Below are positions 1-64,000 of a DNA stretch of 64,000 bases, one piece after another. The DNA is taken from the NCBI RefSeq assembly GCF_048403405.1, contig NZ_CP183129.1; one strand, written 5' to 3'. A model generated the notes under the pieces. The model had not been told where the DNA came from, searched no databases, and was given only the letters and a program-made list of their open reading frames with translations. Positions within the stretch are counted from its first letter, which is position 1. The number at the start of each line of letters is the position of its first letter. The translations under genes were made by a program, and so were the position numbers. Source of the DNA: Escherichia coli. GTDB lineage: Bacteria > Pseudomonadota > Gammaproteobacteria > Enterobacterales > Enterobacteriaceae.

Positions 1-213
1 CGTTCGTCAATTATGGTGGGCGAAGTGGACGCCACGACCGCAAGCGGTATTCACGGTCTGGCTGATGAAAACGAAGATATTCGCGTTCATGTGGTAAGCC
101 GGGAACAGGCATACCAGTGGGTAGAAGAGGGGAAAATCGACAACGCAGCGTCGGTCATCGCTTTGCAATGGCTGCAGCTGCATCATCAAGCGTTAAAAAA
201 TGAGTGGGCATAA
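1..213 (+). CDS. nudF: ADP-ribose pyrophosphatase NudF, C-terminal fragment (5' end lies outside the window)
   Basis: ORF runs in frame from the window edge to a stop at 211-213; C-terminal sequence matches remembered NudF; position immediately upstream of yqiB-cpdA-yqiA-parE matches K-12 order. Confidence 0.8.
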
Positions 214-636
214 ATGAAGCGTTACACACCTGACTTTCCTGAAATGATGCGCCTGTGCGAGATGAACTTTTCACAATTGCGCCGTTTGTTACCGCGCAAT
301 GACGCACCCGGCGAAACTGTAAGCTATCAGGTGGCAAACGCACAATATCGGCTGACGATTGTGGAATCGACCCGATACACTACCCTGGTGACAATAGAAC
401 AGACTGCGCCCGCGATCAGTTACTGGAGCCTTCCGTCAATGACGGTGCGTCTGTATCATGACGCGATGGTGGCTGAAGTGTGTTCAAGCCAGCAGATTTT
501 TCGCTTCAAAGCGCGGTATGATTATCCTAATAAAAAGTTGCATCAACGCGACGAAAAGCATCAAATTAATCAGTTTTTAGCGGACTGGTTGCGATACTGT
601 TTAGCACATGGAGCGATGGCGATTCCGGTTTATTAG
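214..636 (+). CDS. yqiB: DUF1249 family protein YqiB
   Basis: 140 aa ORF, ATG directly after the nudF stop; length and synteny match K-12 yqiB. Confidence 0.88.
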
Positions 637-660
637 CGTCGTGAAACCTAAGGACACCAT

Positions 661-1488
661 TTGGAAAGCCTGTTAACCCTTCCTCTGGCTGGTGAGGCCA
701 GAGTCAGGATTTTACAAATTACCGACACTCACCTGTTTGCGCAAAAGCACGAAGCCCTGTTGGGGGTAAACACCTGGGAAAGCTACCAGGCGGTGCTGGA
801 GGCGATTCGGCCACACCAGCACGAATTCGACCTGATTGTCGCGACAGGTGATTTAGCGCAGGATCAATCCTCTGCGGCCTATCAGCATTTCGCTGAAGGC
901 ATCGCAAGTTTTCGTGCGCCCTGCGTCTGGCTGCCGGGCAACCACGATTTCCAGCCCGCGATGTACAGCGCGTTACAGGATGCGGGTATCTCCCCGGCGA
1001 AGCGGGTGTTTATTGGTGAGCAATGGCAAATCCTGTTGCTGGATAGCCAGGTGTTTGGCGTGCCGCACGGTGAGCTGAGCGAGTTTCAGCTTGAGTGGCT
1101 GGAACGTAAACTGGCCGATGCGCCAGAACGCCATACGTTGCTGCTGCTACATCATCATCCGCTACCTGCGGGTTGTAGTTGGCTTGATCAACACAGCCTG
1201 CGTAACGCGGGCGAACTGGATACCGTGCTGGCGAAGTTTCCGCACGTCAAATACTTGCTGTGCGGTCATATTCATCAGGAGCTGGATCTCGACTGGAACG
1301 GTCGCCGCCTGCTGGCAACGCCGTCGACCTGTGTGCAGTTTAAGCCGCACTGTTCCAACTTTACGCTGGACACCATCGCGCCCGGCTGGCGTACTCTCGA
1401 GTTACATGCTGATGGCACGCTGACCACCGAGGTGCATCGCCTGGCGGACACACGTTTCCAACCTGATACCGCTTCAGAAGGCTACTGA
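661..1488 (+). CDS. cpdA: 3',5'-cyclic AMP phosphodiesterase CpdA (metallophosphoesterase)
   Basis: 275 aa; TTG start preceded by an AAGGA ribosome-binding site; metallophosphatase motifs (DTH, GDL, GNHD, GHIH); synteny. Confidence 0.92.
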
Positions 1489-2069
1489 TGTCTACGCTTC
1501 TTTATTTACACGGTTTCAACAGCTCGCCGCGCTCTGCAAAAGCGAGCTTGTTAAAAAACTGGTTGGCGGAACATCACCCTGACGTAGAGATGATCATTCC
1601 GCAGTTGCCGCCGTATCCTTCCGATGCGGCAGAACTGCTGGAATCCATTGTCCTGGAACATGGCGGCGATTCGCTGGGTATTGTCGGTTCGTCACTGGGG
1701 GGATATTACGCCACCTGGTTGTCGCAATGTTTTATGCTGCCCGCAGTGGTGGTAAACCCGGCGGTACGCCCGTTTGAACTGCTGACGGACTATCTCGGTC
1801 AGAACGAGAACCCCTACACCGGGCAGCAATATGTGCTAGAGTCACGCCATATTTACGATCTCAAAGTCATGCAGATTGACCCGCTGGAAGCGCCGGATTT
1901 GATCTGGCTGCTGCAACAGACGGGAGATGAAGTGCTGGATTACCGCCAGGCGGTGGCGTACTACGCTTCCTGCCGCCAGACTGTCATAGAAGGCGGCAAC
2001 CACGCATTCACGGGCTTCGAAGATTATTTCAACCCGATCGTCGATTTTCTTGGTCTGCACCATCTCTGA
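1488..2069 (+). CDS. yqiA: esterase YqiA (alpha/beta hydrolase)
   Basis: 193 aa; start overlaps the cpdA stop (TGATG); GxSxG-type motif GSSLGG; synteny. Confidence 0.9.
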
Positions 2070-2094
2070 CGATCAACTCGAATTGCTAACTTAA

Positions 2095-3990
<1,896 letters not shown>

Positions 3991-4019
3991 TAATCCTCCC
4001 GCCAGAAGAATAAAACATA

Positions 4020-4051
4020 GCCCGGTATACAAGTGTATACCGGGCTTTTTT
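4020..4051. terminator. Intrinsic terminator hairpin between convergent parE and the receptor gene
   Basis: GC-rich inverted repeat cccggtataca/tgtataccggg followed by a T6 run. Confidence 0.6.
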
Positions 4052-4053
4052 GA

Positions 4054-6195
4054 TCAAAATTCCATTTTCACCGTGAATTGCACTTCACGCGGATCGCCAA
4101 TCTGATTCCCCAGATTATTTGTGGCGATGGAAGAGGTGTAATACGTTTTATCAAACAGGTTTTTGACGTTTAATTGCAGTGTGACCGGATACTGCAATTT
4201 CATTTTGTATGCGGCGAAGGCATCGGCAACGAAATAGCCTGGCAGATAATAGTCAGCCCCATTGGTTGCCGAACGACGGCTTACGCCATGTCCACCACCG
4301 CCAAACGTCAGTGTGTTATTGCCTGGCATGTTATGAATGTCATAGGTCAGGAATAGCGAACCGGTATGACGAGGAACATTCGGCAATGGTTTCCCTGCAT
4401 AATCAGGATCTTCCAGAACCTTAGCATCGGTATAGCCGTAGCTGGCAATGATATTAATGTTTTCAGTTAATGCTCCCGCAAGGTCGACTTCTACCCCTCT
4501 TGAACGAACGCGGCCTGCCGTTTTGGCGATGGTTTCATCACCAATACTTTCGGTATACAACACGTTACGTTTATGGATATCAAACAGCGCAATATCTGCG
4601 GTGATACCATCGAACAGCTCGAATTTTGCCCCGACTTCGTAAGCATTAGATGATTCCGGTGGAAGATCTCCGATGTAGCTGGCAATTGACGATTGCGGCA
4701 TAAATGTTTGCGAATAATTAGCAAATAAGGATACCGATGGCGTCAGTTTGTAGACTAACCCCAGTTTGGGCGTCCATTGTTCATCGCGGCTGTCAGTATT
4801 GACATTAAAAGGACGGCCTTTACCCGCATACTGCGTGTAATACTGATAGCGGATCCCGGCGACGGCAATCCAGTTATCGGTCAGATAGAGCGCGTCCTGT
4901 GCATAAGCTGAGTAGCTCTCCTGTTTGATCGTCTGATCGCTGTCCGACGCCGAGACAGTTGTGCATTTGCTGGTATTGCCGTAAACAGGGTTGTAGATAT
5001 TGAAATCTTTAGCGTTTTTACAGCGAATCATATCTGTGCGCAGAAGATCATAATATTCATATGACACCCCACCCAGAATCTCATTATAGAACCCAGCAAT
5101 ATCAACATTCCCTTGCAGATCCGCACGAGTAGCATGCATACGCTGGGTAGATCCCTGAGTTGCATCAACACGCCGTGTCAGCGTTCCTGTCGTTGCATCA
5201 TACGCGGTAACACGAGCCTGATTATCGCCGTATTTATCCTGGCTGTAGCTGTAATCAAAGCGCGCTGTCCACTGGCTATTGAGATGATATTCTGCGTTGA
5301 GTTGCGCCAGATCGGACTGACCATCTGTAATATTAAACGGTTCGTCAAAACGTATTTTTCGATCAACGTTTACGGGCTGTTTCGTCGTAAGGTCGAAAAT
5401 CGTTCCACGATCGAACGGAGTTTTATAGTCCCGATGGGAATAGAGCATGGTTACTGTTGCATTATCACCAAACCAGGTGAGTGACGGGGCAATAAATGTA
5501 CTGCGCTCTTTACCGAAGTTTCGCCAGTAATCTTCATCCTGCACTTCCCCCGTCAGGCGGTATGCCAGCTGAGTGCCTTCAATGGGACCTGTGATATCAA
5601 GTTGCCCAGTGCCTCCGCCAAAACTGGAGGACGTGGCTGAGACAGAACCATGGAATGTTTTTTCCGGGCGCTTGGTCACGACGTTAATCAATCCACCAGG
5701 ATCGAGAATGCCATACAGCGTGGAGGCCGGACCTTTTAGCACTTCCACACGTTCTGTGGCGGCGTTGAAACTGCGAGGAAGTACAGTTCGCAGGCCGTTG
5801 GTCATGATGGAGCCATCCCGGTTAGCACCAAACCCACGACGTACAAAGGCGTCCTGAGTTCCGCCTAATGTATTGGTCTGTACCACGTTACTGACGTTAT
5901 AAAGCGCTTCATCCAGCGTCGTTGCATTCTGATTTTCCAGAACCTGATCGCTAACCGTATTGACCACCTGCGGGATATCCAGCATCGGCATATCGGTTAA
6001 TGTCGCCATGGAGGTGCTCAGAGGTTGATAACCATCGGTCGCCTCAGTTGCGGTATTTGCATCCGCTGTAACAGTGATTGTTTCGCCATCTTTGGTCGTT
6101 GCAGTGTCGGTTGCATGAATCATTGGTGCTGCAAAGAGCAGTGAAAAGAGCGCCCGACCTTTGATTCCTGAGAATGAAGGTGTGAACTTAGCCAT
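4054..6195 (-). CDS. TonB-dependent siderophore outer-membrane receptor
   Basis: 713 aa; signal peptide; TonB-box-like ETITVTA; plug and beta-barrel features; C-terminal aromatic residue (ends ...KMEF); not part of the K-12 parE-ygiN junction as I recall it. Confidence 0.9.
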   Translation of the reverse strand: MAKFTPSFSGIKGRALFSLLFAAPMIHATDTATTKDGETITVTADANTATEATDGYQPLSTSMATLTDMPMLDIPQVVNTVSDQVLENQNATTLDEALYNVSNVVQTNTLGGTQDAFVRRGFGANRDGSIMTNGLRTVLPRSFNAATERVEVLKGPASTLYGILDPGGLINVVTKRPEKTFHGSVSATSSSFGGGTGQLDITGPIEGTQLAYRLTGEVQDEDYWRNFGKERSTFIAPSLTWFGDNATVTMLYSHRDYKTPFDRGTIFDLTTKQPVNVDRKIRFDEPFNITDGQSDLAQLNAEYHLNSQWTARFDYSYSQDKYGDNQARVTAYDATTGTLTRRVDATQGSTQRMHATRADLQGNVDIAGFYNEILGGVSYEYYDLLRTDMIRCKNAKDFNIYNPVYGNTSKCTTVSASDSDQTIKQESYSAYAQDALYLTDNWIAVAGIRYQYYTQYAGKGRPFNVNTDSRDEQWTPKLGLVYKLTPSVSLFANYSQTFMPQSSIASYIGDLPPESSNAYEVGAKFELFDGITADIALFDIHKRNVLYTESIGDETIAKTAGRVRSRGVEVDLAGALTENINIIASYGYTDAKVLEDPDYAGKPLPNVPRHTGSLFLTYDIHNMPGNNTLTFGGGGHGVSRRSATNGADYYLPGYFVADAFAAYKMKLQYPVTLQLNVKNLFDKTYYTSSIATNNLGNQIGDPREVQFTVKMEF

Positions 6196-6295
6196 TTAGT
6201 CTGTTATCCCAAAAACTCACGGATTGTCGTGAGTGAAAATTGTTTCTTGTTGCTCACTAAGCACTATCCGTTTGTTATTTCACCATCGGATATGT

Positions 6296-6314
6296 AATTG
6301 AGAATCATTCAACC
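6296..6314. promoter_or_regulatory. Possible Fur box in the divergent receptor/ABC-transporter promoter region
   Basis: gtaattgagaatcattcaa matches about 12 of 19 positions of the Fur consensus GATAATGATAATCATTATC, with a conserved AATCATT core; weak on its own. Confidence 0.3.
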
Positions 6315-6568
6315 ATGCGGTGATGTAGTAGTAAATGAGAAATAACAAAAAATTGCTACATGTGTTTTTATGAGAGGTTAATGCAATTCAATTGATGGTA
6401 ATTTATTAATATTTAATGGTTTTATTTTTATCTTTAAAAATATTTCACCTGTTATTTACCTTGTTTTTGTATGGATTTTAACTTCTTGACTACTACATTT
6501 TGTGGCGTCAAACTCTCAAAGGAGAATGAGTTTTATTTTTGTTTGTCTTTGATTAAGTTGGCGTACAC

Positions 6569-7378
6569 GTGGCACATAACGCAAAAGGGCAGGGGCTGAT
6601 CCTCGACAATGTTTCTGCCGGGTATCACAAGAAAATCATTGTTGATGGTGTTTCTTTCTCCGTTCCCACAGAAAAAATGACCGTTCTGGTTGGGGCAAAC
6701 GGCTGTGGAAAGTCGACGTTGCTCAGCACCATTGCACGTATCTTGCAACCTATGGGCGGCTCGATATTGCTGGATGGTAAAGCGATTCACGAGCAACCAA
6801 CGAAAGCGTTATCCCGTAGACTTGGGATCTTGCCGCAGTCGCCATTATTGCCGGAGGGCTTAACCGTTTATGAACTGGTGTCGCGTGGGCGTTTTCCCTG
6901 GCAGAATTTCATTCGTCAATGGAGCGACGCCGACGAGCAGGCGGTAGAAGAGGCCCTGAAATTAACCGGTACGCAGGAGTTTGCACATTTACCTGTTGAA
7001 AAACTTTCTGGTGGGCAGCGCCAGCGTTGCTGGATTGCGATGGTGTTGGCGCAAAAGACGCCTTATATCCTGCTGGATGAACCCACAACCTGGCTTGATT
7101 TACGTTATCAGGTTGAAATTCTTGAGTTATTACATGATTTAACGCGTCATCACGGGCGTACAGTCGTCGTGGTGTTGCATGATCTGAATTTTGCCGTCAA
7201 TTATGGCGATACGTTGATATTTTTACGCCAGGGGAAAGTGGTGCGTGTGTTGAATGAGGGGGAGCATTGCACGCCTGAGCTGGTAAAAGCTGTCTTTGAC
7301 GTTGATGTTCACGCATCAATAAATCCTCTGACGGGAAAGCCGTTCTTCATGCCGTTTCGTGGTGTAGAAAAAGTATGA
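6569..7378 (+). CDS. ABC transporter ATP-binding protein (iron-siderophore importer type)
   Basis: Walker A GANGCGKST, signature LSGGQRQR, Walker B ILLDEPT; GTG start. Confidence 0.9.
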   Translation: MAHNAKGQGLILDNVSAGYHKKIIVDGVSFSVPTEKMTVLVGANGCGKSTLLSTIARILQPMGGSILLDGKAIHEQPTKALSRRLGILPQSPLLPEGLTVYELVSRGRFPWQNFIRQWSDADEQAVEEALKLTGTQEFAHLPVEKLSGGQRQRCWIAMVLAQKTPYILLDEPTTWLDLRYQVEILELLHDLTRHHGRTVVVVLHDLNFAVNYGDTLIFLRQGKVVRVLNEGEHCTPELVKAVFDVDVHASINPLTGKPFFMPFRGVEKV

Positions 7379-8358
7379 TGCGCACAGGGCTGGTTACTGT
7401 AATTTTCCTCGCCTTACTGCTGGTGGGATGCGTGGTATATCCAGGGATTGGTGCCCGATTTATTGCACCACAAACGGTGTTGCAGGCATTTCTTCATTTT
7501 GAACCGCAAAACTTCGATCACAACGTAATTGTAAGACTCCGTTTGCCGCGTTTAGCGGCAGCATTGCTTACCGGTGCTTCTCTTGGAGTTGCTGGTGCTT
7601 TGTTGCAGGCTGTCATTCGTAACCCATTGGGGGAGCCACATATTTTAGGCTTAAATGCCGGAGCCGCTCTTGCTGTCGTTGCTGCCACTGCGCTTGGGCT
7701 GGCCTTTCCGGTTGGACGCCCACTGCTGGCATCTACGGGCGGCGCGTTATTGTTCCTGTTGATATTGCTGCTTTCCTCCGCAGGGCGTTCAGGGTTAACG
7801 CCAATGAAAGTTACTTTATGCGGCGTGGCGCTATCGGCGTTCGTGTCCTCAATAACGGCTGCAATCCTGATTCTTGACGAACAAACACTGCTGGCGATGC
7901 GGACATGGCTAGCAGGTGATTTAGCGGGGCAGGATTGGGTGACGCTGGGTACGTCCGCCTGGTTTTCTCTGGGGGGGGTTGTGTTAGCCATTTACCTTGC
8001 GCCCTCTCTTAACATGTTGGCACTGGGTGATCGCATGGCGCAGGGGCTGGGCGTCTCGGTACTCCGCACGCGAACATTCACTCTGCTTGCGATCGCGTTG
8101 CTCTGTGGCGCAGCCGTATCGATTGCTGGCCCCATTGGTTTTGTCGGTCTGCTAGTACCGCAGATTGTCAGGCGTCTGGTATCAGCGGATCTGCGCGTTC
8201 TGCTCCCTCTTTCAGCTTGTGTCGGCGCGCTTTTGTTATTACTGGCAGATATTATTGCCCGGACGCTTTTCACGCCCCATGAGTTAGCGACCGGTGTCAT
8301 GACGGCGTTAGTTGGTGCGCCTGTTTTTGTCATTATGGCGACGAGGATGTTCAAATGA
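7375..8358 (+). CDS. ABC transporter permease, FecCD/BtuC family
   Basis: 327 aa polytopic membrane protein; 4-bp overlap with the upstream ATPase gene. Confidence 0.9.
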   Translation: MMRTGLVTVIFLALLLVGCVVYPGIGARFIAPQTVLQAFLHFEPQNFDHNVIVRLRLPRLAAALLTGASLGVAGALLQAVIRNPLGEPHILGLNAGAALAVVAATALGLAFPVGRPLLASTGGALLFLLILLLSSAGRSGLTPMKVTLCGVALSAFVSSITAAILILDEQTLLAMRTWLAGDLAGQDWVTLGTSAWFSLGGVVLAIYLAPSLNMLALGDRMAQGLGVSVLRTRTFTLLAIALLCGAAVSIAGPIGFVGLLVPQIVRRLVSADLRVLLPLSACVGALLLLLADIIARTLFTPHELATGVMTALVGAPVFVIMATRMFK

Positions 8359-9404
8359 GTCGGATAATGAACGTCGGGCTACGTCCACTACGTGTTGGTA
8401 AGTTTTCGACACTGGTACGCCCTAAAAATCTGGTGTTGCTTGGTGGGCTGTTTCTGTTTGCGGTTGGAATACTGATATTCGGTCTGATGCATGGTTCTTT
8501 TTCTGTCCCGGCATCGGAAGTAGGACGAGCGTTGTTTGCTCCAGAAAACGTAAGCACAGACGCACGTTATATTGTGCAGGATATTCGCTTGCCGAGAGTC
8601 ATCATGGCATTGCTATGCGGAGCCATGTTAGGTATGGCGGGGGCCGCGATGCAATCCATTGCGCGTAACGGCCTTGCCGATCCTGGTTTAATCGGCGTCA
8701 AAGAAGGATGTAGCGTGGCGGTGCTGTGGCTGATTTTCCAGTTTCCAATGCTGGGAATGTTCTGGCGTCCAGTGGCTGGTCTTGCTGGTGGCTTGTTGGT
8801 GGCTTTAATCGTGATTTTTTGTGCACGCGATATTTCCCGCCCGCGATTTGTTCTGATTGGTATTGGTGTTTCCTGGTTTTTCGCCGCCGGTATCGGTGTA
8901 TTTATGACCACTGCAGATGTTCGAGATGTACAAACTGCATTGATGTGGTTATCGGGAAGCCTGCATGCAGCTAACTGGATGTTAGTCGGTATTTCAGCCT
9001 GTTGGATGTTGCCAGCCGCTCTTTTATTGCTGTTCACCGCCAGGACGGCGGATATCGCTCTGCTTGGTCATCAGGTTGCAACCGGGTTAGGGGTGAATAG
9101 TTCTCGTCTGGCGTTGTTACGTGTCGCCGCACCAATAATCCTGACAGCCGTCTGCGTTTCGTGTGTTGGTAACATCGGTTTTGTCGGATTGATAGCACCC
9201 CATATATCACGTTTTATTCTACGTGGCGGGCAGACGACATTACTGCTGGGGAGCGCCGTATCGGGGGCGTTGTTAGTCATCCTGGCGGATAGCATTGGTC
9301 GTTTGGCTTTTTTGCCTTTGCAACTGCCTGCCGGAATCATTATTTCATTGATTGGTGGACCATTCTTTTTGCTACTGCTCTGGCAGCGCAGGAACAGTTT
9401 TTAA
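8355..9404 (+). CDS. ABC transporter permease, FecCD/BtuC family (second subunit)
   Basis: 349 aa polytopic membrane protein, paralogous to the preceding permease; 4-bp overlap. Confidence 0.9.
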   Translation: MSRIMNVGLRPLRVGKFSTLVRPKNLVLLGGLFLFAVGILIFGLMHGSFSVPASEVGRALFAPENVSTDARYIVQDIRLPRVIMALLCGAMLGMAGAAMQSIARNGLADPGLIGVKEGCSVAVLWLIFQFPMLGMFWRPVAGLAGGLLVALIVIFCARDISRPRFVLIGIGVSWFFAAGIGVFMTTADVRDVQTALMWLSGSLHAANWMLVGISACWMLPAALLLLFTARTADIALLGHQVATGLGVNSSRLALLRVAAPIILTAVCVSCVGNIGFVGLIAPHISRFILRGGQTTLLLGSAVSGALLVILADSIGRLAFLPLQLPAGIIISLIGGPFFLLLLWQRRNSF

Positions 9405-9414
9405 TGGGAGTTAT

Positions 9415-10362
9415 ATGCGTTTATTTTTTTCTCTGCTGATACTGTTGTCATTCTTTGCCCGCGCGACAGAACCTGTTCAGGTCTTTACTGATGATTTAGG
9501 GCGCAAAGTCACTGTTCCTGCTCATCCAAAGAGAATTGTCTCTTTACACGATCTTGATATCACTATTCCTCTGATTGAGCTCGGTGTACCTCCTGTCGCC
9601 AGCCACGGACGAACCCGGCCTGACGGTAGCCATTTCATTCGATCAGGCGCGTTATTGACAGGTGTCGACTTTGATAATTCATCGATCGCTTTTATTGGCA
9701 CCGCTGATATTGATATTGAAGCGATTGTGGCGGCAAAGCCTGACCTGATCATCACAGAACCGACCCGTAATACGCCCATTGAACAACTGGAAAAAATTGC
9801 GCCCACGGTGAGCATTGATCATCTCAAAGGAGGCGCGCCAGAAATCTACCGCAAGCTGGCAGAACTTACAGGAACGCAGTCGCAGCTGGCGATACTTGAA
9901 CGCCGCTATCAGGCACAAATCAATGCGCTGAAGGCGACGCTGGACAGCCAAAAAATAACGGTATCGGTGATTCAGGCAAATCAGGGAAAAATTAATGTGA
10001 TGCATAGCTATCATTCGCTGGGGCGGGTATTACGCGATGCTGGTTTTCGCTTTCCGCCGCTGATTGAGAGCATTCCTGAAGGTGGGCGAATGGATGTGAG
10101 CGCAGAGCGTTTACCTGAACTGGATGCCGATTTTGTTTTTGCAACCTGGCGCGGTGACACCGGTGGTAAACCTCAGGATGAGCTGGCAGCAATGGAAAAA
10201 GTCATGCCGGGATGGTGTCAGTTTCTGACGGCCTGTCGTTCCGGGCGCTATGTGCTGATTTCTCGTGAAGAGGCGATTTCTAACTCCTTTGCATCTCTGG
10301 GGCTGATGGCTGCGCAGATACAATCACAAATTGCGGGACGACCTCTACCGGAGGCTAAATGA
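9415..10362 (+). CDS. Periplasmic siderophore-binding protein of the ABC importer
   Basis: Start moved to the in-frame ATG at 9415, which has a GGGAG ribosome-binding site and begins a typical signal peptide (MRLFFSLLILLSFFARA); the tracked ORF begins upstream at 9352. Confidence 0.85.
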   Translation: MRLFFSLLILLSFFARATEPVQVFTDDLGRKVTVPAHPKRIVSLHDLDITIPLIELGVPPVASHGRTRPDGSHFIRSGALLTGVDFDNSSIAFIGTADIDIEAIVAAKPDLIITEPTRNTPIEQLEKIAPTVSIDHLKGGAPEIYRKLAELTGTQSQLAILERRYQAQINALKATLDSQKITVSVIQANQGKINVMHSYHSLGRVLRDAGFRFPPLIESIPEGGRMDVSAERLPELDADFVFATWRGDTGGKPQDELAAMEKVMPGWCQFLTACRSGRYVLISREEAISNSFASLGLMAAQIQSQIAGRPLPEAK

Positions 10363-11246
10363 TCCAGAAAGACAAAACGCGGGTTGATATTTATGGTGAG
10401 CGTTTTCGCACTCGCGCGAGTCAGTTAACGCCTGGGTTAAGAACTGTCGCAAGCTACATTAATGAGCATCGTGAAGTGGTACTCGAGCAAACGGCGATGG
10501 AAATTGCGGCCACGTTGAACACTTCCGATGCCACAGTTATCAGGGCTATACAGGCTCTGGGGTTTGCCGGGCTGCGTGATCTGAAACGCACACTGGAACA
10601 GTGGCTTGGTCCAGCCCTTAGTTCCAGCGAAAAGATGTCTACGACGGTGAGTAACTTGACGAGCGATGTTAACACCGCAATCGACTTTGTTCTTGAAGGG
10701 CATTTGTATACTTGTAATGTCCTGTCAGAGCCTGAAAACCGCCACGCGCTTGCGCAAGCTGTAGCGTTGTTGGTGCAGGCACGGCAAGTCGCTATTTTTG
10801 GCATTGGCGCTTCGGGTATCCTGGCGGACTATACCGCACGACTATTCAACCGCATAGGTTTGCCTGCCACGGCACTAAACCGTACGGGTATTGGCCTTGC
10901 CGAGCAACTGATCGCGCTTCAACGTGGCGATGTTCTGATCATGATGGCGCAAAAATCTGCGCACCGGGAAGGGCTGACAACGCTTCGTGAGGCGAGGCGG
11001 CTGGGGATCCCTGTTATTTTGCTGACAAACGCGCTGGATTCACGTTTTAGCAAAGACGCCAGTATCGTGATTCATGTTCCGCGCGGGGATGAAAGGGGGA
11101 AAACGCCACTACATGGTACGGTATTGTTGTGCCTGGAAATGATTGTTTGGTCGGTGGCTTCCGCGATGCCGCAGCGTGCGGTTAAAACCATTAAGCGAAT
11201 TAACGATTTCCATCGGGGTTTGAAAACGGGAAGAAAGAATGGCTAA
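10359..11246 (+). CDS. RpiR/MurR-family transcriptional regulator (helix-turn-helix plus SIS domain)
   Basis: 295 aa; N-terminal HTH and C-terminal sugar-isomerase-like domain pattern; start overlaps the binding-protein stop (ATGA). Confidence 0.8.
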   Translation: MIQKDKTRVDIYGERFRTRASQLTPGLRTVASYINEHREVVLEQTAMEIAATLNTSDATVIRAIQALGFAGLRDLKRTLEQWLGPALSSSEKMSTTVSNLTSDVNTAIDFVLEGHLYTCNVLSEPENRHALAQAVALLVQARQVAIFGIGASGILADYTARLFNRIGLPATALNRTGIGLAEQLIALQRGDVLIMMAQKSAHREGLTTLREARRLGIPVILLTNALDSRFSKDASIVIHVPRGDERGKTPLHGTVLLCLEMIVWSVASAMPQRAVKTIKRINDFHRGLKTGRKNG

Positions 11247-11254
11247 TCTGACCT

Positions 11255-11283
11255 GAGGCCGGTAGCAACACCGGCCTCTTTTC
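11255..11283. terminator. Bidirectional intrinsic terminator between the regulator gene and ygiN
   Basis: Stem gaggccgg/ccggcctc with an 8-nt loop, followed by TTTT. Confidence 0.6.
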
Positions 11284-11290
11284 AGGAATG

Positions 11291-11605
11291 TTAAATCCCC
11301 GGTTGCAGAATACGGATATTCATCTCCAGCACGTCGCCTTTTACGGCTTCGCTGTACGCCTTCATGTGCGGGGTTTGCAGATGCGCTTCAAGATGCGCGA
11401 TGCTTTCCCACTGCTCAATCATCACGATAGAATCCGGTGCCATAGACTGGAAACTCACGCCAGCAGCGCAATCCACCATTGGCGTATAGCCGTGGCAACC
11501 TTCTTCTTTCAGTACGGTTGGAACGATTTTAGCAAACTGATCCAATACTGCCTGACGGTGATGTTGACCAGGACGAGTACGGATTTCTGCGATTACGGTA
11601 AGCAT
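11291..11605 (-). CDS. ygiN: Quinol monooxygenase YgiN (ABM domain)
   Basis: 104 aa; adjacent to mdaB as in K-12. Confidence 0.92.
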   Translation of the reverse strand: MLTVIAEIRTRPGQHHRQAVLDQFAKIVPTVLKEEGCHGYTPMVDCAAGVSFQSMAPDSIVMIEQWESIAHLEAHLQTPHMKAYSEAVKGDVLEMNIRILQPGI

Positions 11606-11635
11606 GGTTAACTCCTTCTAAAGCCTGAGCTCTAG

Positions 11636-12217
11636 TTAACCAAAAATTTCCACAAGATGCTTGCGATATTCTTCAGTATAGCGGGGAACATCAGGCATTT
11701 TTATCACGTCATTAGCGATAAATGTCGGCAGCGGTTCCATGCCAAGGAATTGGTTTGCTTTATGGAACGGCAGATACACACCGTCAACGCCAACGCCGTG
11801 GAAGAACTGATCTTTTTCGGTGAAGGCTTCCATTGGTGCGTTCCAGGTCAGAGAAAGCATATATTTTTTGCCCTGTACCAGGCCGCCGGAACCGTATTTT
11901 TTCGACGGATCTTTGCGGGTACGACCATCGCTGGCATACAGCGTCCCGTGACCTTCGGTGAATACATCATCAATGTATTTTTTCACTGTCCACGGCGCGC
12001 CCATCCACCAGCCTGGCATCTGCCAGATCACCACATCAGCCCAGAGAAAGTTTTGTACTTCCGCTTTGACATCGTAGTCGCTGTCGGCGCGAACGATGCG
12101 GACATCATGCCCGAGGTCGCGCAACGTGCCATCCGCGACTTCGGTCAGGGTGTCGTTCAGTTGACCATTGGAGTGGGCGAATTTTTTCGCGCCGTTGATA
12201 ATCAGGATGTTGCTCAT
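11636..12217 (-). CDS. mdaB: NADPH:quinone oxidoreductase MdaB
   Basis: 193 aa; flavodoxin-like quinone reductase; synteny. Confidence 0.93.
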   Translation of the reverse strand: MSNILIINGAKKFAHSNGQLNDTLTEVADGTLRDLGHDVRIVRADSDYDVKAEVQNFLWADVVIWQMPGWWMGAPWTVKKYIDDVFTEGHGTLYASDGRTRKDPSKKYGSGGLVQGKKYMLSLTWNAPMEAFTEKDQFFHGVGVDGVYLPFHKANQFLGMEPLPTFIANDVIKMPDVPRYTEEYRKHLVEIFG

Positions 12218-12278
12218 TTTTTAACCTCAAGGTGAGACGTTTGTCGACTATAGTACGTCACAGAGCGGTACGGTGAAA

Positions 12279-12318
12279 TTAGCAAAATGTGCAAAGTCTT
12301 TTGCTAATTTAGCAAAAG
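12279..12318. promoter_or_regulatory. Candidate operator: perfect 10-1-10 palindrome plus a third half-site, upstream of mdaB
   Basis: cttttgctaa-t-ttagcaaaag at 12298-12318 is a perfect inverted repeat; a third copy, ttagcaaaat, lies at 12279-12288; located 60-100 bp upstream of the mdaB start codon. Confidence 0.4.
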
Positions 12319-12466
12319 TCTGATCTTGCTCTGATTCACCGATGCGGGATAAATATTTTCTGAAAATGACAATACTGAAATCAACTTCCTATAAGTTCCC
12401 ACAGGAGAGATGTATTATGTAAATGATAAAGTAGTTTTTCGGAAAAAATAATCATGGAGAATATAT

Positions 12467-12946
12467 ATGTCAAATATCATATACTTATCAATTAAAGGAA
12501 AAACACAAGGTTTGATCTCTGAGGGCTGTGGTTCGTATGCATCTATTGGTAATAAATATCAAATAAATCATGTGGATGAAATTTTTGTTTTACAGTTCGA
12601 CCATTCTTTAAGTCGAGAATATAATGTAGTGCATCATCCCATAAAATTTTACAAGCCAATAGATAAATCCTCTCCTTTATTAAATGCTGCTCTTTCTGAA
12701 AATGAAGAGTTATCAGCTGTATTTAATTTTTATAGAATTAATTCTGGCGGTTGTATTGAAAGGTTTTACACAATTGAATTGCAAGGGGCATATTTATCGA
12801 ATATTCTGACTTGTTATCCACACTCAATTACACATGCGGGTAATCAACCGGAAGAGGTCATTGTTCTTAATTATAAAAATATAACATGGAAGCACCATAT
12901 CGCGAGTACGGAATCATATAGCTGTTGGGAAGAAAGGATTTTTTAA
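12467..12946 (+). CDS. hcp: Type VI secretion Hcp-family protein (orphan hcp)
   Basis: 159 aa; Hcp-like blocks IYLSIKGKTQGLISEGC, HHPIKFYKPIDKSSPLL and NYKNITWKHH; GGAGA ribosome-binding site 6 nt upstream; AT-rich gene. Confidence 0.8.
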   Translation: MSNIIYLSIKGKTQGLISEGCGSYASIGNKYQINHVDEIFVLQFDHSLSREYNVVHHPIKFYKPIDKSSPLLNAALSENEELSAVFNFYRINSGGCIERFYTIELQGAYLSNILTCYPHSITHAGNQPEEVIVLNYKNITWKHHIASTESYSCWEERIF

Positions 12947-12948
12947 AT

Positions 12949-13659
12949 ATGAAAAGCGATCTCACTATAAAAAATAGATATTGTACAATTCCACAAACGA
13001 AGTTCCGTAAATGGGATGAAATGGACGTTTTACTCTGGAAGTTAGGAAAAAATGATTCGCGTCGCCGTTCAGGAGTATATTATTTAAATGCTTATAAAGA
13101 TGCATATGTACAATATAATAGGGACAAAATAATTAAACATGCATATGCCGCAGGGATTCGTCCAGAGTTATTGGGCGGCGTGGCCTGGATTGAGTCAGGA
13201 GGTATGCCTGAAAATTATAAGTTTCAGATATATGAAACAAAAAGAATGATCGGATCGTTAGATATGCCTGAAAATAAAACATCATTTGGCTCAATGGGTA
13301 TACAAATACGAACCGCAGCGATTACTCTAGGCCTTGACCCTTCAGAATTAACTACCAGAAATCAGTTAGAGTTAGCGACATGCCTGATGGAAGATGATTT
13401 TACCTTTAAAATTGCTGCTACTCATTTAAGAGATCTTGCCCTTTTTGATTATCCCTCTTCGGCAACACTGTATATGACGAATGAGCAGTATATTATGGCT
13501 GGTATTAGATATAATCGTGGTGTTGAACGAGATTTGGGTTTTTTTATTTATTTAATTAATAATTTGCCTGCGCGTGATACAGATGATTATAAATTCATCT
13601 CTTATGGTATGAGGTTGTTAGAGATTAGAGAACATATCAAAAAATTGATCAATGAGTAA
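12949..13659 (+). CDS. Hypothetical protein with lysozyme/lytic-transglycosylase-like motifs; candidate Hcp-associated cell-wall-targeting effector
   Basis: Start set at the ATG at 12949 (GAAAGGA ribosome-binding site) 2 nt after the hcp stop; motifs WIESGG, FGSMGIQI and IRYNRG resemble the soluble-lytic-transglycosylase E-S / GLMQ / AYNAG pattern; function is inferred. Confidence 0.5.
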   Translation: MKSDLTIKNRYCTIPQTKFRKWDEMDVLLWKLGKNDSRRRSGVYYLNAYKDAYVQYNRDKIIKHAYAAGIRPELLGGVAWIESGGMPENYKFQIYETKRMIGSLDMPENKTSFGSMGIQIRTAAITLGLDPSELTTRNQLELATCLMEDDFTFKIAATHLRDLALFDYPSSATLYMTNEQYIMAGIRYNRGVERDLGFFIYLINNLPARDTDDYKFISYGMRLLEIREHIKKLINE

Positions 13660-13665
13660 TCAGAG

Positions 13666-13995
13666 ATGTTAAAAAAACAACTACTATCAATATTTGAAGC
13701 ACTATTATACATAATGCTTACTTATTGGTTAATAGATGCTTTTTTTGCTTTCAATAAGTATGACTGGATGCTTGAGTCGGGAGACAATATTTGCAGTATA
13801 CCTTCCGTTTCAGGCGAAGATCGTATATTGCAAGCAATGATTGCAGCATTTTTTCTTCTGACGCCACTTATTATTCTTATCTTAAGAAAACTCTTTATGC
13901 GGGAAATGTTCGAGTTTTGGCTATATGTATTCACGCTCGTTATTTGTTTGGTTTGTGGTTGGTGGCTTTTTTGGGGACGGTTTATATTTTGCTAA
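13666..13995 (+). CDS. ygiZ: Small inner-membrane protein (about 3 transmembrane helices); K-12 YgiZ occupies this position; candidate immunity protein
   Basis: 109 aa with three hydrophobic segments; starts 7 nt after the preceding gene; K-12 has the about 110 aa membrane protein YgiZ between mdaB and qseC (recollection); the immunity role is inferred. Confidence 0.6.
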   Translation: MLKKQLLSIFEALLYIMLTYWLIDAFFAFNKYDWMLESGDNICSIPSVSGEDRILQAMIAAFFLLTPLIILILRKLFMREMFEFWLYVFTLVICLVCGWWLFWGRFIFC

Positions 13996-14005
13996 TAGTA
14001 AAATC

Positions 14006-14033
14006 TATGAGAGTCGTTTTAACGGCTCTCATA
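14006..14033. terminator. Hairpin between convergent ygiZ-like gene and qseC
   Basis: Inverted repeat tatgagag(tcg)/(cgg)ctctcata with a 6-nt loop; a U-tract follows only on the minus-strand transcript. Confidence 0.4.
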
Positions 14034-14043
14034 GACAGAGAAG

Positions 14044-15393
14044 TTACCAGCTCACCTTCGCCTCAAATCCACCTTGTTCCGCATTCCCAAACTCAACATT
14101 CATGCCATGCAATTTGGCGATTCGCTGGACAATCGATAGCCCAAGTCCACTGCCGGTAGCGGTTTGTCCGGGTGGGCGATAGAAGCGTTCGCCAATTCTC
14201 GCCAGTGCCTCTGGCGTCACACCGGGGCCGTTATCCCTCACGATGAAATTTTCGGCATTCAGCGTGACGTCCACCACGCTGCCCTGTGGACTGTAGCGCA
14301 CGGCGTTATCCAGAAGGTTTCGTACCAACAAACTTAGCAACAGCGGTTGTCCGGTGCGTTTGATGCCGTGGGCATTGAGTGTCAGTCGCACGTCAATTTT
14401 CGCCTGCTGCGCCGTGTGGTAAATATCCATCACCGATGATTGCAGGAGATCTTCAAGCGGGATCTCCGCGACGTCCTGAAGGTTATCCAGTGAGTCCAGC
14501 CGCGATAGCGTGAGCAGTTGATCAACCAGACGAGTAGCACGATCGATTCCGGAATGTAATTGAAGCAGCGCTTTTTTCCGCGCCTGCGGATCATCGTCAG
14601 AGAGCTGCGCAACTTCGGTTTGCACTTTCAGCGCCGTTAACGGGCTACGTAGTTCGTGAGCTGCGTCGGAGGTAAAACGTCGTTCACGAACCATCATCGC
14701 ATGTGTGCGGGCGAACAGTTGATTCAACGACTCAACCAGTGGACGCACTTCGCTGGGTACGCCCGTCGCGTTTAGTGGTTTTTCCGAGTCAGGGTCACGC
14801 ATACGTAGTGCCAGCGCCAGTTTGTTCAGCGGCGCGAGTTCACGACCCAGTAGTACCATCATGATGATTAACATAATCGGCAGTGCGACAAGCCACGGGA
14901 TCAATTGCCCGGCAACAATCGCCAGCGCCATGTCTTCGCGGTATTCCCATTCCTGACCAACAACGATGCGATATTTGCCATCAGGTGAGGTCATCCAGAC
15001 AAAACGCCAGGGATCGTCTTCACCGACCAGTTGCCCGTCAGCAAAACCTTCCCGTTGATAGCTATAGGGAATATCTTCTCCGTTATCGCCATCGTTAAGG
15101 ACCATTCTGCCGTCGTGGGTAAAGATGGCAAAGGTCAGCGCATCGTCATCAACATGACCGTGTTTTAATTTATTTGGCGTCTGTGCCATGCGATCTGCCG
15201 CGTTGATTTCGTTGAGATCGAGCGTACTTAACCGCTTGGCAAACAGCATCAGTTGGGTGTCGAACAACTCATCGACGTTATCCGTTGTTTGTTTCCAGGC
15301 GACAAAGCTGGAAAGCAGCCAGGTCACTGAGGCCAGAATTAAAAAGATTAGCGTCAGCCTGACTCGCAGACTAAGACGTTGGGTAAATTTCAT
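14044..15393 (-). CDS. qseC: Sensor histidine kinase QseC
   Basis: 449 aa; two transmembrane segments; H-box HELRSPL; ATPase domain; 4-bp overlap with qseB. Confidence 0.95.
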
Positions 15394-16049
15394 TTCTCAC
15401 CTAATGTGTAGCCAATACCATGAACGGTACGAATAAAATCACTGCCGAGTTTGCGTCGCAGATGATGCACATGCACTTCAACGGCATTACTGGTGACCTC
15501 TTCGTCCCAGGTATACAGTTTCTCTTCAATCAGTTTGCGCGGCAGTACCCGACCAGCGTTACGCATCAGTAATTCCAGCAGGGCAAATTCTTTTGGTTTC
15601 AGTGTTAAGGGTTCGCCAGCCAGCGTGGCGATACGTTTGCCGGGGTCGAGCATGACGTTACCGTGGCGCAGTTCGTTGCTGGCCTGGCCGTTGGTTCGGC
15701 GCATCAGAGCTTCCAGCCTGGCGGCGACTTCTATCAACGCAAAAGGTTTACACAGATAATCGTCAGCTCCCAGACGCAGCCCCTCTACACGTTCCGCTAA
15801 CGCATCGCGCGCGGTCAGGATCAGTACCGGCTCACGCTGACCTTTTTCTCGCCATTCGCGCAAAATATCGCGACCATCCATGCCTGGTAAGGTTAAATCC
15901 AGGATCACCGCATCATAAGGCGCACTATATAGCGCCTCTTTTCCCTGACGACCTTGTGTAAACCAGTCGACGCTAAAACCCATTTTACTAAGGCCCGTTT
16001 TGATGCCGTCGCCAATCAGCATGTCATCTTCTATCAGTAAAATTCGCAT
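15390..16049 (-). CDS. qseB: Response regulator QseB (OmpR family)
   Basis: 219 aa; receiver domain (DLTLPGMDG) and winged-helix C-terminus. Confidence 0.95.
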
Positions 16050-16200
16050 TTTTTCATCCCTGCGATAACCGTATTTGCTGCCAGTAAACCGTGTTGTAAC
16101 GCGCTCTGTACAGCATTAAATTTTATTTTTTTCCCTTAAGAAGTTGTTAAGGACTATCTTGTTAAATGCTCGGAAACAGACATTAAAGGGAGTAATAAAC

Positions 16201-16593
16201 ATGAAAAAATTCGCAGCAGTAATCGCAGTAATGGCCCTGTGCAGCGCACCGGTGATGGCAGCAGAGCAGGGCGGTTTTTCTGGCCCATCGGCAACGCAAA
16301 GTCAGGCCGGAGGATTCCAGGGGCCGAACGGCAGCGTAACGACCGTAGAAAGCGCAAAATCCCTGCGTGACGACACCTGGGTAACCCTGCGCGGCAATAT
16401 CGTTGAACGCATCTCTGACGATCTCTACGTGTTCAAAGATGCCAGCGGTACTATCAATGTTGATATCGACCACAAACGCTGGAACGGCGTGACGGTGACG
16501 CCGAAAGATACGGTTGAGATTCAGGGTGAAGTCGATAAAGACTGGAATTCTGTTGAAATTGACGTCAAACAGATCCGCAAAGTAAATCCGTAA
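16201..16593 (+). CDS. ygiW: Periplasmic OB-fold protein YgiW
   Basis: Start set at the ATG at 16201 with an AGGGAG ribosome-binding site, giving 130 aa with a signal peptide (MKKFAAVIAVMALCSAPVMA); the tracked ORF has an unsupported N-terminal extension. Confidence 0.9.
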   Translation: MKKFAAVIAVMALCSAPVMAAEQGGFSGPSATQSQAGGFQGPNGSVTTVESAKSLRDDTWVTLRGNIVERISDDLYVFKDASGTINVDIDHKRWNGVTVTPKDTVEIQGEVDKDWNSVEIDVKQIRKVNP

Positions 16594-16603
16594 TTGTTAC
16601 CGC

Positions 16604-16624
16604 TCCCGGGACGCATTCCCGGGA
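16604..16624 (+). terminator. Hairpin downstream of ygiW
   Basis: Palindromic stem tcccggga/tcccggga with a 5-nt loop; weak T tract. Confidence 0.4.
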
Positions 16625-16645
16625 ATAATTTCGCAGGGAGGCAAA

Positions 16646-17128
16646 ATGACAAACCTGACACTGGATGTAAATATTATCGATTTCCCATCAATCCCTGTGG
16701 CGATGTTGCCGCACCGCTGTAGCCCTGAGTTGCTCAACTACAGCGTGGCGAAATTTATCATGTGGCGTAAAGAGACGGGGCTTTCTCCTGTTAACCAAAG
16801 CCAGACTTTTGGCGTCGCCTGGGACGACCCTGCCACCACCGCACCGGAAGCGTTTCGCTTTGATATCTGCGGCAGCGTTAGCGAACCGATCCCCGATAAT
16901 CGTTATGGTGTGAGTAATGGTGAACTTACCGGTGGACGTTATGCTGTGGCCCGCCATGTTGGCGAGCTGGACGATATTTCACACACGATATGGGGCATCA
17001 TTCGCCACTGGCTACCTGCAAGCGGCGAGAAAATGCGTAAAGCACCGATTCTGTTTCACTACACCAATCTTGCCGAAGGAGTGACAGAGCAGCGACTGGA
17101 AACGGATGTTTATGTACCGTTAGCGTGA
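16646..17128 (+). CDS. ygiV: GyrI-like effector-binding domain protein YgiV
   Basis: 160 aa; synteny next to ygiW/qseBC. Confidence 0.88.
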   Translation: MTNLTLDVNIIDFPSIPVAMLPHRCSPELLNYSVAKFIMWRKETGLSPVNQSQTFGVAWDDPATTAPEAFRFDICGSVSEPIPDNRYGVSNGELTGGRYAVARHVGELDDISHTIWGIIRHWLPASGEKMRKAPILFHYTNLAEGVTEQRLETDVYVPLA

Positions 17129-17236
17129 TGGAGAATCTTTACCGGAGTGTGAGCCACATCACTCGCGATAAGTTTGAGCGAACAATGCCACAGGCGTATT
17201 GTTGTCGGGCTTATAATTTCTCCGGTAAGGAATACC

Positions 17237-18844
17237 ATGTATACGCGAAATTTATTATGGCTGGTCAGCCTGGTAAGTGCGGCTCCTCTCTACGCTGCTG
17301 ACGTTCCCGCCAACACACCGCTCGCCCCGCAACAAGTCTTTCGTTACAACAATCATAGCGACCCAGGTACGCTCGACCCGCAAAAGGTAGAGGAGAATAC
17401 TGCCGCGCAGATTGTGCTGGATCTGTTTGAAGGTCTGGTATGGATGGACGGTGAAGGCCAGGTGCAGCCCGCTCAGGCTGAACGCTGGGAGATACTGGAC
17501 GGCGGCAAGCGCTATATTTTCCATCTGCGTAGCGGTTTGCAGTGGTCAGACGGTCAGCCTCTGACGGCAGAGGATTTTGTCCTCGGCTGGCAGCGCGCGG
17601 TTGACCCGAAAACGGCAAGCCCTTTTGCTGGCTATCTGGCACAGGCGCACATTAACAATGCCGCGGCTATTGTTGCGGGTAAAGCAGATGTTACATCGCT
17701 GGGTGTCAAAGCGATGGATGATCGTACTCTTGAAGTTACGCTTGAGCAGCCGGTTCCTTGGTTCACGACGATGCTCGCCTGGCCGACGCTGTTCCCGGTT
17801 CCCCATCATGTCATCGCGAAATATGGCGATAGCTGGAGTAAGCCTGCGCATATGGTTTACAACGGTGCCTTTGTGCTTGAACAGTGGGTAGTTAACGAAA
17901 AGATTACTGCACGCAAAAATCCAAAGTACCGCGATGCGCAACATACAGTATTGCAACAGGTTGAGTATCTGGCGCTGGATAATTCGGTCACCGGCTATAA
18001 CCGCTATCGCGCGGGAGAGGTCGATCTCACCTGGGTTCCGGCGCAGCAAATTCCCACCATTGAAAAATCACTGCCTGGCGAGCTACGAATTATCCCGCGT
18101 CTGAACAGCGAATATTACAACTTTAACCTTGAGAAACCGCCATTTAACGATGTGCGGGTGCGTCGGGCGCTATATCTTACGGTTGATCGACAGCTTATTG
18201 CGCAAAAGGTACTGGGGTTGAGAACGCCCGCAACCACGCTGACGCCGCCAGAGGTAAAAGGCTTTAGCGCGACGACGTTCGATGAACTGCAAAAGCCAAT
18301 GAGTGAGCGTGTCGCGATGGCAAAAGCCTTGCTGAAACAGGCGGGATACGACGCCTCTCATCCGCTACGCTTTGAGCTGTTCTACAACAAGTACGATCTG
18401 CATGAAAAAACCGCGATAGCGTTGTCTTCCGAATGGAAAAAATGGCTGGGTGCACAGGTGACGCTGCGCACAATGGAGTGGAAAACTTATCTTGATGCCC
18501 GACGAGCCGGTGATTTCATGCTGTCGCGGCAGTCGTGGGATGCGACGTATAATGATGCTTCCAGCTTCCTGAACACGCTCAAAAGCGATAGTGAAGAAAA
18601 CGTCGGTCACTGGAAAAATGCGCAGTATGACGCCTTACTAAACCAGGCCACGCAGATCACTGATGCGACAAAGCGTAATGCGTTGTATCAGCAGGCAGAA
18701 GTGATCATCAACCAACAGGCACCGCTGATTCCTATCTACTATCAGCCGTTAATCAAACTGCTTAAACCCTACGTTGGCGGTTTTCCGCTGCATAATCCCC
18801 AGGATTATGTCTACAGCAAAGAGTTGTATATCAAGGCACATTGA
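17237..18844 (+). CDS. ygiS: Periplasmic solute-binding protein YgiS (family 5, oligopeptide-type)
   Basis: Start set at the internal ATG at 17237, giving 535 aa with a signal peptide (MYTRNLLWLVSLVSAAPLYA). Confidence 0.9.
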   Translation: MYTRNLLWLVSLVSAAPLYAADVPANTPLAPQQVFRYNNHSDPGTLDPQKVEENTAAQIVLDLFEGLVWMDGEGQVQPAQAERWEILDGGKRYIFHLRSGLQWSDGQPLTAEDFVLGWQRAVDPKTASPFAGYLAQAHINNAAAIVAGKADVTSLGVKAMDDRTLEVTLEQPVPWFTTMLAWPTLFPVPHHVIAKYGDSWSKPAHMVYNGAFVLEQWVVNEKITARKNPKYRDAQHTVLQQVEYLALDNSVTGYNRYRAGEVDLTWVPAQQIPTIEKSLPGELRIIPRLNSEYYNFNLEKPPFNDVRVRRALYLTVDRQLIAQKVLGLRTPATTLTPPEVKGFSATTFDELQKPMSERVAMAKALLKQAGYDASHPLRFELFYNKYDLHEKTAIALSSEWKKWLGAQVTLRTMEWKTYLDARRAGDFMLSRQSWDATYNDASSFLNTLKSDSEENVGHWKNAQYDALLNQATQITDATKRNALYQQAEVIINQQAPLIPIYYQPLIKLLKPYVGGFPLHNPQDYVYSKELYIKAH

Positions 18845-18981
18845 TGCCTTTATCGCCGTCGGAGCACGTCCGGCGGCGCTATTCACGCTGATCTCCTGTG
18901 ACTCGACGCGGCAGATAATGTAGTATCTCCGGCAATATTGCCCCTTTGAAGGCTGGCGAATAAGTTGAGGAATCAGAATTA

Positions 18982-21240
18982 ATGAGCGATATGGCAGAGC
19001 GCCTTGCGCTACATGAATTTACGGAAAACGCCTACTTAAACTACTCCATGTACGTGATCATGGACCGTGCGTTGCCGTTTATTGGTGATGGTCTGAAACC
19101 TGTTCAGCGCCGCATTGTGTATGCGATGTCTGAGCTGGGCCTGAATGCCAGCGCCAAATTTAAAAAATCGGCCCGTACCGTCGGTGACGTACTGGGTAAA
19201 TACCATCCGCACGGCGATATCGCCTGTTATGAAGCGATGGTCCTGATGGCGCAGCCGTTCTCTTACCGTTATCCGCTGGTTGATGGTCAGGGGAACTGGG
19301 GCACGCCGGACGATCCGAAATCGTTCGCAGCAATGCGTTACACCGAATCCCGGTTGTCGAAATATTCCGAGCTGCTATTGAGCGAGCTGGGGCAGGGGAC
19401 GGCTGACTGGGTGCCAAACTTCGACGGCACTTTGCAGGAGCCGAAAATGCTACCTGCCCGTCTGCCAAACATTTTGCTTAACGGCACCACCGGTATTGCC
19501 GTCGGCATGGCGACCGATATTCCACCGCATAACCTGCGTGAAGTGGCTCAGGCGGCAATCGCATTAATCGACCAGCCGAAAACCACGCTCGACCAGCTGC
19601 TGGATATCGTGCAGGGGCCGGATTATCCGACTGAAGCGGAAATTATCACTTCGCGCGCCGAGATCCGTAAAATCTACGAGAACGGACGTGGTTCAGTGCG
19701 TATGCGCGCGGTTTGGAAGAAAGAAGATGGCGCGGTGGTTATCAGCGCATTGCCGCATCAGGTTTCAGGTGCGCGCGTACTGGAGCAAATTGCTGCGCAA
19801 ATGCGCAACAAAAAGCTGCCGATGGTTGACGATCTGCGCGATGAATCTGACCACGAGAACCCGACCCGTCTGGTGATTGTGCCGCGTTCCAACCGCGTGG
19901 ATATGGATCAGGTGATGAACCACCTCTTCGCAACCACCGATCTGGAAAAGAGCTATCGTATTAACCTCAATATGATCGGTCTGGATGGTCGTCCGGCGGT
20001 GAAAAACCTGCTGGAAATCCTCTCCGAATGGCTGGTGTTCCGCCGCGATACCGTGCGCCGCCGACTGAACTATCGTCTGGAGAAAGTCCTCAAGCGCCTG
20101 CATATCCTCGAAGGTTTGCTGGTGGCGTTTCTCAATATCGACGAAGTGATTGAGATCATTCGTAATGAAGATGAACCGAAACCGGCGCTGATGTCGCGGT
20201 TTGGCCTTACGGAAACCCAGGCGGAAGCGATCCTCGAACTGAAACTGCGTCATCTTGCCAAACTGGAAGAGATGAAGATTCGCGGTGAGCAGAGTGAGCT
20301 GGAAAAAGAGCGCGACCAGTTGCAGGGCATTTTGGCTTCCGAGCGTAAAATGAATAACCTGCTGAAGAAAGAACTGCAGGCAGACGCGCAAGCCTACGGT
20401 GACGAACGTCGTTCGCCGTTGCAGGAACGCGAAGAAGCGAAAGCGATGAGCGAGCACGACATGCTGCCGTCTGAACCTGTCACCATTGTGCTGTCGCAGA
20501 TGGGCTGGGTACGCAGCGCTAAAGGCCATGATATCGACGCGCCGGGCCTGAATTATAAAGCGGGTGATAGCTTCAAAGCGGCGGTGAAAGGTAAGAGCAA
20601 CCAACCGGTAGTTTTTGTTGATTCCACCGGTCGTAGCTATGCCATCGACCCGATTACGCTGCCGTCGGCGCGTGGTCAGGGCGAACCGCTCACCGGCAAA
20701 TTAACGTTGCCGCCTGGGGCGACCGTTGACCATATGCTGATGGAAAGCGACGATCAGAAACTGCTGATGGCTTCCGATGCGGGTTACGGTTTCGTCTGCA
20801 CCTTTAACGATCTGGTAGCGCGTAACCGTGCAGGTAAGGCTTTGATCACCTTACCGGAAAATGCCCATGTTATGCCGCCGGTGGTGATTGAAGATGCTTC
20901 CGATATGCTGCTGGCAATCACTCAGGCAGGCCGTATGTTGATGTTCCCGGTAAGCGATCTGCCGCAGTTGTCGAAGGGCAAAGGCAATAAGATTATCAAC
21001 ATTCCGTCGGCAGAAGCCGCGCGTGGCGAGGATGGTCTGGCGCAACTGTACGTTCTGCCGCCGCAAAGCACGCTGACCATTCATGTTGGGAAACGCAAAA
21101 TTAAACTGCGTCCGGAAGAGCTACAGAAAGTCACTGGCGAACGTGGACGCCGCGGTACGTTGATGCGCGGTTTGCAGCGTATCGATCGTGTTGAGATCGA
21201 CTCTCCTCGCCGTGCCAGCAGCGGTGATAGCGAAGAGTAA
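18982..21240 (+). CDS. parC: DNA topoisomerase IV subunit A
   Basis: 752 aa; GyrA-like N-terminus including the active-site region (AAMRYTE). Confidence 0.97.
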
Positions 21241-21473
21241 TATGTCGGGGAGGGCGCTGTTTCCTCCCGCTTGCAAGGAACGCCGGATGAAACGTTAAGT
21301 CGTCATCCGGCAGCGTATTCAACCCCCGGAAACGATAAAAATTCCCTTGAAACCGTTGTTTATTCATGCGTTGCGATTAACAATACGCTTTTCCAGAGAG
21401 CGGCTTTTAACAATGCCCTAACCTGATTTCAGGTGACGTACAATGCCAGTCTCTCAGACCTTCAGAGGGTGTT

Positions 21474-22214
21474 ATGCTATATATCTTTCGTCTTATTATT
21501 ACCGTGATTTACAGCATCTTAGTCTGTGTATTCGGCTCCATTTACTGCCTTTTCAGCCCGCGTAACCCGAAACATGTGGCCACCTTTGGGCATATGTTTG
21601 GCCGTCTTGCGCCGCTTTTCGGCCTGAAAGTGGAGTGCCGCAAACCTGCAGACGCTGAAAGCTACGACGGCAATGCTATCTATATCGCTAACCACCAGAA
21701 CAACTATGACATGGTGACAGCATCGAACATTGTGCAACCGCCGACGGTGACGGTAGGTAAAAAGAGCTTGCTGTGGATCCCCTTCTTCGGGCAGTTGTAC
21801 TGGTTAACCGGCAACTTATTGATCGACAGAAACAATCGCACTAAAGCTCACGGCACTATTGCGGAAGTCGTGAATCATTTCAAAAAACGCCGTATTTCCA
21901 TCTGGATGTTCCCGGAAGGTACCCGCAGCCGTGGTCGCGGCCTGCTACCGTTCAAGACCGGGGCATTTCACGCGGCAATTGCGGCAGGCGTCCCGATTAT
22001 TCCCGTGTGCGTCTCTACAACTTCGAATAAGATTAATCTTAATCGGCTACACAACGGTCTGGTGATTGTCGAAATGCTGCCGCCAATTGATGTCAGTCAG
22101 TATGGCAAAGATCAGGTTCGCGAGTTGGCTGCCCATTGTCGTTCGATAATGGAACAAAAAATCGCTGATCTCGATAAAGAAGTCGCAGAGCGCGAAGCCG
22201 CCGGAAAAGTTTAA
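21474..22214 (+). CDS. plsC: 1-acyl-sn-glycerol-3-phosphate acyltransferase
   Basis: 246-codon ORF; acyltransferase motifs NHQNNYD and FPEGTR. Confidence 0.95.
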   Translation: MLYIFRLIITVIYSILVCVFGSIYCLFSPRNPKHVATFGHMFGRLAPLFGLKVECRKPADAESYDGNAIYIANHQNNYDMVTASNIVQPPTVTVGKKSLLWIPFFGQLYWLTGNLLIDRNNRTKAHGTIAEVVNHFKKRRISIWMFPEGTRSRGRGLLPFKTGAFHAAIAAGVPIIPVCVSTTSNKINLNRLHNGLVIVEMLPPIDVSQYGKDQVRELAAHCRSIMEQKIADLDKEVAEREAAGKV

Positions 22215-22288
22215 GTCGGCAATCTGTATTTTTGCGGGGAACACTTTCCTGCACGGTATTACTTTAGCCAGTTTTACATGGAGCAAAT

Positions 22289-23701
22289 ATGTCACTCAGT
22301 CGGCGTCAGTTCATTCAGGCATCGGGGATTGCACTTTGTGCAGGCGCTGTTCCCCTGAAGGCCAGCGCAGCCGGGCAACAGCAACCGCTACCCGTTCCGC
22401 CGCTGCTTGAATCTCGCCGTGGGCAACCGCTGTTTATGACTGTACAACGTGCGCACTGGTCATTTACGCCAGGGACACGCGCGTCGGTTTGGGGAATCAA
22501 TGGTCGTTACCTGGGGCCGACTATCCGCGTCTGGAAGGGCGACGATGTTAAGCTTATTTACAGCAACCGCCTGACAGAAAATGTCTCAATGACGGTGGCC
22601 GGGCTACAGGTACCAGGCCCGCTGATGGGCGGTCCGGCACGGATGATGTCGCCAAACGCTGACTGGGCACCCGTACTGCCTATTCGCCAGAACGCAGCTA
22701 CTCTGTGGTATCACGCCAATACTCCCAACCGCACGGCTCAGCAGGTCTATAACGGCCTTGCCGGAATGTGGCTGGTGGAAGATGAAGTCAGCAAGTCGCT
22801 GCCTATCCCCAACCATTATGGTGTGGATGATTTTCCGGTCATTATTCAGGATAAACGGCTGGATAACTTTGGTACGCCAGAATACAACGAACCGGGAAGC
22901 GGCGGCTTTGTTGGTGATACGCTGCTGGTTAACGGTGTACAAAGCCCGTACGTTGAAGTCTCGCGTGGCTGGGTGCGCTTGCGTCTGTTGAACGCGTCGA
23001 ACTCTCGTCGCTATCAACTACAGATGAGCGATGGTCGCCCGTTACATGTGATTTCTGGCGATCAGGGATTCCTGCCCGCTCCTGTATCGGTGAAGCAACT
23101 TTCGCTGGCACCGGGCGAGCGTCGTGAGATTCTGGTGGATATGAGCAACGGTGATGAAGTGTCGATCACCTGTGGCGAAGCGGCGAGCATTGTTGATCGT
23201 ATTCGTGGCTTCTTTGAGCCATCCAGCATTCTGGTTTCTACGCTGGTGCTAACGCTGCGCCCAACCGGCCTCCTTCCGCTGGTCACAGACAGTCTTCCGA
23301 TGCGCTTGCTGCCAACTGAAATCATGGCTGGTTCGCCGATTCGCAGTCGTGATATCAGTCTGGGTGATGACCCGGGTATTAATGGACAACTGTGGGACGT
23401 TAACCGTATTGATGTCACCGCGCAGCAAGGAACATGGGAACGCTGGACGGTACGCGCGGACGAGCCGCAAGCGTTCCATATTGAAGGCGTGATGTTCCAG
23501 ATCCGTAACGTGAATGGCGCGATGCCGTTCCCGGAAGACAGAGGCTGGAAAGATACCGTTTGGGTTGACGGACAAGTGGAGCTGCTGGTTTATTTCGGTC
23601 AGCCTTCCTGGGCGCACTTCCCGTTCTACTTCAACAGTCAGACGCTGGAAATGGCGGACCGTGGCTCGATAGGGCAACTGTTGGTCAATCCGGTACCGTA
23701 A
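22289..23701 (+). CDS. ftsP: Cell division protein FtsP (SufI), multicopper-oxidase-like Tat substrate
   Basis: 470 aa; twin-arginine signal SRRQFIQASG. Confidence 0.95.
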   Translation: MSLSRRQFIQASGIALCAGAVPLKASAAGQQQPLPVPPLLESRRGQPLFMTVQRAHWSFTPGTRASVWGINGRYLGPTIRVWKGDDVKLIYSNRLTENVSMTVAGLQVPGPLMGGPARMMSPNADWAPVLPIRQNAATLWYHANTPNRTAQQVYNGLAGMWLVEDEVSKSLPIPNHYGVDDFPVIIQDKRLDNFGTPEYNEPGSGGFVGDTLLVNGVQSPYVEVSRGWVRLRLLNASNSRRYQLQMSDGRPLHVISGDQGFLPAPVSVKQLSLAPGERREILVDMSNGDEVSITCGEAASIVDRIRGFFEPSSILVSTLVLTLRPTGLLPLVTDSLPMRLLPTEIMAGSPIRSRDISLGDDPGINGQLWDVNRIDVTAQQGTWERWTVRADEPQAFHIEGVMFQIRNVNGAMPFPEDRGWKDTVWVDGQVELLVYFGQPSWAHFPFYFNSQTLEMADRGSIGQLLVNPVP

Positions 23702-23706
23702 TCTTC

Positions 23707-23731
23707 ATACTCGCCCGAGGAGGGCGAGTAT
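23707..23731 (+). terminator. Hairpin downstream of ftsP
   Basis: 9-bp stem atactcgcc/ggcgagtat with a short loop; T-rich tail is weak. Confidence 0.45.
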
Positions 23732-23811
23732 GGAATACCTTTCGATTTCTCTTTCGTTCCGGCTTATAATCCCCGGCCTTTGATTATTTTTTTATCATTT
23801 CTGGAAGCAAA

Positions 23812-26031
23812 ATGAGCTCTATCTCCCTGATCCAACCGGATCGCGACCTGTTCTCCTGGCCGCAGTACTGGGCCGCCTGTTTTGGACCGGCACCGTTTTT
23901 GCCGATGTCTCGTGAAGAGATGGATCAACTTGGCTGGGATAGCTGCGACATCATTTTGGTTACTGGCGACGCGTATGTCGATCACCCAAGCTTCGGGATG
24001 GCGATTTGCGGTCGTATGCTGGAAGCGCAGGGCTTTCGTGTCGGGATCATTGCCCAACCGGACTGGAGCAGCAAAGACGACTTTATGCGTCTGGGTAAAC
24101 CGAATCTGTTTTTCGGTGTTACTGCTGGCAACATGGACTCGATGATCAACCGCTATACTGCCGATCGCCGTTTACGTCATGACGATGCCTACACGCCGGA
24201 TAACGTCGCGGGTAAGCGACCGGATCGCGCCACACTGGTTTATACCCAGCGTTGTAAAGAGGCGTGGAAAGATGTGCCGGTGATCCTCGGCGGTATTGAG
24301 GCCAGCCTGCGCCGTACCGCGCATTATGATTACTGGTCCGATACCGTGCGCCGTTCTGTGCTGGTGGATTCCAAAGCCGACATGCTGATGTTTGGTAACG
24401 GTGAGCGTCCGCTGGTGGAAGTGGCGCATCGTCTGGCGATGGGCGAGCCGATTAGTGAAATCCGCGATGTGCGTAATACCGCGATTATCGTAAAAGAGGC
24501 GTTGCCAGGCTGGAGCGGCGTGGATTCCACCCGTCTCGATACCCCAGGGAAAATCGACCCGATCCCGCATCCGTATGGCGAAGATCTGCCGTGCGCGGAT
24601 AACAAACCTGTTGCGCCGAAAAAGCAGGAAGCGAAAGCCGTAACCGTGCAGCCGCCGCGCCCGAAACCGTGGGAAAAAACCTACGTATTGCTGCCTTCTT
24701 TCGAGAAAGTGAAGGGCGATAAAGTGCTGTACGCCCATGCTTCGCGTATTCTGCACCACGAAACTAACCCAGGCTGCGCCCGCGCATTGATGCAAAAACA
24801 TGGCGACCGCTATGTGTGGATCAACCCGCCTGCTATTCCGCTCTCTACCGAAGAGATGGACAGCGTTTTTGCGCTGCCGTACAAGCGCGTGCCGCATCCG
24901 GCCTATGGCAATGCCCGTATTCCGGCTTACGAAATGATCCGTTTCTCGGTCAACATTATGCGCGGCTGCTTTGGCGGCTGCTCTTTCTGTTCTATCACCG
25001 AGCACGAAGGGCGCATTATTCAGAGCCGTTCGGAAGATTCGATCATCAATGAGATCGAAGCGATCCGCGACACCGTTCCAGGTTTTACGGGCGTAATTTC
25101 CGATCTCGGTGGGCCAACTGCCAACATGTATATGTTGCGCTGCAAATCGCCACGCGCTGAGCAAACCTGCCGTCGTTTGTCGTGCGTTTATCCGGATATT
25201 TGTCCGCATATGGACACTAACCACGAACCGACGATCAACCTCTATCGCCGTGCGCGCGATCTGAAAGGCATTAAAAAGATCTTGATCGCTTCCGGCGTAC
25301 GTTATGACATCGCCGTGGAAGATCCGCGCTATATCAAAGAGCTGGCGACCCATCACGTCGGCGGTTATCTGAAGATTGCCCCGGAACATACCGAAGAAGG
25401 GCCGTTGTCGAAGATGATGAAGCCGGGCATGGGCAGCTATGACCGCTTTAAAGAGTTGTTCGATACCTACTCGAAACAGGCAGGTAAAGAGCAGTATTTG
25501 ATCCCGTATTTCATCTCGGCACACCCCGGTACGCGCGATGAAGATATGGTGAATCTGGCGCTGTGGCTGAAAAAGCACCGCTTCCGCCTCGACCAGGTAC
25601 AGAACTTCTACCCGTCGCCGCTGGCTAACTCGACCACTATGTATTACACCGGCAAAAACCCGCTGGCGAAGATTGGTTATAAAAGTGAAGACGTCTTTGT
25701 ACCGAAGGGCGACAAGCAGCGTCGCCTGCATAAAGCGTTGTTGCGTTACCACGATCCGGCAAACTGGCCGTTAATCCGCCAGGCGCTGGAAGCGATGGGC
25801 AAAAAGCATCTGATTGGCAGCCGTCGCGATTGCTTAGTGCCTGCGCCAACCATTGAAGAGATGCGTGAGGCTCGTCGCCAGAACCGCAATACCCGTCCGG
25901 CGTTGACTAAACATACGCCGATGGCGACCCAGCGTCAGACGCCTGCTACGGCAAAAAAAGCGTCGTCTACGCAATCTCGTCCGGTGAATGCTGGTGCGAA
26001 GAAACGCCCTAAAGCGGCGGTTGGACGTTAA
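23812..26031 (+). CDS. ygiQ: Radical SAM protein YgiQ (UPF0313)
   Basis: 739 aa; CxxxCxxC motif CFGGCSFC; basic C-terminal tail. Confidence 0.92.
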
Positions 26032-26032
26032 A

Positions 26033-26072
26033 AAATATCCCCGGTAACAGAATGCTGCCGGGGATATTTTTA
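26033..26072. terminator. Bidirectional intrinsic terminator between ygiQ and yqhH
   Basis: Perfect 12-bp stem aaatatccccgg/ccggggatattt followed by a T-run. Confidence 0.7.
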
Positions 26073-26330
26073 TCATTCTGCGTACATACGCAAGCAGCGC
26101 AGGCAATCAAAATAGTCCTGAGCATCAAGACGCGTATTGGCTCTGTTAGCGTCGGATTTGGCAGCATAGATTTGTGGGCGTAATGCTTTCATATCCTGCT
26201 CAAGCCGGGCGATTTTGGCATTTAATGTTTGCACATTGCTCGCCAGCTGATTGACCTTTTGCTCATTGACGCAGCCACTGAGCAAGCAGGTTGCCAGAAC
26301 AACAGCTCCCACGGTGAAAATCGTTTTCAT
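26073..26330 (-). CDS. yqhH: Small lipoprotein YqhH (Lpp-like coiled coil)
   Basis: 85 aa; lipobox LLSGC; synteny. Confidence 0.85.
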
Positions 26331-26380
26331 ATAGTGTTCCCTTTTATTTATTGTTCCGGCTAATTGTTATTTAATTCAGC

Positions 26381-27307
26381 TCATTGTTTTAATCTGGCGG
26401 CGGTTTTTGCCTCAATCTGCTTAAGTAGGCTGCCGCTGTTCGGGCGGATAAAATCAGCGATTTCCCACTTACCTTCGCGCCGCTGTAAAATCAGTTCTTG
26501 CTCTTCGTTGTTGCCATTGGTCAGCGTAAAACGAACATGAATGCGGGCGGAATCGGTGGTTTTCTCCAGGACTCGAATTTCATCAACGCGGGAAAATAAC
26601 GACTCTTCGCCAAAACAGATCGGATTGTCGTAAATAAATTGCCGTTCTATTTGCATATCTTCATCGGGATTGTTGGCAGTCTTGAAGGTGGTTTTATAGA
26701 AGGCATTGACCGCCTGGCGGTAAGAGTCGGAAACCACCCACGTCCACGGCCAGCTATAATCAGCAATATGTTCAAAGAGTTCGGCAACAAAGGCTTCCGG
26801 CTGTTCTTTTTGCAACGAAGCTATAGCGGCCAGCGTTTTTTCATTCTCGCTATTAACTGCTTGTAAGACGCTGCCATGATTGCTGACAATATCGTCAATG
26901 ACCCAACGACCATTTTCCGCCACCATTTTCAGTGTCTGCATGGTCTTTTCTTTATCGTCTTTAAAGATACGAAAGCGCACAACGGCATCGGCATGATCGG
27001 CGTCAGGTTGTGTTATCGCTACGCTTTCTAACACCAGATCGCCAAAATCCTGACAATCACAAACCGGATCATAATCCAGCCAGCCAATATTGCCCGGTAG
27101 TGTAAGATTGTCGTTCAGCGTAAGCGCCTGTTGAATACGCGCAGAAGTTATCGCTCGCTCCCCGGTTTCACCAAAATAAGGCGTACTGGCATCTGATTTA
27201 TAGTTCTGATAAATCTGCCGGACTGTTTGTTCTACGGTCTGTGAAGGAGGCTGCGCCTGTACGGTAAAACTTGCCAGGGCTGCTAAAAACAGAAGTATTA
27301 TTTTCAT
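26381..27307 (-). CDS. yqhG: DUF3828 family periplasmic protein YqhG
   Basis: 308 aa with a signal peptide; synteny. Confidence 0.85.
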   Translation of the reverse strand: MKIILLFLAALASFTVQAQPPSQTVEQTVRQIYQNYKSDASTPYFGETGERAITSARIQQALTLNDNLTLPGNIGWLDYDPVCDCQDFGDLVLESVAITQPDADHADAVVRFRIFKDDKEKTMQTLKMVAENGRWVIDDIVSNHGSVLQAVNSENEKTLAAIASLQKEQPEAFVAELFEHIADYSWPWTWVVSDSYRQAVNAFYKTTFKTANNPDEDMQIERQFIYDNPICFGEESLFSRVDEIRVLEKTTDSARIHVRFTLTNGNNEEQELILQRREGKWEIADFIRPNSGSLLKQIEAKTAARLKQ

Positions 27308-27506
27308 CTGTTTTTCACCTCTCCGTTGCGTTTATCCCGGGTGTAGATGAATTGTTCCTTTAAGAGCTTCCGGCTCTGCATGATGATATCCTTATATTTG
27401 GCATTCCTGAACAAGGAAGAGTAACAATGGGCAGGACGCGAGGGGAATAAATGATTTCTGAAAAGTCCGGTAGCGGAACATTACCGCCACCGGGAGAATT
27501 TGCACG

Positions 27507-28334
27507 TTAGCCGCCAAACTGGTCAGGATCGGGACCGAGACGCTTGCCCTGATCGAGTTTTGCAATTTCGCCGAGTTCGTCTTTGTCGAGACGGAAATCC
27601 CAGACATCAAAGTTTTCGGCAATACGTGAAGGTGTGACCGATTTCGGGATCACCACCAGGCCGCTATCCAGATGCCAGCGGATAACAATCTGCGCCGGGG
27701 TTTTGCCGTATTTATCTGCCAGATCGCGAATGACTTTCTGATCGAAAACGCCTTTCCCTCCTTGCGCTAATGGGCTCCAGGATTCGGTCTGGATTTTGTG
27801 TGTCGCGTTCCAGGCATGTAGCTGGCGTTGTTGCATCAGCGGGTGAAGTTCGATCTGGTTTATCACAGGCGTCACGCCAGTTTCATCAATCAGGCGTTGC
27901 AAGTGATGGATCTGGAAGTTGCACACACCGATGCTTTTGATTAATCCCTCTTTTTGCAATTCGATCATGCCTTTCCATGCTTCGACATAATGGTCGATAG
28001 CGGGAACGGGCCAGTGCATTAAGTAGAGGTCGATATAATCAAGCTGGAGTTTTTTCAGGCTGTCGAGCAGGGCTTCGCGGGGGCGCTTGTGGTCGTCGTT
28101 CCACAGTTTAGTGGTGATGAACAGTTCTTCTCTGTTGACTGAGGCATTTTTCAGGGCTTTGCCGACACCTTCTTCGTTCTTATAGGCCGCGGCGGTATCA
28201 ATCGAGCGATAACCCACGTCTAACGCTTTTTGAATGGCGGTGATTACTTCCTCATTACTTGCTTGCCAGACGCCCAGTCCCAACTGGGGCATGACATTGC
28301 CATCCTGTAGCTTAATAACGGTTGGATTAGCCAT
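27507..28334 (-). CDS. dkgA: Aldo-keto reductase DkgA (2,5-diketo-D-gluconate / methylglyoxal reductase)
   Basis: 275 aa; aldo-keto reductase family sequence pattern; sits downstream of yqhD. Confidence 0.93.
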   Translation of the reverse strand: MANPTVIKLQDGNVMPQLGLGVWQASNEEVITAIQKALDVGYRSIDTAAAYKNEEGVGKALKNASVNREELFITTKLWNDDHKRPREALLDSLKKLQLDYIDLYLMHWPVPAIDHYVEAWKGMIELQKEGLIKSIGVCNFQIHHLQRLIDETGVTPVINQIELHPLMQQRQLHAWNATHKIQTESWSPLAQGGKGVFDQKVIRDLADKYGKTPAQIVIRWHLDSGLVVIPKSVTPSRIAENFDVWDFRLDKDELGEIAKLDQGKRLGPDPDQFGG

Positions 28335-28438
28335 ACGTTCCTCCTTTATATGAACTCACCGGAGCAGGCTCCGGTGAGGTGTTGTGAACTTAAGTCTGGA
28401 CGAAATGCCCGAAAACGAAAGTTTGAGGCGTAAAAAGC

Positions 28439-29602
28439 TTAGCGGGCGGCTTCGTATATACGGCGGCTGACATCCAGCGTAATGTCATGATTTTCGCCCA
28501 GTTGGGTCATACCGTGCTCTTCCAGTTTTTTCAACAAAGCCGGGATGGAGCTGCCGTCCAGACCGTAGTCGGAGAGGTGGGTCGGCACGCCTAATTGCTC
28601 AAAGAAATTGCGGGTTGCGGCAATCGCGGCGTCAATACGCTCATCGTCGGAACCTTCTGTGATGTTCCAGACGCGTTCAGCATATTGCAGCAGCTTAGCG
28701 CGCTTGGTATCGCGTTTTTCATTCCACAGTGCAGGCAGGACGATAGCCAGTGTTTGTGCGTGATCCAGACCGTGCATCGCAGTCAGTTCGTGGCCTAGCA
28801 TATGCGTTGCCCAGTCCTGCGGTACGCCAGCGCCAATCAAACCGTTCAGCGCCTGAGTCGCCGCCCACATAACGTTGGCGCGCACATCGTAGTTTTCTGG
28901 CTCTTTCAGGGCTTTCGGACCATCTTCGATCAGCGTCAACAAAATGCCTTCTGCGAAACGGTCCTGAATTTTGGCATCAACCGGTTTGGTAACATACTGT
29001 TCCACGGTGTGCACAAAGGCATCCACTACACCGTTAGCCACCTGACGCGGCGGCAGAGTGTAGGTATAAACCGGATCGAGCACGGCAAATACGGGTTGAA
29101 CATGGGCAGAATGGAATGCCTGCTTGTCGCCTGTGGTTTTACGGGAGATCACCGCGCCTGCGTTGGATTCTGAACCGGTTGCTGGCAGCGTCAGCACACA
29201 GCCCATCGGGATGGCGCTTTTAATTTCTTTACCGCCCGTTTGTAGAATGTGCCACGGATCGATATTTTCCGGATAATTAGCCGCTGCGGCGATAAATTTG
29301 GTGCCGTCCAGTACAGAACCGCCGCCAACCGCCAGCAGGAAAGTCACTTTTTGTTCGCGAACCAGTTTCACGGCGTTCATCAGCGTTTCATAAGCCGGGT
29401 TTGGCTCAATACCGCCAAATTCCAGCACGTCCATGCCTTTCAGGGCATCCAGAACTTGATCGAGAACGCCGGTTTTTTTCACGCTGCCGCCGCCGTAGGT
29501 AATCAATACGCGAGCATCGTGAGGAATTTGTTCGCGTAAACCAGCGATTGCGCCTTTACCAAAAAGAATGCGGGTTGGGGTGTGCAGATTAAAGTTGTTC
29601 AT
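28439..29602 (-). CDS. yqhD: NADPH-dependent aldehyde reductase YqhD (iron-containing alcohol dehydrogenase family)
   Basis: Start set at MNNFNLHTP, giving 387 aa; the tracked ORF carries 8 extra N-terminal codons. Confidence 0.93.
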
Positions 29603-29738
29603 TACTTGCTCCCTTTGCTGGGTCAATATGAGGGCAGAGAACGATCTGCCTGATGTTTTTCATTGTGATCGCCAGCGCCCTGGCTCTCAATGCTCATTTC
29701 TGCCAATGTCTTGCCTATTTCTCCAGAGTGCTGGAGAA

Positions 29739-30695
29739 ATGCTACAAAATTGCGCACAATCAAATTGCCGCATTATTCCTAAGAAATTACGCGATATGAA
29801 ACGTGAAGAGATTTGCCGCTTGCTGGCGGATAAAGTTAATACACTGAAAAATAAAGAAAATGGTTTGTCAGAGCTGTTGCCCGATGTGCGTTTGTTGTAT
29901 GGCGAGACGCCTTTCGCACGTACACCGGTAATGTACGAGCCTGGCATCATAATTCTCTTTTCCGGGCATAAAATCGGTTATATCAATGAACGCGTGTTTC
30001 GTTATGATGCCAATGAATACCTGCTGCTGACGGTGCCGTTGCCGTTTGAGTGCGAAACCTATGCCACGTCAGAGGTGCCGCTGGCAGGGTTGCGTCTCAA
30101 TGTCGATATTTTGCAGTTACAGGAACTGTTGATGGACATTGGCGAAGATGAGCATTTCCAGCCGTCGATGGCAGCCAGCGGGATTAACTCTGCCACGTTA
30201 TCAGAAGAGATTTTATGCGCGGCGGAGCGGTTACTCGACGTGATGGAGCGACCGCTGGATGCGCGTATTCTCGGCAAACAGATCATCCGCGAAATTCTGT
30301 ACTACGTGCTGACCGGACCTTGCGGCGGTGCGTTACTGGCGCTGGTCAGTCGCCAGACTCACTTCAGCCTGATTAGCCGCGTGCTGAAACGGATTGAGAA
30401 TAAATACACCGAAAACCTGAGCGTCGAGCAACTGGCGGCAGAAGCCAACATGAGCGTATCGGCGTTCCACCATAATTTTAAGTCTGTCACTAGCACCTCG
30501 CCGTTGCAGTATTTGAAGAATTACCGTCTGCATAAGGCGCGGATGATGATCATCCACGACGGCATGAAAGCCAGCGCGGCGGCGATGCGCGTCGGCTATG
30601 AAAGCGCATCGCAATTTAGCCGTGAGTTTAAACGTTACTTCGGTGTGACGCCGGGGGAAGATGCGGCAAGAATGCGGGCGATGCAGGGGAATTAA
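29739..30695 (+). CDS. yqhC: AraC-family transcriptional activator YqhC
   Basis: Start set at the ATG at 29739 with a GGAG ribosome-binding site, giving 318 aa; C-terminal AraC-type helix-turn-helix; divergent from yqhD. Confidence 0.9.
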
Positions 30696-30734
30696 ATACG
30701 TTCCCGGTACAGCAACCGGGAACGGGGAAAATCG

Positions 30735-31394
30735 TCAGGCGTTACAGTATTTTTTTTTAATCACCACAAACAGCGTGCCTAACAAGCCAGCGGTTAACAA
30801 GGCAATTGGCAGGATCATCAGGATCGTCATTACCTGATCTTCATGGCGTTTAACGAACGGAATCATACTTAAGGCATAGCCGAAACTGGTTACCACGCTG
30901 ACCCACAGCAATCCGCTTAACCAGTTGAAAAACTGGAAACGGCGGTTTGGCAAACCGGAAATTCCTGCCATGGTTGGCAGCAGCGTACGGACAAATGCAA
31001 GAAAACGTCCAGCCAGCAGCGCCAGCAGACCGTGGCGGTCAAACATGCAGGTGGCGCGCTGGTGATATTTAGCAGGAAGCTGTGCCAGCCAGCCTTTCAC
31101 CGTTTTGGTATTCCCTAACCAGCGCCCCTGAATATAACTTAACCAGCAGCCCAGACTTGCTGCGGCGGTCAGAATCGCAATCGTAGGCAGAAAATCCATA
31201 ACCCCTTGGGCAATCAATGCGCCAGCCAATATCAACAAGCTGTCGCCTGGCAAAAATGAGGCGGGCAGCAGGCCGTTTTCTAAAAACAGCGTGGCAAACA
31301 TGACAAAGTAAACAACGCTAACAATATGAGGATCCGCCAGCGCGGCAAAGTCGTGTTGCCAGAGCGCAGCGATGATATCTTGAATAACAGCCAT
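30735..31394 (-). CDS. yghB: DedA-family inner-membrane protein YghB
   Basis: 219 aa membrane protein; synteny next to metC. Confidence 0.9.
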
Positions 31395-31533
31395 GGACTT
31401 TCCTGTGGAACAGCGTTTAAGCCTTTATCTGCCTATTGTACTCCTGATTCGTCCGGGACGCCTTGATCCCGGACGCAACAATTTAAGACTTTTCACAATA
31501 AAATGTCTGCAAAATTGTCCAAAAGTGGCAATG

Positions 31534-32721
31534 TTATACAATTCGCGCAAAACCGGCGTCCAGATCGGCAATCAGATCGTCGACATCTTCCAGACCAATA
31601 TGCAGGCGAATCAAGGTCCCGCTAAAATCGATCTCGCCTTGCGGGCGAATGGCGGCGATATGTTCTGGTTGATTTGCCAGGATCAACGATTCATAACCGC
31701 CCCACGAGTAGGCCATGCTGAATAAACTGAAGTTATCCAGATAGTTCGCCAGCTCTTCATCATTGAGCTTTTTCTTAAGCACAAAGGAAAATAGCCCGCT
31801 GCTACCTGTAAAGTCTCGTTTCCAGAATTCGTGGCCTTTACTGCCAGGCAGAGCAGGGTGGTTAACTCGCGCTACTTGCGGATGTTCTGCCAGCCATTTG
31901 GCCACTTTCAGACTGCTTTCATGATGTTGACGCAAACGCACACCTAATGTGCGCAGGCCACGGCTGGTTATATAGGCGGTATCGGCATCGACCATCTGGC
32001 CCATCAGGTAGGCATTCTCCCGTAGTTGCTCCCAGCAACGGGCATTGCACACCGCAGTGCCAATCATCGCATCTGAATGCCCAACCAGATATTTGGTGGC
32101 GGCCTGAATAGAAACATCGATGCCAAAATCCAGCGCCTTAAACAGCACACCGGCTGCCCAGGTGTTGTCGATCATAATGATGGCATCCGGCACCACACTG
32201 CGTACGGCGGCAACAATCGCCGGAACGTCGTGGACTTCCATGGTGATGGATCCTGGGGATTCCAGAAATACGATTTTGGTGTTTGGCTGTAGATACTTAA
32301 CGATATCGGCACCAATCAGCGGATCAAACCATGATGTCGTTACGCCCAGTTTGCTGAGGATTTTGCTACAGAAATCCTGACTCGGTTCATAGGCGGTGTT
32401 GGTCATCAACACATGATCGCCCTGTTCGACAAAAGCAAGAATAGAATTAGCAACCGCCGCCGCCCCGCAGGGGAACAGCACGCAGCCTGCGCCACCTTCC
32501 AGTTCGCACATCGCCTCTTGTAAGGAGAAATGGGTTAACGTTCCGCGCCGTCCATAAAACAACTCGCCATTGGCGCGATTGCGCGTCGCGTGTTTTTTGG
32601 CTTCCACACTGTCAAAGACCAGCGAAGAAGCGCGCTGAATCACGCTATTTACCGCGCCGAGAGTGTATTTTTTGCTGCGTCCTGCATTCACCAGTTGAGT
32701 ATCAAGCTTTTTGTCCGCCAT
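31534..32721 (-). CDS. metC: Cystathionine beta-lyase
   Basis: Start set at [11 protein letters not shown], giving 395 aa; PLP-dependent Cys/Met-metabolism family; the tracked ORF is N-terminally extended. Confidence 0.95.
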
Positions 32722-32972
32722 CTCGGGATTCCTGTTTTTATACGTCTGGATGTCTAAACTAGCATGAATATTCGCGGGCGCATCCTGAAGAATTGGCATA
32801 AAGCAGAAAATTTTCGCAAATGGCGTGCTGGTGACTTTTTTACTGCGTAAACGCAAGGAAAAGAAAGCAAAGGTACGGCAGTATGCAAATAGTAATGAGA
32901 ACGACTATCAATTCGACGTCGTTTTGATATTATTATGCGCAGATTTTGTGACTTGCGTCCTGGAGATACACA

Positions 32973-33707
32973 GTGGGTAATAATTTAATGCAGACGGATC
33001 TTTCCGTCTGGGGTATGTATCAGCACGCCGATATTGTCGTTAAGTGCGTGATGATTGGGCTTATTTTGGCCTCCGTAGTCACCTGGGCAATCTTCTTCAG
33101 TAAGAGCGTAGAGTTCTTCACTCAGAAGCGTCGCCTTAAGCGCGAGCAGCAACTGCTGGCTGAAGCGCGTTCCTTAAACCAGGCCAACGATATCGCCGCT
33201 GATTTTGGTAGCAAAAGCTTAAGCCTGCATTTGCTCAATGAAGCGCAGAATGAGCTGGAACTGTCAGAAGGCAGCGACGATAACGAAGGTATTAAAGAAC
33301 GTACCAGCTTCCGTCTGGAGCGTCGGGTCGCCGCAGTAGGTCGTCAAATGGGCCGCGGTAACGGTTATCTGGCAACCATCGGCGCGATTTCGCCGTTCGT
33401 TGGTCTGTTTGGTACGGTCTGGGGCATCATGAACAGCTTTATTGGTATCGCGCAAACGCAGACCACTAACCTGGCAGTCGTTGCGCCGGGTATTGCAGAA
33501 GCTCTGTTAGCAACGGCAATCGGCCTCGTGGCAGCGATTCCGGCGGTCGTTATCTATAACGTATTTGCACGCCAGATTGGCGGCTTTAAAGCGATGCTGG
33601 GTGATGTTGCAGCGCAGGTATTGTTGCTGCAAAGCCGTGACCTGGATCTGGAAGCCAGCGCCGCTGCGCATCCGGTTCGTGTCGCACAAAAATTACGCGC
33701 AGGATAA
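32973..33707 (+). CDS. exbB: Ton-system energiser ExbB
   Basis: 244 aa; GTG start; MotA/TolQ/ExbB family. Confidence 0.95.
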   Translation: MGNNLMQTDLSVWGMYQHADIVVKCVMIGLILASVVTWAIFFSKSVEFFTQKRRLKREQQLLAEARSLNQANDIAADFGSKSLSLHLLNEAQNELELSEGSDDNEGIKERTSFRLERRVAAVGRQMGRGNGYLATIGAISPFVGLFGTVWGIMNSFIGIAQTQTTNLAVVAPGIAEALLATAIGLVAAIPAVVIYNVFARQIGGFKAMLGDVAAQVLLLQSRDLDLEASAAAHPVRVAQKLRAG

Positions 33708-33713
33708 TGTCCG

Positions 33714-34139
33714 ATGGCAATGCATCTTAACGAAAACCTCGACGATAACGGCGAAATGCATGATATCAACGTGACGCCGTTTATCGACGTGATGTTGGTT
33801 CTGCTGATTATCTTTATGGTGGCGGCACCGTTAGCGACGGTAGATGTGAAGGTGAACTTGCCTGCTTCTACCAGCACGCCGCAGCCGCGCCCGGAAAAAC
33901 CGGTTTATCTGTCGGTGAAGGCAGACAACTCGATGTTTATCGGTAACGATCCGGTCACCGATGAAACAATGATTACGGCGTTGAATGCGTTAACCGAAGG
34001 CAAGAAAGACACCACCATCTTCTTCCGAGCGGACAAAACCGTCGATTACGAGACGTTGATGAAGGTAATGGATACGCTGCATCAGGCGGGTTACCTGAAG
34101 ATAGGTCTGGTCGGCGAAGAAACTGCCAAAGCGAAATAA
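33714..34139 (+). CDS. exbD: Ton-system energiser ExbD
   Basis: 141 aa; single N-terminal transmembrane segment. Confidence 0.95.
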   Translation: MAMHLNENLDDNGEMHDINVTPFIDVMLVLLIIFMVAAPLATVDVKVNLPASTSTPQPRPEKPVYLSVKADNSMFIGNDPVTDETMITALNALTEGKKDTTIFFRADKTVDYETLMKVMDTLHQAGYLKIGLVGEETAKAK

Positions 34140-34144
34140 AAATG

Positions 34145-34180
34145 ATGCCCGGTTGCTTTTCACAACCGGGCATTTTTTTA
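34145..34180. terminator. Bidirectional intrinsic terminator between exbD and yghA
   Basis: 11-bp stem atgcccggttg/caaccgggcat followed by T6. Confidence 0.8.
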
Positions 34181-35062
34181 ACCTAAATGCTCGCCGCCGC
34201 AGACACCGTGCACTTCTGCGGTGACGTAGCTCGACTCCTGACTTGCCAGGTAAACATATACAGGGGCCAGTTCCGCCGGTTGCCCCGCACGCTTCATCGG
34301 CGTTTTCTGACCAAACTGCGGGATCTTATCCTGCGTCTGTCCGCCGGAAATTTGCAGTGCTGTCCAGATCGGGCCAGGTGCAACAATATTCACACGAATA
34401 CCTTTCTCCGCGACCTGTTTTGCCAGGCCTCGGCTGTAGTTCAGAATCGCCGCCTTCGTAGCCGCATAGTCCAGTAAATGCGGGCTTGGCTGGTATGCCT
34501 GGATTGACGAAGTGGTGATGATACTGGCACCTTTCGGTAGCAGGGGGATCGCTTCCTGGGTTAGCCAGAACAGCGCGAAAACGTTAATGGCAAAGGTCTT
34601 TTGAAACTGTTCGCTGGTGAGGTCTGCAATATCAGGAATGGCAACCTGTTTCCCGGCGACCAGCGCCATAATATCCAGCCCGCCTAACGCCTTATGCGCT
34701 TCGTGAACCAGCGAACGGGCGAATTTCTCATCGCTTAAATCGCCTGGCAGCAGGACGGCTTTGCGTCCGCATTCTTCAATGATCTTTTTCACATCCTGAG
34801 CGTCTTGTTCTTCTACGGGAAGATAACTGATCGCCACGTCAGCCCCTTCACGCGCGTAAGCAATGGCGGCAGCGCGACCGATTCCGGAATCGCCCCCTGT
34901 CACCAGTGCTTTACGATCTTTCAGGCGACCGCTACCTACATAGGTTTTCTCGCCGCAATCCGGCACCGGTGTCATTTTCGCCTGGATGCCTGGCGTCGGT
35001 TGTTTCTGTTTGGGATATTCACCAGTGTAATACTGCGTGGTCGGGTCTTTTAAATGAGACAT
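34178..35062 (-). CDS. yghA: Short-chain dehydrogenase/reductase YghA
   Basis: About 294 aa; Rossmann motif [10 protein letters not shown]; start taken at the second Met. Confidence 0.9.
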
Positions 35063-35183
35063 CATTTTTCTCCCTTCAGGTTCAACGTCCTTTAAGGGTA
35101 GACGCTCTCGATGCGTTGATAAGGGAACCAGGAAGATCCCTAACCCTCAGAATTATGCGACAAAGGTTTAACGGATATGTTGA

Positions 35184-35747
<564 letters not shown>

Positions 35748-35754
35748 TCTGATT

Positions 35755-35780
35755 CGGGCGCGGTTCTCGCGCCCGTTATT
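35755..35780. terminator. Hairpin between convergent yqhA and gpr
   Basis: Stem cgggcgcg/cgcgcccg with a 5-nt loop, followed by TTATT. Confidence 0.5.
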
Positions 35781-35786
35781 AACAGG

Positions 35787-36827
35787 TCATTTATCGGAAG
35801 ACGCCTGCCACAGATTCAGCTCGCCATCGGCGATATGCTGATCAATCTGCGCCAGCTCCTCGGTGCTAAATGTCAGATTATTCAGCGCCTGCACGTTCTC
35901 CTCAAGTTGCTCCGCGCGGCTGGCACCAATCAATACCGAGGTGACGCGATCATCTTTCAGCAACCAGCTTAACGCCATTTGCGCCATTGATTGTCCACGC
36001 TGCTGTGCCATTTCATGCAATAAGCGCAGGCTGTTGAGGTTGGCTTCGGTGAGCATTTTCGGCGTCAGACCACGAACTTTATTCCCTTCACGATGCATCC
36101 GTGAATCTTGCGGAATACCGTTGAGATATTTTCCGGTCAGCAATCCCTGAGCCAGAGGAGTAAAGGCAATGCAGCCCACGCCGTTATTTTGCAGAGTATC
36201 CAGCAGGCCGCTTTTATCCACCCAGCGGTTCAGTAAATTGTACGAAGGTTGATGAATTAACAGCGGAATTTTCCACTCGCGCAGTAACTCGACCATTTTT
36301 TGCGTCCGCTCTGGCGAGTAAGAGGAGATCCCGACATAAAGCGCCTTACCGCTTTGTACCGCATGAGCCAGCGCAGAGGCGGTTTCTTCCATCGGCGTAT
36401 TTTCATCGACGCGATGAGAGTAAAAGATATCGACATACTCAAGCCCCATACGCTTCAGGCTTTGGTCGAGGCTGGCGAGCAGGTATTTACGTGAACCGCC
36501 AGAGCCGTAAGGGCCGGGCCACATATCGTAGCCAGCCTTGGTAGAGATAATCAGTTCATCGCGATAAGCGGCAAAATCCTCGCGCAGCAGGCGACCAAAG
36601 TTCTCTTCTGCGCTTCCTGGAGGCGGCCCGTAATTGTTGGCTAAATCAAAGTGCGTAATGCCTAAATCAAACGCTTTACGCAGGATCGCACGCTGTGATT
36701 CCAGCGCGTTAACGTGACCGAAATTGTGCCATAAACCGAGCGATAACGCGGGCAGGCGTAAACCGCTTTTTCCGCAATAACGGTACTGCATCTGCCCGTA
36801 ACGCTCGGGATTCGCTAACCAGACCAT
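35787..36827 (-). CDS. gpr: L-glyceraldehyde-3-phosphate reductase (aldo-keto reductase; YghZ)
   Basis: 346 aa; aldo-keto reductase family. Confidence 0.93.
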   Translation of the reverse strand: MVWLANPERYGQMQYRYCGKSGLRLPALSLGLWHNFGHVNALESQRAILRKAFDLGITHFDLANNYGPPPGSAEENFGRLLREDFAAYRDELIISTKAGYDMWPGPYGSGGSRKYLLASLDQSLKRMGLEYVDIFYSHRVDENTPMEETASALAHAVQSGKALYVGISSYSPERTQKMVELLREWKIPLLIHQPSYNLLNRWVDKSGLLDTLQNNGVGCIAFTPLAQGLLTGKYLNGIPQDSRMHREGNKVRGLTPKMLTEANLNSLRLLHEMAQQRGQSMAQMALSWLLKDDRVTSVLIGASRAEQLEENVQALNNLTFSTEELAQIDQHIADGELNLWQASSDK

Positions 36828-36983
36828 GACCTCTCCTTTCCACCATTCAATTTCGAAACAATGTTTCTAGTTTAGCGATTCATCAGCGCGTATCCCGTAG
36901 TCTGGCTCACAGAGTGACGAAAAACTGGGCAAAAACACGCGCTTATGCTTTGCTTAAAAAAACACCAACTGAGGAGTGCAACG

Positions 36984-37871
36984 ATGCCGCGTTTAACCGC
37001 CAGAGATTTCCCACAAGAGTTGCTGGATTACTATGACTATTACGCTCACGGGAAAATCTCGAAACGTGAGTTCCTCAACCTTGCGGCGAAGTATGCGGTA
37101 GGCGGGATGACGGCATTAGCGTTGTTTGATTTGCTCAAGCCAAATTATGCGCTGGCGACTCAGGTAGAGTTTACCGACCCGGAAATTGTTGCTGAGTACA
37201 TCACGTATTCTTCACCAAATGGTCACGGCGAGGTGCGGGGTTATCTGGTGAAGCCCGCAAAGATGAGCGGCAAAACGCCAGCCGTAGTGGTGGTGCATGA
37301 GAATCGTGGACTGAATCCGTATATCGAAGATGTGGCACGGCGAGTGGCGAAGGCGGGGTATATCGCCCTGGCACCTGACGGCTTAAGTTCCGTTGGAGGT
37401 TATCCGGGTAATGATGATAAAGGTCGTGAGCTGCAACAGCAGGTTGATCCAACCAAACTGATGAATGATTTCTTTGCCGCAATTGAGTTTATGCAACGCT
37501 ATCCGCAAGCGACAGGCAAAGTGGGTATTACCGGATTTTGCTATGGCGGTGGCGTATCGAACGCGGCAGCGGTCGCGTATCCGGAACTGGCCTGCGCGGT
37601 GCCGTTTTATGGTCGACAGGCACCCACCGCCGATGTGGCGAAGATTGAAGCGCCTTTACTACTCCACTACGCGGAACTGGACACCCGAATCAACGAGGGC
37701 TGGCCTGCTTACGAGGCGGCGTTGAAAGCCAATAATAAGGTCTATGAGGCGTATATCTATCCGGGGGTTAATCACGGATTCCATAATGATTCCACGCCCC
37801 GTTATGACAAATCTGCCGCCGATCTTGCCTGGCAAAGGACGCTGAAATGGTTCGATAAATATCTCTCCTGA
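36984..37871 (+). CDS. yghX: Dienelactone hydrolase family protein, apparently intact
   Basis: Start set at the ATG at 36984, preceded by GAGGAG; about 295 aa; uninterrupted reading frame. Confidence 0.75.
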   Translation: MPRLTARDFPQELLDYYDYYAHGKISKREFLNLAAKYAVGGMTALALFDLLKPNYALATQVEFTDPEIVAEYITYSSPNGHGEVRGYLVKPAKMSGKTPAVVVVHENRGLNPYIEDVARRVAKAGYIALAPDGLSSVGGYPGNDDKGRELQQQVDPTKLMNDFFAAIEFMQRYPQATGKVGITGFCYGGGVSNAAAVAYPELACAVPFYGRQAPTADVAKIEAPLLLHYAELDTRINEGWPAYEAALKANNKVYEAYIYPGVNHGFHNDSTPRYDKSAADLAWQRTLKWFDKYLS

Positions 37872-37989
37872 TAGGTTTATCTCTTACGGGATTACGTCTT
37901 AAACAAGCATGAAAAAATAGCGTGCGCAAAAGTCGTTCTTTGCCTAAAATATCGCTATATATGGCAATATATAGCGAATGAGGTGAACG

Positions 37990-38277
37990 ATGAATAACCA
38001 TTTTGGTAAAGGCTTAATGGCGGGATTAAAAGCAACGCATGCCGACAGTGCGGTTAATGTGACAAAATACTGTGCCGATTATAAACGCGGTTTTGTATTA
38101 GGCTACTCACACCGGATGTACGAAAAGACCGGAGATCGCCAGCTTAGCGCCTGGGAAGCGGGTATTCTGACGCGCCGCTATGGACTGGATAAAGAGATGG
38201 TAATGGATTTCTTTCGTGAGAATAATTCCTGTTCTACGTTGCGCTTTTTTATGGCCGGTTATCGCCTCGAAAATTGA
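37990..38277 (+). CDS. yghW: DUF2623 family protein YghW
   Basis: 95 aa; located immediately upstream of hybO. Confidence 0.8.
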
Positions 38278-38465
38278 TCAAACATACGTATTATCTTGCT
38301 TTAATTAATTACACTAATGCTTCTTCCCTTCGTTTTAGCGCCCCGCCGCAGTATCATGATATCGATAACCATAATAAATGTGTGGTAAATGGCGCATCGA
38401 TCGCATTATTGATTTTGCGATTGAGGCAAAATATATGCCAGGTCTTCGCAACGGAATAACTATAA

Positions 38466-39584
38466 ATGACTGGAGATAACACCCTCATCCATTCTCACGG
38501 CATTAACCGTCGTGATTTCATGAAGCTTTGTGCAGCATTAGCCGCCACCATGGGGTTAAGTAGCAAAGCCGCTGCAGAGATGGCCGAATCGGTTACTAAC
38601 CCGCAGCGTCCGCCAGTTATCTGGATTGGCGCGCAGGAGTGTACCGGTTGTACGGAATCTCTGCTTCGTGCAACGCATCCAACGGTAGAAAACCTCGTGC
38701 TGGAGACTATCTCTCTGGAGTATCACGAAGTGCTTTCCGCCGCCTTCGGTCATCAGGTCGAAGAGAACAAACATAACGCTCTCGAGAAGTACAAAGGGCA
38801 GTATGTGTTAGTGGTGGATGGTTCCATCCCATTAAAAGATAATGGTATTTATTGCATGGTTGCCGGTGAGCCGATTGTGGATCACATCCGCAAAGCGGCG
38901 GAAGGCGCAGCAGCCATTATCGCTATCGGTTCCTGCTCTGCGTGGGGCGGTGTTGCCGCAGCTGGAGTTAACCCAACTGGCGCTGTCAGCCTGCAAGAAG
39001 TTCTGCCAGGCAAAACTGTAATCAACATTCCTGGCTGCCCGCCGAACCCGCACAACTTCCTCGCGACCGTTGCGCACATCATCACTTACGGCAAGCCGCC
39101 GAAACTGGATGACAAAAACCGTCCGACCTTCGCCTATGGCCGTCTGATTCACGAACACTGCGAACGTCGCCCGCACTTCGATGCTGGTCGTTTTGCCAAA
39201 GAGTTCGGTGATGAAGGCCACCGCGAAGGCTGGTGCCTGTACCACCTCGGCTGTAAAGGGCCAGAAACTTACGGCAACTGCTCAACGCTGCAATTCTGCG
39301 ATGTTGGCGGTGTGTGGCCGGTGGCGATTGGTCACCCGTGCTATGGCTGTAACGAAGAAGGTATCGGCTTCCATAAAGGCATCCATCAGCTTGCCAACGT
39401 CGAAAACCAGACTCCGCGTTCACAGAAACCGGATGTTAACGCTAAAGAAGGCGGCAACGTCTCTGCGGGCGCTATTGGTTTGCTCGGCGGTGTGGTTGGG
39501 CTGGTTGCCGGTGTCAGCGTGATGGCGGTGCGTGAACTGGGTCGTCAGCAAAAGAAAGATAACGCTGACTCACGGGGAGAATAA
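38466..39584 (+). CDS. hybO: Hydrogenase 2 small subunit (Tat substrate)
   Basis: 372 aa; twin-arginine motif RRDFMK; [NiFe]-hydrogenase small-subunit cysteine pattern. Confidence 0.96.
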
Positions 39585-39586
39585 CC

Positions 39587-40573
39587 GTGAACAGACGTAA
39601 TTTTATTAAAGCAGCCTCCTGCGGGGCATTGCTGACGGGCGCGTTGCCGTCTGTCAGTCATGCGGCTGCTGAAAACCGCCCGCCAATTCCGGGATCGCTG
39701 GGGATGTTGTACGACTCGACCTTGTGCGTAGGCTGCCAGGCTTGCGTCACCAAGTGTCAGGATATCAACTTCCCTGAACGTAACCCGCAAGGGGAACAGA
39801 CCTGGTCGAACAACGACAAACTGTCGCCGTATACCAATAACATCATTCAGGTGTGGACCAGCGGCACAGGGGTCAATAAAGACCAGGAGGAGAACGGCTA
39901 CGCGTACATTAAGAAACAGTGTATGCACTGCGTCGATCCGAACTGTGTCTCTGTGTGCCCGGTCTCTGCACTGAAAAAAGATCCGAAAACCGGCATTGTC
40001 CATTACGACAAAGATGTGTGCACCGGCTGCCGTTACTGCATGGTCGCCTGCCCATACAATGTGCCGAAGTACGACTACAACAACCCGTTTGGTGCGCTGC
40101 ATAAGTGCGAGCTGTGCAACCAGAAAGGTGTGGAACGTCTCGATAAAGGCGGTCTGCCTGGCTGCGTAGAAGTGTGCCCGGCGGGTGCGGTGATTTTTGG
40201 TACGCGTGAAGAGCTGATGGCGGAGGCGAAAAAACGTCTGGCGCTGAAGCCGGGCAGCGAATACCACTATCCGCGTCAGACGCTGAAATCTGGTGACACT
40301 TACCTGCATACGGTGCCGAAATATTATCCGCATCTGTACGGCGAGAAAGAGGGCGGCGGTACTCAGGTTCTGGTACTGACGGGTGTGCCTTATGAAAATC
40401 TTGACCTGCCGAAACTGGACGATCTTTCTACTGGTGCGCGTTCCGAACATGTCCAACACACCCTGTATAAAGGCATGATGCTACCACTGGCTGTGCTGGC
40501 GGGCTTAACCGTGCTGGTTCGTCGCAACACCAAAAACGACCATCACGACGGAGGAGACGATCATGAGTCATGA
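39587..40573 (+). CDS. hybA: Hydrogenase 2 iron-sulfur (ferredoxin-type) subunit
   Basis: 328 aa; Tat signal; several CxxCxxCxxxCP clusters. Confidence 0.96.
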
Positions 40574-41741
40574 TCCACAACCGCTGGGCGGCAAAATCAT
40601 CAGTAAACCGGTCATGATTTTTGGACCGTTAATCGTCATCTGTATGCTCCTGATTGTGAAGCGTCTGGTGTTCGGTCTAGGCTCAGTCTCTGACCTGAAC
40701 GGCGGCTTCCCGTGGGGTGTGTGGATCGCGTTTGACCTGTTGATCGGCACCGGCTTTGCCTGTGGCGGCTGGGCGCTGGCGTGGGCGGTATACGTCTTTA
40801 ACCGTGGGCAATACCATCCGCTGGTGCGTCCGGCGCTGTTGGCGAGTCTGTTCGGTTACTCACTGGGTGGCTTGTCGATCACCATCGACGTTGGTCGCTA
40901 CTGGAACCTGCCGTACTTCTACATTCCGGGTCACTTCAACGTGAACTCGGTACTGTTCGAGACGGCGGTCTGTATGACCATCTACATCGGCGTGATGGCA
41001 CTGGAGTTTGCTCCGGCATTGTTTGAACGATTGGGCTGGAAGGTGTCGCTACAGCGTCTGAACAAGGTGATGTTCTTCATCATCGCGCTCGGTGCGCTGC
41101 TGCCGACTATGCACCAGTCTTCAATGGGGTCGCTGATGATCTCGGCGGGCTACAAGGTGCATCCGTTGTGGCAGAGCTATGAAATGTTGCCGTTGTTCTC
41201 GCTGCTGACGGCGTTCATCATGGGCTTCTCGATTGTCATCTTTGAAGGTTCGCTGGTGCAGGCGGGTCTGCGTGGCAACGGTCCGGATGAAAAGAGTCTG
41301 TTCGTTAAGCTGACCAACACCATCAGTGTGTTGCTGGCGATTTTCATCGTGCTGCGCTTTGGCGAGCTTATCTATCGCGACAAGCTGTCGTTAGCGTTTG
41401 CCGGTGACTTCTATTCCGTGATGTTCTGGATTGAAGTCCTGCTGATGCTCTTCCCGCTGGTCGTTCTGCGTGTGGCGAAGCTGCGTAATGATTCCCGCAT
41501 GCTGTTCCTGTCAGCACTGAGCGCGCTGTTAGGTTGTGCAACCTGGCGTCTGACCTATTCGCTGGTGGCATTCAACCCGGGCGGCGGTTACGCCTACTTC
41601 CCGACCTGGGAAGAACTGTTGATTTCTATTGGTTTTGTGGCTATTGAGATTTGCGCTTACATCGTACTCATTCGTCTACTGCCGATACTTCCTCCTTTAA
41701 AACAAAACGATCATAATCGTCATGAGGCGAGCAAAGCATGA
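40563..41741 (+). CDS. hybB: Hydrogenase 2 integral membrane subunit
   Basis: 392 aa polytopic membrane protein. Confidence 0.96.
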
Positions 41742-43441
41742 GCCAGAGAATTACTATTGATCCGGTAACCCGTATTGAGGGGCATTTACGCATCGATTGC
41801 GAAATCGAAAATGGCGTCGTTTCGAAAGCATGGGCTTCCGGTACCATGTGGCGCGGCATGGAAGAGATCGTGAAAAACCGCGATCCGCGCGATGCATGGA
41901 TGATTGTGCAACGTATCTGTGGCGTATGTACTACCACTCACGCGCTGTCTTCCGTTCGTGCGGCAGAAAGTGCGCTGAATATCGACGTTCCGGTTAACGC
42001 GCAATACATCCGTAACATCATTCTGGCTGCGCACACCACGCATGACCATATCGTTCATTTCTATCAGCTTTCGGCGCTGGACTGGGTGGACATCACTTCT
42101 GCACTGCAAGCTGACCCAACCAAAGCCTCCGAAATGCTGAAAGGTGTTTCGACCTGGCACCTGAACAGCCCGGAAGAGTTCACCAAAGTTCAGAACAAGA
42201 TCAAAGATCTGGTTGCCAGCGGTCAGTTGGGGATTTTCGCCAATGGCTACTGGGGTCACCCGGCGATGAAACTGCCGCCGGAAGTGAACCTGATTGCGGT
42301 AGCGCACTACCTGCAGGCGCTGGAGTGCCAGCGTGACGCTAACCGCGTCGTGGCGCTGCTGGGCGGTAAAACGCCGCACATTCAGAACCTGGCAGTAGGT
42401 GGGGTCGCTAACCCGATCAACCTCGACGGTCTGGGCGTGCTGAATCTTGAGCGTCTGATGTACATCAAGTCCTTCATCGACAAGCTGAGCGACTTTGTTG
42501 AGCAGGTTTATAAGGTTGATACCGCGGTTATCGCCGCGTTCTATCCGGAATGGCTGACGCGCGGTAAAGGTGCGGTGAACTACCTGAGCGTGCCGGAATT
42601 CCCGACCGACAGTAAAAACGGCAGCTTCCTGTTCCCGGGCGGCTACATTGAGAATGCGGATCTGTCCTCGTATCGTCCGATCACTTCTCATTCCGATGAA
42701 TACCTGATCAAAGGCATTCAGGAAAGCGCGAAGCACTCCTGGTATAAAGACGAAGCGCCGCAGGCACCCTGGGAAGGTACCACCATTCCGGCTTATGATG
42801 GTTGGTCTGACGACGGGAAATATTCCTGGGTGAAATCACCGACTTTCTACGGCAAAACGGTAGAAGTGGGTCCGCTGGCTAATATGCTGGTGAAACTGGC
42901 GGCAGGTCGCGAATCTACCCAGAATAAACTGAATGAAATCGTTGCGATTTATCAGAAACTGACTGGCAACACGCTGGAAGTGGCGCAGCTGCACTCCACG
43001 CTGGGCCGTATTATTGGTCGTACCGTTCACTGCTGCGAATTGCAGGATATCCTGCAAAATCAATACAGTGCACTGATCACCAATATCGGCAAAGGCGATC
43101 ACACCACCTTTGTGAAGCCGAACATTCCGGCAACGGGTGAGTTCAAAGGCGTAGGTTTCCTCGAAGCACCGCGCGGTATGCTCTCTCACTGGATGGTGAT
43201 CAAAGACGGTATTATCAGTAACTACCAGGCAGTTGTTCCATCAACCTGGAACTCTGGCCCGCGTAACTTCAATGATGACGTCGGTCCTTACGAGCAGTCG
43301 CTGGTGGGTACACCGGTTGCCGATCCGAATAAACCGCTGGAAGTGGTGCGTACCATTCACTCCTTCGACCCGTGCATGGCCTGTGCGGTACACGTAGTGG
43401 ATGCCGACGGCAACGAAGTGGTTTCAGTGAAGGTTCTGTAA
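41738..43441 (+). CDS. hybC: Hydrogenase 2 large ([NiFe]) subunit
   Basis: 567 aa; N-terminal RICGVCTTTH and C-terminal DPCMACAVH nickel-binding motifs. Confidence 0.97.
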   Translation: MSQRITIDPVTRIEGHLRIDCEIENGVVSKAWASGTMWRGMEEIVKNRDPRDAWMIVQRICGVCTTTHALSSVRAAESALNIDVPVNAQYIRNIILAAHTTHDHIVHFYQLSALDWVDITSALQADPTKASEMLKGVSTWHLNSPEEFTKVQNKIKDLVASGQLGIFANGYWGHPAMKLPPEVNLIAVAHYLQALECQRDANRVVALLGGKTPHIQNLAVGGVANPINLDGLGVLNLERLMYIKSFIDKLSDFVEQVYKVDTAVIAAFYPEWLTRGKGAVNYLSVPEFPTDSKNGSFLFPGGYIENADLSSYRPITSHSDEYLIKGIQESAKHSWYKDEAPQAPWEGTTIPAYDGWSDDGKYSWVKSPTFYGKTVEVGPLANMLVKLAAGRESTQNKLNEIVAIYQKLTGNTLEVAQLHSTLGRIIGRTVHCCELQDILQNQYSALITNIGKGDHTTFVKPNIPATGEFKGVGFLEAPRGMLSHWMVIKDGIISNYQAVVPSTWNSGPRNFNDDVGPYEQSLVGTPVADPNKPLEVVRTIHSFDPCMACAVHVVDADGNEVVSVKVL

Positions 43442-43935
43442 TGCGTATTTTAGTCTTAGGGGTTGGCAATATTTTGCTGACCGATGAAGCCATCGGCGTG
43501 CGGATTGTCGAAGCGTTAGAGCAACGATACATTCTGCCGGATTATGTTGAGATCCTCGATGGCGGCACGGCGGGAATGGAGCTGCTTGGCGACATGGCAA
43601 ATCGCGATCATCTGATTATTGCGGATGCCATTGTGTCGAAAAAGAACGCGCCGGGAACGATGATGATCCTGCGGGATGAAGAAGTTCCGGCGTTGTTTAC
43701 CAACAAAATCTCTCCGCATCAGCTTGGCCTGGCCGACGTATTGTCGGCCCTGCGCTTCACCGGTGAGTTTCCGAAAAAGCTGACCCTGGTCGGCGTGATC
43801 CCGGAATCGCTGGAGCCGCACATCGGCTTAACGCCGACGGTCGAAGCGATGATTGAACCTGCGCTTGAGCAGGTTCTGGCTGCGCTGCGCGAATCAGGCG
43901 TGGAAGCCATCCCACGGGAGGCGACTCATGACTGA
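43441..43935 (+). CDS. hybD: Hydrogenase 2 maturation endopeptidase
   Basis: Start set at the ATG overlapping the hybC stop (TAATG), giving 164 aa beginning MRILVLGVGN. Confidence 0.93.
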   Translation: MRILVLGVGNILLTDEAIGVRIVEALEQRYILPDYVEILDGGTAGMELLGDMANRDHLIIADAIVSKKNAPGTMMILRDEEVPALFTNKISPHQLGLADVLSALRFTGEFPKKLTLVGVIPESLEPHIGLTPTVEAMIEPALEQVLAALRESGVEAIPREATHD

Positions 43936-44416
43936 AGAGATAGCAGGTTTCCAGACCTCCCCGAAGGCGCAAGTGCAGGCAGCTTTTGAAGAAATTGCCC
44001 GGCGTTCGATGCATGATCTCTCTTTTCTGCATCCTTCAATGCCGGTGTATGTTTCTGACTTTACGCTGTTCGAAGGTCAGTGGACGGGGTGTGTGATCAC
44101 CCCGTGGATGCTGAGTGCAGTTATCTTCCCCGGCCCGGATCAACTCTGGCCGCTGCGCAAAGTGAGTGAAAAAATTGGTCTGCAACTGCCGTATGGCACC
44201 ATGACCTTTACCGTTGGCGAACTGGACGGTGTTTCGCAATACCTCTCCTGCTCGCTGATGTCGCCGCTTTCGCACAGCATGTCGATTGAAGAGGGCCAAC
44301 GCCTGACGGATGACTGCGCACGAATGATCCTTTCGCTGCCAGTCACGAATCCGGATGTACCACACGCAGGGCGTCGCGCCCTGCTGTTTGGCCGCAGGAG
44401 TGGCGAAAATGCATGA
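43928..44416 (+). CDS. hybE: Hydrogenase 2 specific chaperone
   Basis: Start set at MTEEIAGFQ, giving 162 aa; overlaps the hybD end. Confidence 0.9.
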   Translation: MTEEIAGFQTSPKAQVQAAFEEIARRSMHDLSFLHPSMPVYVSDFTLFEGQWTGCVITPWMLSAVIFPGPDQLWPLRKVSEKIGLQLPYGTMTFTVGELDGVSQYLSCSLMSPLSHSMSIEEGQRLTDDCARMILSLPVTNPDVPHAGRRALLFGRRSGENA

Positions 44417-44750
44417 GTTGTCGCTTTGCCAGAGCGCCGTTGAAATTATCCAACGGCAGGCGGAGCAGCACGATGTTAAGCGCGTCACCGCCGTGTGGCT
44501 GGAAATTGGCGCGCTCTCCTGCGTTGAGGAGAGCGCCGTCCGTTTTAGTTTTGAAATTGTCTGCCACGGAACGGTGGCGCAAGGGTGCGATTTACATATC
44601 GTCTATAAACCCGCCCAGGCCTGGTGCTGGGATTGCAGCCAGGTGGTGGAGATTCATCAGCACGATGCGCAGTGTCCGCTCTGTCATGGCGAGCGGTTGC
44701 GTGTCGATACCGGCGATTCGCTGATCGTCAAAAGTATTGAAGTTGAATAA
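44409..44750 (+). CDS. hybF: Hydrogenase nickel-insertion protein (HypA-like)
   Basis: Start set at MHELSLCQ, giving 113 aa; zinc-finger CxxC...CxxC. Confidence 0.92.
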   Translation: MHELSLCQSAVEIIQRQAEQHDVKRVTAVWLEIGALSCVEESAVRFSFEIVCHGTVAQGCDLHIVYKPAQAWCWDCSQVVEIHQHDAQCPLCHGERLRVDTGDSLIVKSIEVE

Positions 44751-44762
44751 CCGGAGTTAACA

Positions 44763-45011
44763 ATGTGTATTGGCGTTCCAGGCCAGGTGCTGGCTGTCGG
44801 TGAGGATATTCACCAGCTTGCGCAGGTTGAAGTATGTGGTATCAAGCGCGACGTGAATATCGCCCTGATTTGTGAAGGTAACCCTGCCGATCTGCTGGGC
44901 CAGTGGGTGCTGGTACACGTCGGATTTGCCATGAGCATCATCGACGAAGATGAAGCCAAAGCCACATTAGACGCGCTGCGCCAAATGGATTACGACATTA
45001 CCAGCGCGTGA
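44763..45011 (+). CDS. hybG: Hydrogenase maturation factor (HypC-like)
   Basis: 82 aa; N-terminal MCIGVPG motif. Confidence 0.92.
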
Positions 45012-45018
45012 TGATTAA

Positions 45019-45053
45019 AGCCGGATGCGGCGTAAATGCTTTATCCGGCTACA
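45019..45053. repeat. REP (repetitive extragenic palindromic) element
   Basis: agccggatgcggcgtaaatgctttatccggctaca matches the enterobacterial REP consensus (GCCGGATGCGGCGTAAACGCCTTATCCGGCCTAC) from memory. Confidence 0.6.
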
Positions 45054-45080
45054 TAGCGATAAGCCTGCCAATGTTGCGAC

Positions 45081-55041: not shown

Positions 55042-56112
55042 ATGAAGCTGGTTGAACACTACATCATGCGTGGTACGCGCCGTCTGGTGCTGATTATCGT
55101 CGGTTTTCTGATCTTTATTTTCGCCAGCTACTCCGCACAGCGTTATCTGACCGAAGCGGCAAATGGGACATTAGCTCTTGATGTTGTGCTGGATATCGTT
55201 TTCTACAAAGTGCTGATTGCACTGGAGATGTTGTTACCTGTTGGACTGTATGTGTCAGTTGGCGTGACGCTAGGGCAGATGTATACCGATTCGGAAATCA
55301 CAGCTATCTCTGCGGCGGGGGGCAGTCCGGGACGCTTGTACAAAGCCGTTCTTTATCTGGCGATACCGCTAAGTATTTTTGTCACCCTTCTGTCGATGTA
55401 TGGTCGTCCGTGGGCTTATGCGCAGATTTATCAACTGGAGCAACAGTCACAGTCGGAGCTGGATGTTCGCCAGTTGCGGGCAAAGAAATTTAACACTAAC
55501 GATAACGGACGAATGATCCTTTCGCAGACGGTTGATCAGGATAATAATCGCCTGACTGACGCGCTGATTTATACTTCTACTGCCAATCGAACCCGCATTT
55601 TCCGCGCCCGTTCGGTTGATGTGGTTGACCCATCACCTGAGAAACCGACCGTTATGTTGCATAACGGGACCGCCTATCTTCTCGATCATCAGGGGCGTGA
55701 CGACAACGAACAGATCTACCGTAATCTGCAATTACATCTGAATCCGCTGGATCAAAGCCCTAACGTCAAACGCAAAGCAAAATCGGTCACGGAGCTGGCG
55801 CGCTCCGTCTTTCCAGCCGATCATGCCGAACTGCAATGGCGACAAAGCCGTGGCCTGACAGCATTGTTGATGGCGCTGCTGGCCATTTCATTAAGTCGGG
55901 TAAAACCGCGGCAAGGGCGATTTTCAACATTATTGCCACTGACGTTGCTGTTTATTGCCATTTTTTATGGCGGCGACGTCTGCCGTACGCTGGTGGCTAA
56001 CGGCGCGATTCCCCTCATTCCTGGTTTGTGGTTAGTACCCGGACTCATGCTAATGGGCCTGCTGATGCTGGTCGCACGCGACTTCTCTTTGCTGCAGAAA
56101 TTTTCCCGATGA
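55042..56112 (+). CDS. LptF/LptG-family (YjgP/YjgQ) permease, first paralogue
   Basis: 356 aa; N-terminal pattern similar to LptF (YxxRxxxxxxxxxxxxF, TESEIT-like TDSEIT); polytopic. Confidence 0.8.
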   Translation: MKLVEHYIMRGTRRLVLIIVGFLIFIFASYSAQRYLTEAANGTLALDVVLDIVFYKVLIALEMLLPVGLYVSVGVTLGQMYTDSEITAISAAGGSPGRLYKAVLYLAIPLSIFVTLLSMYGRPWAYAQIYQLEQQSQSELDVRQLRAKKFNTNDNGRMILSQTVDQDNNRLTDALIYTSTANRTRIFRARSVDVVDPSPEKPTVMLHNGTAYLLDHQGRDDNEQIYRNLQLHLNPLDQSPNVKRKAKSVTELARSVFPADHAELQWRQSRGLTALLMALLAISLSRVKPRQGRFSTLLPLTLLFIAIFYGGDVCRTLVANGAIPLIPGLWLVPGLMLMGLLMLVARDFSLLQKFSR

Positions 56113-57188
56113 ATGTTTTCAGTCGCTATTTAATCCGTCATCTCTTTCTCGGTTTTGCCGCCGCCGCAGGGCTATTGCTGCCGCTTTTTACCACCTTCAA
56201 CCTGATTAACGAACTGGATGATGTCAGCCCGGGCGGTTATCGCTGGACTCAGGCGGTGCTGGTGGTGCTGATGACCTTACCGCGTACACTGGTCGAACTT
56301 TCGCCGTTTATCGCCTTATTGGGAGGGATTGTTGGCCTGGGGCAGTTATCGAAAAACAGTGAGCTTACCGCCATTCGCAGCACTGGGTTTTCTATCTTCC
56401 GTATTGCACTGGTGGCGCTGGTTGCCGGGATATTGTGGACTGTTTCGTTAGGCGCGATAGATGAGTGGGTGGCGTCGCCATTGCAGCAACAGGCGCTGCA
56501 AATCAAATCGACTGCCACCGCGTTGGGGGAGGACGATGACATTACCGGCAATATGCTTTGGGCCAGGCGCGGTAATGAATTTGTGACGGTGAAATCGCTG
56601 AACGAGCAGGGCCAGCCTGTGGGCGTGGAGATATTTCATTATCGCGACGATCTCTCGCTCGAATCCTACATTTTTGCACGCAGTGCCTCCATTGAAGACG
56701 ACAAAACGTGGATCCTGCATGGTGTGAATCATAAAAAATGGTTGAATGGCAAAGAAACGCTGGAAACATCAGATAATCTTGCCTGGCAATCGGCCTTCAC
56801 CAGTATGAATCTTGAAGAGTTATCGATGCCGGGAAATACTTTTTCTGTCCGTCAACTTAATCATTACATCCATTATTTGCAGGAAACCGGGCAACCCAGC
56901 AGCGAATACCGCCTTGCACTGTGGGAAAAACTGGGACAACCCATCCTGACCCTGGCGATGATTTTGCTGGCTGTGCCGTTTACCTTTAGTGCCCCGCGTT
57001 CGCCTGGGATGGGTAGCCGTCTCGCTGTAGGCGTCATCGTGGGCTTACTCACCTGGATCAGCTATCAAATCATGGTCAATCTGGGGTTGCTATTTGCGTT
57101 GAGCGCACCTGTTACCGCGCTCGGTTTACCGGTAGCGTTTGTGATGATGGCGTTGAGCCTGGTGTATTGGTATGACAGACAACATTAA
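56109..57188 (+). CDS. LptF/LptG-family (YjgP/YjgQ) permease, second paralogue
   Basis: Start set at the ATG at 56109 overlapping the upstream stop (ATGA); about 359 aa; N-terminus MNVFSRYLIRH resembles LptG. Confidence 0.8.
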   Translation: MNVFSRYLIRHLFLGFAAAAGLLLPLFTTFNLINELDDVSPGGYRWTQAVLVVLMTLPRTLVELSPFIALLGGIVGLGQLSKNSELTAIRSTGFSIFRIALVALVAGILWTVSLGAIDEWVASPLQQQALQIKSTATALGEDDDITGNMLWARRGNEFVTVKSLNEQGQPVGVEIFHYRDDLSLESYIFARSASIEDDKTWILHGVNHKKWLNGKETLETSDNLAWQSAFTSMNLEELSMPGNTFSVRQLNHYIHYLQETGQPSSEYRLALWEKLGQPILTLAMILLAVPFTFSAPRSPGMGSRLAVGVIVGLLTWISYQIMVNLGLLFALSAPVTALGLPVAFVMMALSLVYWYDRQH

Positions 57189-57222
57189 ACCCGCCGTGGC
57201 GCAGCGCCACAGCGGGCTCACA

Positions 57223-58395
57223 TTACTGCTTCAGAGTAGCAAATGCCTGAATGATGGCATCGATTTGCTCACGACTGTGGGCAGCGTTTACGCTACAGCG
57301 CAGCAGCGTGATGCCTGCAGGCGCGGCAGGTGGCAGGATAAGATTCACATAAACGCCCAGCGAAATAAGCTCGCGCCAGATGCGTAAACCTTCCTCTTTC
57401 GAACCGATTATTACTGGCACTACCGGGCTAATATGTGAACTTAACTCATAACCCAGTTTTTGCAGACCGTCATACAGATGGTTGGCATTATCCATCAGCT
57501 TTTGCCGCAACTCTGGTTGTGTAGCAATGGTTCTTAACGACGAGCGCACGGTCGCAATGCAGGACGGAGAAGGAGAGGCGGTAAAAATATACGGGCGGCT
57601 GCCGTAGCGCAGCACTTCCATCGCTTCCGAACCGACAGCAAAACCGCCAATCGAGGCCAGACTTTTACTGAAAGTACCAACGATAATATCCACATCATCT
57701 TCAACGCCAACGGCTTCAGCCAGTCCGCGCCCCGTTGCGCCTAACACGCCAAACGAATGCGCTTCATCGACAATCAAATAACCACCGAGACGACGTTTGA
57801 TATCAACAATTTCCGCCAGCGGCGCAACGTCACCGAGCATACTGTAGATGCCTTCAACGATGATAATCGCCTCTTTTGCCCGTTCACCGAGGCGAACCAT
57901 GCGCCGTTCCAGATCTTTAGCATCGTTATGGCGGAAACGAATAATTTCCGCGCCACCGAGAGAACAGGCGTCATAAATACTGGCGTGGCTGTCGGCATCC
58001 AGTAACACCACGGCGTTATGGTCGGCAAGTGCGCTGATGACGCCTAAATTAGCGGTATAACCGGTTGAAAAAACGATAGCGGTAGGGCGATTAAAAAACT
58101 CGGCGATCTCTTTCTCTAACGCCAGATGCGGCGCATAACTGCCGTTTGCCATACGAGAACCGGTGGTGCCGGTGCCTTGGGCCGCTAACGCTGCCTGACC
58201 TTCGGCGATGGCATCATGATTGAAGGTTAATCCGAGATAATTATTGGTCCCGGCCAGAATCACTTTTTTATTGCCGATCCGGCCTTCGGTGGCGGAATAC
58301 ACTCCATCAATACAGGTACCAAACGGCGTTAACCCGTTGTCACTAAATTGCAGTCGCTCGCCAGCAAGACGCGCATATTTATCGTATAGCCCCAT
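57223..58395 (-). CDS. Alpha-oxoamine synthase, serine-palmitoyltransferase-like (PLP-dependent)
   Basis: 390 aa; PLP-lysine motif GTFSKSLASIGGF closely resembles the bacterial serine palmitoyltransferase GTFSKS signature; class I/II aminotransferase fold pattern. Confidence 0.85.
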   Translation of the reverse strand: MGLYDKYARLAGERLQFSDNGLTPFGTCIDGVYSATEGRIGNKKVILAGTNNYLGLTFNHDAIAEGQAALAAQGTGTTGSRMANGSYAPHLALEKEIAEFFNRPTAIVFSTGYTANLGVISALADHNAVVLLDADSHASIYDACSLGGAEIIRFRHNDAKDLERRMVRLGERAKEAIIIVEGIYSMLGDVAPLAEIVDIKRRLGGYLIVDEAHSFGVLGATGRGLAEAVGVEDDVDIIVGTFSKSLASIGGFAVGSEAMEVLRYGSRPYIFTASPSPSCIATVRSSLRTIATQPELRQKLMDNANHLYDGLQKLGYELSSHISPVVPVIIGSKEEGLRIWRELISLGVYVNLILPPAAPAGITLLRCSVNAAHSREQIDAIIQAFATLKQ

Positions 58396-58643
58396 TATTT
58401 ATTCTCCAGCCATGGAAGTAGTGTTTCCATTAATTGCGCAGGGGTTTTGACATCCAGCAGAATATTAATAGGAATGGAAATATCGAATCTGTCTTCCAGC
58501 ATCATTAAGAGATCCATCACTTTGATCGACTCCAGGCCAAGATCGTTGACGAGATCGCTGTCGGGCTTAATTTCCACACCGTTTTCGACCAAATCCTGTA
58601 AACAGGAAAGGATGTAATCCATTACTATTTCACGATTTACCAT
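58395..58643 (-). CDS. Acyl carrier protein
   Basis: 82 aa; phosphopantetheine-attachment motif DLGLESIKVMDL; stop overlaps the synthase start (TAATG). Confidence 0.85.
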   Translation of the reverse strand: MVNREIVMDYILSCLQDLVENGVEIKPDSDLVNDLGLESIKVMDLLMMLEDRFDISIPINILLDVKTPAQLMETLLPWLENK

Positions 58644-58674
58644 AGAAACGTTAACACACCTTTAAACAAGACAA

Positions 58675-59589
58675 TCAAAATAGCCCGTTGCGTAATGCGT
58701 GTTCCAGGCTAATCCCGGGAAACCAATTAATATCTTCAGAAATACGGTTATTACTTGCTGACCAGTCGGCGTGGGTTAATTCACGGATTTTCGAGCGGGT
58801 CAGCATAGGTTCTTTACCCGCCAGACGGCTCAACGCGGTACTGATATCCGCAAGGCAGGTGAGTACCGACAGAGGAATACCAACCATTCGAACGGAACCA
58901 CAACGGGCGTCGGCGGCAAGCTGTCTTACGCGTTGCCAGTCATAGCCGCCGGCGACGCCATCGCATAATTCATAGGTTTGCGTCTGTACAGTTTCGGCGC
59001 TTAACCACTGCCCCACGGCTTGCGCGAAATCGGTGACGTGCAGGAAAGAGAGCTGTGTATCTGGCGCACCAAGTCGTGGCAGCAGGCCGCGCAGCATCCA
59101 GTCAAACAGCGGTTTTAACTCTTTATCGCCGGGACCATACACGGCTGTCGGGCGAAAAATGCCCAGCGTAATTTCGTCAGCCATTGCGGTCAGTCGTTGT
59201 TCGGCGACGTGTTTGGAATTTGCGTACCAGGAGAGTTCGGGATGGCGCGCCGCCAGCGAAGAGATAAACAGAAAACGTTGGCAAAAGCCGCTCTCTTTTG
59301 CCGCTTGCATCAGTCGCAGGCTGCCGTCAACGTTACAGCGGGTAAAAATCTCTTCTTTGTGCCCGCGCACTTGCCCGGCGCAATGGACCACCGCGCTGGC
59401 TCCGGCAACCAGTTCGCTAAGTGAATGAGTATCTTCCAGAGAACCGCGCACCCAGGTGAGATTATCATTGACGTGAGCGCGGGCAGTACGCGTCAATGCG
59501 CGAACGTGAAAGCCGCGGGCGAGCAGGTTATCGATAATATATTTACCGATAAACCCGGTAGCGCCCGTCACCGCGACAGTTTGATTCAT
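58675..59589 (-). CDS. NAD(P)-dependent epimerase/dehydratase-family (extended SDR) reductase
   Basis: 304 aa; Rossmann motif GATGFIG and catalytic YANSK (YxxxK). Confidence 0.85.
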   Translation of the reverse strand: MNQTVAVTGATGFIGKYIIDNLLARGFHVRALTRTARAHVNDNLTWVRGSLEDTHSLSELVAGASAVVHCAGQVRGHKEEIFTRCNVDGSLRLMQAAKESGFCQRFLFISSLAARHPELSWYANSKHVAEQRLTAMADEITLGIFRPTAVYGPGDKELKPLFDWMLRGLLPRLGAPDTQLSFLHVTDFAQAVGQWLSAETVQTQTYELCDGVAGGYDWQRVRQLAADARCGSVRMVGIPLSVLTCLADISTALSRLAGKEPMLTRSKIRELTHADWSASNNRISEDINWFPGISLEHALRNGLF

Positions 59590-61307
59590 GCCAGGGATTC
59601 CTGCACATGAAGGCTTGCAGCATAAGCCTTCTGATAACGTTTTTTCGCTTCCGCACGGGCAGGCTTGCCGGAGGACGTTCGGGGAATACTGTGGGGCGGC
59701 AACAGATCGATAGCCGCGGTCACGCCAAATTCGCTTTGGATCCGTGCTGCCAGCGCGTGGATAAGCTGCCCGCGACGTTCTTCATCGCTGATCCGACACT
59801 GGATCTGCAAAATGATTTTTTCCTGGGCGGTAACAAAAGCAATCGCATCGCCAGAATGAATTTCCGGTTCCTGTTCCGCAATATATTCAATATCCTGCGG
59901 CCAGATATTACGGCCACGAATAATAATCAGATCTTTAATGCGTCCGGTGACATACAGATAACCGTCCAGCAGATAACCGAGGTCGCCGGTGTCTAACCAG
60001 CCCGTCGCGGCAATCTCGTCTTGCGAAACCTGGTCGCCAAAGTAACCGCTCATCAGGCTGGGGCCGGAGATGCAAATATGGCCTACCACACGTTCCGCGA
60101 CAGGTATACCTGCTTCATTGCGGATTTCAATGCCATGTTCCGGCAACGCTTTACCGCAGTTGACGAAAGTCGATACGGCGCGTGTTTCAGCATCCGGCGC
60201 GACGGCTTTGCCCTGATATTCGAGGATGTCGCGATCCACTTCGTTAACCACAACCCCGGAAGCTTCATCAGAGAAGCTGACAGCCAGCGCATTTTCTGCC
60301 AGTCCGTAGCACGGCATGAAAGTTTTATCGTCAAAGTTGACCTGACGGAAACATTCAGCGAATTGATGGAGTTGTTCTGCGGAGATGGGTTCTGCACCAA
60401 TACCAGCGACGCGCCAGCAGGAAAGATCCAGTTCAGCGAGATCTTTTTCATTCACGCGGCGCTGGCACAATTCATAGCCAAACGGCGGCGCAACGGAAAC
60501 GGTGCCGCGATTTTTACTGATCAATTTAAGCCATTGCAGAGGACGCATGGCAAAATCCTGAGTGCGCAAATAATCTACTGAAAGCTGCGTGGCGACGGGG
60601 GTCAGGAGAAAGCCGACCAGTCCCATATCATGGTAGAAAGGCAGCCAGGAGACGCAGCGGTCGCCAGGGCGTAATTTAATGCCATCGTGGCTTATAGCAC
60701 GTAGATTAGCCATCACTTCGCGATGGGTGATAATGACGCCACGGGGAAAACGGGTGCTGCCGGAGGTGTACTGGAGGTAGGCGATATCGTTCGGAACTGG
60801 ACGCTGGAGCGCAACATCGGCTTCCGGTAATGCCTTAAACCAGGCGTGGCTTAAAACATGTAATTCGGGGTTGTTATGCGTAGCGGCATTGACCAGTGGC
60901 AACCACTCATCACCAGTGATAATGGCTGCGGGCTGGCAACTTGCCAGTAAACCCTGCAGTTTGGCGCTCCAGGAATCCCGCTGACCGACGCCCATTGGAA
61001 TCGCCAACGGGACGGCGACTAAGCCGGCATACTGGCAGGAAAAAAAAGCCTCTACGAACCCGCTACTGGTTTCGGCAATCAGCGCCACGCGATCGCCTTT
61101 TTTCAGGTTCAGCGATAACAACCGCTTCGCACCAGCTTCGGCACGCGCTTTTAACGTCTGATATTCCAGTTGATCTTCAAGTTGGCAACGTCTGTCATAA
61201 AAATTCATTCCGGCGCTACTCAGAGCGGCGTAGTCCAAAGCATCAACCAGCGTTGGAAAATCGGCATAGCGCATAGGTAGGGAATGCGTAAAGATTTTAT
61301 TAGACAT
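59586..61307 (-). CDS. Fatty acyl-AMP ligase / acyl-ACP synthetase (AMP-binding superfamily)
   Basis: AMP-binding motif YTSGSTRFPRGV; 4-bp overlap with the downstream reductase gene; start set at the first ATG (61307) because the tracked ORF begins with TTG at 61334; a start at 61274 is also possible. Confidence 0.82.
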   Translation of the reverse strand: MSNKIFTHSLPMRYADFPTLVDALDYAALSSAGMNFYDRRCQLEDQLEYQTLKARAEAGAKRLLSLNLKKGDRVALIAETSSGFVEAFFSCQYAGLVAVPLAIPMGVGQRDSWSAKLQGLLASCQPAAIITGDEWLPLVNAATHNNPELHVLSHAWFKALPEADVALQRPVPNDIAYLQYTSGSTRFPRGVIITHREVMANLRAISHDGIKLRPGDRCVSWLPFYHDMGLVGFLLTPVATQLSVDYLRTQDFAMRPLQWLKLISKNRGTVSVAPPFGYELCQRRVNEKDLAELDLSCWRVAGIGAEPISAEQLHQFAECFRQVNFDDKTFMPCYGLAENALAVSFSDEASGVVVNEVDRDILEYQGKAVAPDAETRAVSTFVNCGKALPEHGIEIRNEAGIPVAERVVGHICISGPSLMSGYFGDQVSQDEIAATGWLDTGDLGYLLDGYLYVTGRIKDLIIIRGRNIWPQDIEYIAEQEPEIHSGDAIAFVTAQEKIILQIQCRISDEERRGQLIHALAARIQSEFGVTAAIDLLPPHSIPRTSSGKPARAEAKKRYQKAYAASLHVQESLA

Positions 61308-61678
61308 ATACACCACGAAAAAATTGGATATCAAAAATAAAATGACAATAATGCGGTGGATTATATAGGCATAAAAGATAAATGAGATAGTATTTTCATC
61401 AGTGTGAAAATGAACATTGATTTAAATAATGAGTTTGAGTTTTTTTGTTTTTATTGTGAATGATATTTAATTTATGAATGTATTAAGAAGAAGCCTTGTC
61501 CGGTCGCCTTAAATCGACAAAAGGCATTGTGGCGCTTCTGTGTAGTCTCTGACCTTATCGTAATCATTAATAAATGCTATTTATTCGTCGTTTGTATTCA
61601 TTGGGTTGATTATTAAGGTGCCGTTCGTTGCTGTTGCAACCTGTTTGTCACCGTTAATTATTTGTTACCCACAGAACT

Positions 61679-62821
61679 ATGGAATGCGATCTGCTGATGA
61701 TTAAAATTGAAAAAGTAATTAATAAAAATGACCTTAAGGCATTTATCGCTTTTCCGTCATCACTTTATCCCGACGATCCAAACTGGATACCCCCTTTATT
61801 CATTGAACGCAACGAGCATTTGTCTGCGAAAAATCCGGGGACGGACCATATCATCTGGCAGGCGTGGGTGGCAAAAAAAGCCGGGCAGATAGTTGGGCGA
61901 ATTACCGCGCAAATCGATACCTTGCACCGTGAGCGTTACGGTGAAGATACCGGTCATTTCGGCATGATTGACGCCATTGATGATCCGCAGGTTTTTGCCG
62001 CGTTGTTTGGCGCAGCGGAAGCGTGGTTGAAGTCACAAGGAGCAAGTAAGATCAGCGGGCCTTTCAGCCTGAATATCAATCAGGAAAGCGGATTACTGAT
62101 TGAAGGTTTCGATACACCACCCTGTGCGATGATGCCGCACGGTAAACCGTGGTATGCCGCGCATATTGAACAATTGGGTTATCACAAAGGCATTGATTTA
62201 CTGGCGTGGTGGATGCAGCGAACCGATCTTACTTTCTCTCCGGCGCTAAAAAAACTGATGGATCAGGTGCGCAAAAAGGTGACCATTCGCTGCATCAATC
62301 GCCAGCGGTTTGCCGAAGAGATGCTGATCCTGCGTGAGATTTTCAACTCTGGCTGGCAGCATAACTGGGGATTTGTGCCGCTTACCGAACATGAGTTCGC
62401 GACTATGGGCGATCAGCTTAAGTACCTGGTGCCGGACGATATGATCTACATCGCCGAGATTGATTCTGCACCCTGTGCGTTTATTGTCGGCTTACCGAAC
62501 ATCAACGAGGCGATTGCCGATCTGAACGGATCGCTCTTTCCCTTCGGCTGGGCAAAATTGCTGTGGCGTTTAAAAGTCAGCGGTGTGCGAACTGCGCGAG
62601 TACCGCTGATGGGCGTGCGGGACGAGTATCAGTTCAGCCGCATCGGCCCGGTGATTGCGTTGTTATTGATTGAAGCCTTACGCGATCCGTTTGCCCGCCG
62701 GAAGATCGATGCGCTGGAGATGTCATGGATCCTCGAAACCAATACAGGCATGAATAACATGCTGGAACGCATTGGGGCGGAGCCGTACAAGCGTTACCGA
62801 TTGTATGAAAAGCAGATTTGA
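61679..62821 (+). CDS. yghO: GNAT-fold N-acyltransferase-like protein YghO, full length
   Basis: 380 aa intact ORF divergent from the ligase operon; GNAT-like assignment from sequence pattern; K-12 carries only a yghO pseudogene as I recall. Confidence 0.7.
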   Translation: MECDLLMIKIEKVINKNDLKAFIAFPSSLYPDDPNWIPPLFIERNEHLSAKNPGTDHIIWQAWVAKKAGQIVGRITAQIDTLHRERYGEDTGHFGMIDAIDDPQVFAALFGAAEAWLKSQGASKISGPFSLNINQESGLLIEGFDTPPCAMMPHGKPWYAAHIEQLGYHKGIDLLAWWMQRTDLTFSPALKKLMDQVRKKVTIRCINRQRFAEEMLILREIFNSGWQHNWGFVPLTEHEFATMGDQLKYLVPDDMIYIAEIDSAPCAFIVGLPNINEAIADLNGSLFPFGWAKLLWRLKVSGVRTARVPLMGVRDEYQFSRIGPVIALLLIEALRDPFARRKIDALEMSWILETNTGMNNMLERIGAEPYKRYRLYEKQI

Positions 62822-62827
62822 TGGCAG

Positions 62828-63592
62828 TCACCCCTGCTTCATCTCCAGCGGCACCGCCGAGCGAATCAAATGGTGGCCTTCCAGCTCGATATCGTGGAGA
62901 TTCTTTTTCACGGTCCGCACATGATCGCGTGCTGCGCGCTGGGCGACGTGCGGCAGACGCTGCAACACCGCGTTGTAGATCCGTGCATGCTGGCGATCGA
63001 TCTGCTTTTTTTGCTGTGGTCGATGGTAGAGATTATTTACGCTGGCAAACACTGAATTAAACATCAGATCGGTCAATGATTGCAGCGTAAACACCAGCAC
63101 CTGATTGTGGGAAGCCTGACAAATGGCGAGATGGAAAGCGTGATCCAACTGCGCATGTTCGATCAGCGAAATCTCTTTGTTGTTCTCACTGGCGGCGAGC
63201 ATTTTTTCATAACAGCGGGTTATCACAACAAAATCAGCCTGCGTTCCCAGCGTTGCCGCCAGCCTTGCCGATTCGCCCTCCAGCAATGCGCGAACGTCGA
63301 GCAGATCATACAGCGTTCGCGGCTGCGTACTGAACAGATGGATCAGCGGGCTGGTGTCCTGCACCCGATTAAGCCGTGCGACACGAGAATCGCGACCCTG
63401 CGCCGTTTCAATAATCCCGCGCCCGCGCAGCACGGTCAGCCCTTCACGCAGTGCGGAGCGTGAGAAGCCGAGCTTTTCACACAGTCGACGTTCCGAGGGA
63501 AGCGGCTGACCGACCTTCAGTACGCCGTCGATAATTAACCGTTCGATACTCTCTGCAACCACTTCGCAAATAGGGCGACGTTCATCTTTCAT
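62828..63592 (-). CDS. glcC: Glycolate operon activator GlcC (GntR/FadR family)
   Basis: Start set at MKDERRPICEVV, giving 254 aa; N-terminal GntR helix-turn-helix. Confidence 0.93.
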   Translation of the reverse strand: MKDERRPICEVVAESIERLIIDGVLKVGQPLPSERRLCEKLGFSRSALREGLTVLRGRGIIETAQGRDSRVARLNRVQDTSPLIHLFSTQPRTLYDLLDVRALLEGESARLAATLGTQADFVVITRCYEKMLAASENNKEISLIEHAQLDHAFHLAICQASHNQVLVFTLQSLTDLMFNSVFASVNNLYHRPQQKKQIDRQHARIYNAVLQRLPHVAQRAARDHVRTVKKNLHDIELEGHHLIRSAVPLEMKQG

Positions 63593-63842
63593 TCCCGGAC
63601 CTCGTGCACAGGTAGGACCAATTTTTCTGTTCTTAACTCGCAAAACACGCACATCACGTAAGTGATTACGTTACATCAATTTAACATTAAGTTAACCAAG
63701 GCAAGGTCACAGAGCTGGAAAAAAAATGGTCTGACCGGTAGCTAAAGAGATAGACGAAAACGAAAAGCCCGCTTAATAACTGTTCACAGAAGCAGCGCGC
63801 AAAAATCAGCTGCCACACAACACAACAAAGCGAAGCCTACTC

Positions 63843-64000
63843 ATGAGCATCTTGTACGAAGAGCGTCTTGATGGCGCTTTACCCGATGTCGACCGCACAT
63901 CGGTACTGATGGCACTGCGTGAGCATGTCCCTGGACTGGAGATCCTGCATACCGATGAGGAGATCATTCCTTACGAGTGTGATGGGTTGAGCGCGTATCG
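63843..64000 (+). CDS. glcD: Glycolate oxidase subunit GlcD, N-terminal fragment (continues beyond the window)
   Basis: ATG at 63843 followed by MSILYEERLDGALPDVDRTSVLMALREHVPGLEILHTDEEIIPYECDGLSAY..., open to the window end; divergent from glcC. Confidence 0.88.
   Translation, partial: MSILYEERLDGALPDVDRTSVLMALREHVPGLEILHTDEEIIPYECDGLSAY

Follow-up and report, generated by a model that had tools for sequence, protein, structure and literature searches.

[quoted passage not shown] The case for it is built on the fold of the protein, the conservation of its residues, the toxin-domain architecture of its relatives, its pairing with DUF2645 proteins, its linkage to hcp and the distribution of the locus in E. 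coli; enzymatic activity, secretion, toxicity and protection of the producer would follow from these features taken together. For brevity, the protein is referred to below as the toxin.

The open reading frame yields an uninterrupted translation of 236 aa that starts at the ATG at 12949, a start that RefSeq shares and that fits the N-termini of homologues (the longest mechanical ORF would begin at a TTG at 12925), and its product, which we describe as a lysozyme-like (GH23/SLT-like) domain protein, is identical to RefSeq WP_000834027.1, annotated as 'hypothetical protein'. The original prediction, made from the sequence alone, had remarked that no signal peptide is evident, and this is borne out by Kyte-Doolittle hydropathy, the measure used here in place of a dedicated signal-peptide predictor: the N-terminus lacks a hydrophobic segment, with Kyte-Doolittle(10) values peaking at 0.53 within the first 55 residues and KD(19) values at 0.87 over the whole protein. 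The intact ORF belongs to a cluster of 2565 members at ≥90% identity and is found on at least 1000 contigs. Truncated or frameshifted alleles of the toxin are also common in E. coli data.

Three strings had been singled out in the original prediction as occurring in the order and with the spacing expected of SLT or goose-type lysozyme-like domains, and all of them are found as described and in that order, their spacing being only partly canonical. Motif I, GVAWIESGG (residues 77-85, nt 13177..13203, +), contains E82 (nt 13192-13194), the predicted catalytic acid; motif II, SFGSMGIQIRT (residues 112-122, nt 13282..13314, +), places S112 and Q119 on a beta-hairpin and is the putative counterpart of the S...GLMQ block; motif III, AGIRYNRG (residues 184-191, nt 13498..13521, +), is the counterpart of AYNxG. 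When 56 sequences reaching down to ~25% identity are aligned, invariance is limited to E82, G85, S112, Q119 and G191, all five of which fall inside the 28 residues flagged beforehand, thereby indicating that the motifs are more than chance. A broader alignment of 169 sequences preserves G85 and G191 throughout (169/169 each), S112 in 168 and Q119 in 167, with R187, Y188 and N189 retained in 163, 160 and 161 of the sequences, respectively. As for the Glu-Ser pair that had been proposed as catalytic, the glutamate stands (E82 in 169/169), and the serine is clade-specific (S in 25/169, V in 94/169).

The departure from canonical spacing is concentrated between the first two motifs: the distance from Glu to Gln amounts to 37 residues in the toxin and to a median of 42 in the family, as against 18 in E. 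coli MltE, and S112 and Q119 lie 30-37 residues past the Glu, compared with 9-18 for motif II of MltE. In the predicted model this longer distance is due to an extra helix at residues 89-101; helix 72-82 ends in E82, and strands at 112-113 and 118-119 make up the hairpin of motif II. E82 is aligned with the catalytic Glu64 of MltE both in an HMM profile search and by hhalign, which also places RYNRG on the AYNxG of the E. coli SLT domains; S112..Q119 are not paired with GLMQ in that alignment, and their equivalence to it is tentative.

The model on which these statements draw, an AF2 prediction from the 56-sequence alignment, has a pLDDT of 94.5 and a pTM of 0.90 (an earlier AlphaFold model built on 25 close homologues was discarded at a pLDDT of 61.5). 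Submitting the predicted structure to Foldseek, the check suggested at the outset, returned a lysozyme-like, mainly alpha-helical fold for which Tse3 and MltE rank first in the PDB, with TM-scores to solved structures of ~0.45. The structural neighbours are all enzymes that cleave polymeric peptidoglycan or chitin, and the matches include the effector-immunity complexes of the Tse3-Tsi3 and Tge2 type as well as a PliG complex. The SLT/goose-type lysozyme-like pattern is thus supported by fold and by the alignment of E82 with Glu64 and of RYNRG with AYNxG, with the restriction that hhalign against four E. coli SLT domains reaches a probability of only 53% (E 1.3e-4). At the level of sequence the evidence for SLT membership is weak. 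The toxin has no Pfam match even at E<=10, no NCBIfam model matches it, PADLOC contains nothing corresponding to it, and its profile matches in the PDB stay below significance (E 0.16-0.4; Tse3, E 0.33); among 68 longer relatives, Pfam SLT is matched by one at 4.6e-5 and by 7 at E<=0.1. Matches to light-harvesting proteins in a single-sequence PDB search were set aside as chance only. On the phage side, the toxin matches phrog_11932 in PHROGs, a group of unannotated function (2.2e-29), and has a weak profile match to PhiKZ034 (E 0.41); tblastn against 50,697 phage genomes found no match to it.

Fold and motifs also bear on the reaction that would be catalyzed. The toxin could be a muramidase, that is, a hydrolase in the manner of Tse3/Tge1 or of goose-type lysozyme, in which case the biology would be the same and reducing MurNAc ends would be left behind in place of 1,6-anhydroMurNAc, a possibility that we take seriously while rating it below even odds. 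Goose-type lysozymes carry a second carboxylate at the beta-hairpin; across the 169 aligned sequences, however, neither the hairpin nor its immediate surroundings hold a conserved acidic residue, and the conserved motifs look like those of family 1 lytic transglycosylases. Because a second conserved acidic residue near the hairpin is lacking, the lytic-transglycosylase reaction appears somewhat favoured over hydrolysis.

The probable toxin nature of the domain is best appreciated from the proteins in which it recurs. The family comprises 311 cluster representatives at E<=0.001, with members in Enterobacterales and Burkholderiales, and Pfam domains detected at E<=0.001 in the 68 longer relatives are eCIS_core (11), OmpA (5) and PAAR (2), together with RHS, WXG100, Hcp and PG_binding, in one relative each. 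The toxin domain occupies the C-terminus of proteins of all these kinds, and its position at the end of PAAR, Rhs, eCIS, WXG100 and Hcp fusions marks it as a polymorphic toxin domain. Some relatives additionally match Pfam Ntox3, an all-beta domain of eCIS toxins (PMC3482391); being all-beta, it is presumably a different part of those proteins. A genome scan with a 12-sequence alignment as query yielded 36 related loci in other genomes, in every one of which the gene immediately after that of the toxin is YgiZ-like. An hcp gene is found directly upstream in 13 of the 36, and also in loci L002-L009, with 23 of the 36 devoid of an adjacent hcp. Complete hcp-toxin-DUF2645 cassettes, each set in a genomic neighbourhood of its own, occur on Pectobacterium and Chania chromosomes, on Serratia plasmids and in a relative of 45% identity; a PAAR-fused relative likewise has a DUF2645 gene after it, and behind distant relatives, both WXG100-fused and stand-alone, lie genes for three-TM proteins that share the Y-x-W-M motif. 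The designation as a toxin, as originally proposed, therefore gains support from the C-terminal place of the domain in diverse trafficking fusions and from the small downstream gene resembling an immunity gene, features of gene and domain organization that are suggestive of such a role.

These same features make it very improbable that the protein is a housekeeping enzyme that remodels the producer's own cell wall so that a secretion machine can be assembled, in the manner of EtgA, VirB1 or TagX. Such an enzyme would need a route to its own periplasm, for which the toxin has neither signal peptide nor membrane anchor, and it would not be expected to be carried as cargo at the C-terminus of PAAR, Rhs, eCIS and WXG100 proteins, nor to be strictly paired with a small immunity-like gene whose orphan copies outlast loss of the enzyme; moreover, the cassette is not part of a T6SS cluster. 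Secretion-system delivery, also part of the original prediction, is instead the arrangement to which the context points, by virtue of the hcp gene 2 bp upstream, the recurrence of the cassette and the fusions to PAAR, Rhs, eCIS-core, WXG100 and Hcp. The upstream gene (hcp, or tssD; 12467..12946, +) encodes a T6SS tube protein of 159 aa (TIGR03344, 4.5e-59), the presumed carrier of the toxin, which RefSeq names 'Hcp family type VI secretion system effector' and which shares 32% identity over 107 aligned residues with the Hcp of the T6SS core of strain F11. At 236 aa (~27 kDa by estimate), the toxin may be large for cargo of the Hcp lumen.

The three genes make up an AT-rich islet (12322..14043) between mdaB and qseC whose GC content of 30-38.5% differs from the 47-55% of its flanks, and they are tightly packed, with gaps of 2 bp between hcp and the toxin gene and 6 bp between the latter and ygiZ. 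The region between mdaB and hcp (12218..12466, +) presumably holds the promoter of the three-gene operon; a consensus scan for promoters and terminators gave signals at background level. In E. coli O55:H7, alignment is confined to positions 12200-12321 and 14044-14100 of the window, with 5 bp between the two, a configuration that identifies an empty site. K-12 keeps positions 12200-12394 upstream of a lone ygiZ. The full module is present in 1261 of 5426 complete E. coli genomes (23%), and most others, K-12 included, have ygiZ only, the empty site being the third state of the locus in the species. In K-12 and the other strains of the ygiZ-only state, ygiZ is thus an apparent orphan immunity gene. 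A remnant of the toxin was sought at the mdaB-ygiZ junction of K-12, where no recognisable similarity was found, and YjeN, encoded next to yjeO, was ruled out as such a remnant. In the openly accessible literature on ygiZ, yjeO, DUF2645, the RefSeq accessions, orphan hcp, mdaB/qseC with hcp and lytic-transglycosylase T6SS effectors, neither the toxin family nor the locus is described, and the candidate papers concern other effectors. In a study of sabinene tolerance carried out with BL21(DE3), ygiZ is mentioned 34 times.

The distribution of the locus raises the question of whether the module still fires in the strain from which the window derives. It may be an unfired remnant, in which the toxin persists by its linkage to ygiZ, the gene that selection would really maintain, or a compatible T6SS is absent, and several observations would fit such a state: no T6SS core genes lie within the 64,000-nt window; CE10, which carries the module, lacks a T6SS cluster at both of the sites checked, aspV and metV; the damaged toxin alleles mentioned above are common; the toxin is gone from about three quarters of E. 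coli genomes, most of which retain ygiZ; and the ygiZ region of K-12 is reported as H-NS-repressed, a study of loci under H-NS repression having reported activation of the ygiZ promoter by BglJ-RcsB (PMC3950696). We nevertheless consider this state quite unlikely, given that the ORF is intact both here and in the large cluster to which it belongs, that every predicted catalytic residue is preserved, that F11 combines the module with a complete T6SS, and that the cassette is kept across genera, which indicates purifying selection.

The product of ygiZ (13666..13995, +), named 'DUF2645 family protein' in RefSeq, is a protein of 109 aa with three hydrophobic segments, predicted to be transmembrane helices, and matches PF10840 at 1e-10 over model positions 5-98 of 98. 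Within its family, C43 and C109 are kept in 40 of 42 members, and the combination of a loop cysteine, a C-terminal cysteine and a positively charged N-terminus on a three-TM protein points to the periplasmic face as the side on which the conserved features would lie. It is probably the cognate antidote to the toxin, as judged from its position and its constant association with the toxin family.

The nature of this partner leads to an alternative view of the target. The toxin might act where the inner membrane faces the periplasm, on peptidoglycan still linked to lipid (lipid II, or nascent glycan strands attached to undecaprenyl pyrophosphate) and not on the mature sacculus; the DUF2645 protein would then protect from inside the membrane, either by shielding this substrate or by capturing the enzyme at the bilayer. 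Where an immunity protein is small and polytopic, its toxin usually acts at the membrane, and the partners of this toxin family, from T6SS-linked to WXG100-linked relatives, are always three-TM proteins of ~100-125 aa with very little exposed sequence, YgiZ exposing only ~25 loop residues. In contrast, the structural neighbours of the toxin all cut polymeric substrates, the toxin has no hydrophobic or amphipathic segment for membrane binding (maximum KD(19) of 0.87), and inhibition by a short loop in a lysozyme cleft is known from PliG, in such a way that a membrane-anchored loop could equally block an enzyme acting on the sacculus; we hold the lipid-linked substrate to be unlikely. An extension of this view, namely that DUF2645, including YgiZ and YjeO of K-12, is a polytopic immunity family for T6SS, T7SS-like and eCIS lysozyme-like toxins that attack lipid-linked peptidoglycan, follows the reasoning that an antidote embedded in the membrane would imply attack on lipid II or nascent strands and not on the mature sacculus. 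We regard this generalization as doubtful; if true, it would define a new target point for a glycosidase-type interbacterial toxin and a previously unrecognised role for DUF2645.

Returning to the T6SS cargo effector as the preferred reading, the following sequence of events can be proposed. Lacking an export signal, the toxin would be made as a cytoplasmic protein, with the dedicated Hcp from the gene 2 bp upstream as its carrier, and a T6SS encoded elsewhere in the genome would then inject it into the periplasm of neighbouring cells. There, the lysozyme-like domain would cut the glycan strands of peptidoglycan at the MurNAc-GlcNAc bond; the invariant Glu82 would act as general acid, S112, Q119 and Y188-N189-G191 would line the groove that binds the sugars, and cleavage of the glycan would weaken the wall and end in lysis of the cell. 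The producer and its kin would be protected by YgiZ, a three-helix inner-membrane protein whose conserved features, a Y-x-W-M loop after TM1 and the two cysteines, are predicted to face the periplasm.

Should this reading hold, an uncharacterised and phylogenetically broad family would join the interbacterial toxins that target peptidoglycan, with an unusual antidote in the form of a three-helix membrane protein in place of a soluble periplasmic inhibitor. The K-12 genes ygiZ and yjeO would gain a function as orphan immunity genes, and about a quarter of E. coli would be armed and most other E. coli immunised, a distribution that bears on competition between strains in the gut. A practical consequence is that, since K-12 carries ygiZ, toxicity assays in laboratory hosts could be masked by a resident immunity gene.

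Among known systems, the architecture of the hcp-toxin-ygiZ module is shared with the Hcp-linked auxiliary modules and Hcp-ET fusions of Enterobacteriaceae; orphan hcp-effector-immunity modules outside the main T6SS cluster have been described in E. coli and Pantoea, in reports that do not include the toxin family, the mdaB-qseC locus or DUF2645 (PMC5874247, PMC9796082, bioRxiv 10.1101/2024.03.05.583533). Tse4/Tae17 of Acinetobacter baumannii is presented in its abstracts as an antibacterial T6SS effector that kills mainly via lytic-transglycosylase activity (PMC11796386; bioRxiv 10.1101/2021.03.04.433973); by that description it is VgrG-dependent and has two domains (lytic transglycosylase plus amidase or endopeptidase), which sets it apart from the toxin, and its immunity protein, as far as these abstracts show, is not DUF2645. 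The family 1 lytic transglycosylases (MltE/EmtA, Slt70, MltC, MltD; PF01464, GH23) differ in more respects: the toxin has no Pfam SLT match, contains a helical insertion of ~20 residues between the Glu and the hairpin, belongs to a family in which the Ser after the Glu is unconserved, and adds a conserved W-x3-D-x3-W helix at its N-terminus and an extension at its C-terminus; it is cytoplasmic, without signal peptide or lipobox, and its predicted role is that of a toxin, not of a housekeeping enzyme. Lastly, Tse3/Tge1, the T6SS muramidase of Pseudomonas aeruginosa (PDB 4LUQ, 3WA5, 4M5E), is 14-15% identical to the toxin in structural alignments, a likeness that is structural only, the sequence match being insignificant, and at ~400 aa it is considerably longer than the 236 aa of the toxin. 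The two systems also part ways in their immunity proteins. Those in the Tse3-Tsi3 and Tge2-type complexes are soluble periplasmic proteins or lipoproteins, and the three-TM YgiZ is therefore unlike them.

The open reading frame at 12949-13659 (+ strand) runs uninterrupted for 236 residues, and the original prediction that it encodes a lysozyme-like toxin delivered by a secretion system is supported. The three motifs on which that prediction was founded do lie at residues 77-85 (GVAWIESGG), 112-122 (SFGSMGIQIRT) and 184-191 (AGIRYNRG) of the toxin, and the series is significant because its residues are conserved: 311 relatives at E<=0.001 were retrieved from 1.84 billion cluster representatives, and E82, G85, S112, Q119 and G191 alone are invariant in a 56-sequence alignment that extends down to about 25% identity; all five fall within the 28 residues originally flagged. 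When the alignment is widened to 169 sequences, E82, G85 and G191 are each retained in 169/169, S112 in 168/169, Q119 in 167/169, N189 in 161/169 and Y188 in 160/169 (with Phe in nine others). The Ser of the proposed catalytic Glu-Ser pair, conversely, proves to be clade-specific (Ser in 25/169, Val in 94/169), and the spacing said to be as expected is canonical only in part, the distance from Glu to Gln being 37 residues (family median 42) versus 18 in MltE; in the structural model an extra helix (89-101) lies ahead of the hairpin bearing S112 and Q119. As had been stated, no signal peptide is apparent, the toxin being devoid of a hydrophobic N-terminal segment. C12 and C145 (nt 12982-12984 and 13381-13383) are invariant in a 12-sequence enterobacterial/Variovorax alignment, the latter also in one of 25 sequences, and neither is conserved across the wider 169-sequence family; in the oxidising periplasm the two could be linked by a disulfide peculiar to this clade.

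The AlphaFold model obtained from close homologues alone is poor (pLDDT 61.5), and that obtained from the 56-sequence alignment is confident (pLDDT 94.5, pTM 0.90), predicting a lysozyme-like fold whose closest structure is a muramidase. Links at the sequence level are weak yet consistent: MltE and Tse3 are the best matches in a PDB profile search (E 0.16-0.4), aligned across the catalytic Glu; hhalign against four E. coli SLT domains (probability 53%, E 1.3e-4) pairs E82 with MltE E64 and RYNRG with AYNxG; Pfam SLT is detected in 1/68 longer relatives at 4.6e-5 and in 7/68 at E<=0.1; and a few family members are named 'Transglycosylase SLT domain-containing protein' in UniProt, while the toxin itself has no match in Pfam or NCBIfam. 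Since no conserved acidic residue is found around the hairpin in the 169-sequence alignment, a lytic-transglycosylase reaction is slightly favoured, although this reading is opposed by the muramidase being the closest structure and by the conservation in the family of D167 (94% acidic) and H159 (88%), two residues with no assigned role. Residues 179-225 also show a weak profile match (E 0.41) to phage phiKZ gp034 (PHIKZ034, PDB 9xps chain 1), and the toxin strongly matches PHROG 11932 (phrog_11932, function unknown; 2.2e-29); tblastn found no relatives in 50,697 phage genomes.

The conserved core, approximately residues 20-200, recurs as the C-terminus of many longer proteins, and the N-terminal parts of 68 such relatives match eCIS_core (11/68), OmpA (5), PAAR (2, or 3 at E<=0.1), RHS, WXG100, PG_binding_1 and Hcp modules. 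Polymorphic toxins are characterised by just this pairing of one catalytic domain with a variety of trafficking modules (Zhang et al. 2012, PMC3482391), and we therefore regard the conserved domain, on the strength of this sequence architecture, as a toxin domain, one that is not listed in that survey. Joined Hcp-toxin reading frames occur in public E. coli protein data (P0002, 325 aa, PF05638, 97% identical to the toxin; P0005, P0188, P0189), as do many truncated or frameshifted toxin fragments (P0009, P0036, P0037 and others); these could be true fusions, decay products or assembly artefacts.

In the E. coli chromosome the toxin gene is the middle member of a tightly packed unit that begins with an orphan hcp (12467-12946; TIGR03344, 4.5e-59), 2 bp upstream, and ends with ygiZ (13666-13995; DUF2645, PF10840, 1e-10), 6 bp downstream. 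The unit forms an AT-rich islet (GC 30-38.5% versus 47-55% in the flanks) between the mutually convergent core genes mdaB and qseC, and the stretch 12200-14100 is matched at 100% identity by seven complete genomes, strain U1 among them. Exact copies of the toxin sequence (RefSeq WP_000834027.1, 'hypothetical protein') are present in at least 1000 public contigs and are labelled hypothetical or uncharacterised in every source. Further upstream, at about 3000-11250 (573105-580297 in the U1 record), six genes between parE and ygiN encode a TonB-dependent siderophore receptor, an ABC ATPase, two FecCD permeases, a substrate-binding protein and a MurR/RpiR regulator; this iron-uptake island is presumably absent from K-12 at the same position and, we assume, resembles the Fit system of ExPEC.

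A survey of 5426 complete E. coli genomes reveals three states of the mdaB-qseC interval: the full module (1261/5426, 23%); ygiZ alone, with 12395-13687 missing, in K-12/BW25113 and most other strains; and an empty site in O55:H7, O157:H7 and APEC O2-211, where 5 bp replace 12322-14043. The YgiZ of K-12 matches that of the window at 99/109 positions, and an antidote that outlasts its toxin in this way is typical of orphan immunity. In 45/5426 genomes the yjeM-mscM interval contains a second, paralogous pair, made up of a toxin 36% identical to ours and a DUF2645 protein of the 'YjeO family' (loci L010:2607-5028, L011 and L015:1708-4906, the last broken by IS1 and IS630 elements), and K-12-type genomes carry yjeO alone (L061:1272-1897; immunity HMM match 1.7e-27); the neighbouring YjeN is not a toxin remnant. 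We thus infer that YgiZ and YjeO of K-12 are orphan immunity proteins. Truncated and frameshifted toxin alleles, together with read-through Hcp-toxin frames, are present in public data. In the full-text literature searched, YgiZ figures only in two settings: as a functionally uncharacterised inner-membrane protein whose promoter, mapped in K-12, is activated by BglJ-RcsB (PMC3950696), and as a gene tied to sabinene tolerance (PMC7181518). K-12 still has, upstream of its lone ygiZ, the initial 195 bp of the mdaB-hcp intergenic region (12200-12394 versus L013:601-795), so that the mapped promoter may drive the whole operon in module-positive strains.

The hcp-toxin-DUF2645 cassette recurs with order and spacing unchanged and with a different neighbourhood each time: on the chromosomes of Pectobacterium and Chania; on Serratia plasmids of 75-112 kb (L003-L005; NZ_CP072744.1, NZ_CP074138.1 and NZ_MG591698.1 among the plasmid records), beside RepA-type replication genes; and around a 45%-identical relative. 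An E. coli plasmid record of 354 kb bears a copy 98% identical to the toxin, and these plasmid occurrences indicate that the module is horizontally mobile. With each species represented by one genome, a scan recovered 36 related loci, from Pseudocitrobacter, Citrobacter, Pectobacterium, Buttiauxella, Photorhabdus, Xenorhabdus, Yersinia, Serratia, Morganella, Rahnella, Winslowiella, Enterobacter, Variovorax, Curvibacter and one metagenome-assembled genome of the Burkholderiaceae. The toxin is strictly paired with a membrane protein, a YgiZ-like gene lying directly downstream in 36/36; hcp lies directly upstream in 13/36, and in the remaining loci the toxin-immunity pair stands alone among housekeeping genes (e.g. 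csdA, valS, yjeM, a TRAP transporter). A DUF2645 gene also follows a PAAR-fused relative, and downstream of two very distant metagenomic relatives, a WXG100 fusion and a stand-alone domain, lies in each case a 111-124-aa protein with three hydrophobic helices, which shares with YgiZ-like proteins a Y-x-W-M motif just past the first helix.

Comparison of the 13666-13995 product with 41 homologues identifies two cysteines as the most conserved positions, C43 in the loop after TM1 and C109 at the extreme C-terminus (each in 40/42), along with a conserved Pro in TM2. The positive charge on the N-terminus and the TM2-TM3 loop, together with the cysteine placement, fits a three-helix N-in/C-out topology, in which the conserved features would be extracytoplasmic: C43, C109 and the Y-x-W-M loop would face the periplasm, the two cysteines possibly as a disulfide. 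DUF2645 appears to be the cognate membrane immunity family of the toxin. A polytopic immunity protein is an odd feature, which may serve to present an inhibitory loop or may be the sign of an enzyme acting on lipid-linked peptidoglycan at the membrane surface.

The window contains no T6SS core genes. UPEC F11 carries the module and a complete T6SS cluster at metV (NZ_CP076123.1 3048453-3079438; tssA-C, E-H, J-M, hcp, two vgrG and PAAR), and F11-type tssC occurs in 1320-1418/5426 genomes; module-positive CE10 (NC_017646.1) has no cluster at aspV or metV, the two sites examined (247057-248002, 3299676-3301301), and the orphan Hcp shares only 32% identity with the core Hcp of F11. In the mechanism that we propose, the toxin would enter a T6SS by way of the orphan Hcp and be fired into the periplasm of prey cells, where it would cleave the MurNAc-GlcNAc bond with E82 as general acid, glycan cleavage leading to wall failure, and YgiZ would neutralise it on the periplasmic face of the inner membrane.

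Openly accessible full-text literature yielded no T6SS or immunity link for ygiZ, yjeO, DUF2645, the mdaB-qseC hcp islet or the RefSeq accessions, and its papers on Hcp islands of E. coli, Pantoea and Salmonella deal with effectors other than this toxin. What the analysis adds is the toxin family, its putative membrane immunity family and the probable status of YgiZ and YjeO in K-12 as orphan immunity proteins. In functional terms the toxin resembles T6SS effectors of the Tge type or enzymes of the SLT type; however, it differs from Tge1-3 in both sequence homology and type of immunity protein, and while it has the predicted fold, the AYNxG motif and the catalytic Glu of SLT (PF01464), with S112 and Q119 as a putative counterpart of GLMQ, it does not match the family HMM. 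It is therefore filed as neither Tge nor canonical SLT, but as a distinct toxin family of the lysozyme superfamily with DUF2645 as its own immunity family.

Follow-up and report, generated by a model that had tools for sequence, protein, structure and literature searches.

Our analysis suggests that ygiZ, a short gene of Escherichia coli, is the immunity gene for an SLT/Tse3-like T6SS toxin encoded directly upstream of it. We put the probability of this reading at roughly 0.78. The assignment rests on the adjacency of the toxin and members of the YgiZ family (DUF2645), which is conserved across unrelated genomic contexts and which we regard as the decisive evidence. Below, we describe the islet in which the gene resides, the predicted toxin, the distribution of both among relatives and within E. 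coli, and a possible mechanism of protection.

A foreign three-gene islet between mdaB and qseC

The window, by which we refer to the entire analyzed stretch of 64,000 nucleotides (E. coli assembly GCF_048403405.1, contig NZ_CP183129.1), contains an AT-rich islet between mdaB and qseC (12323..14044), with a GC content of 0.29–0.39 inside and about 0.5 outside. The islet encodes three tightly packed, co-directional genes. The first, hcp (12467..12946, + strand), encodes a 159-aa T6SS tube protein and presumed toxin carrier, which matched TIGR03344 (TssD/Hcp) at E 4.5e-59 and Hcp proteins in the PDB at E 1e-20 to 1e-21. An open reading frame (ORF) for a 236-aa protein (12949..13659, + strand) starts 2 nt past the hcp stop. 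The last gene, ygiZ, starts 6 nt past the stop of this ORF and runs from ATG to TAA over 109 codons, occupying exactly 13666..13995 (+ strand); its product is a DUF2645 protein (PF10840, PGAP) that we predict to be the cognate immunity protein. The window's first 50 kb contain no T6SS core genes. The intergenic region between mdaB and hcp (12218..12466, + strand) presumably holds the promoter of the cassette, and its initial part (12218–12394) is common to K-12, where intergenic positions 1–177 match it at 94%. Promoter-like hexamers were no more common in the islet than in shuffled sequence, and we therefore assigned no promoter, including an internal ygiZ promoter in the cassette form; a terminator scan found none.

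The GC and GC3 values of hcp (0.321/0.244), the 236-aa ORF (0.354/0.291), and ygiZ (0.342/0.327) resemble one another and differ from those of the flanking mdaB (0.507/0.582) and qseC (0.528/0.562), indicating that ygiZ is part of the foreign islet. In O157:H7-type genomes the whole islet is absent, and a locus alignment revealed mdaB joined to qseC. The region is 100% identical to that of E. coli strain U1, whose identical gene is annotated by NCBI/PGAP as “ygiZ: DUF2645 family protein”. In NEB Turbo, a K-12 derivative, the mdaB/qseC slot holds ygiZ alone, and the encoded protein aligned with the window protein over all 109 residues at 91% identity (E 1e-66); the first eight codons read MLKQKIKT versus MLKKQLLS between K-12 and the window. 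An earlier, sequence-only reading of this DNA had described a 109-aa three-helix membrane protein directly downstream of a candidate effector in the same AT-rich islet, and had raised the possibility that K-12 ygiZ is its orthologue. The ORF, its three hydrophobic segments (see below), its spacing, its composition, and the K-12 alignment in the same slot agree with that description. Dissimilarity to YgiZ and core-like GC content and codon usage had been named as outcomes that would speak against it; what we obtained was high similarity and islet-like composition.

The upstream gene encodes a predicted lysozyme-like toxin

The 236-aa protein had no Pfam match even at E 10 and no relevant match in NCBIfam, in phmmer searches of the PDB, or in PADLOC, and a profile of 23 sequences likewise found no match in the PDB. 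Read from its sequence, the protein has no N-terminal signal-like hydrophobic segment. Close homologues (54–74% identity) were found in Citrobacter, Pectobacterium, Erwinia, Serratia, and Chania. A profile search against 1.84 billion representative proteins yielded 375 clusters at E<=1e-3, and in 62 of the 122 well-covered hits the domain was located C-terminally, behind an N-terminal extension of more than 100 aa. The N-terminal partners included PAAR, Rhs/YD repeats (with a DPxG junction), eCIS_core (DUF4157), and WXG100, as well as PG_binding_1 and OmpA. Given these fusions to delivery modules, the 236-aa protein is, judging by domain architecture, a polymorphic toxin domain, and the fusions to peptidoglycan-binding domains suggest that its target is the cell wall. 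Genes for T6SS effectors are recognized by their location beside hcp, vgrG, or PAAR genes, and this gene lies 2 nt from hcp.

To characterize the fold, we relied on an AlphaFold2 model built from a 102-sequence alignment (pLDDT 94.6, pTM 0.91); a first model based on a shallow alignment of 23 sequences (pLDDT 58.5) was discarded and did not enter the fold search. Foldseek ranked Tse3 and MltE highest. In the fold comparison, the highest score was obtained for P. aeruginosa Slt (13.1), followed by E. coli MltE (12.7), Tse3, the P. aeruginosa T6SS muramidase effector (12.6), MltC (12.1), Slt70 (11.7), goose-type lysozyme (10.5), and Tge2 (7.8). Relatives of the toxin in AFDB are mostly labeled “uncharacterized”, and a few are automatically labeled as SLT-domain proteins.

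The nearly invariant residues of the toxin family are K50, E82, G84, G85, T111, S112, G114, Q119, R187, Y188, N189, G191, Y219, and G220, a pattern reminiscent of the E-S, G-x-x-Q, and Y-N-x-G motifs found in family 1 lytic transglycosylases. The best PDB hit of the family profile was Tse3, at a statistically weak E 0.1. In this alignment, Glu82 of the toxin (WIESGG) falls on Glu250 of Tse3, the residue mutated to inactivate Tse3, and TSFGxxxxQ falls on TSIGLGQ. The Pfam SLT family (PF01464) was reached at E<=1e-3 by only two of 102 distant members of the toxin family; for the window toxin, a match to SLT is absent at the level of the sequence profile and strong at the level of the fold. Both hallmarks of Tge1/Tse3-type toxins, a lysozyme-like fold and a catalytic glutamate (putatively Glu82), are thus predicted, while no significant sequence similarity to any described Tge family was found (best profile–PDB E 0.1). 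From the predicted structure we conclude that the toxin is probably a member of the lysozyme/SLT superfamily that attacks peptidoglycan by cleaving its glycan strands; it would work in the manner of Tse3/Tge1 and lies outside every described Tge family at the sequence level.

The toxin also differs from its nearest structural relatives in organization. Compared with Tse3 of the Tse3/Tsi3 pair (Tge1/Tgi1, P. aeruginosa H1-T6SS), it is about half the size (236 versus ~400 aa) and is encoded behind its own hcp. Unlike the family 1 lytic transglycosylases (Slt70, MltE, and MltC; SLT PF01464, GH23), it has no Pfam match and carries an additional conserved N-terminal region of ~60 residues, and it has the character of a toxin module rather than of a housekeeping autolysin.

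DUF2645 genes accompany the toxin across genera and delivery systems

Pfam family PF10840 (DUF2645) was precomputed for close homologues of YgiZ, and it was also found on the downstream genes in Citrobacter, Pectobacterium, Serratia, Chania, and a locus with a PAAR-fused toxin. Overall, 17 of the 20 toxin loci examined carry a DUF2645 gene, or a DUF2645-like ORF of ~100 aa with three helices, directly downstream of the toxin gene and co-directional with it, the two genes overlapping by up to 4 nt or being separated by up to 8 nt. The order hcp–toxin–DUF2645 recurs in seven genera (Escherichia, Citrobacter, Pseudocitrobacter, Pectobacterium, Serratia, Chania, and Rahnella), with unrelated flanks and with chromosomes, plasmids, and islands all represented. 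In every Hcp-linked relative examined, a 159-aa Hcp precedes the toxin (~237 aa) and a DUF2645 protein (~110 aa) directly follows it. The Citrobacter triad occupies the same mdaB/qseC locus as that of E. coli, the Pectobacterium triad lies between pagP and an eamA-family gene, the Serratia triad is carried on conjugative plasmids, the Chania triad resides in an island flanked by integrase and IS elements, and the Rahnella triad, whose toxin shares just 40% identity, is located on a megaplasmid. Additional triads were detected in Pseudocitrobacter, another Serratia, another Pectobacterium, and one metagenomic contig. In Serratia sp. JSRIV002, the toxin–DUF2645 pair is kept and hcp lies on the other side, on the opposite strand.

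The pairing extends beyond Hcp-linked loci. Downstream of a PAAR-fused toxin that lacks an hcp gene, the start of a gene for a 100-aa DUF2645 protein overlaps the toxin stop, and a 310-aa relative of the toxin is followed by a 98-aa protein with a weak DUF2645 match. Proteins of 98–103 aa also directly follow distant toxins in an orphan Rhs C-terminal fragment, in Cronobacter plasmid copies, and in Streptomyces, where the toxin-domain protein comprises 460 aa and is preceded by a WXG-like gene. None of these proteins after the Rhs, Cronobacter, and Streptomyces toxins has a Pfam match, and all share the layout of DUF2645, in which a basic N-terminus leads into the first helix, an acidic loop connects the first helix to the second, and a basic loop connects the second to the third. 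A small membrane ORF is absent downstream of the toxin in three distant loci (an eCIS-linked locus, a GC-rich Rhs locus, and a giant Nostoc protein). DUF2645 and its look-alikes of ~100 aa and three helices could represent one ancient immunity family that travels with the SLT/Tse3-like toxin across delivery systems, which may include Hcp cargo and PAAR/Rhs fusions in Proteobacteria and a WXG100/T7SS-type route in Actinobacteria; we consider this broader proposal doubtful.

Across seven triads, identities ranged between 56–88% for Hcp, 57–77% for the toxin, and 33–66% for DUF2645. The three proteins thus co-diverge, the DUF2645 protein fastest of all, a pattern typical of immunity proteins. One Citrobacter locus encodes a frameshifted toxin and an intact DUF2645 protein, and variants of the E. 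coli-type toxin include a deletion that fuses it to Hcp and an internal deletion; decay of the cassette appears to affect the toxin first. Taken together, the candidate effector of the sequence-only reading gains substance as a predicted toxin domain with a fold near that of Tse3, and the suggested immunity-gene position recurs in all Hcp-linked relatives as well as in the PAAR-fused version.

Most E. coli genomes carry ygiZ without the toxin

We surveyed 5,426 complete E. coli genomes for DNA matches at megablast sensitivity. ygiZ was detected in 4,597 genomes, and in 4,580 of these at least 80% of the query was covered. Both hcp and the toxin gene were detected in exactly 1,261 genomes, essentially at full length in 1,260, and at this sensitivity no partial remnants of hcp or the toxin gene were found in any of the others. 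Three states therefore emerge: the full cassette (1,261 genomes, 23%; for example, ST131, Nissle 1917, and ABU 83972), ygiZ alone (~3,336 genomes, 61%; for example, K-12, 55989, EC93, and NCTC86), and neither (~829 genomes, 15%; for example, O157:H7, in which mdaB abuts qseC). IS1 insertions disrupt or replace ygiZ in some genomes, and truncated forms are common in Shigella. The toxin was not found anywhere in K-12-type genomes at megablast sensitivity, at which more diverged copies could escape detection.

In K-12, the 177 bp shared with the window are followed by 141 bp that match no cassette locus. Searches of these 141 bp by blastn and tblastx against all cassette loci revealed no remnant of the toxin gene, and the score of their local alignment with the toxin gene was reached by 37 of 500 shuffles and is thus not significant. 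Because the segment shows no significant similarity to the toxin, a deletion cannot be documented directly, and it is from the distribution that we infer a loss, rather than a later gain, of hcp and the toxin gene. The suggestion that K-12 carries a leftover from a lost effector module hence stands as far as the presence of ygiZ and the unmatched toxin (at megablast sensitivity) are concerned, and finds no trace of the toxin upstream of the gene.

We scanned a genome collection for DUF2645 with a 6-sequence alignment. Two of the seven species-representative loci were orphans, in E. whittamii and Serratia oryzae. The E. whittamii gene represents the K-12-type haplotype, with the same N-terminus, an intact ORF, and an upstream region whose 318 bp, the K-12-specific 141 bp among them, align in full at 88.8% identity. 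In Serratia oryzae, a lone Chania-like DUF2645 gene is neighbored by genes for a ParE/RelE-type pair and for a TraG-like coupling protein, and looks like an independent mobile orphan on a region resembling a conjugative element. A pair of C-terminal alleles (LYVFTLV...FC versus VYVFSLG...FCY) is common to the cassette and orphan haplotypes. These comparisons would be explained most economically by acquisition of the cassette as a whole, followed by a single loss of hcp and the toxin gene in the Escherichia lineage and, thereafter, by recombination. With an intact orthologue in K-12 and an effector that has no match in the genome at megablast sensitivity, K-12 ygiZ is most likely an orphan immunity gene. 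Orphan immunity genes are known to be kept after the toxin has been lost or replaced, presumably for protection against toxin-bearing kin (PMC9796082).

The lone gene could alternatively be a relic, once an immunity gene and now functionless in its K-12-type form and drifting towards loss. Its probable silencing by H-NS in K-12 (PMC3950696) would fit such a fate, as would its loss in ~15% of genomes, the IS1 hits, the frequent truncations in Shigella, and a dN/dS of 0.2–0.4, far above that of mdaB (0) and qseC (0.06). However, coverage of at least 80% in nearly all carriers, and an orphan haplotype that is conserved, with its ORF intact, into E. whittamii are difficult to reconcile with drift. 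The dN/dS estimates for orphan ygiZ, based on small substitution counts, were 0.11–0.29 among E. coli copies and 0.42 in the comparison with E. whittamii, well above both neighbors yet below 1, and similar to those of cassette-linked copies. Furthermore, with the toxin present in 23% of E. coli genomes, it is plausible that immunity is selected for. We therefore consider a functionless relic improbable.

What has been published on ygiZ brings to mind another function altogether. K-12 ygiZ is transcribed from a promoter of its own, which is activated by BglJ-RcsB via a mapped binding site, and the set of BglJ-RcsB loci to which the gene belongs includes loci repressed by H-NS (PMC3950696). Its sole reported phenotype is that overexpression improves tolerance of the terpene sabinene and, alongside, restores cell shape (PMC7181518). 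These observations, together with the retention of ygiZ in thousands of toxin-free genomes, would suit a general envelope or stress membrane protein of the Rcs/BglJ regulon, involved in solvent tolerance, whose adjacency to a toxin is incidental. Such a protein, however, would not be expected to be limited to a few genera of Enterobacterales, nor, outside Escherichia, to be nearly always attached to the toxin in unrelated contexts that include plasmids. In addition, ygiZ shares the foreign composition of the islet and diverges in step with the toxin, and a housekeeping role would not predict its absence from 15% of E. coli, including O157:H7. An incidental neighbor of this kind is, in our assessment, very unlikely, and we favor immunity as the role of ygiZ.

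Predicted topology of YgiZ

Hydropathy analysis located three hydrophobic segments in YgiZ, at approximately residues 6–29, 54–73, and 83–104. The first and second are separated by an acidic loop of 24 residues (NKYDWMLESGDNICSIPSVSGEDR), and the second and third by a short, basic loop (RKLFMRE). Given a basic N-terminus, an acidic loop 1, and a basic loop 2, the prediction is N-in, C-out. No signal peptide or lipobox was found in this three-pass membrane protein, which ends five residues after helix 3 (GRFIFC) without a charged cytoplasmic tail. Conservation within DUF2645 is highest in the predicted periplasmic loop (NKYDWMxExGDxxCS), and the cysteine in this loop, together with a cysteine at or near the C-terminus, is kept in all ten DUF2645 members compared (10/10). 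A location of both conserved cysteines in the oxidizing periplasm fits the positive-inside pattern, and as both are predicted to be periplasmic, a Cys43–Cys109 disulfide is plausible.

A three-helix protein of ~100 aa beside a lysozyme-fold enzyme is also reminiscent of a holin–endolysin cassette, raising the possibility that YgiZ is an accessory factor, a holin-like or other membrane partner that exports, activates, or positions the lysozyme-like protein. Phage class I holins are N-out/C-in proteins with a charged C-terminal tail, encoded upstream of the enzyme, whereas ygiZ lies downstream of the enzyme gene and its product is predicted to be N-in/C-out and ends right after helix 3. A route of export is already provided, as the toxin domain is fused to PAAR, Rhs, and WXG100 and, here, is encoded beside Hcp. 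Moreover, ygiZ is kept without the enzyme in ~3,336 genomes, which fits an antidote rather than a helper. An accessory role thus appears as remote as that of a general envelope protein. None of the three alternatives accounts for the pairing of toxin and DUF2645 across delivery systems together with a lone ygiZ in thousands of genomes, and immunity remains our preferred reading.

A proposed mechanism of toxicity and protection

Combining these observations, we propose that hcp, the toxin gene, and ygiZ form a horizontally mobile three-gene T6SS cassette. The toxin would be carried in or on its dedicated Hcp and fired by the T6SS into the periplasm of a neighboring cell. There, it would cleave the glycan strands of peptidoglycan, as a muramidase or a lytic transglycosylase with Glu82 as the putative general acid, and lead to lysis. 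YgiZ would be an inner-membrane protein with a cytoplasmic N-terminus, exposing the acidic 24-residue loop (NKYDWMLExGDxxCSxP) and the C-terminal tail to the periplasm, where the two are probably joined by the Cys43–Cys109 disulfide. This exposed part would neutralize the toxin, most likely by binding it and occluding its cleft; we offer loop occlusion tentatively, at somewhat less than even odds. Alternatively, YgiZ might shield a membrane-proximal substrate. In the ~61% of E. coli that, like K-12, have ygiZ alone, the gene would be under its own H-NS-silenced, BglJ-RcsB-activated promoter, and could protect against the ~23% of E. coli strains, and against the Citrobacter, that carry the toxin.

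With only ~24 exposed loop residues, YgiZ would be an unusual inhibitor of a glycosidase. If the assignment is correct, protection from a cell-wall glycosidase by a polytopic membrane protein would point to a novel mode of action. One option is that the toxin acts where the inner membrane faces the periplasm, with nascent or lipid-linked glycan strands as possible substrates. Another is that a short, disulfide-locked, membrane-anchored loop serves as a minimal lysozyme-type inhibitor, an idea for which the lysozyme inhibitor Ivy, with its disulfide-constrained inhibitory loop, offers a comparison.

Relation to known systems and implications

T6SS effector–immunity pairs with orphan immunity genes are well known; what appears new here are the families to which toxin and immunity protein belong and the embedding of the latter in the membrane. 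The known immunity proteins to T6SS peptidoglycan glycosidases (Tsi3/Tgi1, Tgi2, and TsiV3) are soluble periplasmic proteins or lipoproteins, and YgiZ is neither: in contrast to the soluble periplasmic Tsi3, to which it has no detectable relation, it is predicted to cross the inner membrane three times and to expose just a short loop. In architecture it is closer to the immunity proteins against pore-forming colicins and membrane-targeting T6SS toxins, which are multi-pass inner-membrane proteins of ~100–180 aa encoded next to the toxin; YgiZ is likewise small, multi-pass, located in the inner membrane, and encoded beside a toxin. Colicin-type immunity proteins, however, neutralize membrane-inserting toxins within the bilayer, whereas the toxin described here has the fold of a wall-directed enzyme and no predicted membrane-inserting segment.

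Orphan immunity genes have been described in T6SS islands, including the auxiliary clusters of Vibrio cholerae, the hcp island of Pantoea, and the acquired interbacterial defense clusters of Bacteroidales, and the orphan DUF2645 gene of Serratia oryzae mirrors such mobile orphans. ygiZ differs from the island orphans in being a single gene at a core-genome locus, the majority state of its species, and in having a dedicated, regulated promoter. The K-12 lineage, which carries it as an orphan, is not known to have a T6SS. In the literature searched, from which subscription journals were missing, we found no paper on DUF2645 or one that ties ygiZ to T6SS or immunity, and the toxin–YgiZ pair is absent from the supplements of the structural catalogue of T6SS effector–immunity pairs. 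Two described E. coli systems considered as possible matches, the APEC hcp2B operon and UMN026 ECUMN_0231-0233, lie at different loci.

If confirmed, these predictions would provide a first function for the K-12 gene ygiZ and for the domain DUF2645, and would define an uncharacterized family of peptidoglycan-targeting toxins used by several secretion systems. They may also reveal an unusual way of neutralizing a lysozyme-like enzyme. K-12 would offer a simple test bed, as a recipient that is already available with or without the antidote. Finally, immunity as the role of ygiZ would explain the three-state polymorphism at mdaB/qseC, in which 23% of E. coli would be armed and immune, 61% immune only, and 15% neither, and would predict who kills whom among the E. 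coli of the gut.

Allelic variation and loss of ygiZ

The C-terminal third of YgiZ, the DUF2645 membrane protein predicted to confer immunity to the 236-aa toxin, occurs as two alleles, one ending in LYVFTLVIC...FC-stop and the other in VYVFSLGIC...FCY-stop (window 13920-13995; compared loci L028 and L029). Because both alleles were observed in haplotypes that carry hcp and the toxin gene as well as in orphan haplotypes that retain ygiZ alone, comparison of these sequences indicates recombination within the gene itself. Disruption of ygiZ by insertion sequences was also detected: IS1 stands in place of most of the gene in one genome and splits it in another (locus L030, 788-1485, and the E. 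coli genome match H15). These IS1 events are independent routes to a state lacking ygiZ, beside the clean deletion found in O157:H7-type genomes, in which mdaB abuts qseC.

Decay and possible truncation of the toxin gene

Two decayed variants of the toxin gene accompany an intact immunity gene, in a JGI metagenome (toxin homologue P0086) and in Citrobacter (L005, 4297-4994). One is a deletion product that encodes a 325-aa in-frame Hcp-toxin fusion, and in the other a frameshift splits the toxin gene into ORFs of 150 and 90 aa. One “partial” version of the E. coli toxin is very common (P0087; 205 aa, 1,674 member sequences); it ends in ...FFIYLINN and lacks the last 31 residues, among them the conserved Y219 and G220. 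This short form may reflect contig breaks, or else the toxin may be genuinely truncated in a large lineage.

Toxin and predicted immunity genes in mobile or apparently mobile contexts

Among E. coli records, a single plasmid-borne toxin gene was found, on the 353-kb plasmid NZ_MG591698.1 (60214-60921; protein identity 98%). In Serratia oryzae (L040, 2285-6307), an orphan DUF2645 gene, with both hcp and the toxin gene missing, adjoins a ParE/RelE-like two-gene module and a gene for a TraG/VirD4-like coupling protein of 614 aa; the arrangement suggests an immunity gene carried by a conjugative element.

In Chania multitudinisentens, a pesticin-domain gene (PF16754) lies approximately 3 kb downstream of the cassette and is followed by a weakly LprI-like gene of the lysozyme-inhibitor type (L016, 9287-10314). 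The two may constitute a second wall-targeting toxin-immunity pair on the same island as the cassette.

Neighbouring variable loci

The mqsR/mqsA toxin-antitoxin pair that separates ygiV from ygiS in a K-12-type contig (L009, 7982-9475) is absent from the window, where ygiS directly follows ygiV (16646-18844). On the other side of the cassette, the interval between parE and ygiN (window ~4050-11250; record NZ_CP041359.1, 573105-580297) contains a TonB-dependent siderophore receptor gene and a four-gene Fec-type ABC transporter, together with the gene for a MurR/RpiR regulator. parE directly adjoins ygiN in K-12, and the transporter genes are present in O157:H7. The parE-ygiN interval is a second variable islet, beside that between mdaB and qseC.

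Follow-up and report, generated by a model that had tools for sequence, protein, structure and literature searches.

In E. coli K-12, the toxin-antitoxin genes mqsR and mqsA stand between ygiV and ygiS, whereas in the 64-kb stretch of E. coli DNA analysed here (the window) only 108 bp separate ygiV from ygiS. The arrangement raises the question of whether the pair is missing from this strain and, if so, whether it was lost or never arrived. MqsR is a toxin of about 98 aa, a RelE-like mRNA interferase, and the gene directly downstream of it encodes MqsA, an antitoxin of about 131 aa that consists of a zinc-binding N-terminal domain and a helix-turn-helix domain. The operators of the mqsRA promoter are palindromes of the ACCT-N-AGGT type, present in two copies in K-12. 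The analysis described below favours, with a probability of roughly 0.9, the reading that the spacer is an ancestral, never-occupied site, and that some other lineages of E. coli gained mqsRA by one insertion.

The gene neighbourhood in the window is qseC-qseB / ygiW-ygiV-ygiS-parC (coordinates in Table 1). Over its first 25 kb, the window matches the chromosome of E. coli U1 (NZ_CP041359.1) at 100% identity, and the RefSeq record of U1 lists the same two open reading frames as ygiV and ygiS, with zero features annotated in between. The start of ygiS is the ATG at 17237; an in-frame TTG upstream, at 17174, is not annotated as a start. The sequence-only reading had placed the end of ygiV at 17128 and the start of ygiS at 17237, with a gap of about 108 bp that holds no small ORFs of the mqsR/mqsA type. 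The positions proved exact in the ORF list, the raw sequence and the U1 annotation, and tblastn and blastn searches of the gap with K-12 mqsRA were negative. The spacer is, moreover, too short to encode MqsA, and ACCTTTTAGGT-type operator palindromes are absent from it (17129-17236).

Table 1. Features of the ygiV-ygiS locus, in window coordinates.
Feature	Position	Strand	Basis and remarks
ygiV CDS, 160 aa, GyrI-like/AraC-family regulator	16646..17128	+	ORF list; RefSeq WP_000183494.1 (identical U1 record)
ygiV stop codon, TGA	17126-17128	+	Raw sequence
ygiV-ygiS spacer, 108 bp, without toxin-antitoxin genes	17129..17236	+	Sequence, alignments, negative mqsRA tblastn/blastn
Unoccupied insertion point, GAGAA (GGGAA in O26:H11)	17131..17135		Three-way and spacer alignments; K-12 counterpart is the 927-bp cassette, positions 2232-3158 of locus sequence L001
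Inverted repeat, left arm, TCTTTACCGGAG, 12 nt	17136..17147	+	Repeat search, fold; starts precisely where the K-12 insertion ends on its right-hand side
TATAAT, perfect hexamer, candidate -10 of a ygiS promoter	17212..17217	+	Sequence; CTTATAA columns invariant in the spacer alignment
Inverted repeat, right arm, CTCCGGTAAGGA	17220..17231	+	Repeat search, fold; contains the ygiS Shine-Dalgarno sequence
ygiS CDS, 535 aa, periplasmic ABC-transporter substrate-binding protein, intact	17237..18844	+	ORF list; RefSeq WP_001327858.1

The sequence-only reading had placed mqsRA between ygiS and ygiV in K-12, and the annotation of K-12 W3110 confirmed this order: the genes run ygiW-ygiV-mqsR-mqsA-ygiS-parC, and ygiV and ygiS are 1030 bp apart, compared with 108 bp in the window, so that the short spacer is not shared by K-12. 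Alignment of the ygiV-ygiS interval with that of K-12 revealed one clean indel, of 927 bp in K-12 and 5 bp in the window, which was mapped in a three-way alignment of the window, K-12 and O26:H11, and then in an alignment of the spacers alone. On the ygiV side, collinearity extends through the stop codon (TGA, 17126-17128) and two more bases before the indel begins; on the ygiS side, 101 bp (17136-17236), starting with TCTTTACCGGAG, are common to the window and K-12. The flanks of the K-12 locus (ygiV-mqsR-mqsA-ygiS, b3023-b3020), namely qseCB, ygiW and ygiV, then ygiS and parC, have the same order and orientation as in the window, and the locus sequences of strains that carry the cassette are approximately 98% identical to it. 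The difference is the 927-bp mqsRA cassette, which in K-12 takes the place of GAGAA. This segment comprises the mqsR promoter with two ACCTTTTAGGT palindromes, mqsR, mqsA, and a stem-loop with a T-run. Its G+C content is 41%, while that of ygiV is 53%, of ygiS 52%, and of the window 51%. Neither a target-site duplication nor a terminal repeat was found at the cassette ends by alignment and repeat search, and the alignment revealed no remnant of the cassette in the empty site of the window.

Both states are common among the 5426 complete E. coli genomes surveyed. The cassette was found in 2299 of them (42%), invariably as a chromosomal copy with 99% identity or more. An 82-bp query that spans the empty junction, run by word-11 blastn, detected an uninterrupted junction in 3124 genomes (58%), with U1 matching at 100%; in 2298 genomes the query was split into two places, which complements the contiguous count. 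The empty junction is, therefore, the majority state of E. coli. A megablast census of the junction, which gave 666 genomes, was discarded as an undercount, as its 28-nt words are disrupted by SNPs. Strains with the empty site include CFT073, UPEC 536, and O157:H7, and carriers include K-12, B, HS, ATCC 8739, NCTC86, and 042. When the condition of ygiS is also considered, three alleles can be distinguished: the cassette (42%), an empty site with ygiS (about 33%), and an empty site with ygiS replaced (25%). The window belongs to the second, which accounts for about 1770 genomes, a figure that other lesions of ygiS would alter somewhat. Now and then the locus has been disrupted secondarily, as in the carrier strain HUM3355, where an IS1A has entered at the cassette and the annotation gives mqsR as two pieces, and in strain MB20, where an IS30 lies within the ygiV-ygiS region.

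The direction of the change was addressed by a scan of YgiV relatives, one genome per species, which returned five Escherichia loci besides typical E. coli; E. fergusonii and the E. coli type strain are not among the loci returned. In E. albertii (L008), E. whittamii (L007), and SCPM-O-B-8794 (L005), ygiV is followed after 110-113 bp by a full-length ygiS. The last of these is a species representative labelled E. coli, the YgiV of which is 94% identical. In Escherichia sp. MOD1-EC7003 (L004) and E1V33 (L006), ygiV is followed by remnants of ygiS. None of the five (0/5) has mqsR or mqsA at the locus, and the outgroup spacers can be aligned with that of the window over the whole length, junction included. 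The empty site is most likely ancestral, and the K-12 arrangement derived, as E. albertii, E. whittamii, and SCPM-O-B-8794 have ygiV beside ygiS with the same conserved spacer. Since the empty site is both the majority state in E. coli and the state of the other Escherichia, the lineage of the window most likely never acquired mqsRA, rather than having lost it. The foreign base composition of the cassette, its near-zero diversity, and the clean empty site agree with an ancestral empty state, and the parsimonious reading is that mqsRA most likely entered once, by a single insertion within E. coli.

The same comparisons bear on secondary loss, by which an ancestor of the lineage would have possessed mqsRA and a precise deletion would have removed it. 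A deletion of this kind is very unlikely to explain a site that holds no scraps of the cassette and that aligns base for base with the spacers of E. albertii and E. whittamii, in a genus in which mqsRA is absent from all five other representatives. Repeated loss could in principle produce the patchy distribution of the cassette (42%), and the neighbouring ygiS is demonstrably prone to deletion; however, the cassette has a foreign base composition and nearly no diversity, all 2299 carriers reaching 99% identity or more, versus 97.3-100% identity to the window for the locus sequences. Moreover, toxin-antitoxin pairs are addiction modules, in which the stability of the toxin causes loss of the pair to be counter-selected, and this also counts against secondary loss.

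Slightly less probable still is a copy of mqsRA, or a diverged pair of the MqsR/MqsA family, elsewhere in the genome of the strain. The idea derives some appeal from the plasmids of other Proteobacteria, on which MqsR-family toxins are found (best protein identity 67%; 30 of the 73 plasmids are predicted to be conjugative), and from the scope of the protein-level search, which covered 64 kb of the genome. Over all 64 kb, the best tblastn match of K-12 MqsR had an E-value of 0.63 over 30 aa, that of K-12 MqsA had an E-value of 2.9, and blastn of the cassette against the whole window returned chance matches of 12-29 nt only. The genome-wide search employed a chimeric query, composed of the 1501-bp locus of the window and the reverse complement of the cassette; with the cassette placed on the opposite strand, matches to the locus and to the cassette are not joined into one place. 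U1 ranked first; by both megablast and word-11 blastn its chromosome matched at one place, the flanks, and nowhere to the cassette. The 60 genomes nearest at the locus (at least 98.5% identity) likewise have one place each, with the cassette absent (megablast, chimeric query), and the absence thus applies to the lineage and not just to the strain. Among 20,395 E. coli records searched by word-11 blastn, matches to mqsRA coding DNA were confined to chromosomes, with identities of 99% or higher, and none fell on the E. coli plasmids in the collection; diverged copies were not found at that sensitivity. One 4.9-Mb record filed as a plasmid, NZ_CP141089.1, has a K-12-type mqsR; it is evidently a mislabelled chromosome and, hence, provides no evidence of plasmid-borne mqsRA in E. 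coli.

The claims of the sequence-only reading about the strain, its lineage and the species have, in this light, held. As the observation is one of presence or absence, chance plays no part in it. Lack of MqsRA in the strain is supported at the locus and, at the DNA level, on the U1 chromosome; its lack in the lineage is borne out by 60 of the 60 nearest genomes, and the accessory status of the pair by its presence in 2299 of 5426 genomes. At the DNA level, which here means approximately 65-70% identity and above, with the protein-level search covering the 64-kb window, both the strain and its lineage lack mqsRA. An artefact of assembly or of the window, whereby a collapse or mis-join would have shortened the spacer, is refuted by the contiguous junction in 3124 independent complete genomes and three other Escherichia representatives.

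The preferred reading, an ancestral site left unoccupied in this lineage and filled elsewhere, suggests the following history. In the lineages that now carry the pair, the 927-bp segment would have been inserted 2 bp past the stop codon of ygiV, with replacement of 5 bp. Low in G+C, the segment is self-contained and carries an operator and promoter of its own, both genes, and a terminator. We infer a single origin, most likely through one event of horizontal transfer and illegitimate recombination, after which vertical inheritance, together with homologous recombination in the conserved flanks, would have spread the cassette. U1 and its relatives would simply have kept the original layout, in which ygiS directly follows ygiV and is preceded by a conserved upstream region of its own. 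E. coli 042 carries the cassette and other non-A lineages do not, a distribution that does not define one simple clade, so that spread by recombination, or some or repeated losses, are needed to account for 042. The plasmid-borne members of the MqsR family indicate that mobile relatives exist. A donor with a near-identical cassette was not found in the plasmid collection (the best relative being the one at 67% protein identity), MqsR had no match in the phage collection, and the junctions bear no signature of any known insertion mechanism.

The spacer itself is predicted to form an unusually stable RNA structure. The arms of the inverted repeat are 92% complementary and 72 nt apart, and the Shine-Dalgarno sequence of ygiS (AAGGA, 17227-17231) is located 5 nt before the ATG. 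The predicted RNA fold of 17126-17245 has a free energy of -42.6 kcal/mol, compared with a shuffle mean of -27.3 (z = -4.5), and its closing helix covers the Shine-Dalgarno sequence. One possibility, which we consider unlikely, is that the spacer is a cis-acting RNA element that would regulate ygiS by means of a 12-bp helix (17136-17147 with 17220-17231) sequestering the ribosome-binding site. On transcripts that read through from ygiW-ygiV, the helix would hide this site; ygiS would be translated only from transcripts of its own promoter (TATAAT, 17212-17217), in which the left arm is missing. The cassette would then have landed at the 5′ edge of the element with its own terminator, leaving the arrangement undisturbed. 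Six Escherichia sequences contained 0 compensatory pairs, a few wobble-preserving changes, and a few broken pairs, so that covariation does not support the fold. An Rfam search of 16000-19000 returned only an archaeal snoRNA model at the level of chance (15.2 bits, gathering threshold 40, E = 0.66). Alternatively, the spacer may be a conserved promoter region, the symmetry of which is fortuitous. For K-12, a putative promoter has been noted ahead of ygiS (PMC5120126, Table 1). The consensus scan for promoters and terminators yielded no more than shuffled sequences do, and nothing convincing in the spacer; it did not call the TATAAT because the corresponding -35 is poor.

The third allele is exemplified by O26:H11. 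It resembles the window in being without mqsRA, and the two share both the empty junction and the spacer. It differs in ygiS, which is intact in the window, whereas in the O26:H11-type allele only roughly the first 8 codons and the very end of the gene are left and the rest is replaced. The replacement DNA of O26:H11 str. 11368 (L003 6862-7096) is unrelated, about 235 bp long, and single-copy per genome, and this allele was found in 1354 of the 5426 complete genomes. The proposal that the foreign DNA is a remnant of a group II intron was dropped, as an Rfam scan found nothing. The ygiS remnants of MOD1-EC7003 (L004 5553-5922) and E1V33 (L006 3713-4140) have internal deletions with different left breakpoints, and both resume at residue 452 of YgiS. 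It seems that ygiS decays repeatedly across the genus Escherichia.

Other features were observed in the window, and at least 80% of positions 1-25000 were covered in only 1866 of the 5426 genomes. A cluster of approximately 7 kb between parE and ygiN (4054-11246) encodes a TonB-dependent siderophore receptor, a four-gene iron-siderophore ABC transporter, and a MurR/RpiR regulator; O26:H11 has ygiN directly after parE, which identifies the cluster as an accessory island. Between mdaB and ygiZ (12467-13659) there are an orphan Hcp-family type VI secretion gene and a hypothetical gene of 236 aa, and the corresponding interval of O26:H11 is gene-free and about 320 bp long. A further cluster, described from annotation alone, is located between yghO and yghS (about 50717-61307). 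Its annotated products are a fatty acyl-AMP ligase, an epimerase/dehydratase, an acyl carrier protein, a serine palmitoyltransferase, LptF/LptG-like permeases, and a lipopolysaccharide biosynthesis protein.

Of the biofilm, bile, and stress phenotypes reported for MqsRA in K-12, several are disputed, as is the proposed link between MqsR and ygiS mRNA in deoxycholate tolerance (PMC6918082). In the strain of the window ygiS is present and MqsR is not, and the proposed link, therefore, cannot operate there. More broadly, work on the K-12 MqsRA system cannot be extended to the 58% of sequenced E. coli that most likely never had the system, including CFT073, 536, and O157:H7. The variability of the locus has been encountered by several approaches: homologues of mqsRA were not found in the B2 strain NRG857c (PMC7232551), PCR surveys detected mqsRA in only part of the clinical isolates (PMC11059956), and a pan-genome association study had mqsA, mqsR, and ygiS among its variable genes (PMC11390585). 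The empty mqsRA site of the window is thus an already known polymorphism, correctly read; the map of both site states at base resolution, together with the counts of the three alleles, serves as a tidy reference and not as a discovery.

The locus conforms to what has been described for toxin-antitoxin systems of E. coli in general. Among distant reference strains of E. coli, no type II system is conserved, and these systems were assigned to the accessory genome (PMC7167474). Chromosomal type II systems were found integrated in the intergenic stretches that separate core genes (PMC7167474; PMC5120126), and the ygiV / mqsR-mqsA / ygiS layout is tabulated explicitly (PMC5120126). The endoribonuclease systems of K-12 are described there as horizontally transferred, with citation of Fiedoruk 2015 and Ramisetty & Santhosh 2016. 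The window shares with the K-12 systems described in these reports, mqsRA included, the pattern of a small operon between core genes that is present in some strains and cleanly missing in others. Measured against that pattern, as the two reports and their citations of the 2015 and 2016 papers present it, the window differs in nothing substantive and represents one more empty allele.

Follow-up and report, generated by a model that had tools for sequence, protein, structure and literature searches.

Frazao et al. 2018 (PMC6115493) and PMC10991953 name a 24-bp palindrome upstream of yqhD as a putative site of YqhC binding. PMC10991953, citing Lee et al. 2010, speaks in the statement concerned of "a 24-bp palindrome consisting of two 10-bp repeating units" and presents it as a predicted YqhC binding sequence. 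As far as the original description (Lee et al. 2010, J Bacteriol 192:4205) is relayed by PMC6115493 and PMC10991953, it refers to the same sequence as treated here, with the 10-bp units 4 bp apart, and places it upstream of the yqhD promoter and adjoining a SoxS-like box. This is the same location as positions 29717-29740 of our window, by which we mean the whole stretch of 64,000 nucleotides that was analysed. The element itself shows no difference from the published one; the reading as an RNA structure was added by a first-pass annotation made from the sequence. The palindrome at 29717-29740 is an already known element, and the finding is ordinary and nothing new in kind. What this analysis adds are comparative data, a probable role of the right arm as a -35 element, and evidence against ATG 29739 as the start codon of yqhC.

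Two further groups of described systems are close to this locus. With divergent regulator/target regions of the araC-araBAD type it shares the back-to-back genes, the putative regulator sites between and overlapping the promoters, and the apparent autoregulation. AraC-family sites are usually asymmetric boxes of 17-20 bp, often arranged as direct repeats about 21 bp apart, and not tight palindromes. Judged against this architecture, an ATTTCT direct repeat with 21-bp spacing and a GGCAA-type box are present, and the tight 10-4-10 palindrome of this putative site is atypical for the AraC family and unlike a classical AraC or MarA/SoxS site. The two ATTTCT copies (29696-29701 and 29717-29722) are two helical turns apart and resemble AraC half-sites, a likeness drawn from general knowledge of the family; a third copy lies inverted in the right arm of the palindrome. 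The second group are hairpins in 5' UTRs that sequester the ribosome-binding site (RBS), i.e., ROSE and fourU thermometers and translational operators. Here, the likeness consists in a stable hairpin in E. coli that comprises GGAG and AUG, whereas the AUG is not a conserved start, neither covariation nor an Rfam match was found, and the hairpin probably lies outside the main transcript.

The whole window is E. coli DNA, 100% identical to strain U1, and present in 5412 of 5426 complete genomes. A spacer of 135 bp (29604-29738) separates yqhD from the first in-frame ATG of the MG1655 model of yqhC (Table 1). In this spacer, the first-pass annotation had described an inverted repeat with perfect 6-bp arms and 4 nt between them, CTCCAGAGTGCTGGAG, which ends 2 nt before the presumed yqhC start and contains its GGAG Shine-Dalgarno (SD) sequence. 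The repeat is indeed perfect, GGAG occupies 29733-29736, and the distance to ATG 29739 is 2 nt. The observation is real but understated: complementarity runs 4 bp further on each side, and only the inner 16 bp had been seen. Inverted repeats of 6 bp with a 4-nt loop occur 23 times in the window, compared to 17.5 +/- 3.5 in dinucleotide shuffles, a number that chance can account for. The 10-bp version does exceed chance, with 0.33 such repeats expected in the window for all loops of 3-8 nt.

Table 1. Coordinates of the features discussed, in window positions except for the distant homologues, which are given by locus.
Feature	Position	Strand	Remark
yqhD CDS	28439..29603	-	divergent gene activated by YqhC; ATG at 29603
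yqhD -10 CACAAT	29662..29667	-	invariant
yqhD -35 TTGAGA	29690-29685	-	invariant
Near-invariant block CTCTCAATGCTCATTTCTGCCAATGTCTTGCC	29684..29715	.	includes the yqhD -35 and the probable YqhC ('SoxS-like') box
Full perfect palindrome ATTTCTCCAG-AGTG-CTGGAGAAAT	29717..29740	.	10-bp arms, 4-nt spacer, in E. coli
Left conserved arm TTTCTCCA	29718..29725	.	runs on from the invariant block on its left side
6-bp repeat of the first-pass annotation, CTCCAG-AGTG-CTGGAG	29721..29736	.	inner part of the larger palindrome
Right arm CTGGAGAA	29731..29738	.	identical in 80/80 orthologous loci
TGGAGA, putative yqhC -35	29732..29737	+	4/6 match to TTGACA; invariant in 80/80; inside the right arm
ATG 29739	29739..29741	+	MG1655-annotated yqhC start (318 aa); not conserved outside Escherichia
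CACAAT, putative yqhC -10	29755..29760	+	C1, A2 and T6 invariant in 80/80; 17 bp from TGGAGA
yqhC CDS, conserved start	29796..30695	+	299 aa, AraC_N and HTH_18 domains
(G)GAnT(A/G)GGCAA box regions in distant homologues	L083 880-960; L084 2360-2420; L085 590-620; L086 625-700; L087 1010-1075; L088 150-200		upstream of the adjacent gene

The remaining inverted repeats of 10-bp length in the window are mostly terminator-like. One further perfect 10-bp inverted repeat is found at 28355-28378 between yqhD and dkgA (CTCACCGGAG-N4-CTCCGGTGAG), just 5' of the dkgA SD sequence, and another at 30699-30724, directly after the yqhC stop codon and between yqhC and the convergent yghB, without a clear T-run. 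Two common explanations for a palindrome were rejected for 29717-29740. A REP-like repeated element is discarded as the window has only one copy of the palindrome and each genome likewise one. An intrinsic terminator is discarded as the terminator scan lists nothing at this position; the base of the stem is A+T-rich and is followed by GCTACAAAA, in place of a G+C-rich stem with a T-run.

Conservation was assessed in a comparison set of 80 orthologous Enterobacteriaceae loci with 80-97% protein identity. When the alignment is anchored on CTGGAGAA, all columns from 29662 to 29760 are ungapped in the 80 loci, and thus the yqhD -10 and -35 elements, the invariant block, the palindrome and a CAnnnT motif to its right stand at fixed mutual distances; in 78 of 80 loci, the distance from the anchor to the conserved yqhC ATG downstream of it is 65 nt. 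In the left arm, T29718, T29719, C29721 and T29722 are invariant and TTTCT nearly so. At 29723, 56 loci have C and 24 have A, the latter giving an A.G mismatch, and G is found at 29726 in only 48 of 80. The centre of the palindrome (about 4-8 nt, including 29726-29730) varies freely. Within E. coli, 4531 of 5412 genomes are identical over 29708-29747. The palindrome co-occurs strictly with yqhC-yqhD. As a side observation, the dyad reaches past the palindrome: complementarity between TGC (29701-29703) and GCA (29754-29756), located +/-26-28 bp off the centre, holds in 86-100% of the 80 loci, and the right-hand GCA overlaps the putative yqhC -10.

With its conserved arms, variable centre, fixed distances to the promoters and listing in the literature, the palindrome bears out, as far as comparison of sequences can, the earlier proposal of a DNA operator in the divergent region. 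We assign a probability of roughly three in four to the reading that it acts in cis, at the DNA level, on the back-to-back promoters of yqhD and yqhC, being the published 24-bp palindrome and most likely an operator. The opposite view would be that the symmetry arose by chance and has no function of its own, the arms being conserved for unrelated reasons: the distal arm may be kept only for its -35 element, and the proximal arm for no more than its share in the YqhC box, and distant homologues (see below) are without the palindrome. Against this stand the improbability of a perfect 10-bp symmetry at the expectation given above, a 7-N8-7 form that is exact at the same position in 42 of 80 loci, and complementarity of pairs 4-11 from the centre in 70-100% of loci, such that we regard a chance palindrome as extremely unlikely.

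The reading as an RBS-sequestering hairpin depends on ATG 29739, the start of the 318-aa model, being the yqhC start. This model is the MG1655 annotation (NC_000913.3), while RefSeq/PGAP starts yqhC at ATG 29796 (299 aa), and in 12 of 12 listed E. coli genomes no CDS is annotated under 29708-29747. Position 29739 holds an ATG in only 9 of the 80 loci and lacks it in the other 71, and an in-frame stop interrupts the 19 extension codons in 61; the downstream ATG (Met-Asn/Lys-Arg) is universal. One lineage of Escherichia itself (L002) has ATA at the upstream position together with an in-frame TGA. Column entropy by codon position is flat over 29739-29795 (1.22/1.25/1.40), and shows the signature of coding sequence in the next 19 codons (0.50/0.48/1.18); no codon periodicity is thus seen in the extension within the alignment of orthologous loci. 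Because of these stops and the missing periodicity, 29796 is favoured over 29739, and the start codon presumed in the first-pass annotation is a contested one. ATG 29739 is, judging from the alignment, not an ancestral or conserved yqhC start, with some use in E. coli being possible, and the 318-aa start of MG1655 is very probably a mis-annotation or at best Escherichia-specific.

Several observations concern the situation in E. coli itself. The upstream ATG is nearly fixed within the species. The 318-aa YqhC is functional when expressed from synthetic RBSs (PMC6115493), and a GFP fusion placed exactly at ATG 29739 gave a signal (PMC8262776); given this signal, some transcripts may include the palindrome. 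A GGAG-type SD sequence is located 5-16 nt 5' of the conserved ATG in 51 of 79 loci, and E. coli has almost none before ATG 29796 (duplex -1.3 kcal/mol). In the stretch 29776-29795, Escherichia has lost the GGAG found in these 51 other Enterobacteriaceae loci. In several Raoultella loci (L029, L030, L035), the SD region reads CTGGAGAA, i.e., the same 8-mer as the right arm of the palindrome. The usual gap between SD and ATG is 5-10 nt, and the 2 nt between GGAG and ATG 29739 are much shorter. In E. coli UID2309220041 (L090), a 1-nt deletion at the equivalent of window position 29744 (ATGCT-CAAAA) shifts the 318-aa frame, and the gene is still annotated as intact with 299 aa; the deletion is a singleton among 5412 genomes, may be a sequencing error and carries little weight.

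A candidate promoter for the 299-aa gene overlaps the palindrome. The hexamer at 29755 reads CACAAT in 38 loci, CACACT in 28, CACTAT in 6 and otherwise in 8, and we read this CAnnnT motif as a -10 element because invariant A2 and T6 positions mark such an element. Together with TGGAGA in the right arm it matches the consensus at 8 of 12 positions, too few for the cut-off of the consensus scan, which hence does not list the pair. From these data we infer that TGGAGA-17-CACAAT is the yqhC promoter, with a predicted transcription start site (TSS) near 29767 and a leader of about 29 nt to ATG 29796. With a TSS at this place, the palindrome and ATG 29739 would both stay outside the transcript from this promoter, which suggests that the main yqhC transcript lacks the palindrome. 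A search of the literature, including the supplements of Kim 2012 and Ettwiller 2016, did not yield a yqhC TSS.

The putative yqhC -35 and the yqhD -35 hexamers are 41 bp apart, back to back. The yqhD promoter was found independently by the consensus promoter scan. Its TSS is the C at 29655, placed there by the hexamers and the initiating 'C' that PMC6115493 quotes from Lee 2010, and the palindrome spans -62 to -85 relative to it. The left arm forms the distal edge of the activator box (GGAGAAATAGGCAA on the yqhD strand). In Reg-Seq data, whose arbitrary zero is at 29695 (44 bp upstream of ATG 29739) and whose mutated window covers 29580-29740, the mutation-sensitive, expression-promoting stretch is consistently 29695-29715, in coincidence with the invariant block. 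Nothing was flagged over the palindrome, in a table that lists no feature beyond +29 and thus effectively stops short of the right arm; the Reg-Seq construct is without the CACAAT hexamer. A SoxS/MarA marbox, fitted by eye to the invariant block, gave no convincing register.

As RNA, the 24-mer folds with -12.5 kcal/mol (z -5.2) and the 16-mer alone with -7.7 kcal/mol. Across the orthologues the hairpin energy ranges from -2.9 to -15.3 kcal/mol, with a median of -9.2. Covariation was tested on the 80-sequence alignment (54 distinct sequences) against 500 shuffles. With the palindrome taken as a helix, 82.8% of cells are paired compared to 82.5% after shuffling, and the covariation score of 0.029 (shuffled: 0.027) was reached by 94 of the 500 shuffles. 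Uncompensated breaks occur at pairs 2, 4, 7, 9 and 10; pair 7 is broken in 11 and pair 10 in 28 of the 54 distinct sequences, none of them compensated. A two-sided change is seen at the outermost pair only, which is itself unpaired in 40 of the 54. In E. coli strain A30, the left arm has a T>C exchange without compensation. With the breaks uncompensated and the pairing no better than in shuffles, the pattern indicates that the sequence of each arm is selected, not the pairing. A search of Rfam 15 over window positions 29400-30000 with E-values up to 1 gave 0 matches.

In the hairpin reading of the first-pass annotation, the stem would pair GGAG and the AU of AUG 29739 and thereby throttle translation of the 318-aa YqhC. 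The stability of the 24-nt stem in E. coli, its inclusion of GGAG and ATG, the annotated start in MG1655, the retention of ATG 29739 in essentially all E. coli genomes (with the identity over 29708-29747 given above), the missing good SD before 29796 in Escherichia, the functional 318-aa form and the signal of the GFP fusion speak in its favour. It is contradicted by the non-conserved ATG with stops in most loci and in lineage L002, the extension without codon periodicity, the lack of covariation and of an Rfam match, the short gap between GGAG and ATG, and the conserved -35/-10-like pair, which would place the TSS 3' of the hairpin. The comparative data leave this reading unsupported, and we hold it to be very unlikely. 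A related possibility is that an upstream promoter gives rise to a minor, longer yqhC transcript, near whose 5' end the palindrome would fold into a stem-loop that acts on mRNA stability or elongation and not on the RBS. Hairpin potential in nearly all orthologues, at the median energy given above, and rightward expression from reporters without the CACAAT hexamer (Reg-Seq; the GFP fusion of PMC8262776) are compatible with such a transcript. The pairing is, however, no better than column composition predicts, a conserved rightward -10 element (A2/T6) upstream of the palindrome is not present, and the junctions of the reporters create artificial sequence, such that promoters there may be artefacts; this explanation appears quite improbable.

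Published binding data, at the level of fragments, point to YqhC in the spacer. In EMSA, YqhC shifts a probe that spans 29604-29749 according to its primers (PMC8262776), and gSELEX gave a single YqhC peak, located in the yqhC-yqhD spacer (PMC8249747). A reporter with native DNA only from 29669 rightwards (primer CF324) was induced 70-fold by aldehyde and YqhC (PMC6115493), so the responsive element lies within 29669-29888, which includes the invariant block and the palindrome. Moreover, yqhC appears to be positively autoregulated (PMC8262776; DARSI preprint). The strongest YqhC ChIP-exo interval, U00096.2 3153318-3153348 (PMC8464067 supplement), is discordant: it maps to 29632-29662, i.e., to the initial transcribed region of yqhD and off the palindrome. 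The reporter that misses the 29632-29662 stretch is still inducible by YqhC and aldehyde (PMC6115493). An inverted repeat, GGGCAGA-N6-TCTGCCT, in the yqhD 5' leader coincides with the ChIP-exo interval. An intragenic antisense sigma-54 ChIP-seq site in yqhC, pointing toward yqhD, has been reported at U00096.2 3152925, at about window position 30055 (PMC4591121).

Six distant homologues of the YqhC family with 46-57% identity were located on contigs (L083-L088). Their upstream regions have a box (G)GAnT(A/G)GGCAA in common, e.g., GCAGGATTAGGCAAGACATCGGCAGGAAT in L088 compared to GGAGAAATAGGCAAGACATTGGCAGAAAT in E. coli, and this box is a candidate family-wide operator motif. The palindrome is absent in all six loci. 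In L083, GCATTGA is retained as well, and CACAAT follows some 20 nt later, ahead of the Fe-ADH gene, which in this locus is co-directional with the regulator and not divergent. As the box is shared with the distant homologues and the palindrome is not, the left arm would be the distal edge of a family-wide box, and the right arm and the dyad symmetry would be a trait of the divergent arrangement in Enterobacteriaceae. The mutation of Lee and colleagues that abolishes binding reportedly falls in the SoxS-like box and need not affect the palindrome.

The palindrome could also be the operator of a dimeric regulator other than YqhC, e.g., one that mediates the reported effects of CRP or GlaR on yqhC/yqhD. 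Tight symmetric repeats go more typically with dimeric helix-turn-helix repressors than with AraC-family proteins, CRP-dependent repression has been mentioned (PMC5297802), regulation by GlaR has been reported with the site not given (PMC7567609), and the YqhC ChIP-exo interval lies off the palindrome. By inspection, however, the arms are unlike the CRP consensus, the left arm directly adjoins the YqhC-family box GGAnnAT(A/G)GGCAA common to the distant homologues, the element occurs strictly together with yqhC-yqhD, and gSELEX puts YqhC on the spacer. A different regulator is therefore unlikely, and YqhC is most likely the protein that binds the palindrome.

Under the preferred reading of the palindrome as a DNA operator, YqhC, or less likely another dimeric factor, would activate yqhD when bound to the invariant block and the palindrome. 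The left arm would form the distal edge of a YqhC-responsive activator box that reaches the yqhD -35, and the right arm CTGGAGAA would hold TGGAGA as the yqhC -35. Since the right arm presumably carries this -35, the same bound protein would also tune yqhC: at the palindrome it would both help to activate yqhD and modulate yqhC transcription, i.e., act in autoregulation. Translation of yqhC would begin at ATG 29796, with the palindrome about 56 nt upstream and probably outside the main yqhC mRNA. What is seen directly is the sequence, its pattern of conservation, the constant spacing and the lack of conservation of ATG 29739, while which protein binds, what the symmetry does and where the yqhC promoter lies are inferred. 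A more elaborate combination is conceivable, in which a YqhC dimer on both arms covers the yqhC -35, touches the upstream box of yqhD and couples aldehyde-induced yqhD activation to yqhC autoregulation, while an Escherichia-only minor longer transcript with the hairpin and a lineage-specific upstream AUG yields a hairpin-limited 318-aa isoform beside the 299-aa protein. Such a bifunctional switch is speculative and rather improbable.

The impact of the operator reading is limited, as the element is already part of the literature on the YqhC/YqhD switch of aldehyde detoxification. This switch is used in aldehyde biosensors and matters for tolerance to furfural, glyoxal and glutaraldehyde. A practical by-product is that the yqhC start is probably ATG 29796 (299 aa) and the promoter, which would overlap the palindrome, probably TGGAGA-17-CACAAT. 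Several constructs in the literature have ATG 29739 as their fusion point or start of expression, and the reassignment of the start bears on their design; more generally, the assignment of promoter and start affects the design of expression constructs, reporters and windows of the Reg-Seq type.

Follow-up and report, generated by a model that had tools for sequence, protein, structure and literature searches.

The closest described counterpart of the yghX gene studied here is that of Escherichia coli O157:H7 str. Sakai, which is the same gene at the same locus. Its product was crystallised without residues 1-58 and deposited as an 'uncharacterized protein' (PDB 4ZV9, 2.0 Å, released 2015), and it differs from the protein examined here by a few substitutions, e.g. 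S76P, V69F and Y229F. E. coli K-12 MG1655 shares the locus between gpr and yghW, the promoter region, the ribosome-binding site and the start codon, but has lost 2 bp from codon 37 and 1 bp from codon 157. NC_000913.3 lists its yghX as the pseudogene b4658, PGAP labels it 'frameshifted', and only a 47-aa product, YqhI (b4755), is made. Pseudomonas ClcD (carboxymethylenebutenolidase, PDB 1DIN and its variants) has the alpha/beta hydrolase fold, a Cys-His-Asp triad and a Glu next to the oxyanion region in common with YghX, but is ~25% identical to it and has no N-terminal leader. The closest non-orthologous solved relative, a putative dienelactone hydrolase of Klebsiella pneumoniae (PDB 3F67; E 8.5e-24, 28% identity), has the nucleophile motif G-F-C-x-G-G, but belongs to another subfamily and shows no match to the YghX leader.

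The literature on yghX deals almost wholly with the use of the K-12 locus for integration. One old proposal, resting on a GxCxG motif, put the gene forward as a candidate cPHB polymerase (PMC3709699). YqhI was detected in K-12 by chromosomal epitope tagging, and the paper that named it places it beside "yghX_2" and reports a domain match only to glycosyltransferase GTB (PMC6001520). YqhI was also studied as a candidate regulator among the small proteins induced by Mg2+ starvation, in work that never mentions yghX and in which YqhI failed to complement the low-Mg2+ growth phenotype of delta-yqhI (PMC11429745). That yghX is intact in most E. coli and frameshifted in K-12 is already known, as are its family assignment (RefSeq annotation) and, from the PDB, how the O157 orthologue is folded. 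Mildly new are the precise course of the two-step decay in the K-12 clade, the identity of YqhI as an orphaned leader, and the question of Tat export raised by a leader with a conserved n-region; beyond such bookkeeping the significance is small.

The window, a stretch of 64,000 nucleotides of E. coli DNA, carries the genes yqhA, gpr (divergent), yghX, yghW and hybO in the standard E. coli arrangement. Nine complete E. coli chromosomes (U1, TUM14771, GN02461, DLI.6n, 4621, MS 69-1, Nord58, B19695 and OX030728) match its 20-kb segment 27000-47000, which begins at metC/yqhD and extends to the hyb operon, with 100% identity. The standard gene order and this identity thus indicate an ordinary E. 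coli chromosome, and since only 17 genomes are ≥99% identical over the 20 kb, it comes from a fairly small clone group. An initial annotation of this DNA had noticed an uninterrupted frame of about 295 codons with a GAGGAG ribosome-binding site and, just upstream of the start, a run of A residues at 36957-36963. The features of this region are as follows.

36956..36962, plus strand: A7 run within the 5' UTR, outside the coding frame and 22 nt ahead of the yghX ATG
36971..36976, plus strand: Shine-Dalgarno sequence GAGGAG, read directly, with a 7-nt spacer to the ATG at 36984
36984..37871, plus strand: yghX coding sequence, 295 codons and TGA, encoding a YghX family (dienelactone hydrolase-like) alpha/beta hydrolase

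Both the frame and the ribosome-binding site were found as first described, and the A run does lie upstream of the start, though one base away from the position originally given. The frame is open throughout and ends with the TGA at 37869-37871. In strain U1 the identical DNA is annotated as an intact yghX (WP_001445837.1). As a random open frame of 295 codons has a probability of about (61/64)^295 = 7e-7 per start, a chance origin is very unlikely, and there are strong family matches besides. The start was placed at 36984 on account of the RefSeq/PGAP annotation (U1), the NCBIfam model NF041440, which covers residues 3-294, and the N-termini of the orthologues in other genera. A longer in-frame ORF of 308 aa, from the ATG at 36945, was rejected: this codon is without a Shine-Dalgarno sequence, and the annotation, the model and the orthologues all start at 36984. 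In K-12, translation does begin at the yghX start codon in vivo, as epitope tagging of YqhI, the 47-aa product, showed (PMC6001520). No Rfam structured RNA family was matched in 35000-39500. Promoter and terminator scans gave no more sites than in shuffled sequence, and none that was promoter-like upstream of yghX. yghX is monocistronic and divergent from gpr, with a GAGGAG site of its own.

The product matches NF041440 (YghX family hydrolase) from end to end, with 585.4 bits against a cut-off of 460 (residues 3-294 on model positions 1-292). It also matches Pfam PF01738 (DLH) with 164.7 bits against a cut-off of 21 (residues 84-294 on profile positions 1-217 of 217). These two matches agree with the initial naming of the gene as yghX of the dienelactone hydrolase family. 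A third match, of 74.9 bits over residues 1-36, is to Pfam PF23678, 'YqhI-like'. Over residues 59-294 the protein is 98% identical to 4ZV9. An AlphaFold2 model with 32 diverse relatives as input (mean pLDDT 96.3) superposes in Foldseek on 4ZV9 with 0.5 Å rmsd and a TM score of 0.98, and on the Pseudomonas dienelactone hydrolase 1DIN with a TM score of 0.84 (rmsd 2.2-2.4 Å for 1DIN and its variants). The protein encoded in the window is a YghX family hydrolase of full length; it belongs to the dienelactone hydrolase family and has an alpha/beta hydrolase fold. The triad residues were mapped by HMMER alignment with Pseudomonas dienelactone hydrolase (DLH) 4U2C, a C123S variant in 1DIN numbering. 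Conservation was read from two alignments, one with orthologues of other enterobacterial genera (A1) and one of more distant YghX-family relatives (A2).

37539..37541, plus strand: Cys186, predicted nucleophile in G-F-C-Y-G; aligns with DLH 123, invariant in A1 and ≥90% in A2
37680..37682, plus strand: Asp233, triad acid; aligns with DLH Asp171, invariant in A1 and A2
37773..37775, plus strand: His264, triad base; aligns with DLH His202, invariant in A1 and ≥90% in A2
Glu106 of YghX: aligns with DLH Glu36, conserved in A1 and A2

Judged from these residues, YghX would act as a cysteine hydrolase in which the Cys186-His264-Asp233 triad, together with Glu106, would hydrolyse an ester, lactone or thioester. 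ClcD sits in an operon of the chlorocatechol pathway. Since yghX stands alone, in an organism with no chlorocatechol pathway that we know of, its substrate probably differs from that of ClcD. The gene neighbourhoods of two distant homologues were examined; the contexts were unrelated and gave no operon clue to function.

The initial annotation had taken yghX to be a frameshifted pseudogene in K-12 and had pointed to the A run as a typical slippage site. Pairwise alignment with K-12 located the frameshifts. The two sequences are 98.4% identical at yghX and not the same across 36984-37871: there are 11 substitutions in the coding sequence, and exactly three bases are missing in K-12, at two sites.

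37092..37094, plus strand: codon 37 (TAT, Tyr), site of the K-12 2-bp deletion; AAG TAT GCG becomes AAG TGC G (pairwise alignments)
37452..37454, plus strand: codon 157 (ACC, Thr), site of the K-12 1-bp deletion, which removes one C; CCA ACC AAA becomes CCA ACA AA (pairwise alignments)

Both sites are undeleted in the window, where the frame is continuous, and the gene is intact as first proposed. In K-12 the deletion in codon 37 shifts the frame and translation ends after 47 residues; the deletion in codon 157 brings back the original frame downstream, far too late to matter. The frameshifted K-12 pseudogene is real, with its two lesions inside the coding sequence, but the A run has no part in it. 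A7 runs are generic slippage sites, and one is present here; slippage in it, with the window differing from K-12 at that place, was considered as a rival origin of the frameshift. Yet the run lies outside the frame, all three deleted bases fall in codons 37 and 157, and between 36941 and 37002 there is not one difference between the window and K-12, the run included. The run is thus irrelevant to the K-12 frameshift, and we give slippage within it practically no chance of being the cause.

The order of the two losses can be read from strain G4/9, which has the K-12 SNP background and the 2-bp deletion only, in an allele that is otherwise identical. The 2-bp loss thus came first, and the 1-bp loss followed in a gene that was already dead. 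Decay in the K-12 lineage, and in related strains that are for the most part K-12-like, began with the loss of 2 bp in codon 37, leaving the 47-residue product, and went on with the loss of 1 bp in codon 157. Taken as a whole, we are highly confident that yghX is in its ancestral, intact state in the window and encodes a hydrolase of the dienelactone hydrolase family with a Cys186-His264-Asp233 triad, and that the gene decayed in the K-12 lineage in two steps in which the A run was not involved.

Calling attention to an intact copy had implied that such copies are rare, which the genome counts contradict. yghX belongs to the E. coli core genome, and its DNA was found in 5,425 of 5,426 complete E. 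coli genomes. The exact 64-nt K-12 junction of the 2-bp deletion was present in at least 1,247 of the 5,426, and that of the 1-bp deletion in at least 1,197, both counts being lower bounds, since a SNP close by is enough to take an allele below the ≥99% identity band. When the ranked matches were sampled at even intervals, the 2-bp deletion occurred in 9 of 30 and 7 of 24 rows and the 1-bp deletion in 8 of 30, the remaining rows being of undeleted length. Roughly 25-30% of the 5,426 complete genomes carry the K-12 lesions and ~70% are without them, in a genome set that is rich in K-12 laboratory derivatives and with scoring that covered the two K-12 sites only. The 90%-identity cluster that holds E. 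coli YghX has 5,276 member sequences. Orthologues in Citrobacter koseri, Pseudescherichia, Enterobacter, Kosakonia and Leclercia are 294-298 aa long and 85-92% identical, with no internal gaps. Between the window and the allele of EC958 (B2), which is annotated as intact, there are 38 synonymous and 6 non-synonymous differences (dN/dS = 0.042). From the genome counts, the colinear orthologues of other genera and the dN/dS ratio it follows that intact yghX is the ancestral and majority state and is under purifying selection, and that K-12 is the exception.

These data also bear on the origin of the window allele, which might be a K-12-type pseudogene repaired secondarily by reversion or recombination. 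Recombination does occur at the yghX locus. Strain EcN_Sk (NZ_CP172017.1) carries both K-12 deletions together with a SNP-dense mosaic patch of 17 clustered substitutions in ~100 bp, equivalent to window 37335-37430, which suggests a recombination patch within an already dead yghX. A repaired allele in the window nevertheless seems to us extremely improbable: alleles without the deletions occur over the whole 95-100% range of identity within the species, the proteins of the outgroup genera are colinear and ungapped, and the deletion alleles are nested on one SNP background, first with the 2-bp deletion only (G4/9) and then with both (K-12).

In strain NCTC9041 (NZ_LR134296.1) only a 96-bp 3' fragment of yghX was found (3002-3097), adjoining IS1F and away from the usual locus, with brnT/brnA on one side and mdtM on the other. 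Its position next to IS1F at a different locus indicates that the region was rearranged or deleted by IS1 in this strain.

An open frame may still belong to a cryptic or decaying gene that is no longer functional and has so far acquired no stop. Roughly one in four sequenced E. coli manages well with no intact yghX, the gene is without a reported phenotype or substrate, and in K-12 its locus serves engineers as a neutral integration site (PMC7677707). Against this stand the dN/dS of 0.04 between divergent E. coli alleles, the invariant catalytic triad and the 85-92% identity of the orthologues from other genera. The YghX family is moreover a broad one, in which 606 cluster representatives reach E ≤ 1e-30, and the O157 protein folds and crystallises. 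We therefore regard loss of function behind an open frame as very improbable. The initial proposal that an intact copy is functional in this background is well supported by the same triad, dN/dS ratio, orthologues and O157:H7 structure, and the window gene would, on this evidence, make a working enzyme. Because yghX is intact and under purifying selection in roughly 70% of strains, the treatment of the locus in K-12 metabolic engineering as a neutral 'pseudogene' site is not transferable to those ~70% of E. coli, the window strain included.

The 47-residue K-12 product, MPRLTAKDFPQELLDYYDYYAHGKISKREFLNLAAKCGRRDDGISVV, is exactly YqhI: it consists of the first 36 residues of YghX (with R7K) and 11 out-of-frame residues. 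The segments concerned are 36984-37094 in the window and 3147597-3147740 in NC_000913.3. YqhI is thus the relic of a truncated yghX. Since it is made of these 36 residues and a frameshifted tail, the 'YqhI-like' family PF23678 is the N-terminal leader of YghX-family hydrolases. That YqhI is the truncated N-terminus of a hydrolase calls for caution in assigning functions to it and to the Pfam family that bears its name.

The leader itself was examined for export signals.

36984..37157, plus strand: N-terminal leader, residues 1-58, with 'YqhI-like' 1-36, S-K-R-E-F-L at 26-31, a hydrophobic stretch and A-L-A at 56-58

Residues 37-48 form a 12-residue uncharged stretch rich in A/G/T/L, which is followed by K52 and the A-L-A motif, and the crystallised construct of 4ZV9 begins just after this motif, at residue 59/60. 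The leader thus has the h-region, the basic residue and the A-x-A cleavage motif of a Tat signal peptide. In place of the two-arginine consensus S/T-R-R-x-F-L-K, however, it has S-K-R-E-F-L, with K27 and R28. Among the top 150 representatives of 50%-identity clusters, the N-terminal leader pattern was present in 65. The basic pair in these 65 relatives is RR in 51, KR in 11 and another pair in 3, and 53 of 66 scored sequences, a set that counts the window protein, show an AxA motif at the expected distance. Further out in the family the hydrophobic stretch varies and is rich in Ala/Gly/Ser/Thr, as in Tat h-regions. The TIGR01409 model (TAT_signal_seq, cut-off 16.7 bits) gave no match to the window YghX; among homologues, P0128 scored 20.0 bits, above the cut-off, and P0122 fell just below it with 15.5.

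Residues 8-24 (DFPQELLDYYDYYAHGK) are invariant across the enterobacterial genera and are recognisable throughout the family as L-Y-D-x-Y-x-H, a conservation that is unusual for the n-region of a signal peptide. AlphaFold2 predicts residues 1-60 as four short helices with a pLDDT of 89-95, a confidence atypical of signal peptides. Both observations speak against a signal peptide or at least complicate that reading, as do the KR pair and the missing TIGR01409 match of the E. coli sequence. In the alternative, the enzyme would be cytoplasmic and residues 1-58 would extend it at the N-terminus as a folded part. On the other side, the succession of S-K-R-E-F-L, hydrophobic stretch, Lys52 and A-L-A reads like a Tat signal, and so do the RR pair in 51 of 65 relatives, the AxA motif in 53 of 66 and the passing score of P0128. 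KR variants of Tat signals are exported in a few natural cases. Tat-dependent export of YghX to the periplasm by a Tat-like KR signal peptide is, in our judgement, evenly balanced between yes and no. A literature search for Tat-dependent dienelactone hydrolases found nothing relevant.

A broader reading built on such export can be put forward tentatively, and we lean slightly against it. The YghX family would consist of Tat-exported periplasmic cysteine hydrolases with a conserved n-region, DFPQELL-x-L-Y-D-x-Y-x-H-G, at which a dedicated chaperone might dock. The enterobacterial members would have KR in place of RR, and YqhI would be the orphaned signal-peptide fragment of a dead gene. Should the export reading be true, the induction of YqhI by Mg2+ starvation would reflect how the ancestral yghX promoter is regulated.

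Downstream of yghX, a perfect 11-bp inverted repeat, TCGCTATATAT-GGCA-ATATATAGCGA, was observed at 37952-37977. Its end lies 13 nt short of the start codon of yghW (37990); it abuts the yghW ribosome-binding site, and was flagged as terminator-like on the minus strand by the scan. The repeat may serve yghW as an operator or as a hairpin that controls translation.

Follow-up and report, generated by a model that had tools for sequence, protein, structure and literature searches.

One of the closest known relatives of the locus reported here is that of Caulobacter crescentus, in which sphingolipids have been demonstrated, whereas the native lipid product of the E. coli locus is predicted from its genes. 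CC_1162-CC_1165 and CC_1154 of C. crescentus encode Spt, AcpR, Epi/CerR, AasR, and Aca/bCerS, the same five families as in E. coli, with 34-53% identity. As in E. coli, acpR lies directly upstream of spt, and lptF2/lptG2 (CC_1156/1155) are found in the locus. Caulobacter LptF2 and LptG2 bind LptB, are required when sphingolipids are made, and serve in the export of these lipids. Caulobacter CerR was reported as periplasmic, and the order of N-acylation and 3-keto reduction is disputed in the literature.

The orthologues of E. coli BL21(DE3), ECD_02850-ECD_02854 (yghO/aca, aasR, epi, acpR, and spt), were cloned and partly characterised by Padilla-Gómez et al. 2022 (Front Microbiol 13:961041; PMC9386255). 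AasR, AcpR, and Spt together formed 3-oxo-sphinganine, and the reductase and YghO were listed as orthologues of Caulobacter ceramide genes (PMC9386255). A 2026 preprint draws the sphingolipid operons of E. coli UTI89 beside the lptF2/lptG2-holding locus of Caulobacter (its Fig. 2B).

The serine palmitoyltransferases (SPTs) of Sphingomonas paucimobilis and S. wittichii (2jg2, 2x8u) are fold-type I PLP enzymes like E. coli Spt. The E. coli enzyme differs from them by a leucine in place of Arg378 and by its preference for acyl-AcpR over acyl-CoA. BioF, Kbl, ALAS, and CqsA have the superfamily and the PLP-lysine chemistry in common with Spt, but Spt stays below the curated cutoffs of their models, and they rank far under SPT in the PDB search.

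The window, i.e. the whole analysed stretch of 64,000 nucleotides of E. coli DNA, contains the five-protein set for ceramide-type (sphingo)lipids. These five genes very probably constitute the proteobacterial ("rhodobacterial") dihydroceramide pathway. The sequence-only reading had likened the set to the Caulobacter ceramide pathway, and this is borne out by profiles, catalytic residues, the YghO fold, cross-class synteny, and published experiments. It had also called the pathway uncharacterised, which does not hold, since functional tests exist for three of the five E. coli proteins, the 2022 study assigned all five as orthologues of Caulobacter ceramide genes (PMC9386255), and RefSeq names the gene spt. 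The reading of the locus is thus correct, yet already known.

Layout of the locus

The four minus-strand genes spt, acpR, the extended-SDR reductase gene, and the fatty acyl-AMP ligase gene are tightly packed, and yghO is divergent (Table 1). All five reading frames were found where the sequence-only reading had placed them, and the motifs it quoted for Spt, AcpR, the SDR, and the ligase are all present. Its ligase start, ATG 61307, has to be replaced, as RefSeq uses 61274 (562 aa); a further in-frame start upstream, TTG 61334, gives the longest ORF. With 598 bits for Spt (NF047599) and 874 bits for the ligase (NF006624), these are not chance ORFs.

Table 1. Coordinates of the sphingolipid locus and its neighbours in the window
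Feature	Position	Strand	Description
yghT	49851-50543	-	P-loop, thymidylate-kinase-like; paralogue of yghS and yghR
yghS	50717-51430	+	P-loop, thymidylate-kinase-like; paralogue of yghT and yghR
yghR	51462-52220	+	P-loop, thymidylate-kinase-like; paralogue of yghS and yghT
yghQ	52266..53615	+	449 aa; MOP/Polysacc_synt-family flippase-like membrane protein
hyp274	53615..54439	+	274 aa; all-helical, CHAD-fold
ytfJ2	54448..55011	+	187 aa; YtfJ-family, predicted N-terminal signal peptide; TIGR01626
lptF2	55042..56112	+	356 aa; LptF paralogue; TIGR04407; outside the coordinates of the sequence-only reading
lptG2	56109..57188	+	359 aa with RefSeq start; LptG paralogue; TIGR04408
hairpin	57186..57220		between convergent lptG2 and spt stops; GC-rich, 16-bp stem
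spt	57223..58395	-	390 aa; serine palmitoyltransferase, PLP-dependent alpha-oxoamine synthase; K244 codon 57664-57666
acpR	58395..58643	-	82 aa; dedicated acyl carrier protein; Ser39 codon 58527-58529
cerR/epi	58675..59589	-	304 aa; extended-SDR (NDUFA9-like) reductase
aasR	59586..61274	-	562 aa with RefSeq start; fatty acyl-AMP ligase family acyl-AcpR synthetase
aasR-yghO divergent intergenic region	61275..61678		AT-rich; presumed promoters of both units
yghO	61679..62821	+	380 aa; tandem-GNAT acyltransferase; bCerS/Aca (CC_1154) orthologue

The acpR and spt genes share one base in a TAATG junction. The ligase ORF (59586-61334) and the SDR gene overlap by 4 bases, as do lptF2 and lptG2. The region between aasR and yghO has a GC content of 0.40-0.44, compared with about 0.52-0.54 in the genes. 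A promoter-consensus scan of this region did not exceed the shuffle expectation, and no Rfam match was obtained for it. The hairpin comprises 16 pairs, 10 of them G-C. It sits between the convergent stops, which are 34 bases apart, and covers 3 bases of the lptG2 stop. It is likely a bidirectional terminator; the hairpin scan taken as a whole was not above chance.

Against strain MS 69-1, the window shows 100% identity. Compared with BL21(DE3), it has the same locus, gene order, and neighbours, and only allelic differences: Spt is 99.2% identical to the assayed enzyme (3 substitutions), AcpR 100% identical to ECD_02853 (0 substitutions), the reductase 97.0% (9 substitutions), and AasR 98.2% identical to ECD_02851 (10 substitutions).

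The comparison with the genetically validated C. crescentus proteins comprises a published table (PMC9386255) and a Caulobacterales MAG. The MAG locus has identities of 46, 51, 41, 36, and 43% to the five E. coli proteins, in agreement with the published C. crescentus values of 44, 53, 41, 34, and 42% (PMC9386255). Synteny was examined within 10 kb of YghO homologues at 80 loci from alpha-, beta-, gamma-, and delta-proteobacteria, 58 of them with full flanks. Among the 80 loci, spt was found at 39, cerR at 39, aasR at 38, lptF2 at 42, and lptG2 at 49. At least one of these five genes was near yghO at 55 of the 58 full-flank loci, and spt, cerR, and aasR occurred together at 29 of the 58.

Identity of the five proteins

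Judged from its sequence, the synthase is of the SPT type and not of the BioF or Kbl type, as the sequence-only reading had proposed. In the NCBIfam profile search it passed NF047599 (SerpalmtaseBetaP) with 598.2 bits (cutoff 500). It remained below the cutoffs of the rival models for BioF (TIGR00858, 334.1 against 426.45), Kbl (NF005394, 297.6 against 460), TIGR01822 (249.2 against 493), CqsA-type synthases (221 against 428), and ALAS (220 against 339). The PDB ranking agrees. The best match is the S. paucimobilis SPT 2jg2, with an E-value of 2.7e-111 over residues 3-385, followed by cysteate acyltransferase, Kbl (5.5e-59), BioF (1.4e-50), ALAS, and CqsA. The sequence GTFSKSLASIGGF occurs at residue 240 and contains the PLP lysine K244. 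H137, D210, H213, K244, and R366 align with His159, Asp231, His234, Lys265, and Arg390 of the S. paucimobilis enzyme. An acp gene stands directly before spt in this locus, and also in 37 of the 39 spt-holding loci.

That the synthase might use alanine, glycine, or cysteate in vivo, and so lead to a deoxy-sphingoid, sulfonolipid, or other N-acyl amino-lipid instead of ceramide, is very improbable. SPTs accept alanine and glycine with low efficiency (PMC10196870), S. paucimobilis Arg378 is replaced in the E. coli protein, and among PDB families cysteate acyltransferase comes directly after the SPTs. Nevertheless, this family reaches only 207 bits against 376 for SPT, the SPT equivalog model is passed, and in extracts with E. 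coli SPT, the label of L-[14C]serine appears in a 3-oxo-sphinganine-like product (PMC9386255). All 42 cluster-linked Spts examined have a hydrophobic residue (L, I, V, or F) where S. paucimobilis has Arg378, and the arginine is therefore a peculiarity of Sphingomonas, not a specificity switch. [quoted passage not shown] A BioF, Kbl, or CqsA identity, with a biotin precursor, aminoacetone, or a quorum-sensing hydroxyketone as product, has a probability close to nil. It draws on the common alpha-oxoamine synthase superfamily and on sub-threshold matches to those models, and it is refuted by the profile scores, the PDB ranking, and the published assay (PMC9386255). The context of a dedicated ACP, a FAAL, a GNAT, and Lpt paralogues also contradicts it.

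AcpR matches ACP models weakly but consistently, and none at its curated cutoff; this is expected of a divergent, specialised ACP. It has the motif DLGLESI at residue 34, with Ser39, and PF00550 (PP-binding) is found on its Serratia and Erwinia orthologues. ECD_02853 was labelled by beta-[3H]alanine, i.e. AcpR carries phosphopantetheine (PMC9386255). AasR matches the fatty acyl-AMP ligase model NF006624 with 873.9 bits (cutoff 600) and has the AMP-binding motif YTSGSTRFPRGV at residue 169. With AasR of E. coli, 3-oxo-sphinganine was formed only in combination with AcpR of E. coli (PMC9386255). For the E. coli pair, acylation by AasR of its cognate AcpR, and not of CoA or AcpP, was deduced from these in vivo data, and in vitro it was observed for the Caulobacter enzyme alone (PMC9386255).

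The reductase contains GATGFIG at residue 9 (GxxGxxG) and YANSK at residue 122 (YxxxK). It passed no NCBIfam model, the best being HpnA- and OleD-type reductases below cutoff. Its best PDB sequence matches are the NAD-dependent epimerase/dehydratase 9g83_P, an oxidoreductase, and NDUFA9 subunits of complex I. With 34% identity to Caulobacter CC_1164 (E 7e-38, PMC9386255), it is predicted to be a CerR-type reductase orthologous to Caulobacter CerR. The E. coli protein begins with MNQTVAVTGATGFIG, and its Rossmann motif, from residue 9, lies too close to the N-terminus for a cleavable signal peptide to precede it, in contrast to the periplasmic location reported for Caulobacter CerR.

YghO had been called GNAT-like in the sequence-only reading. 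The predicted fold agrees with this. In sequence searches the GNAT character of YghO is not visible, since neither Pfam, NCBIfam, nor the PDB sequences gave a match, although PF00583 is present on a few orthologues. According to its AF2 model (pLDDT 96.3), YghO is a tandem GNAT. The top PDB matches in Foldseek are all tandem GNATs (E 2e-15, TM 0.56-0.62), and the rest of the 50 matches listed come from GNAT-related families, Eis and FemX among them. The predicted two GNAT-like halves resemble the clavulanate-pathway enzymes 2wpw/2wpx, MAB_4324, MshD, Eis, and FemX, with sequence identities of only 9-14%. The presumed substrate of YghO is a long-chain base, in contrast to the sugar, thiol, or aminoglycoside substrates of these enzymes. 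YghO is 44% identical to CC_1154 at 98% coverage (E 1e-107, PMC9386255), and its residues 8-380 are 46% identical to the homologue in the sphingolipid locus of the Caulobacterales MAG. Orthology, fold, and synteny suggest that it is an orthologue of the bacterial ceramide synthase, with a predicted role in N-acylation of the long-chain base.

In the proposed dihydroceramide pathway, AasR would adenylate a free long-chain fatty acid and transfer the acyl group to the phosphopantetheine arm on Ser39 of AcpR. Spt, with PLP on Lys244, would then join L-serine and acyl-AcpR to give 3-oxo-sphinganine and CO2. These three steps were shown experimentally with BL21(DE3) proteins 98-100% identical to those of the window (PMC9386255). 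From orthology to Caulobacter bCerS and CerR, respectively, together with fold and synteny, YghO would attach the amide-linked second acyl chain, and the NDUFA9-like SDR would reduce the 3-keto group to yield dihydroceramide. By analogy with Caulobacter, LptF2 and LptG2, probably with the housekeeping LptB ATPase, may take the lipid out of the inner membrane on its way to the outer membrane.

Export genes and the neighbouring module

The lptF2/lptG2 pair adjoins spt and matches TIGR04407 (318 bits) and TIGR04408 (303 bits), respectively. LptF2 has only 94 bits to the canonical LptF chain 6mhu_F, which is presumably that of E. coli, and it is therefore an old paralogue. In RefSeq the two genes go by the names lptF and lptG, and studies of LPS transport can be misled by this.

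Caulobacter has the head-group genes CpgA-D (a DAGK/LCB5-type ceramide kinase and others) and LptC2. The E. coli window has neither a DAGK-type kinase nor lptC2, and in place of the head-group genes it contains an Enterobacterales-specific module of yghQRST, the CHAD-fold protein, and the YtfJ paralogue. YghR, YghS, and YghT are 34-44% identical to each other, and have only weak AAA and Thymidylate_kin matches in Pfam, whereas their family profile finds thymidylate kinases in the PDB (E 3e-7). YghQ has weak MOP flippase matches, with PF01943 and PF13440 on its orthologues; the CHAD-fold protein is not recognised by Pfam, and YtfJ2 matches TIGR01626 with 216 bits. In Enterobacterales, yghR, yghS, and yghT travel with spt, and ytfJ2 with the locus. 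The literature searched gave no link between sphingolipids and yghQRST, the CHAD-like protein, or the YtfJ paralogue.

Tentatively, the ceramide operon of Enterobacterales may be one half of a larger conserved unit, with yghQRST and the CHAD-fold and YtfJ-family genes as the other half, replacing CpgA-D. In this extension, which is less likely than not, E. coli would make, under some conditions, a structurally new, probably phosphorylated complex sphingolipid, with YghQ as its flippase and LptB-LptF2-LptG2 as its exporter.

Distribution and expression

At least 80% of the spt-yghO block is kept in 4064 of 5426 complete E. coli genomes (~75%), and yghQ-lptG2 in 4091 of the 5426. The retained blocks mostly have 95-99% DNA identity, with RefSeq-called CDSs among the matches listed. 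The locus is syntenic, with 57-88% protein identity, in the Enterobacterales genera Serratia, Erwinia, Hafnia, Pluralibacter, Pseudocitrobacter, Rosenbergiella, and Mangrovibacter, and in the closest Pseudomonas locus. In a K-12-type chromosome, an IS5 separates yghQ, which is truncated at its C-terminus, from yghO, and all that lies between the two genes elsewhere is absent. K-12 lost the locus through an IS5-associated deletion. The sequence-only reading had ascribed decayed remnants to K-12, which is essentially correct, but RefSeq annotates yghO there as an intact CDS and not as a pseudogene.

The membranes of E. coli are described in textbooks as consisting of PE, PG, cardiolipin, and LPS only. 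This may fail for most natural isolates, as about three quarters of the complete genomes have the ceramide pathway and a dedicated Lpt-type exporter; K-12, the basis of the textbook view, is a natural deletion mutant. BL21(DE3) is the usual expression host for sphingolipid enzymes, and its own spt, acpR, aasR, cerR, and bCerS have practical consequences for such work. Bacterial sphingolipids of the gut are immune modulators, and a source among Enterobacterales would therefore be relevant.

No report of a sphingolipid in wild-type E. coli was found in the literature searched. BL21(DE3), in which the whole locus is present, formed no 3-oxo-sphinganine with empty vectors or with over-expression of SPT alone (PMC9386255). 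Expression of acpR and aasR from the chromosome is thus not effective in LB at 30 C, and the chromosomal copy seems to be silent or weakly expressed in standard laboratory culture. The locus could accordingly be seen as a biochemically competent but physiologically silent and decaying relic, intact in many strains, unused, and lost piecemeal. The K-12-type deletion from the yghQ C-terminus through aasR, the roughly one quarter of complete genomes without at least 80% of the block, and the silence of BL21(DE3) fit this explanation. So does strain HS-02, in which yghQ, ytfJ2, both lpt paralogues, spt, the reductase gene, and aasR are disrupted by frameshifts or internal stops and the CHAD-like gene is reduced to a short piece, while the flanks are intact. 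A relic is nonetheless unlikely, since the retention in most genomes and the conservation across genera indicate long-term purifying selection, and silence in LB is not silence in the host or the environment. As a separate point of annotation, the reductase gene of HS-02 is labelled merely as a hypothetical protein.

Composition of the operon and identity of its products

Reading the sequence alone had placed a ceramide-like lipid cluster at 57223-62821, formed by four minus-strand genes and a divergent yghO. The ORF list agrees with these positions, and every motif quoted from the proteins is found in them. The start of the ligase gene, which had been put at 61307, lies further in according to RefSeq. 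The observation is confirmed, and its interpretation as a ceramide pathway is supported.

Features of the sphingolipid locus (window positions)
Feature	Position	Strand	Remarks
spt	57223-58395	-	ORF list; one base in common with acpR
acpR	58395-58643	-	ORF list
SDR (CerR-type reductase) gene	58675-59589	-	ORF list
aasR (acyl-AMP ligase)	59586 onward; RefSeq start 61274 (562 aa)	-	4-base overlap with the SDR gene
yghO	61679-62821	+	ORF list; followed by glcC
GC-rich hairpin, 16-bp stem	57186-57220		where lptG2 and spt converge, in the 34 bases separating their stop codons

The hairpin overlaps the lptG2 stop codon by 3 bases, and is likely a bidirectional terminator. It was the sole noteworthy item in the promoter and terminator scans, whose counts did not rise above those of shuffled sequence. 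The 404-bp gap between aasR and yghO (61275-61678) is AT-rich; as for an RNA element there, the interval 49000-64000 gave no Rfam match at E ≤ 0.1.

Spt reaches 598 bits, above the cutoff of 500, with the curated NCBI equivalog for serine palmitoyltransferase of the beta-proteobacterial type. It falls below the cutoff of the rival models for BioF (334 of 426 bits), Kbl (298 of 460), the CqsA type (221 of 428), and ALAS (220 of 339). The assignment to the SPT type rather than to BioF or Kbl, on which the sequence-only reading had staked its own refutation, is upheld by these models. The solved structures are ranked in the same manner, with Sphingomonas SPT (E 2.7e-111), Sphingobacterium SPT (1.6e-77), and cysteate acyltransferase (6e-60) at the top, followed by Kbl (5.5e-59), BioF (1.4e-50), and CqsA (7e-35). 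Alignment with Sphingomonas SPT (2jg2) shows that His159, Asp231, His234, Lys265, and Arg390 are kept in E. coli Spt. The one difference is Arg378 of S. paucimobilis SPT, which we take to contact the serine carboxylate, and which is replaced by leucine in E. coli (Spt residue 354). This position is occupied by L, I, V, or F in 42 of 42 cluster-linked Spts taken from other genomes; the arginine is thus peculiar to Sphingomonas, and its replacement is no sign of altered specificity.

The ligase AasR reaches 874 bits against the fatty acyl-AMP ligase model (cutoff 600). AcpR has 82 aa, with Ser39 within DLGLESI, and its matches to acyl carrier protein models are consistent but sub-threshold. The SDR carries the motifs GATGFIG and YANSK, and among solved structures it comes closest to an NAD-dependent epimerase/dehydratase, an oxidoreductase, and extended SDRs of the complex-I NDUFA9 type. 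A periplasmic location is reported for Caulobacter CerR, whereas the E. coli SDR has its Rossmann motif from residue 9, too early for a cleavable N-terminal signal peptide to fit before it.

YghO had been described as GNAT-like. Sequence searches of Pfam, NCBIfam, and the PDB (phmmer) returned nothing useful for it, and the description holds at the level of the predicted fold. From 6,495 collected relatives, 83 were aligned for an AlphaFold model (pLDDT 96.3), for which the best PDB fold matches are tandem-GNAT proteins (E 2e-15); the remaining matches listed come from GNAT-related families, among them MshD, Eis, and FemX. Three fusion proteins of the YghO/bCerS family (P0121, P0134, and P0203) were also seen. 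One, of 784 aa, matches YghO in two separate stretches; another, of 630 aa, has about 260 aa of additional domain at its N-terminus; and the third, of 940 aa, is greatly extended at the C-terminus.

A genome scan with a 17-sequence YghO alignment, taking one genome per species, gave 80 loci in alpha-, beta-, gamma-, and delta-proteobacteria. In these loci, tblastn with the window proteins detected spt in 39, acpR in 37, cerR in 39, aasR in 38, lptF2 in 42, and lptG2 in 49. Where the full 10-kb flanks were present, 55 of 58 loci hold one or more of the genes spt, cerR, aasR, lptF2, and lptG2, and 29 hold spt, cerR, and aasR together. YghO is thus a sphingolipid-locus gene wherever it occurs, and as far as computation reaches, this linkage speaks against an unrelated enzyme. 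The 80 loci exclude C. crescentus, and the comparison with Caulobacter proteins was made through a Caulobacterales MAG and published values. The MAG locus shows identities of 46% for bCerS, 51% for Spt, 41% for AcpR, 36% for CerR, and 43% for AasR, similar to the published C. crescentus values.

Published work on the pathway and its expression

The pathway had been called uncharacterised, which does not stand; the five-gene set is already known, published, and annotated, and nothing in it is new. Padilla-Gómez et al. 2022 (PMC9386255) describe E. coli B strains as possessing an SPT of this subgroup, and for these SPT subgroups they cite the 2010 and 2019 reviews of Geiger and colleagues. The genes ECD_02851 (aasR), ECD_02853 (acpR), and ECD_02854 (spt) were cloned from BL21(DE3), and extracts with SPT-Ec converted L-[14C]serine plus palmitoyl-AcpR (PMC9386255). 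In that study, ECD_02852 and yghO are given as orthologous to the reductase and the N-acyltransferase of Caulobacter, and Caulobacter and E. coli BL21 are named as the only cases in which all five genes cluster. The window proteins are 99.2% (Spt), 100% (AcpR), 97.0% (reductase), and 98.2% (AasR) identical to those of the BL21(DE3) operon. RefSeq labels the synthase gene in E. coli genomes "spt: serine palmitoyltransferase". In Caulobacter, sphingolipid export was shown to depend on LptF2 and LptG2, and these proteins to bind LptB (2026 preprint, 10.64898/2026.04.12.717747); Fig. 2B of the preprint sets the sphingolipid operons of E. coli UTI89 alongside the Caulobacter and S. wittichii ones.

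In the proposed pathway, AasR would charge AcpR with a fatty acid, and Spt would condense acyl-AcpR with L-serine to give 3-oxo-sphinganine. On near-identical proteins, the loading of AcpR by AasR and the joining of acyl-AcpR and L-serine to 3-oxo-sphinganine by Spt are both published (PMC9386255). YghO would attach the amide-linked chain, the SDR would reduce the 3-keto group, and the product would be exported by LptF2/LptG2 with LptB. Opinions in the literature differ on whether acylation or reduction comes first. The literature searched contained no description of a sphingolipid from wild-type E. coli, which does not prove its absence. No product appeared in BL21(DE3) carrying empty vectors or over-expressing an SPT alone (PMC9386255), and from these controls the chromosomal operon appears to be silent in LB.

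Conservation and decay in E. coli

The interval 57100-62900 is kept at 80% or more in 4064 of 5426 complete E. coli genomes, and the block from yghQ to lptG2 in 4091 of them at the same threshold. Most copies are 95-99% identical, and strain MS 69-1 is identical to the window. K-12 had been thought to retain only decayed remnants including a yghO pseudogene. This is right in essence, for the stretch from the C-terminus of yghQ to aasR is gone from the K-12-type strain; an IS5 copy separates yghO from a yghQ that has lost its C-terminus (6738-8967 of its locus), and the CHAD-like gene, ytfJ2, lptF2, lptG2, spt, acpR, cerR, and aasR are all missing. As for yghO, RefSeq has an intact CDS of 378 aa there and no pseudogene.

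A second form of loss is found in strain HS-02, where the yghQ-to-aasR block (1131-8934 of the compared locus) is decayed at about 85% identity to the window. Frameshifts or internal stops affect yghQ, ytfJ2, both lpt paralogues, spt, the reductase gene, and aasR. The reductase gene is annotated only as a hypothetical protein, the CHAD-like gene is a short fragment, and no acpR is annotated. The flanking yghR, yghS, yghO, and glcC are intact. This co-decay is consistent with the yghQ-aasR block being one functional unit.

Accessory genes and Lpt paralogues

Upstream of spt lie lptG2, lptF2, a YtfJ-family gene whose product has a predicted signal peptide, the gene of a 274-aa CHAD-like protein, yghQ, yghR, yghS, and yghT. 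YghQ belongs to the MOP flippase family. The 274-aa protein has no family match; its model has a pLDDT of 92, and those listed among its 343 detectable relatives are nearly all from Enterobacterales. In the Serratia and Erwinia contigs, yghT/S/R/Q and the 274-aa gene directly adjoin spt, and the lpt pair does not intervene. Next to them in Erwinia comes the YtfJ gene; the Serratia locus ends ahead of that position. At least four of the six accessory genes occur within 10 kb in 7 of 11 close Enterobacterales-type scan loci, in varying orders. They are absent from the alpha-proteobacterial loci and nearly absent from the beta-proteobacterial ones. The exception is one Betaproteobacteria MAG (2464-11119 of its locus), where two genes clearly resemble yghR/yghS (53-55% identity), as at no other scan locus outside Enterobacterales. 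A further, weak match to yghQ (28%) lies there between spt and the bCerS homologue, and the module is thus not strictly enterobacterial.

YghR, YghS, and YghT (49851-52220) share 34-44% mutual identity and the invariant motifs GxDGxGK(S/T)T, DR(Y/F)P(Q/H), and RKPDH. Their profile resembles thymidylate kinases remotely (E 3e-7), and judged by these sequences the RefSeq label "dTMP kinase" on yghS and yghT is probably an over-annotation. A role as ceramide kinases of the CpgB type was rejected, since Caulobacter CpgB is a DAGK/LCB5-domain kinase and YghRST are P-loop proteins of thymidylate-kinase-like type; the Caulobacter head-group enzymes belong to other families than the yghQRST products. 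A defence-system reading of the P-loop and unassigned genes was likewise rejected, as PADLOC yielded trivial P-loop matches only. No link of yghQRST, the 274-aa gene, or the YtfJ paralogue to sphingolipids was found in the literature searched. The accessory genes may form a head-group or flipping module specific to their lineage, and within the locus it is here alone that new findings may still be made.

A gene for a DgkA-type lipid kinase (PF01219, 119-120 aa) lies directly 3' of yghO in Serratia liquefaciens (L001, 11354-11716) and Erwinia billingiae (L002, 11323-11682), whereas E. coli has glcC at this site. RefSeq names the paralogues at 55042-57188 lptF and lptG ("LPS export ABC transporter permease"), as it does the housekeeping genes. 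LptF2 scores 94 bits against 6mhu_F, presumably the canonical E. coli LptF chain, which is lower than its 114 bits against 5x5y_F, which we take to be LptF of P. aeruginosa.

Follow-up and report, generated by a model that had tools for sequence, protein, structure and literature searches.

How is the expression of the ceramide genes that many Escherichia coli strains carry controlled? The question arises from a non-coding gap between two divergent genes, aasR and yghO, in a 64,000-nucleotide stretch of E. coli DNA (assembly GCF_048403405.1, contig NZ_CP183129.1; hereafter the window). The gap occupies positions 61308-61678 (371 bp, 32% G+C), i.e. it runs from the ATG of aasR at 61307 on the minus strand to the annotated ATG of yghO at 61679 on the plus strand. 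Searches with yghO, with H-NS plus serine palmitoyltransferase, and with the BL21/REL606 locus tags found no published work on the regulation of the E. coli locus, and no transcription start sites, ChIP, or expression data for the gap were found in the searchable literature.

The gap separates the two arms of a known ceramide locus

The genes on both sides of the gap are the known E. coli sphingolipid (ceramide) locus. On the minus strand, aasR (59586-61307), encoding a fatty acyl-AMP ligase/acyl-ACP synthetase, is the first gene of an operon that continues with an epi/cerR-like reductase gene (58675-59589), acpR (58395-58643), and spt (57223-58395). These assignments follow from annotation and Pfam and, for aasR, also from published work (PMC9386255). 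The operon (57223-61307) is tightly packed, with genes that overlap or lie 31 nt apart, and Pfam domains in its proteins are Aminotran_1_2, PP-binding, AMP-binding, and Epimerase. On the plus strand, yghO (61679-62821) is a homologue of the acyl-CoA N-acyltransferase/bacterial ceramide synthase gene; YghO has no Pfam hit, and its assignment as ceramide synthase rests on PMC9386255. As such, the gene set of a ceramide cluster is complete, i.e. spt, a dedicated ACP, an acyl-ACP synthetase, an epimerase-family reductase, and an N-acyltransferase. A first-pass annotation of this DNA had supposed that the product of the cluster has not been noticed, a view that is outdated: the BL21 orthologues (ECD_02850-02854) have been named and assayed, AasR, AcpR, and Spt of E. 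coli B have been tested biochemically, and the genes have been assigned to dihydroceramide synthesis (PMC9386255). The "sphingolipid operons" of E. coli UTI89, with LptF/G paralogues, are also drawn in a 2026 preprint (bioRxiv 10.64898/2026.04.12.717747).

The segment 61250-61750 is 100% identical to E. coli strain 2012C-4221. In that strain pitB, yghT, yghS, yghR, a yghQ-like flippase gene, a hypothetical gene, a YtfJ-family gene, and lptF/lptG paralogues lie on one strand and converge on the spt, acyl carrier protein, epimerase-family reductase, and fatty acyl-AMP ligase genes; yghO lies opposite the ligase gene and is followed by glcC. The convergent gap between the lptG paralogue and spt (57189-57222) is 34 bp long, 71% G+C, and palindromic (CCGCCGTGGCGCAGCGCCACAGCGGG), and is likely a two-way terminator. 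In the Shiga-toxin-producing E. coli O145:NM strain FWSEC0002, yghO is annotated as a pseudogene with an internal stop (L052, 2929-4071), and the remainder of the fetched stretch is intact.

The interval had been delimited at first as 61335-61678. Such an interval does exist, but its left edge needs correction, because 61334 is merely the TTG of the longest open reading frame (ORF), and PGAP uses the ATG at 61307, a start conserved in other genera as well; 61308-61678 is therefore the better description. The ligase start assigned by PGAP varies between strains, being either 61307 or 61274. From sequence comparison, the start of yghO may be the ATG at 61697 (Met7) rather than the annotated 61679. 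Specifically, the codon at 61697 is ATG in nearly all YghO homologues, many of which align only from residue 5-7, and an AAGG ribosome-binding site precedes the equivalent ATG in other genera; E. coli does not have this AAGG. PGAP gives no annotation between aasR and yghO in any strain fetched. Since the gap is the sole non-coding space upstream of both transcription units, it must carry both promoters, and it is the divergent control region of the known ceramide gene cluster.

Composition of the gap

The G+C content of 61335-61678 (344 bp) is 32.3%, compared with 50.9% for the window, and 1.5% of 344-bp windows have a G+C content as low as this or lower. Between 61300 and 61500, 50-bp bins fall to 16-28% G+C, with most bins at 72-84% A+T, and 61335-61678 includes four A or T runs of at least 5. 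The description of an AT-rich interval of some 340 bp with A/T tracts, lying between a fatty acyl-AMP ligase gene (minus strand) and yghO (plus strand) that diverge from it, is thus borne out. The short direct repeats described with it are at chance level. Both strings that were quoted as examples are found (61433-61446 and 61457-61484); however, comparison with shuffled sequences reveals no enrichment, with 0 direct repeats of at least 7 nt within 40 bp vs 1.5 expected, and 6 of at least 6 nt vs 4.3 +/- 2.9 expected. A repeat tool returned two-copy families only for the gap.

In length and G+C, the aasR|yghO gap is at the AT-rich end of the normal local range and within that range. Promoter-bearing gaps nearby include yghT|yghS (173 bp, G+C 0.30), glcA|sslE (484 bp, 0.31), and glcC|glcD (250 bp, 0.44). 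Of these, yghT|yghS (50558-50730) is divergent, lies upstream of the yghS-yghR-yghQ...lptG2 genes, and holds a perfect 9-nt direct repeat, TGTCACAAT-N7-TGTCACAAT (50624-50648), that may be a regulator site. We found no motif common to this gap, which possibly holds the promoter of the transport genes, and the aasR|yghO gap. Other stretches of low G+C (below 0.30-0.38) in the window are 6067-6401, 12136-13725, and 47808-48157, and the second of these (~1.6 kb) is the most AT-rich part of the window.

A sharp split in constraint across the gap

An alignment of 11 Escherichia sequences (the window, six further E. coli, and four members of other Escherichia lineages) reveals a sharp split, missed by the first-pass annotation, between a 93-bp block as tight as coding sequence and a hypervariable half on the yghO side. 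Next to aasR, only 5 of 93 sites vary (61308-61400; 5.4%), a level similar to that of codon positions 1 and 2 of the flanking genes (5.7% in aasR and 7.7% in yghO) and far from that of position 3 (43% and 38%, respectively). Beyond it lie a T-rich, indel-prone stretch that contains gtttgagttttttt (61401-61450; 19 of 50 sites variable, 38%) and a semi-conserved AT-rich stretch with TGAATG-N12-TGAATG, the second of the quoted strings (61451-61488; 8 of 38, 21%), a repeat that does not exceed chance. The remaining 190 bp on the yghO side (61489-61678) vary at 103 sites (54%). The 93-bp block is significantly less variable than third codon positions (Fisher P = 9e-13), and 61489-61678 is more variable than these positions (P = 0.002), i.e. 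the mark of purifying selection is present in the former and absent from the latter. One third of the gap is strongly constrained, and one half evolves very fast.

The same contrast is visible among complete E. coli genomes. The block is present in 4,145 of 5,426, always as a single copy per genome; it is identical in 2,942 of the 4,145 (71%) and 95-99% identical in 1,202. By comparison, a 93-bp segment on the yghO side (61561-61653) is identical in 77 of 4,130 genomes (1.9%), with a further 1,861 at 90-95% and 481 at 80-90% identity. An internal baseline is provided by glcC|glcD (63593-63842), a divergent gap with promoters for both neighbours. In the same 11 sequences, 13.6% of its sites vary and its conservation is evenly moderate (6-20% per 50-bp bin), whereas the aasR|yghO gap splits into parts with 5% and 54% variable sites.

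Candidate elements in the 93-bp block

The position and conservation of the block suggest that 61308-61400 probably holds the core promoter, operator, and 5' leader of aasR-epi-acpR-spt (minus strand). The best sigma-70-like site in the gap is a candidate -10 element, TATAAT (ATTATA on the plus strand; 61360-61365), that is invariant in Escherichia. A weight-matrix scan pairs it with a putative weak -35, ATCTCA (61383-61388, minus strand; 3 of 6 matches), across a 17-bp spacer. The predicted start would be at ~61353, followed by a predicted AU-rich aasR leader of 46 nt (61308-61353, minus strand) with GGUG three bases before the AUG, and the constrained span would extend from about -47 to +46 relative to this start. 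Facing yghO, a weak promoter-like site (61324-61352, plus strand) reads TTGGAT-17-AATAAT or TGGATA-16-AATAAT, within chance, and a leader from there to yghO would measure about 320-340 nt.

Promoter scores in the gap do not exceed those of shuffled sequence. The weight-matrix scan gives a best score of 10.65 vs 11.5 +/- 1.2 and 80 sites vs 70 +/- 10, and a second tool reports 1 promoter in the gap vs 2.7 expected and none on the minus strand. Because scores are no better than those of shuffled AT-rich sequence, we assign the candidate promoter on position and conservation. A panel of 30 consensus sequences for transcription factors and sigma factors yields no transcription factor consensus in the gap that is significant after multiple-test correction, with CRP, Fur, PhoB, PhoP, PmrA, CpxR, RcsAB, FadR, sigma-E, and sigma-54 all unremarkable. 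No high-confidence CRP ChIP site is listed for the corresponding stretch of the H10407 chromosome. An inverted repeat, TTTTCA-N6-TGAAAA (61393-61410), was dropped because its right arm is not conserved in other Escherichia. A repeat or mobile element was also rejected, as both the block and the G+C-richer island described below are single copy in E. coli genomes.

Outside Escherichia, the gap aligns poorly save for the aasR start region and pieces of the block in Pseudocitrobacter, where TTATAT.G.CATAAAAGRTAAA and GCAATA..GCG recur. Across Serratia and related genera, ~115 nt next to aasR are conserved, and these are in part an N-terminal coding extension and a ribosome-binding site.

Coding-level constraint could also mean that the block acts through a product, either a small RNA or a peptide (small or leader), and not as DNA control sites. 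The level of constraint, equal to that of coding positions, is in line with this, and an 18-codon ORF on the minus strand (61417-61361; MFIFTLMKILSHLSFMPI*) overlaps the block. However, the N-terminal residues of this ORF change non-conservatively in one Escherichia lineage (L003; MFNITPMK...), and a pattern of synonymous change is lacking because the block is invariant at the nucleotide level. There is no ORF of at least 20 codons in the block, and no terminator follows it on either strand. Rfam 15 returns only two chance-level snoRNA matches for 61100-61900 (E = 2.4 and 5.1), and short and long folds of the aasR leader are no better than those of shuffled sequence (z = -0.16 and -1.18). We thus regard an RNA or peptide as very improbable. 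Protein-binding sites that overlap the promoter elements are probably present in the block and would explain its coding-level constraint. At the same time, such constraint over 93 bp exceeds the needs of a plain promoter, which implies a further element in the block and counts against our main explanation of the gap.

The yghO side and the leaders of other genera

Within the hypervariable half lies a G+C-richer island (61486-61560), single copy and with two haplotypes; in 482 of 4,127 E. coli genomes it is only 80-90% identical to the version in the window. These two deeply diverged haplotypes suggest old alleles or recombination on the yghO side. RNA folds of the island are no better than those of shuffled sequence on either strand. 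Indels in 61489-61678 include a 7-bp loss in two lineages (L003 and L006) and an ACAGA duplication in BL21-like strains. The 7-bp deletion removes the -35 of a candidate proximal yghO promoter (61634-61661, plus strand; TTGCAA-16-AATTAT, predicted start ~61668), the score of which is within chance. Next to it, an ArcA-consensus-like direct repeat, GTTAATTATTTGTTA (61653-61667, plus strand), matches at 13 of 15 positions, a level reached in 1% of shuffles and not significant because 30 motifs were tried; its first GTTA is ATTA in L003, L004, and L006.

In other genera, the region upstream of yghO has features of its own. A plus-strand motif, GCATYWARTGNTAAA (core AAAAGCATTAAGTGGTAAAAAT), occurs once per locus in 23 non-Escherichia loci (L007, L008, L010-L020, L022, L023, L026, L031, L035, L037, L039, L040, L044, and L047; e.g. 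L012:5675-5689) and always faces yghO. Its distance upstream of yghO was measured in 16 loci and is 309-369 nt in 11 of them, independently of gap length. The conserved block with AAAAGCATTAAGTGGTAAAAAT may be a yghO promoter or operator that heads a long leader. In several genera, a hairpin (stem base CAATARA...TTTATTG) followed by a T-run is found 32-36 nt before the yghO ATG (L031:5877-6009, L011:5889-6021, L007:5889-6021, and relatives), with about -22 kcal/mol in Erwinia persicina, and this terminator-like arrangement could reflect leader attenuation in those genera. The hand-drawn helix pairs in 61.7% of alignment cells, compared with 31-41% when slid. Its covariation is reached in 14-40 of 500 shuffles, for a helix drawn from one member. 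RNAalifold finds no consensus structure, the homologous gaps of 10 other genera have no Rfam match, and the longer gaps of other genera have no conserved ORF.

Could E. coli yghO likewise be expressed from a distal promoter and controlled through a leader of ~320-340 nt, by attenuation or translational control? The constant distance of GCATYWARTGNTAAA from yghO and the hairpins with T-runs of other genera favor this possibility, and the promoter-like site at 61324-61352 lies at a comparable distance in E. coli, which also has a hairpin at 61627-61640 (plus strand; GTTGC-TGTT-GCAAC). However, profile searches with the motif block and the leader block of other genera find no Escherichia match, and the E. 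coli "leader" would be the most variable part of the gap. The E. coli hairpin is weak, with 5 pairs and a poor T tail, and L003 and L006 have lost half of it, so the features of a leader attenuator are not found in E. coli. Given also the lack of an RNAalifold consensus and the weak helix covariation, we find this control of yghO improbable.

Distribution and origin of the locus

The locus is found at the same site in ~76% of 5,426 complete E. coli genomes. Specifically, a 501-bp query (61250-61750) is covered over at least 80% of its length in 4,132 of them, always in single copy, and among the matches listed yghO and the ligase gene flank the gap in every case. The 3' part of yghO is found in 4,545 genomes. 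In K-12, an IS5 replaces window positions 53335-61718 (8.4 kb). Nine genes are absent through this IS5-associated deletion, which took out the four-gene operon and the whole gap, together with the lptF/G paralogues, and cut off the C-terminus of yghQ and the first codons of yghO.

One genome per species was scanned for the arrangement spt-acpR-epi-aasR <> yghO. It is present next to glcC in E. whittamii and the cryptic Escherichia clades, and it also occurs in Citrobacter, Pseudocitrobacter, Shimwellia, Pluralibacter, Hafnia, Serratia, Erwinia, Pantoea, Tatumella, Rosenbergiella, Sodalis, Cedecea, and Pseudomonas/Stutzerimonas. Across these loci, gap length ranges from 288 to 1,113 bp, and each gap is more AT-rich than its own locus. 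In Pluralibacter gergoviae, a fluoride riboswitch (L010:11320-11389; RF01734, 45.4 bits) lies ~5 kb downstream of yghO and is unrelated.

A close counterpart outside these groups is the locus of Caulobacter crescentus, with spt (CC_1162), acpR (CC_1163), epi/cerR (CC_1164), aasR (CC_1165), aca/bCerS (CC_1154), and lptF2/lptG2; among the species compared, the same five structural genes are clustered only in C. crescentus and E. coli (PMC9386255). LptF/LptG paralogues belong to the sphingolipid loci of both (bioRxiv 10.64898/2026.04.12.717747). The position of the N-acyltransferase gene differs, as in Enterobacterales it stands opposite aasR across one gap, whereas in Caulobacter it is, judging from the locus tags, several genes distant. 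The publications on sphingolipid loci consulted here describe no control region for either the C. crescentus or the E. coli locus.

The proposal that the cluster was horizontally acquired, made in the first-pass annotation, does not agree with the ordinary G+C of the genes (41-55%), the fixed site in a majority of E. coli, and the presence of the arrangement across Enterobacterales and Pseudomonas. Signs of recent acquisition, i.e. patchy distribution, variable site, and atypical composition, were not found, and the absence from K-12 is due to the IS5-associated deletion. The locus looks like an old, widely kept arrangement that was lost in some E. coli lineages, not a recent island.

Expression and H-NS

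The locus is complete in BL21(DE3), where the gap is 98% identical to that of the window. With empty vectors, this strain showed a baseline lipid profile and no 3-oxo-sphinganine in vivo, its extracts showed no serine palmitoyltransferase activity or 3-oxo-sphinganine formation, and labelling experiments reported only the housekeeping ACP, with no band assigned to AcpR (PMC9386255). These negative controls (thin-layer chromatography, enzyme assay, and labelling), which are not a measure of transcription, suggest that BL21(DE3) grown in complex medium at 30 C expresses its chromosomal operon very weakly or not at all. The low or conditional expression that had been predicted for the cluster fits them.

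One explanation is that the gap is an ordinary AT-rich one with weak constitutive promoters, and that BL21 lacks the product through low enzyme flux or missing substrates. The length and G+C of the gap, which are within the local range of promoter-bearing gaps, agree with this, as do promoter-like sites at chance level and the lack of a regulator motif. On the other hand, the 93-bp block is far tighter than the characterised glcC|glcD control region (5.4% vs 13.6% variable), and the missing AcpR band and serine palmitoyltransferase activity in BL21 extracts point to very low protein levels. We consider this explanation rather unlikely.

H-NS silencing of the promoters in the gap is a plausible hypothesis. 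The promoter of sslE (yghJ) is repressed by H-NS and StpA in a temperature-dependent manner and activated by Fis (PMC5012682), i.e. it is under the kind of control that had been proposed for the aasR|yghO gap. The sslE gap, ~10 kb away, resembles ours in being long, AT-rich (484 bp and 0.31 in 2012C-4221), and upstream of an envelope-related operon. It differs in lying between genes of the same direction, whereas the aasR|yghO gap is divergent, and its regulation has been demonstrated experimentally, whereas the aasR|yghO gap is known here from sequence.

Xenogeneic silencing is the silencing by H-NS of AT-rich foreign DNA, and the ceramide cluster would be a case of it if it were a horizontally acquired island with AT-rich promoters coated and silenced by H-NS. 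The two have in common AT-rich promoters of genes that are seemingly silent in the laboratory: the gap is 32% G+C, most 50-bp bins of the 190 bp on the aasR side are 72-84% A+T, H-NS and StpA repress the nearby sslE promoter, which has a similar composition (PMC5012682), and no pathway activity is detectable in BL21(DE3). However, only the gap fits in composition (32% vs 51% G+C). The ceramide genes have a normal G+C content (41-55%), and since they are not AT-rich, an H-NS filament could cover little beyond ~370 bp. A published high-affinity H-NS motif, TCGATAAATT, has a best match of 8/10 in the gap, a level reached in 66% of shuffles. The majority of E. coli also carry the locus, at a fixed site; it occurs in other Escherichia lineages and is apparently ancestral and widespread, and the strong purifying selection on the block favors a maintained, used regulation over silencing alone. 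Silencing of a foreign island is unlikely in our view. Repression of the promoters by H-NS that does not involve an island is a better, still tentative idea, to which we give somewhat less than even credence. H-NS ChIP-seq reads exist for ETEC H10407 (E-MTAB-2917; PMC4287617), a strain that carries the ceramide locus.

Discussion

Our preferred explanation, which we hold with somewhat better than even confidence, is that the gap is the shared upstream region of two divergent units of the ceramide locus, and that its two sides behave differently. Most likely, 61308-61400 would be the working core, in which a sigma-70 promoter combines a perfect -10 (61365-61360) with a poor -35 and starts transcription at ~61353, giving a 46-nt leader. 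The yghO-side 190 bp, AT-rich and fast-evolving, would hold a weak proximal promoter for yghO or else a long leader of that gene. Low basal expression is predicted from the weak -35, the unfavourable ribosome-binding contexts, and the strong AT-richness of the DNA, and expression from such a region would depend on an activator or on the lifting of repression by a nucleoid protein, for which H-NS and StpA are examples. The sequence data establish the layout, base composition, pattern of constraint, and distribution of the gap, as well as its lack of known RNA families and conserved ORFs, whereas promoter positions, silencing, and the nature of a regulator are inferred. In other respects, nothing sets the gap apart from other AT-rich promoter gaps of bacteria, a familiar class of which it is an uncharacterised example.

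A more far-reaching version can be built from the same observations. In it, the 93-bp block would serve a dedicated switch as its operator, and this switch would hold ceramide synthesis off in most E. coli until a specific envelope, host, or nutrient signal arrives. Upstream of their ceramide synthase gene, other Enterobacterales would have a conserved leader element not described before, composed of GCATYWARTGNTAAA and a leader of ~330 nt, with a terminator-like hairpin in some genera. Sphingolipids would in that case be made conditionally by E. coli, and the switch that governs them would be accessible through this gap. We see this version as speculative and give it about as little weight as the weak constitutive promoters discussed above.

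E. coli is not usually seen as a maker of sphingolipids, but about three quarters of sequenced strains carry an intact locus for ceramide synthesis and transport, including BL21, ETEC H10407, and the uropathogenic UTI89. Because K-12 has deleted the locus together with its control region, the large regulatory datasets for K-12 say nothing on this gap. The confinement of constraint to a defined 93-bp block next to aasR offers a concrete experimental target.
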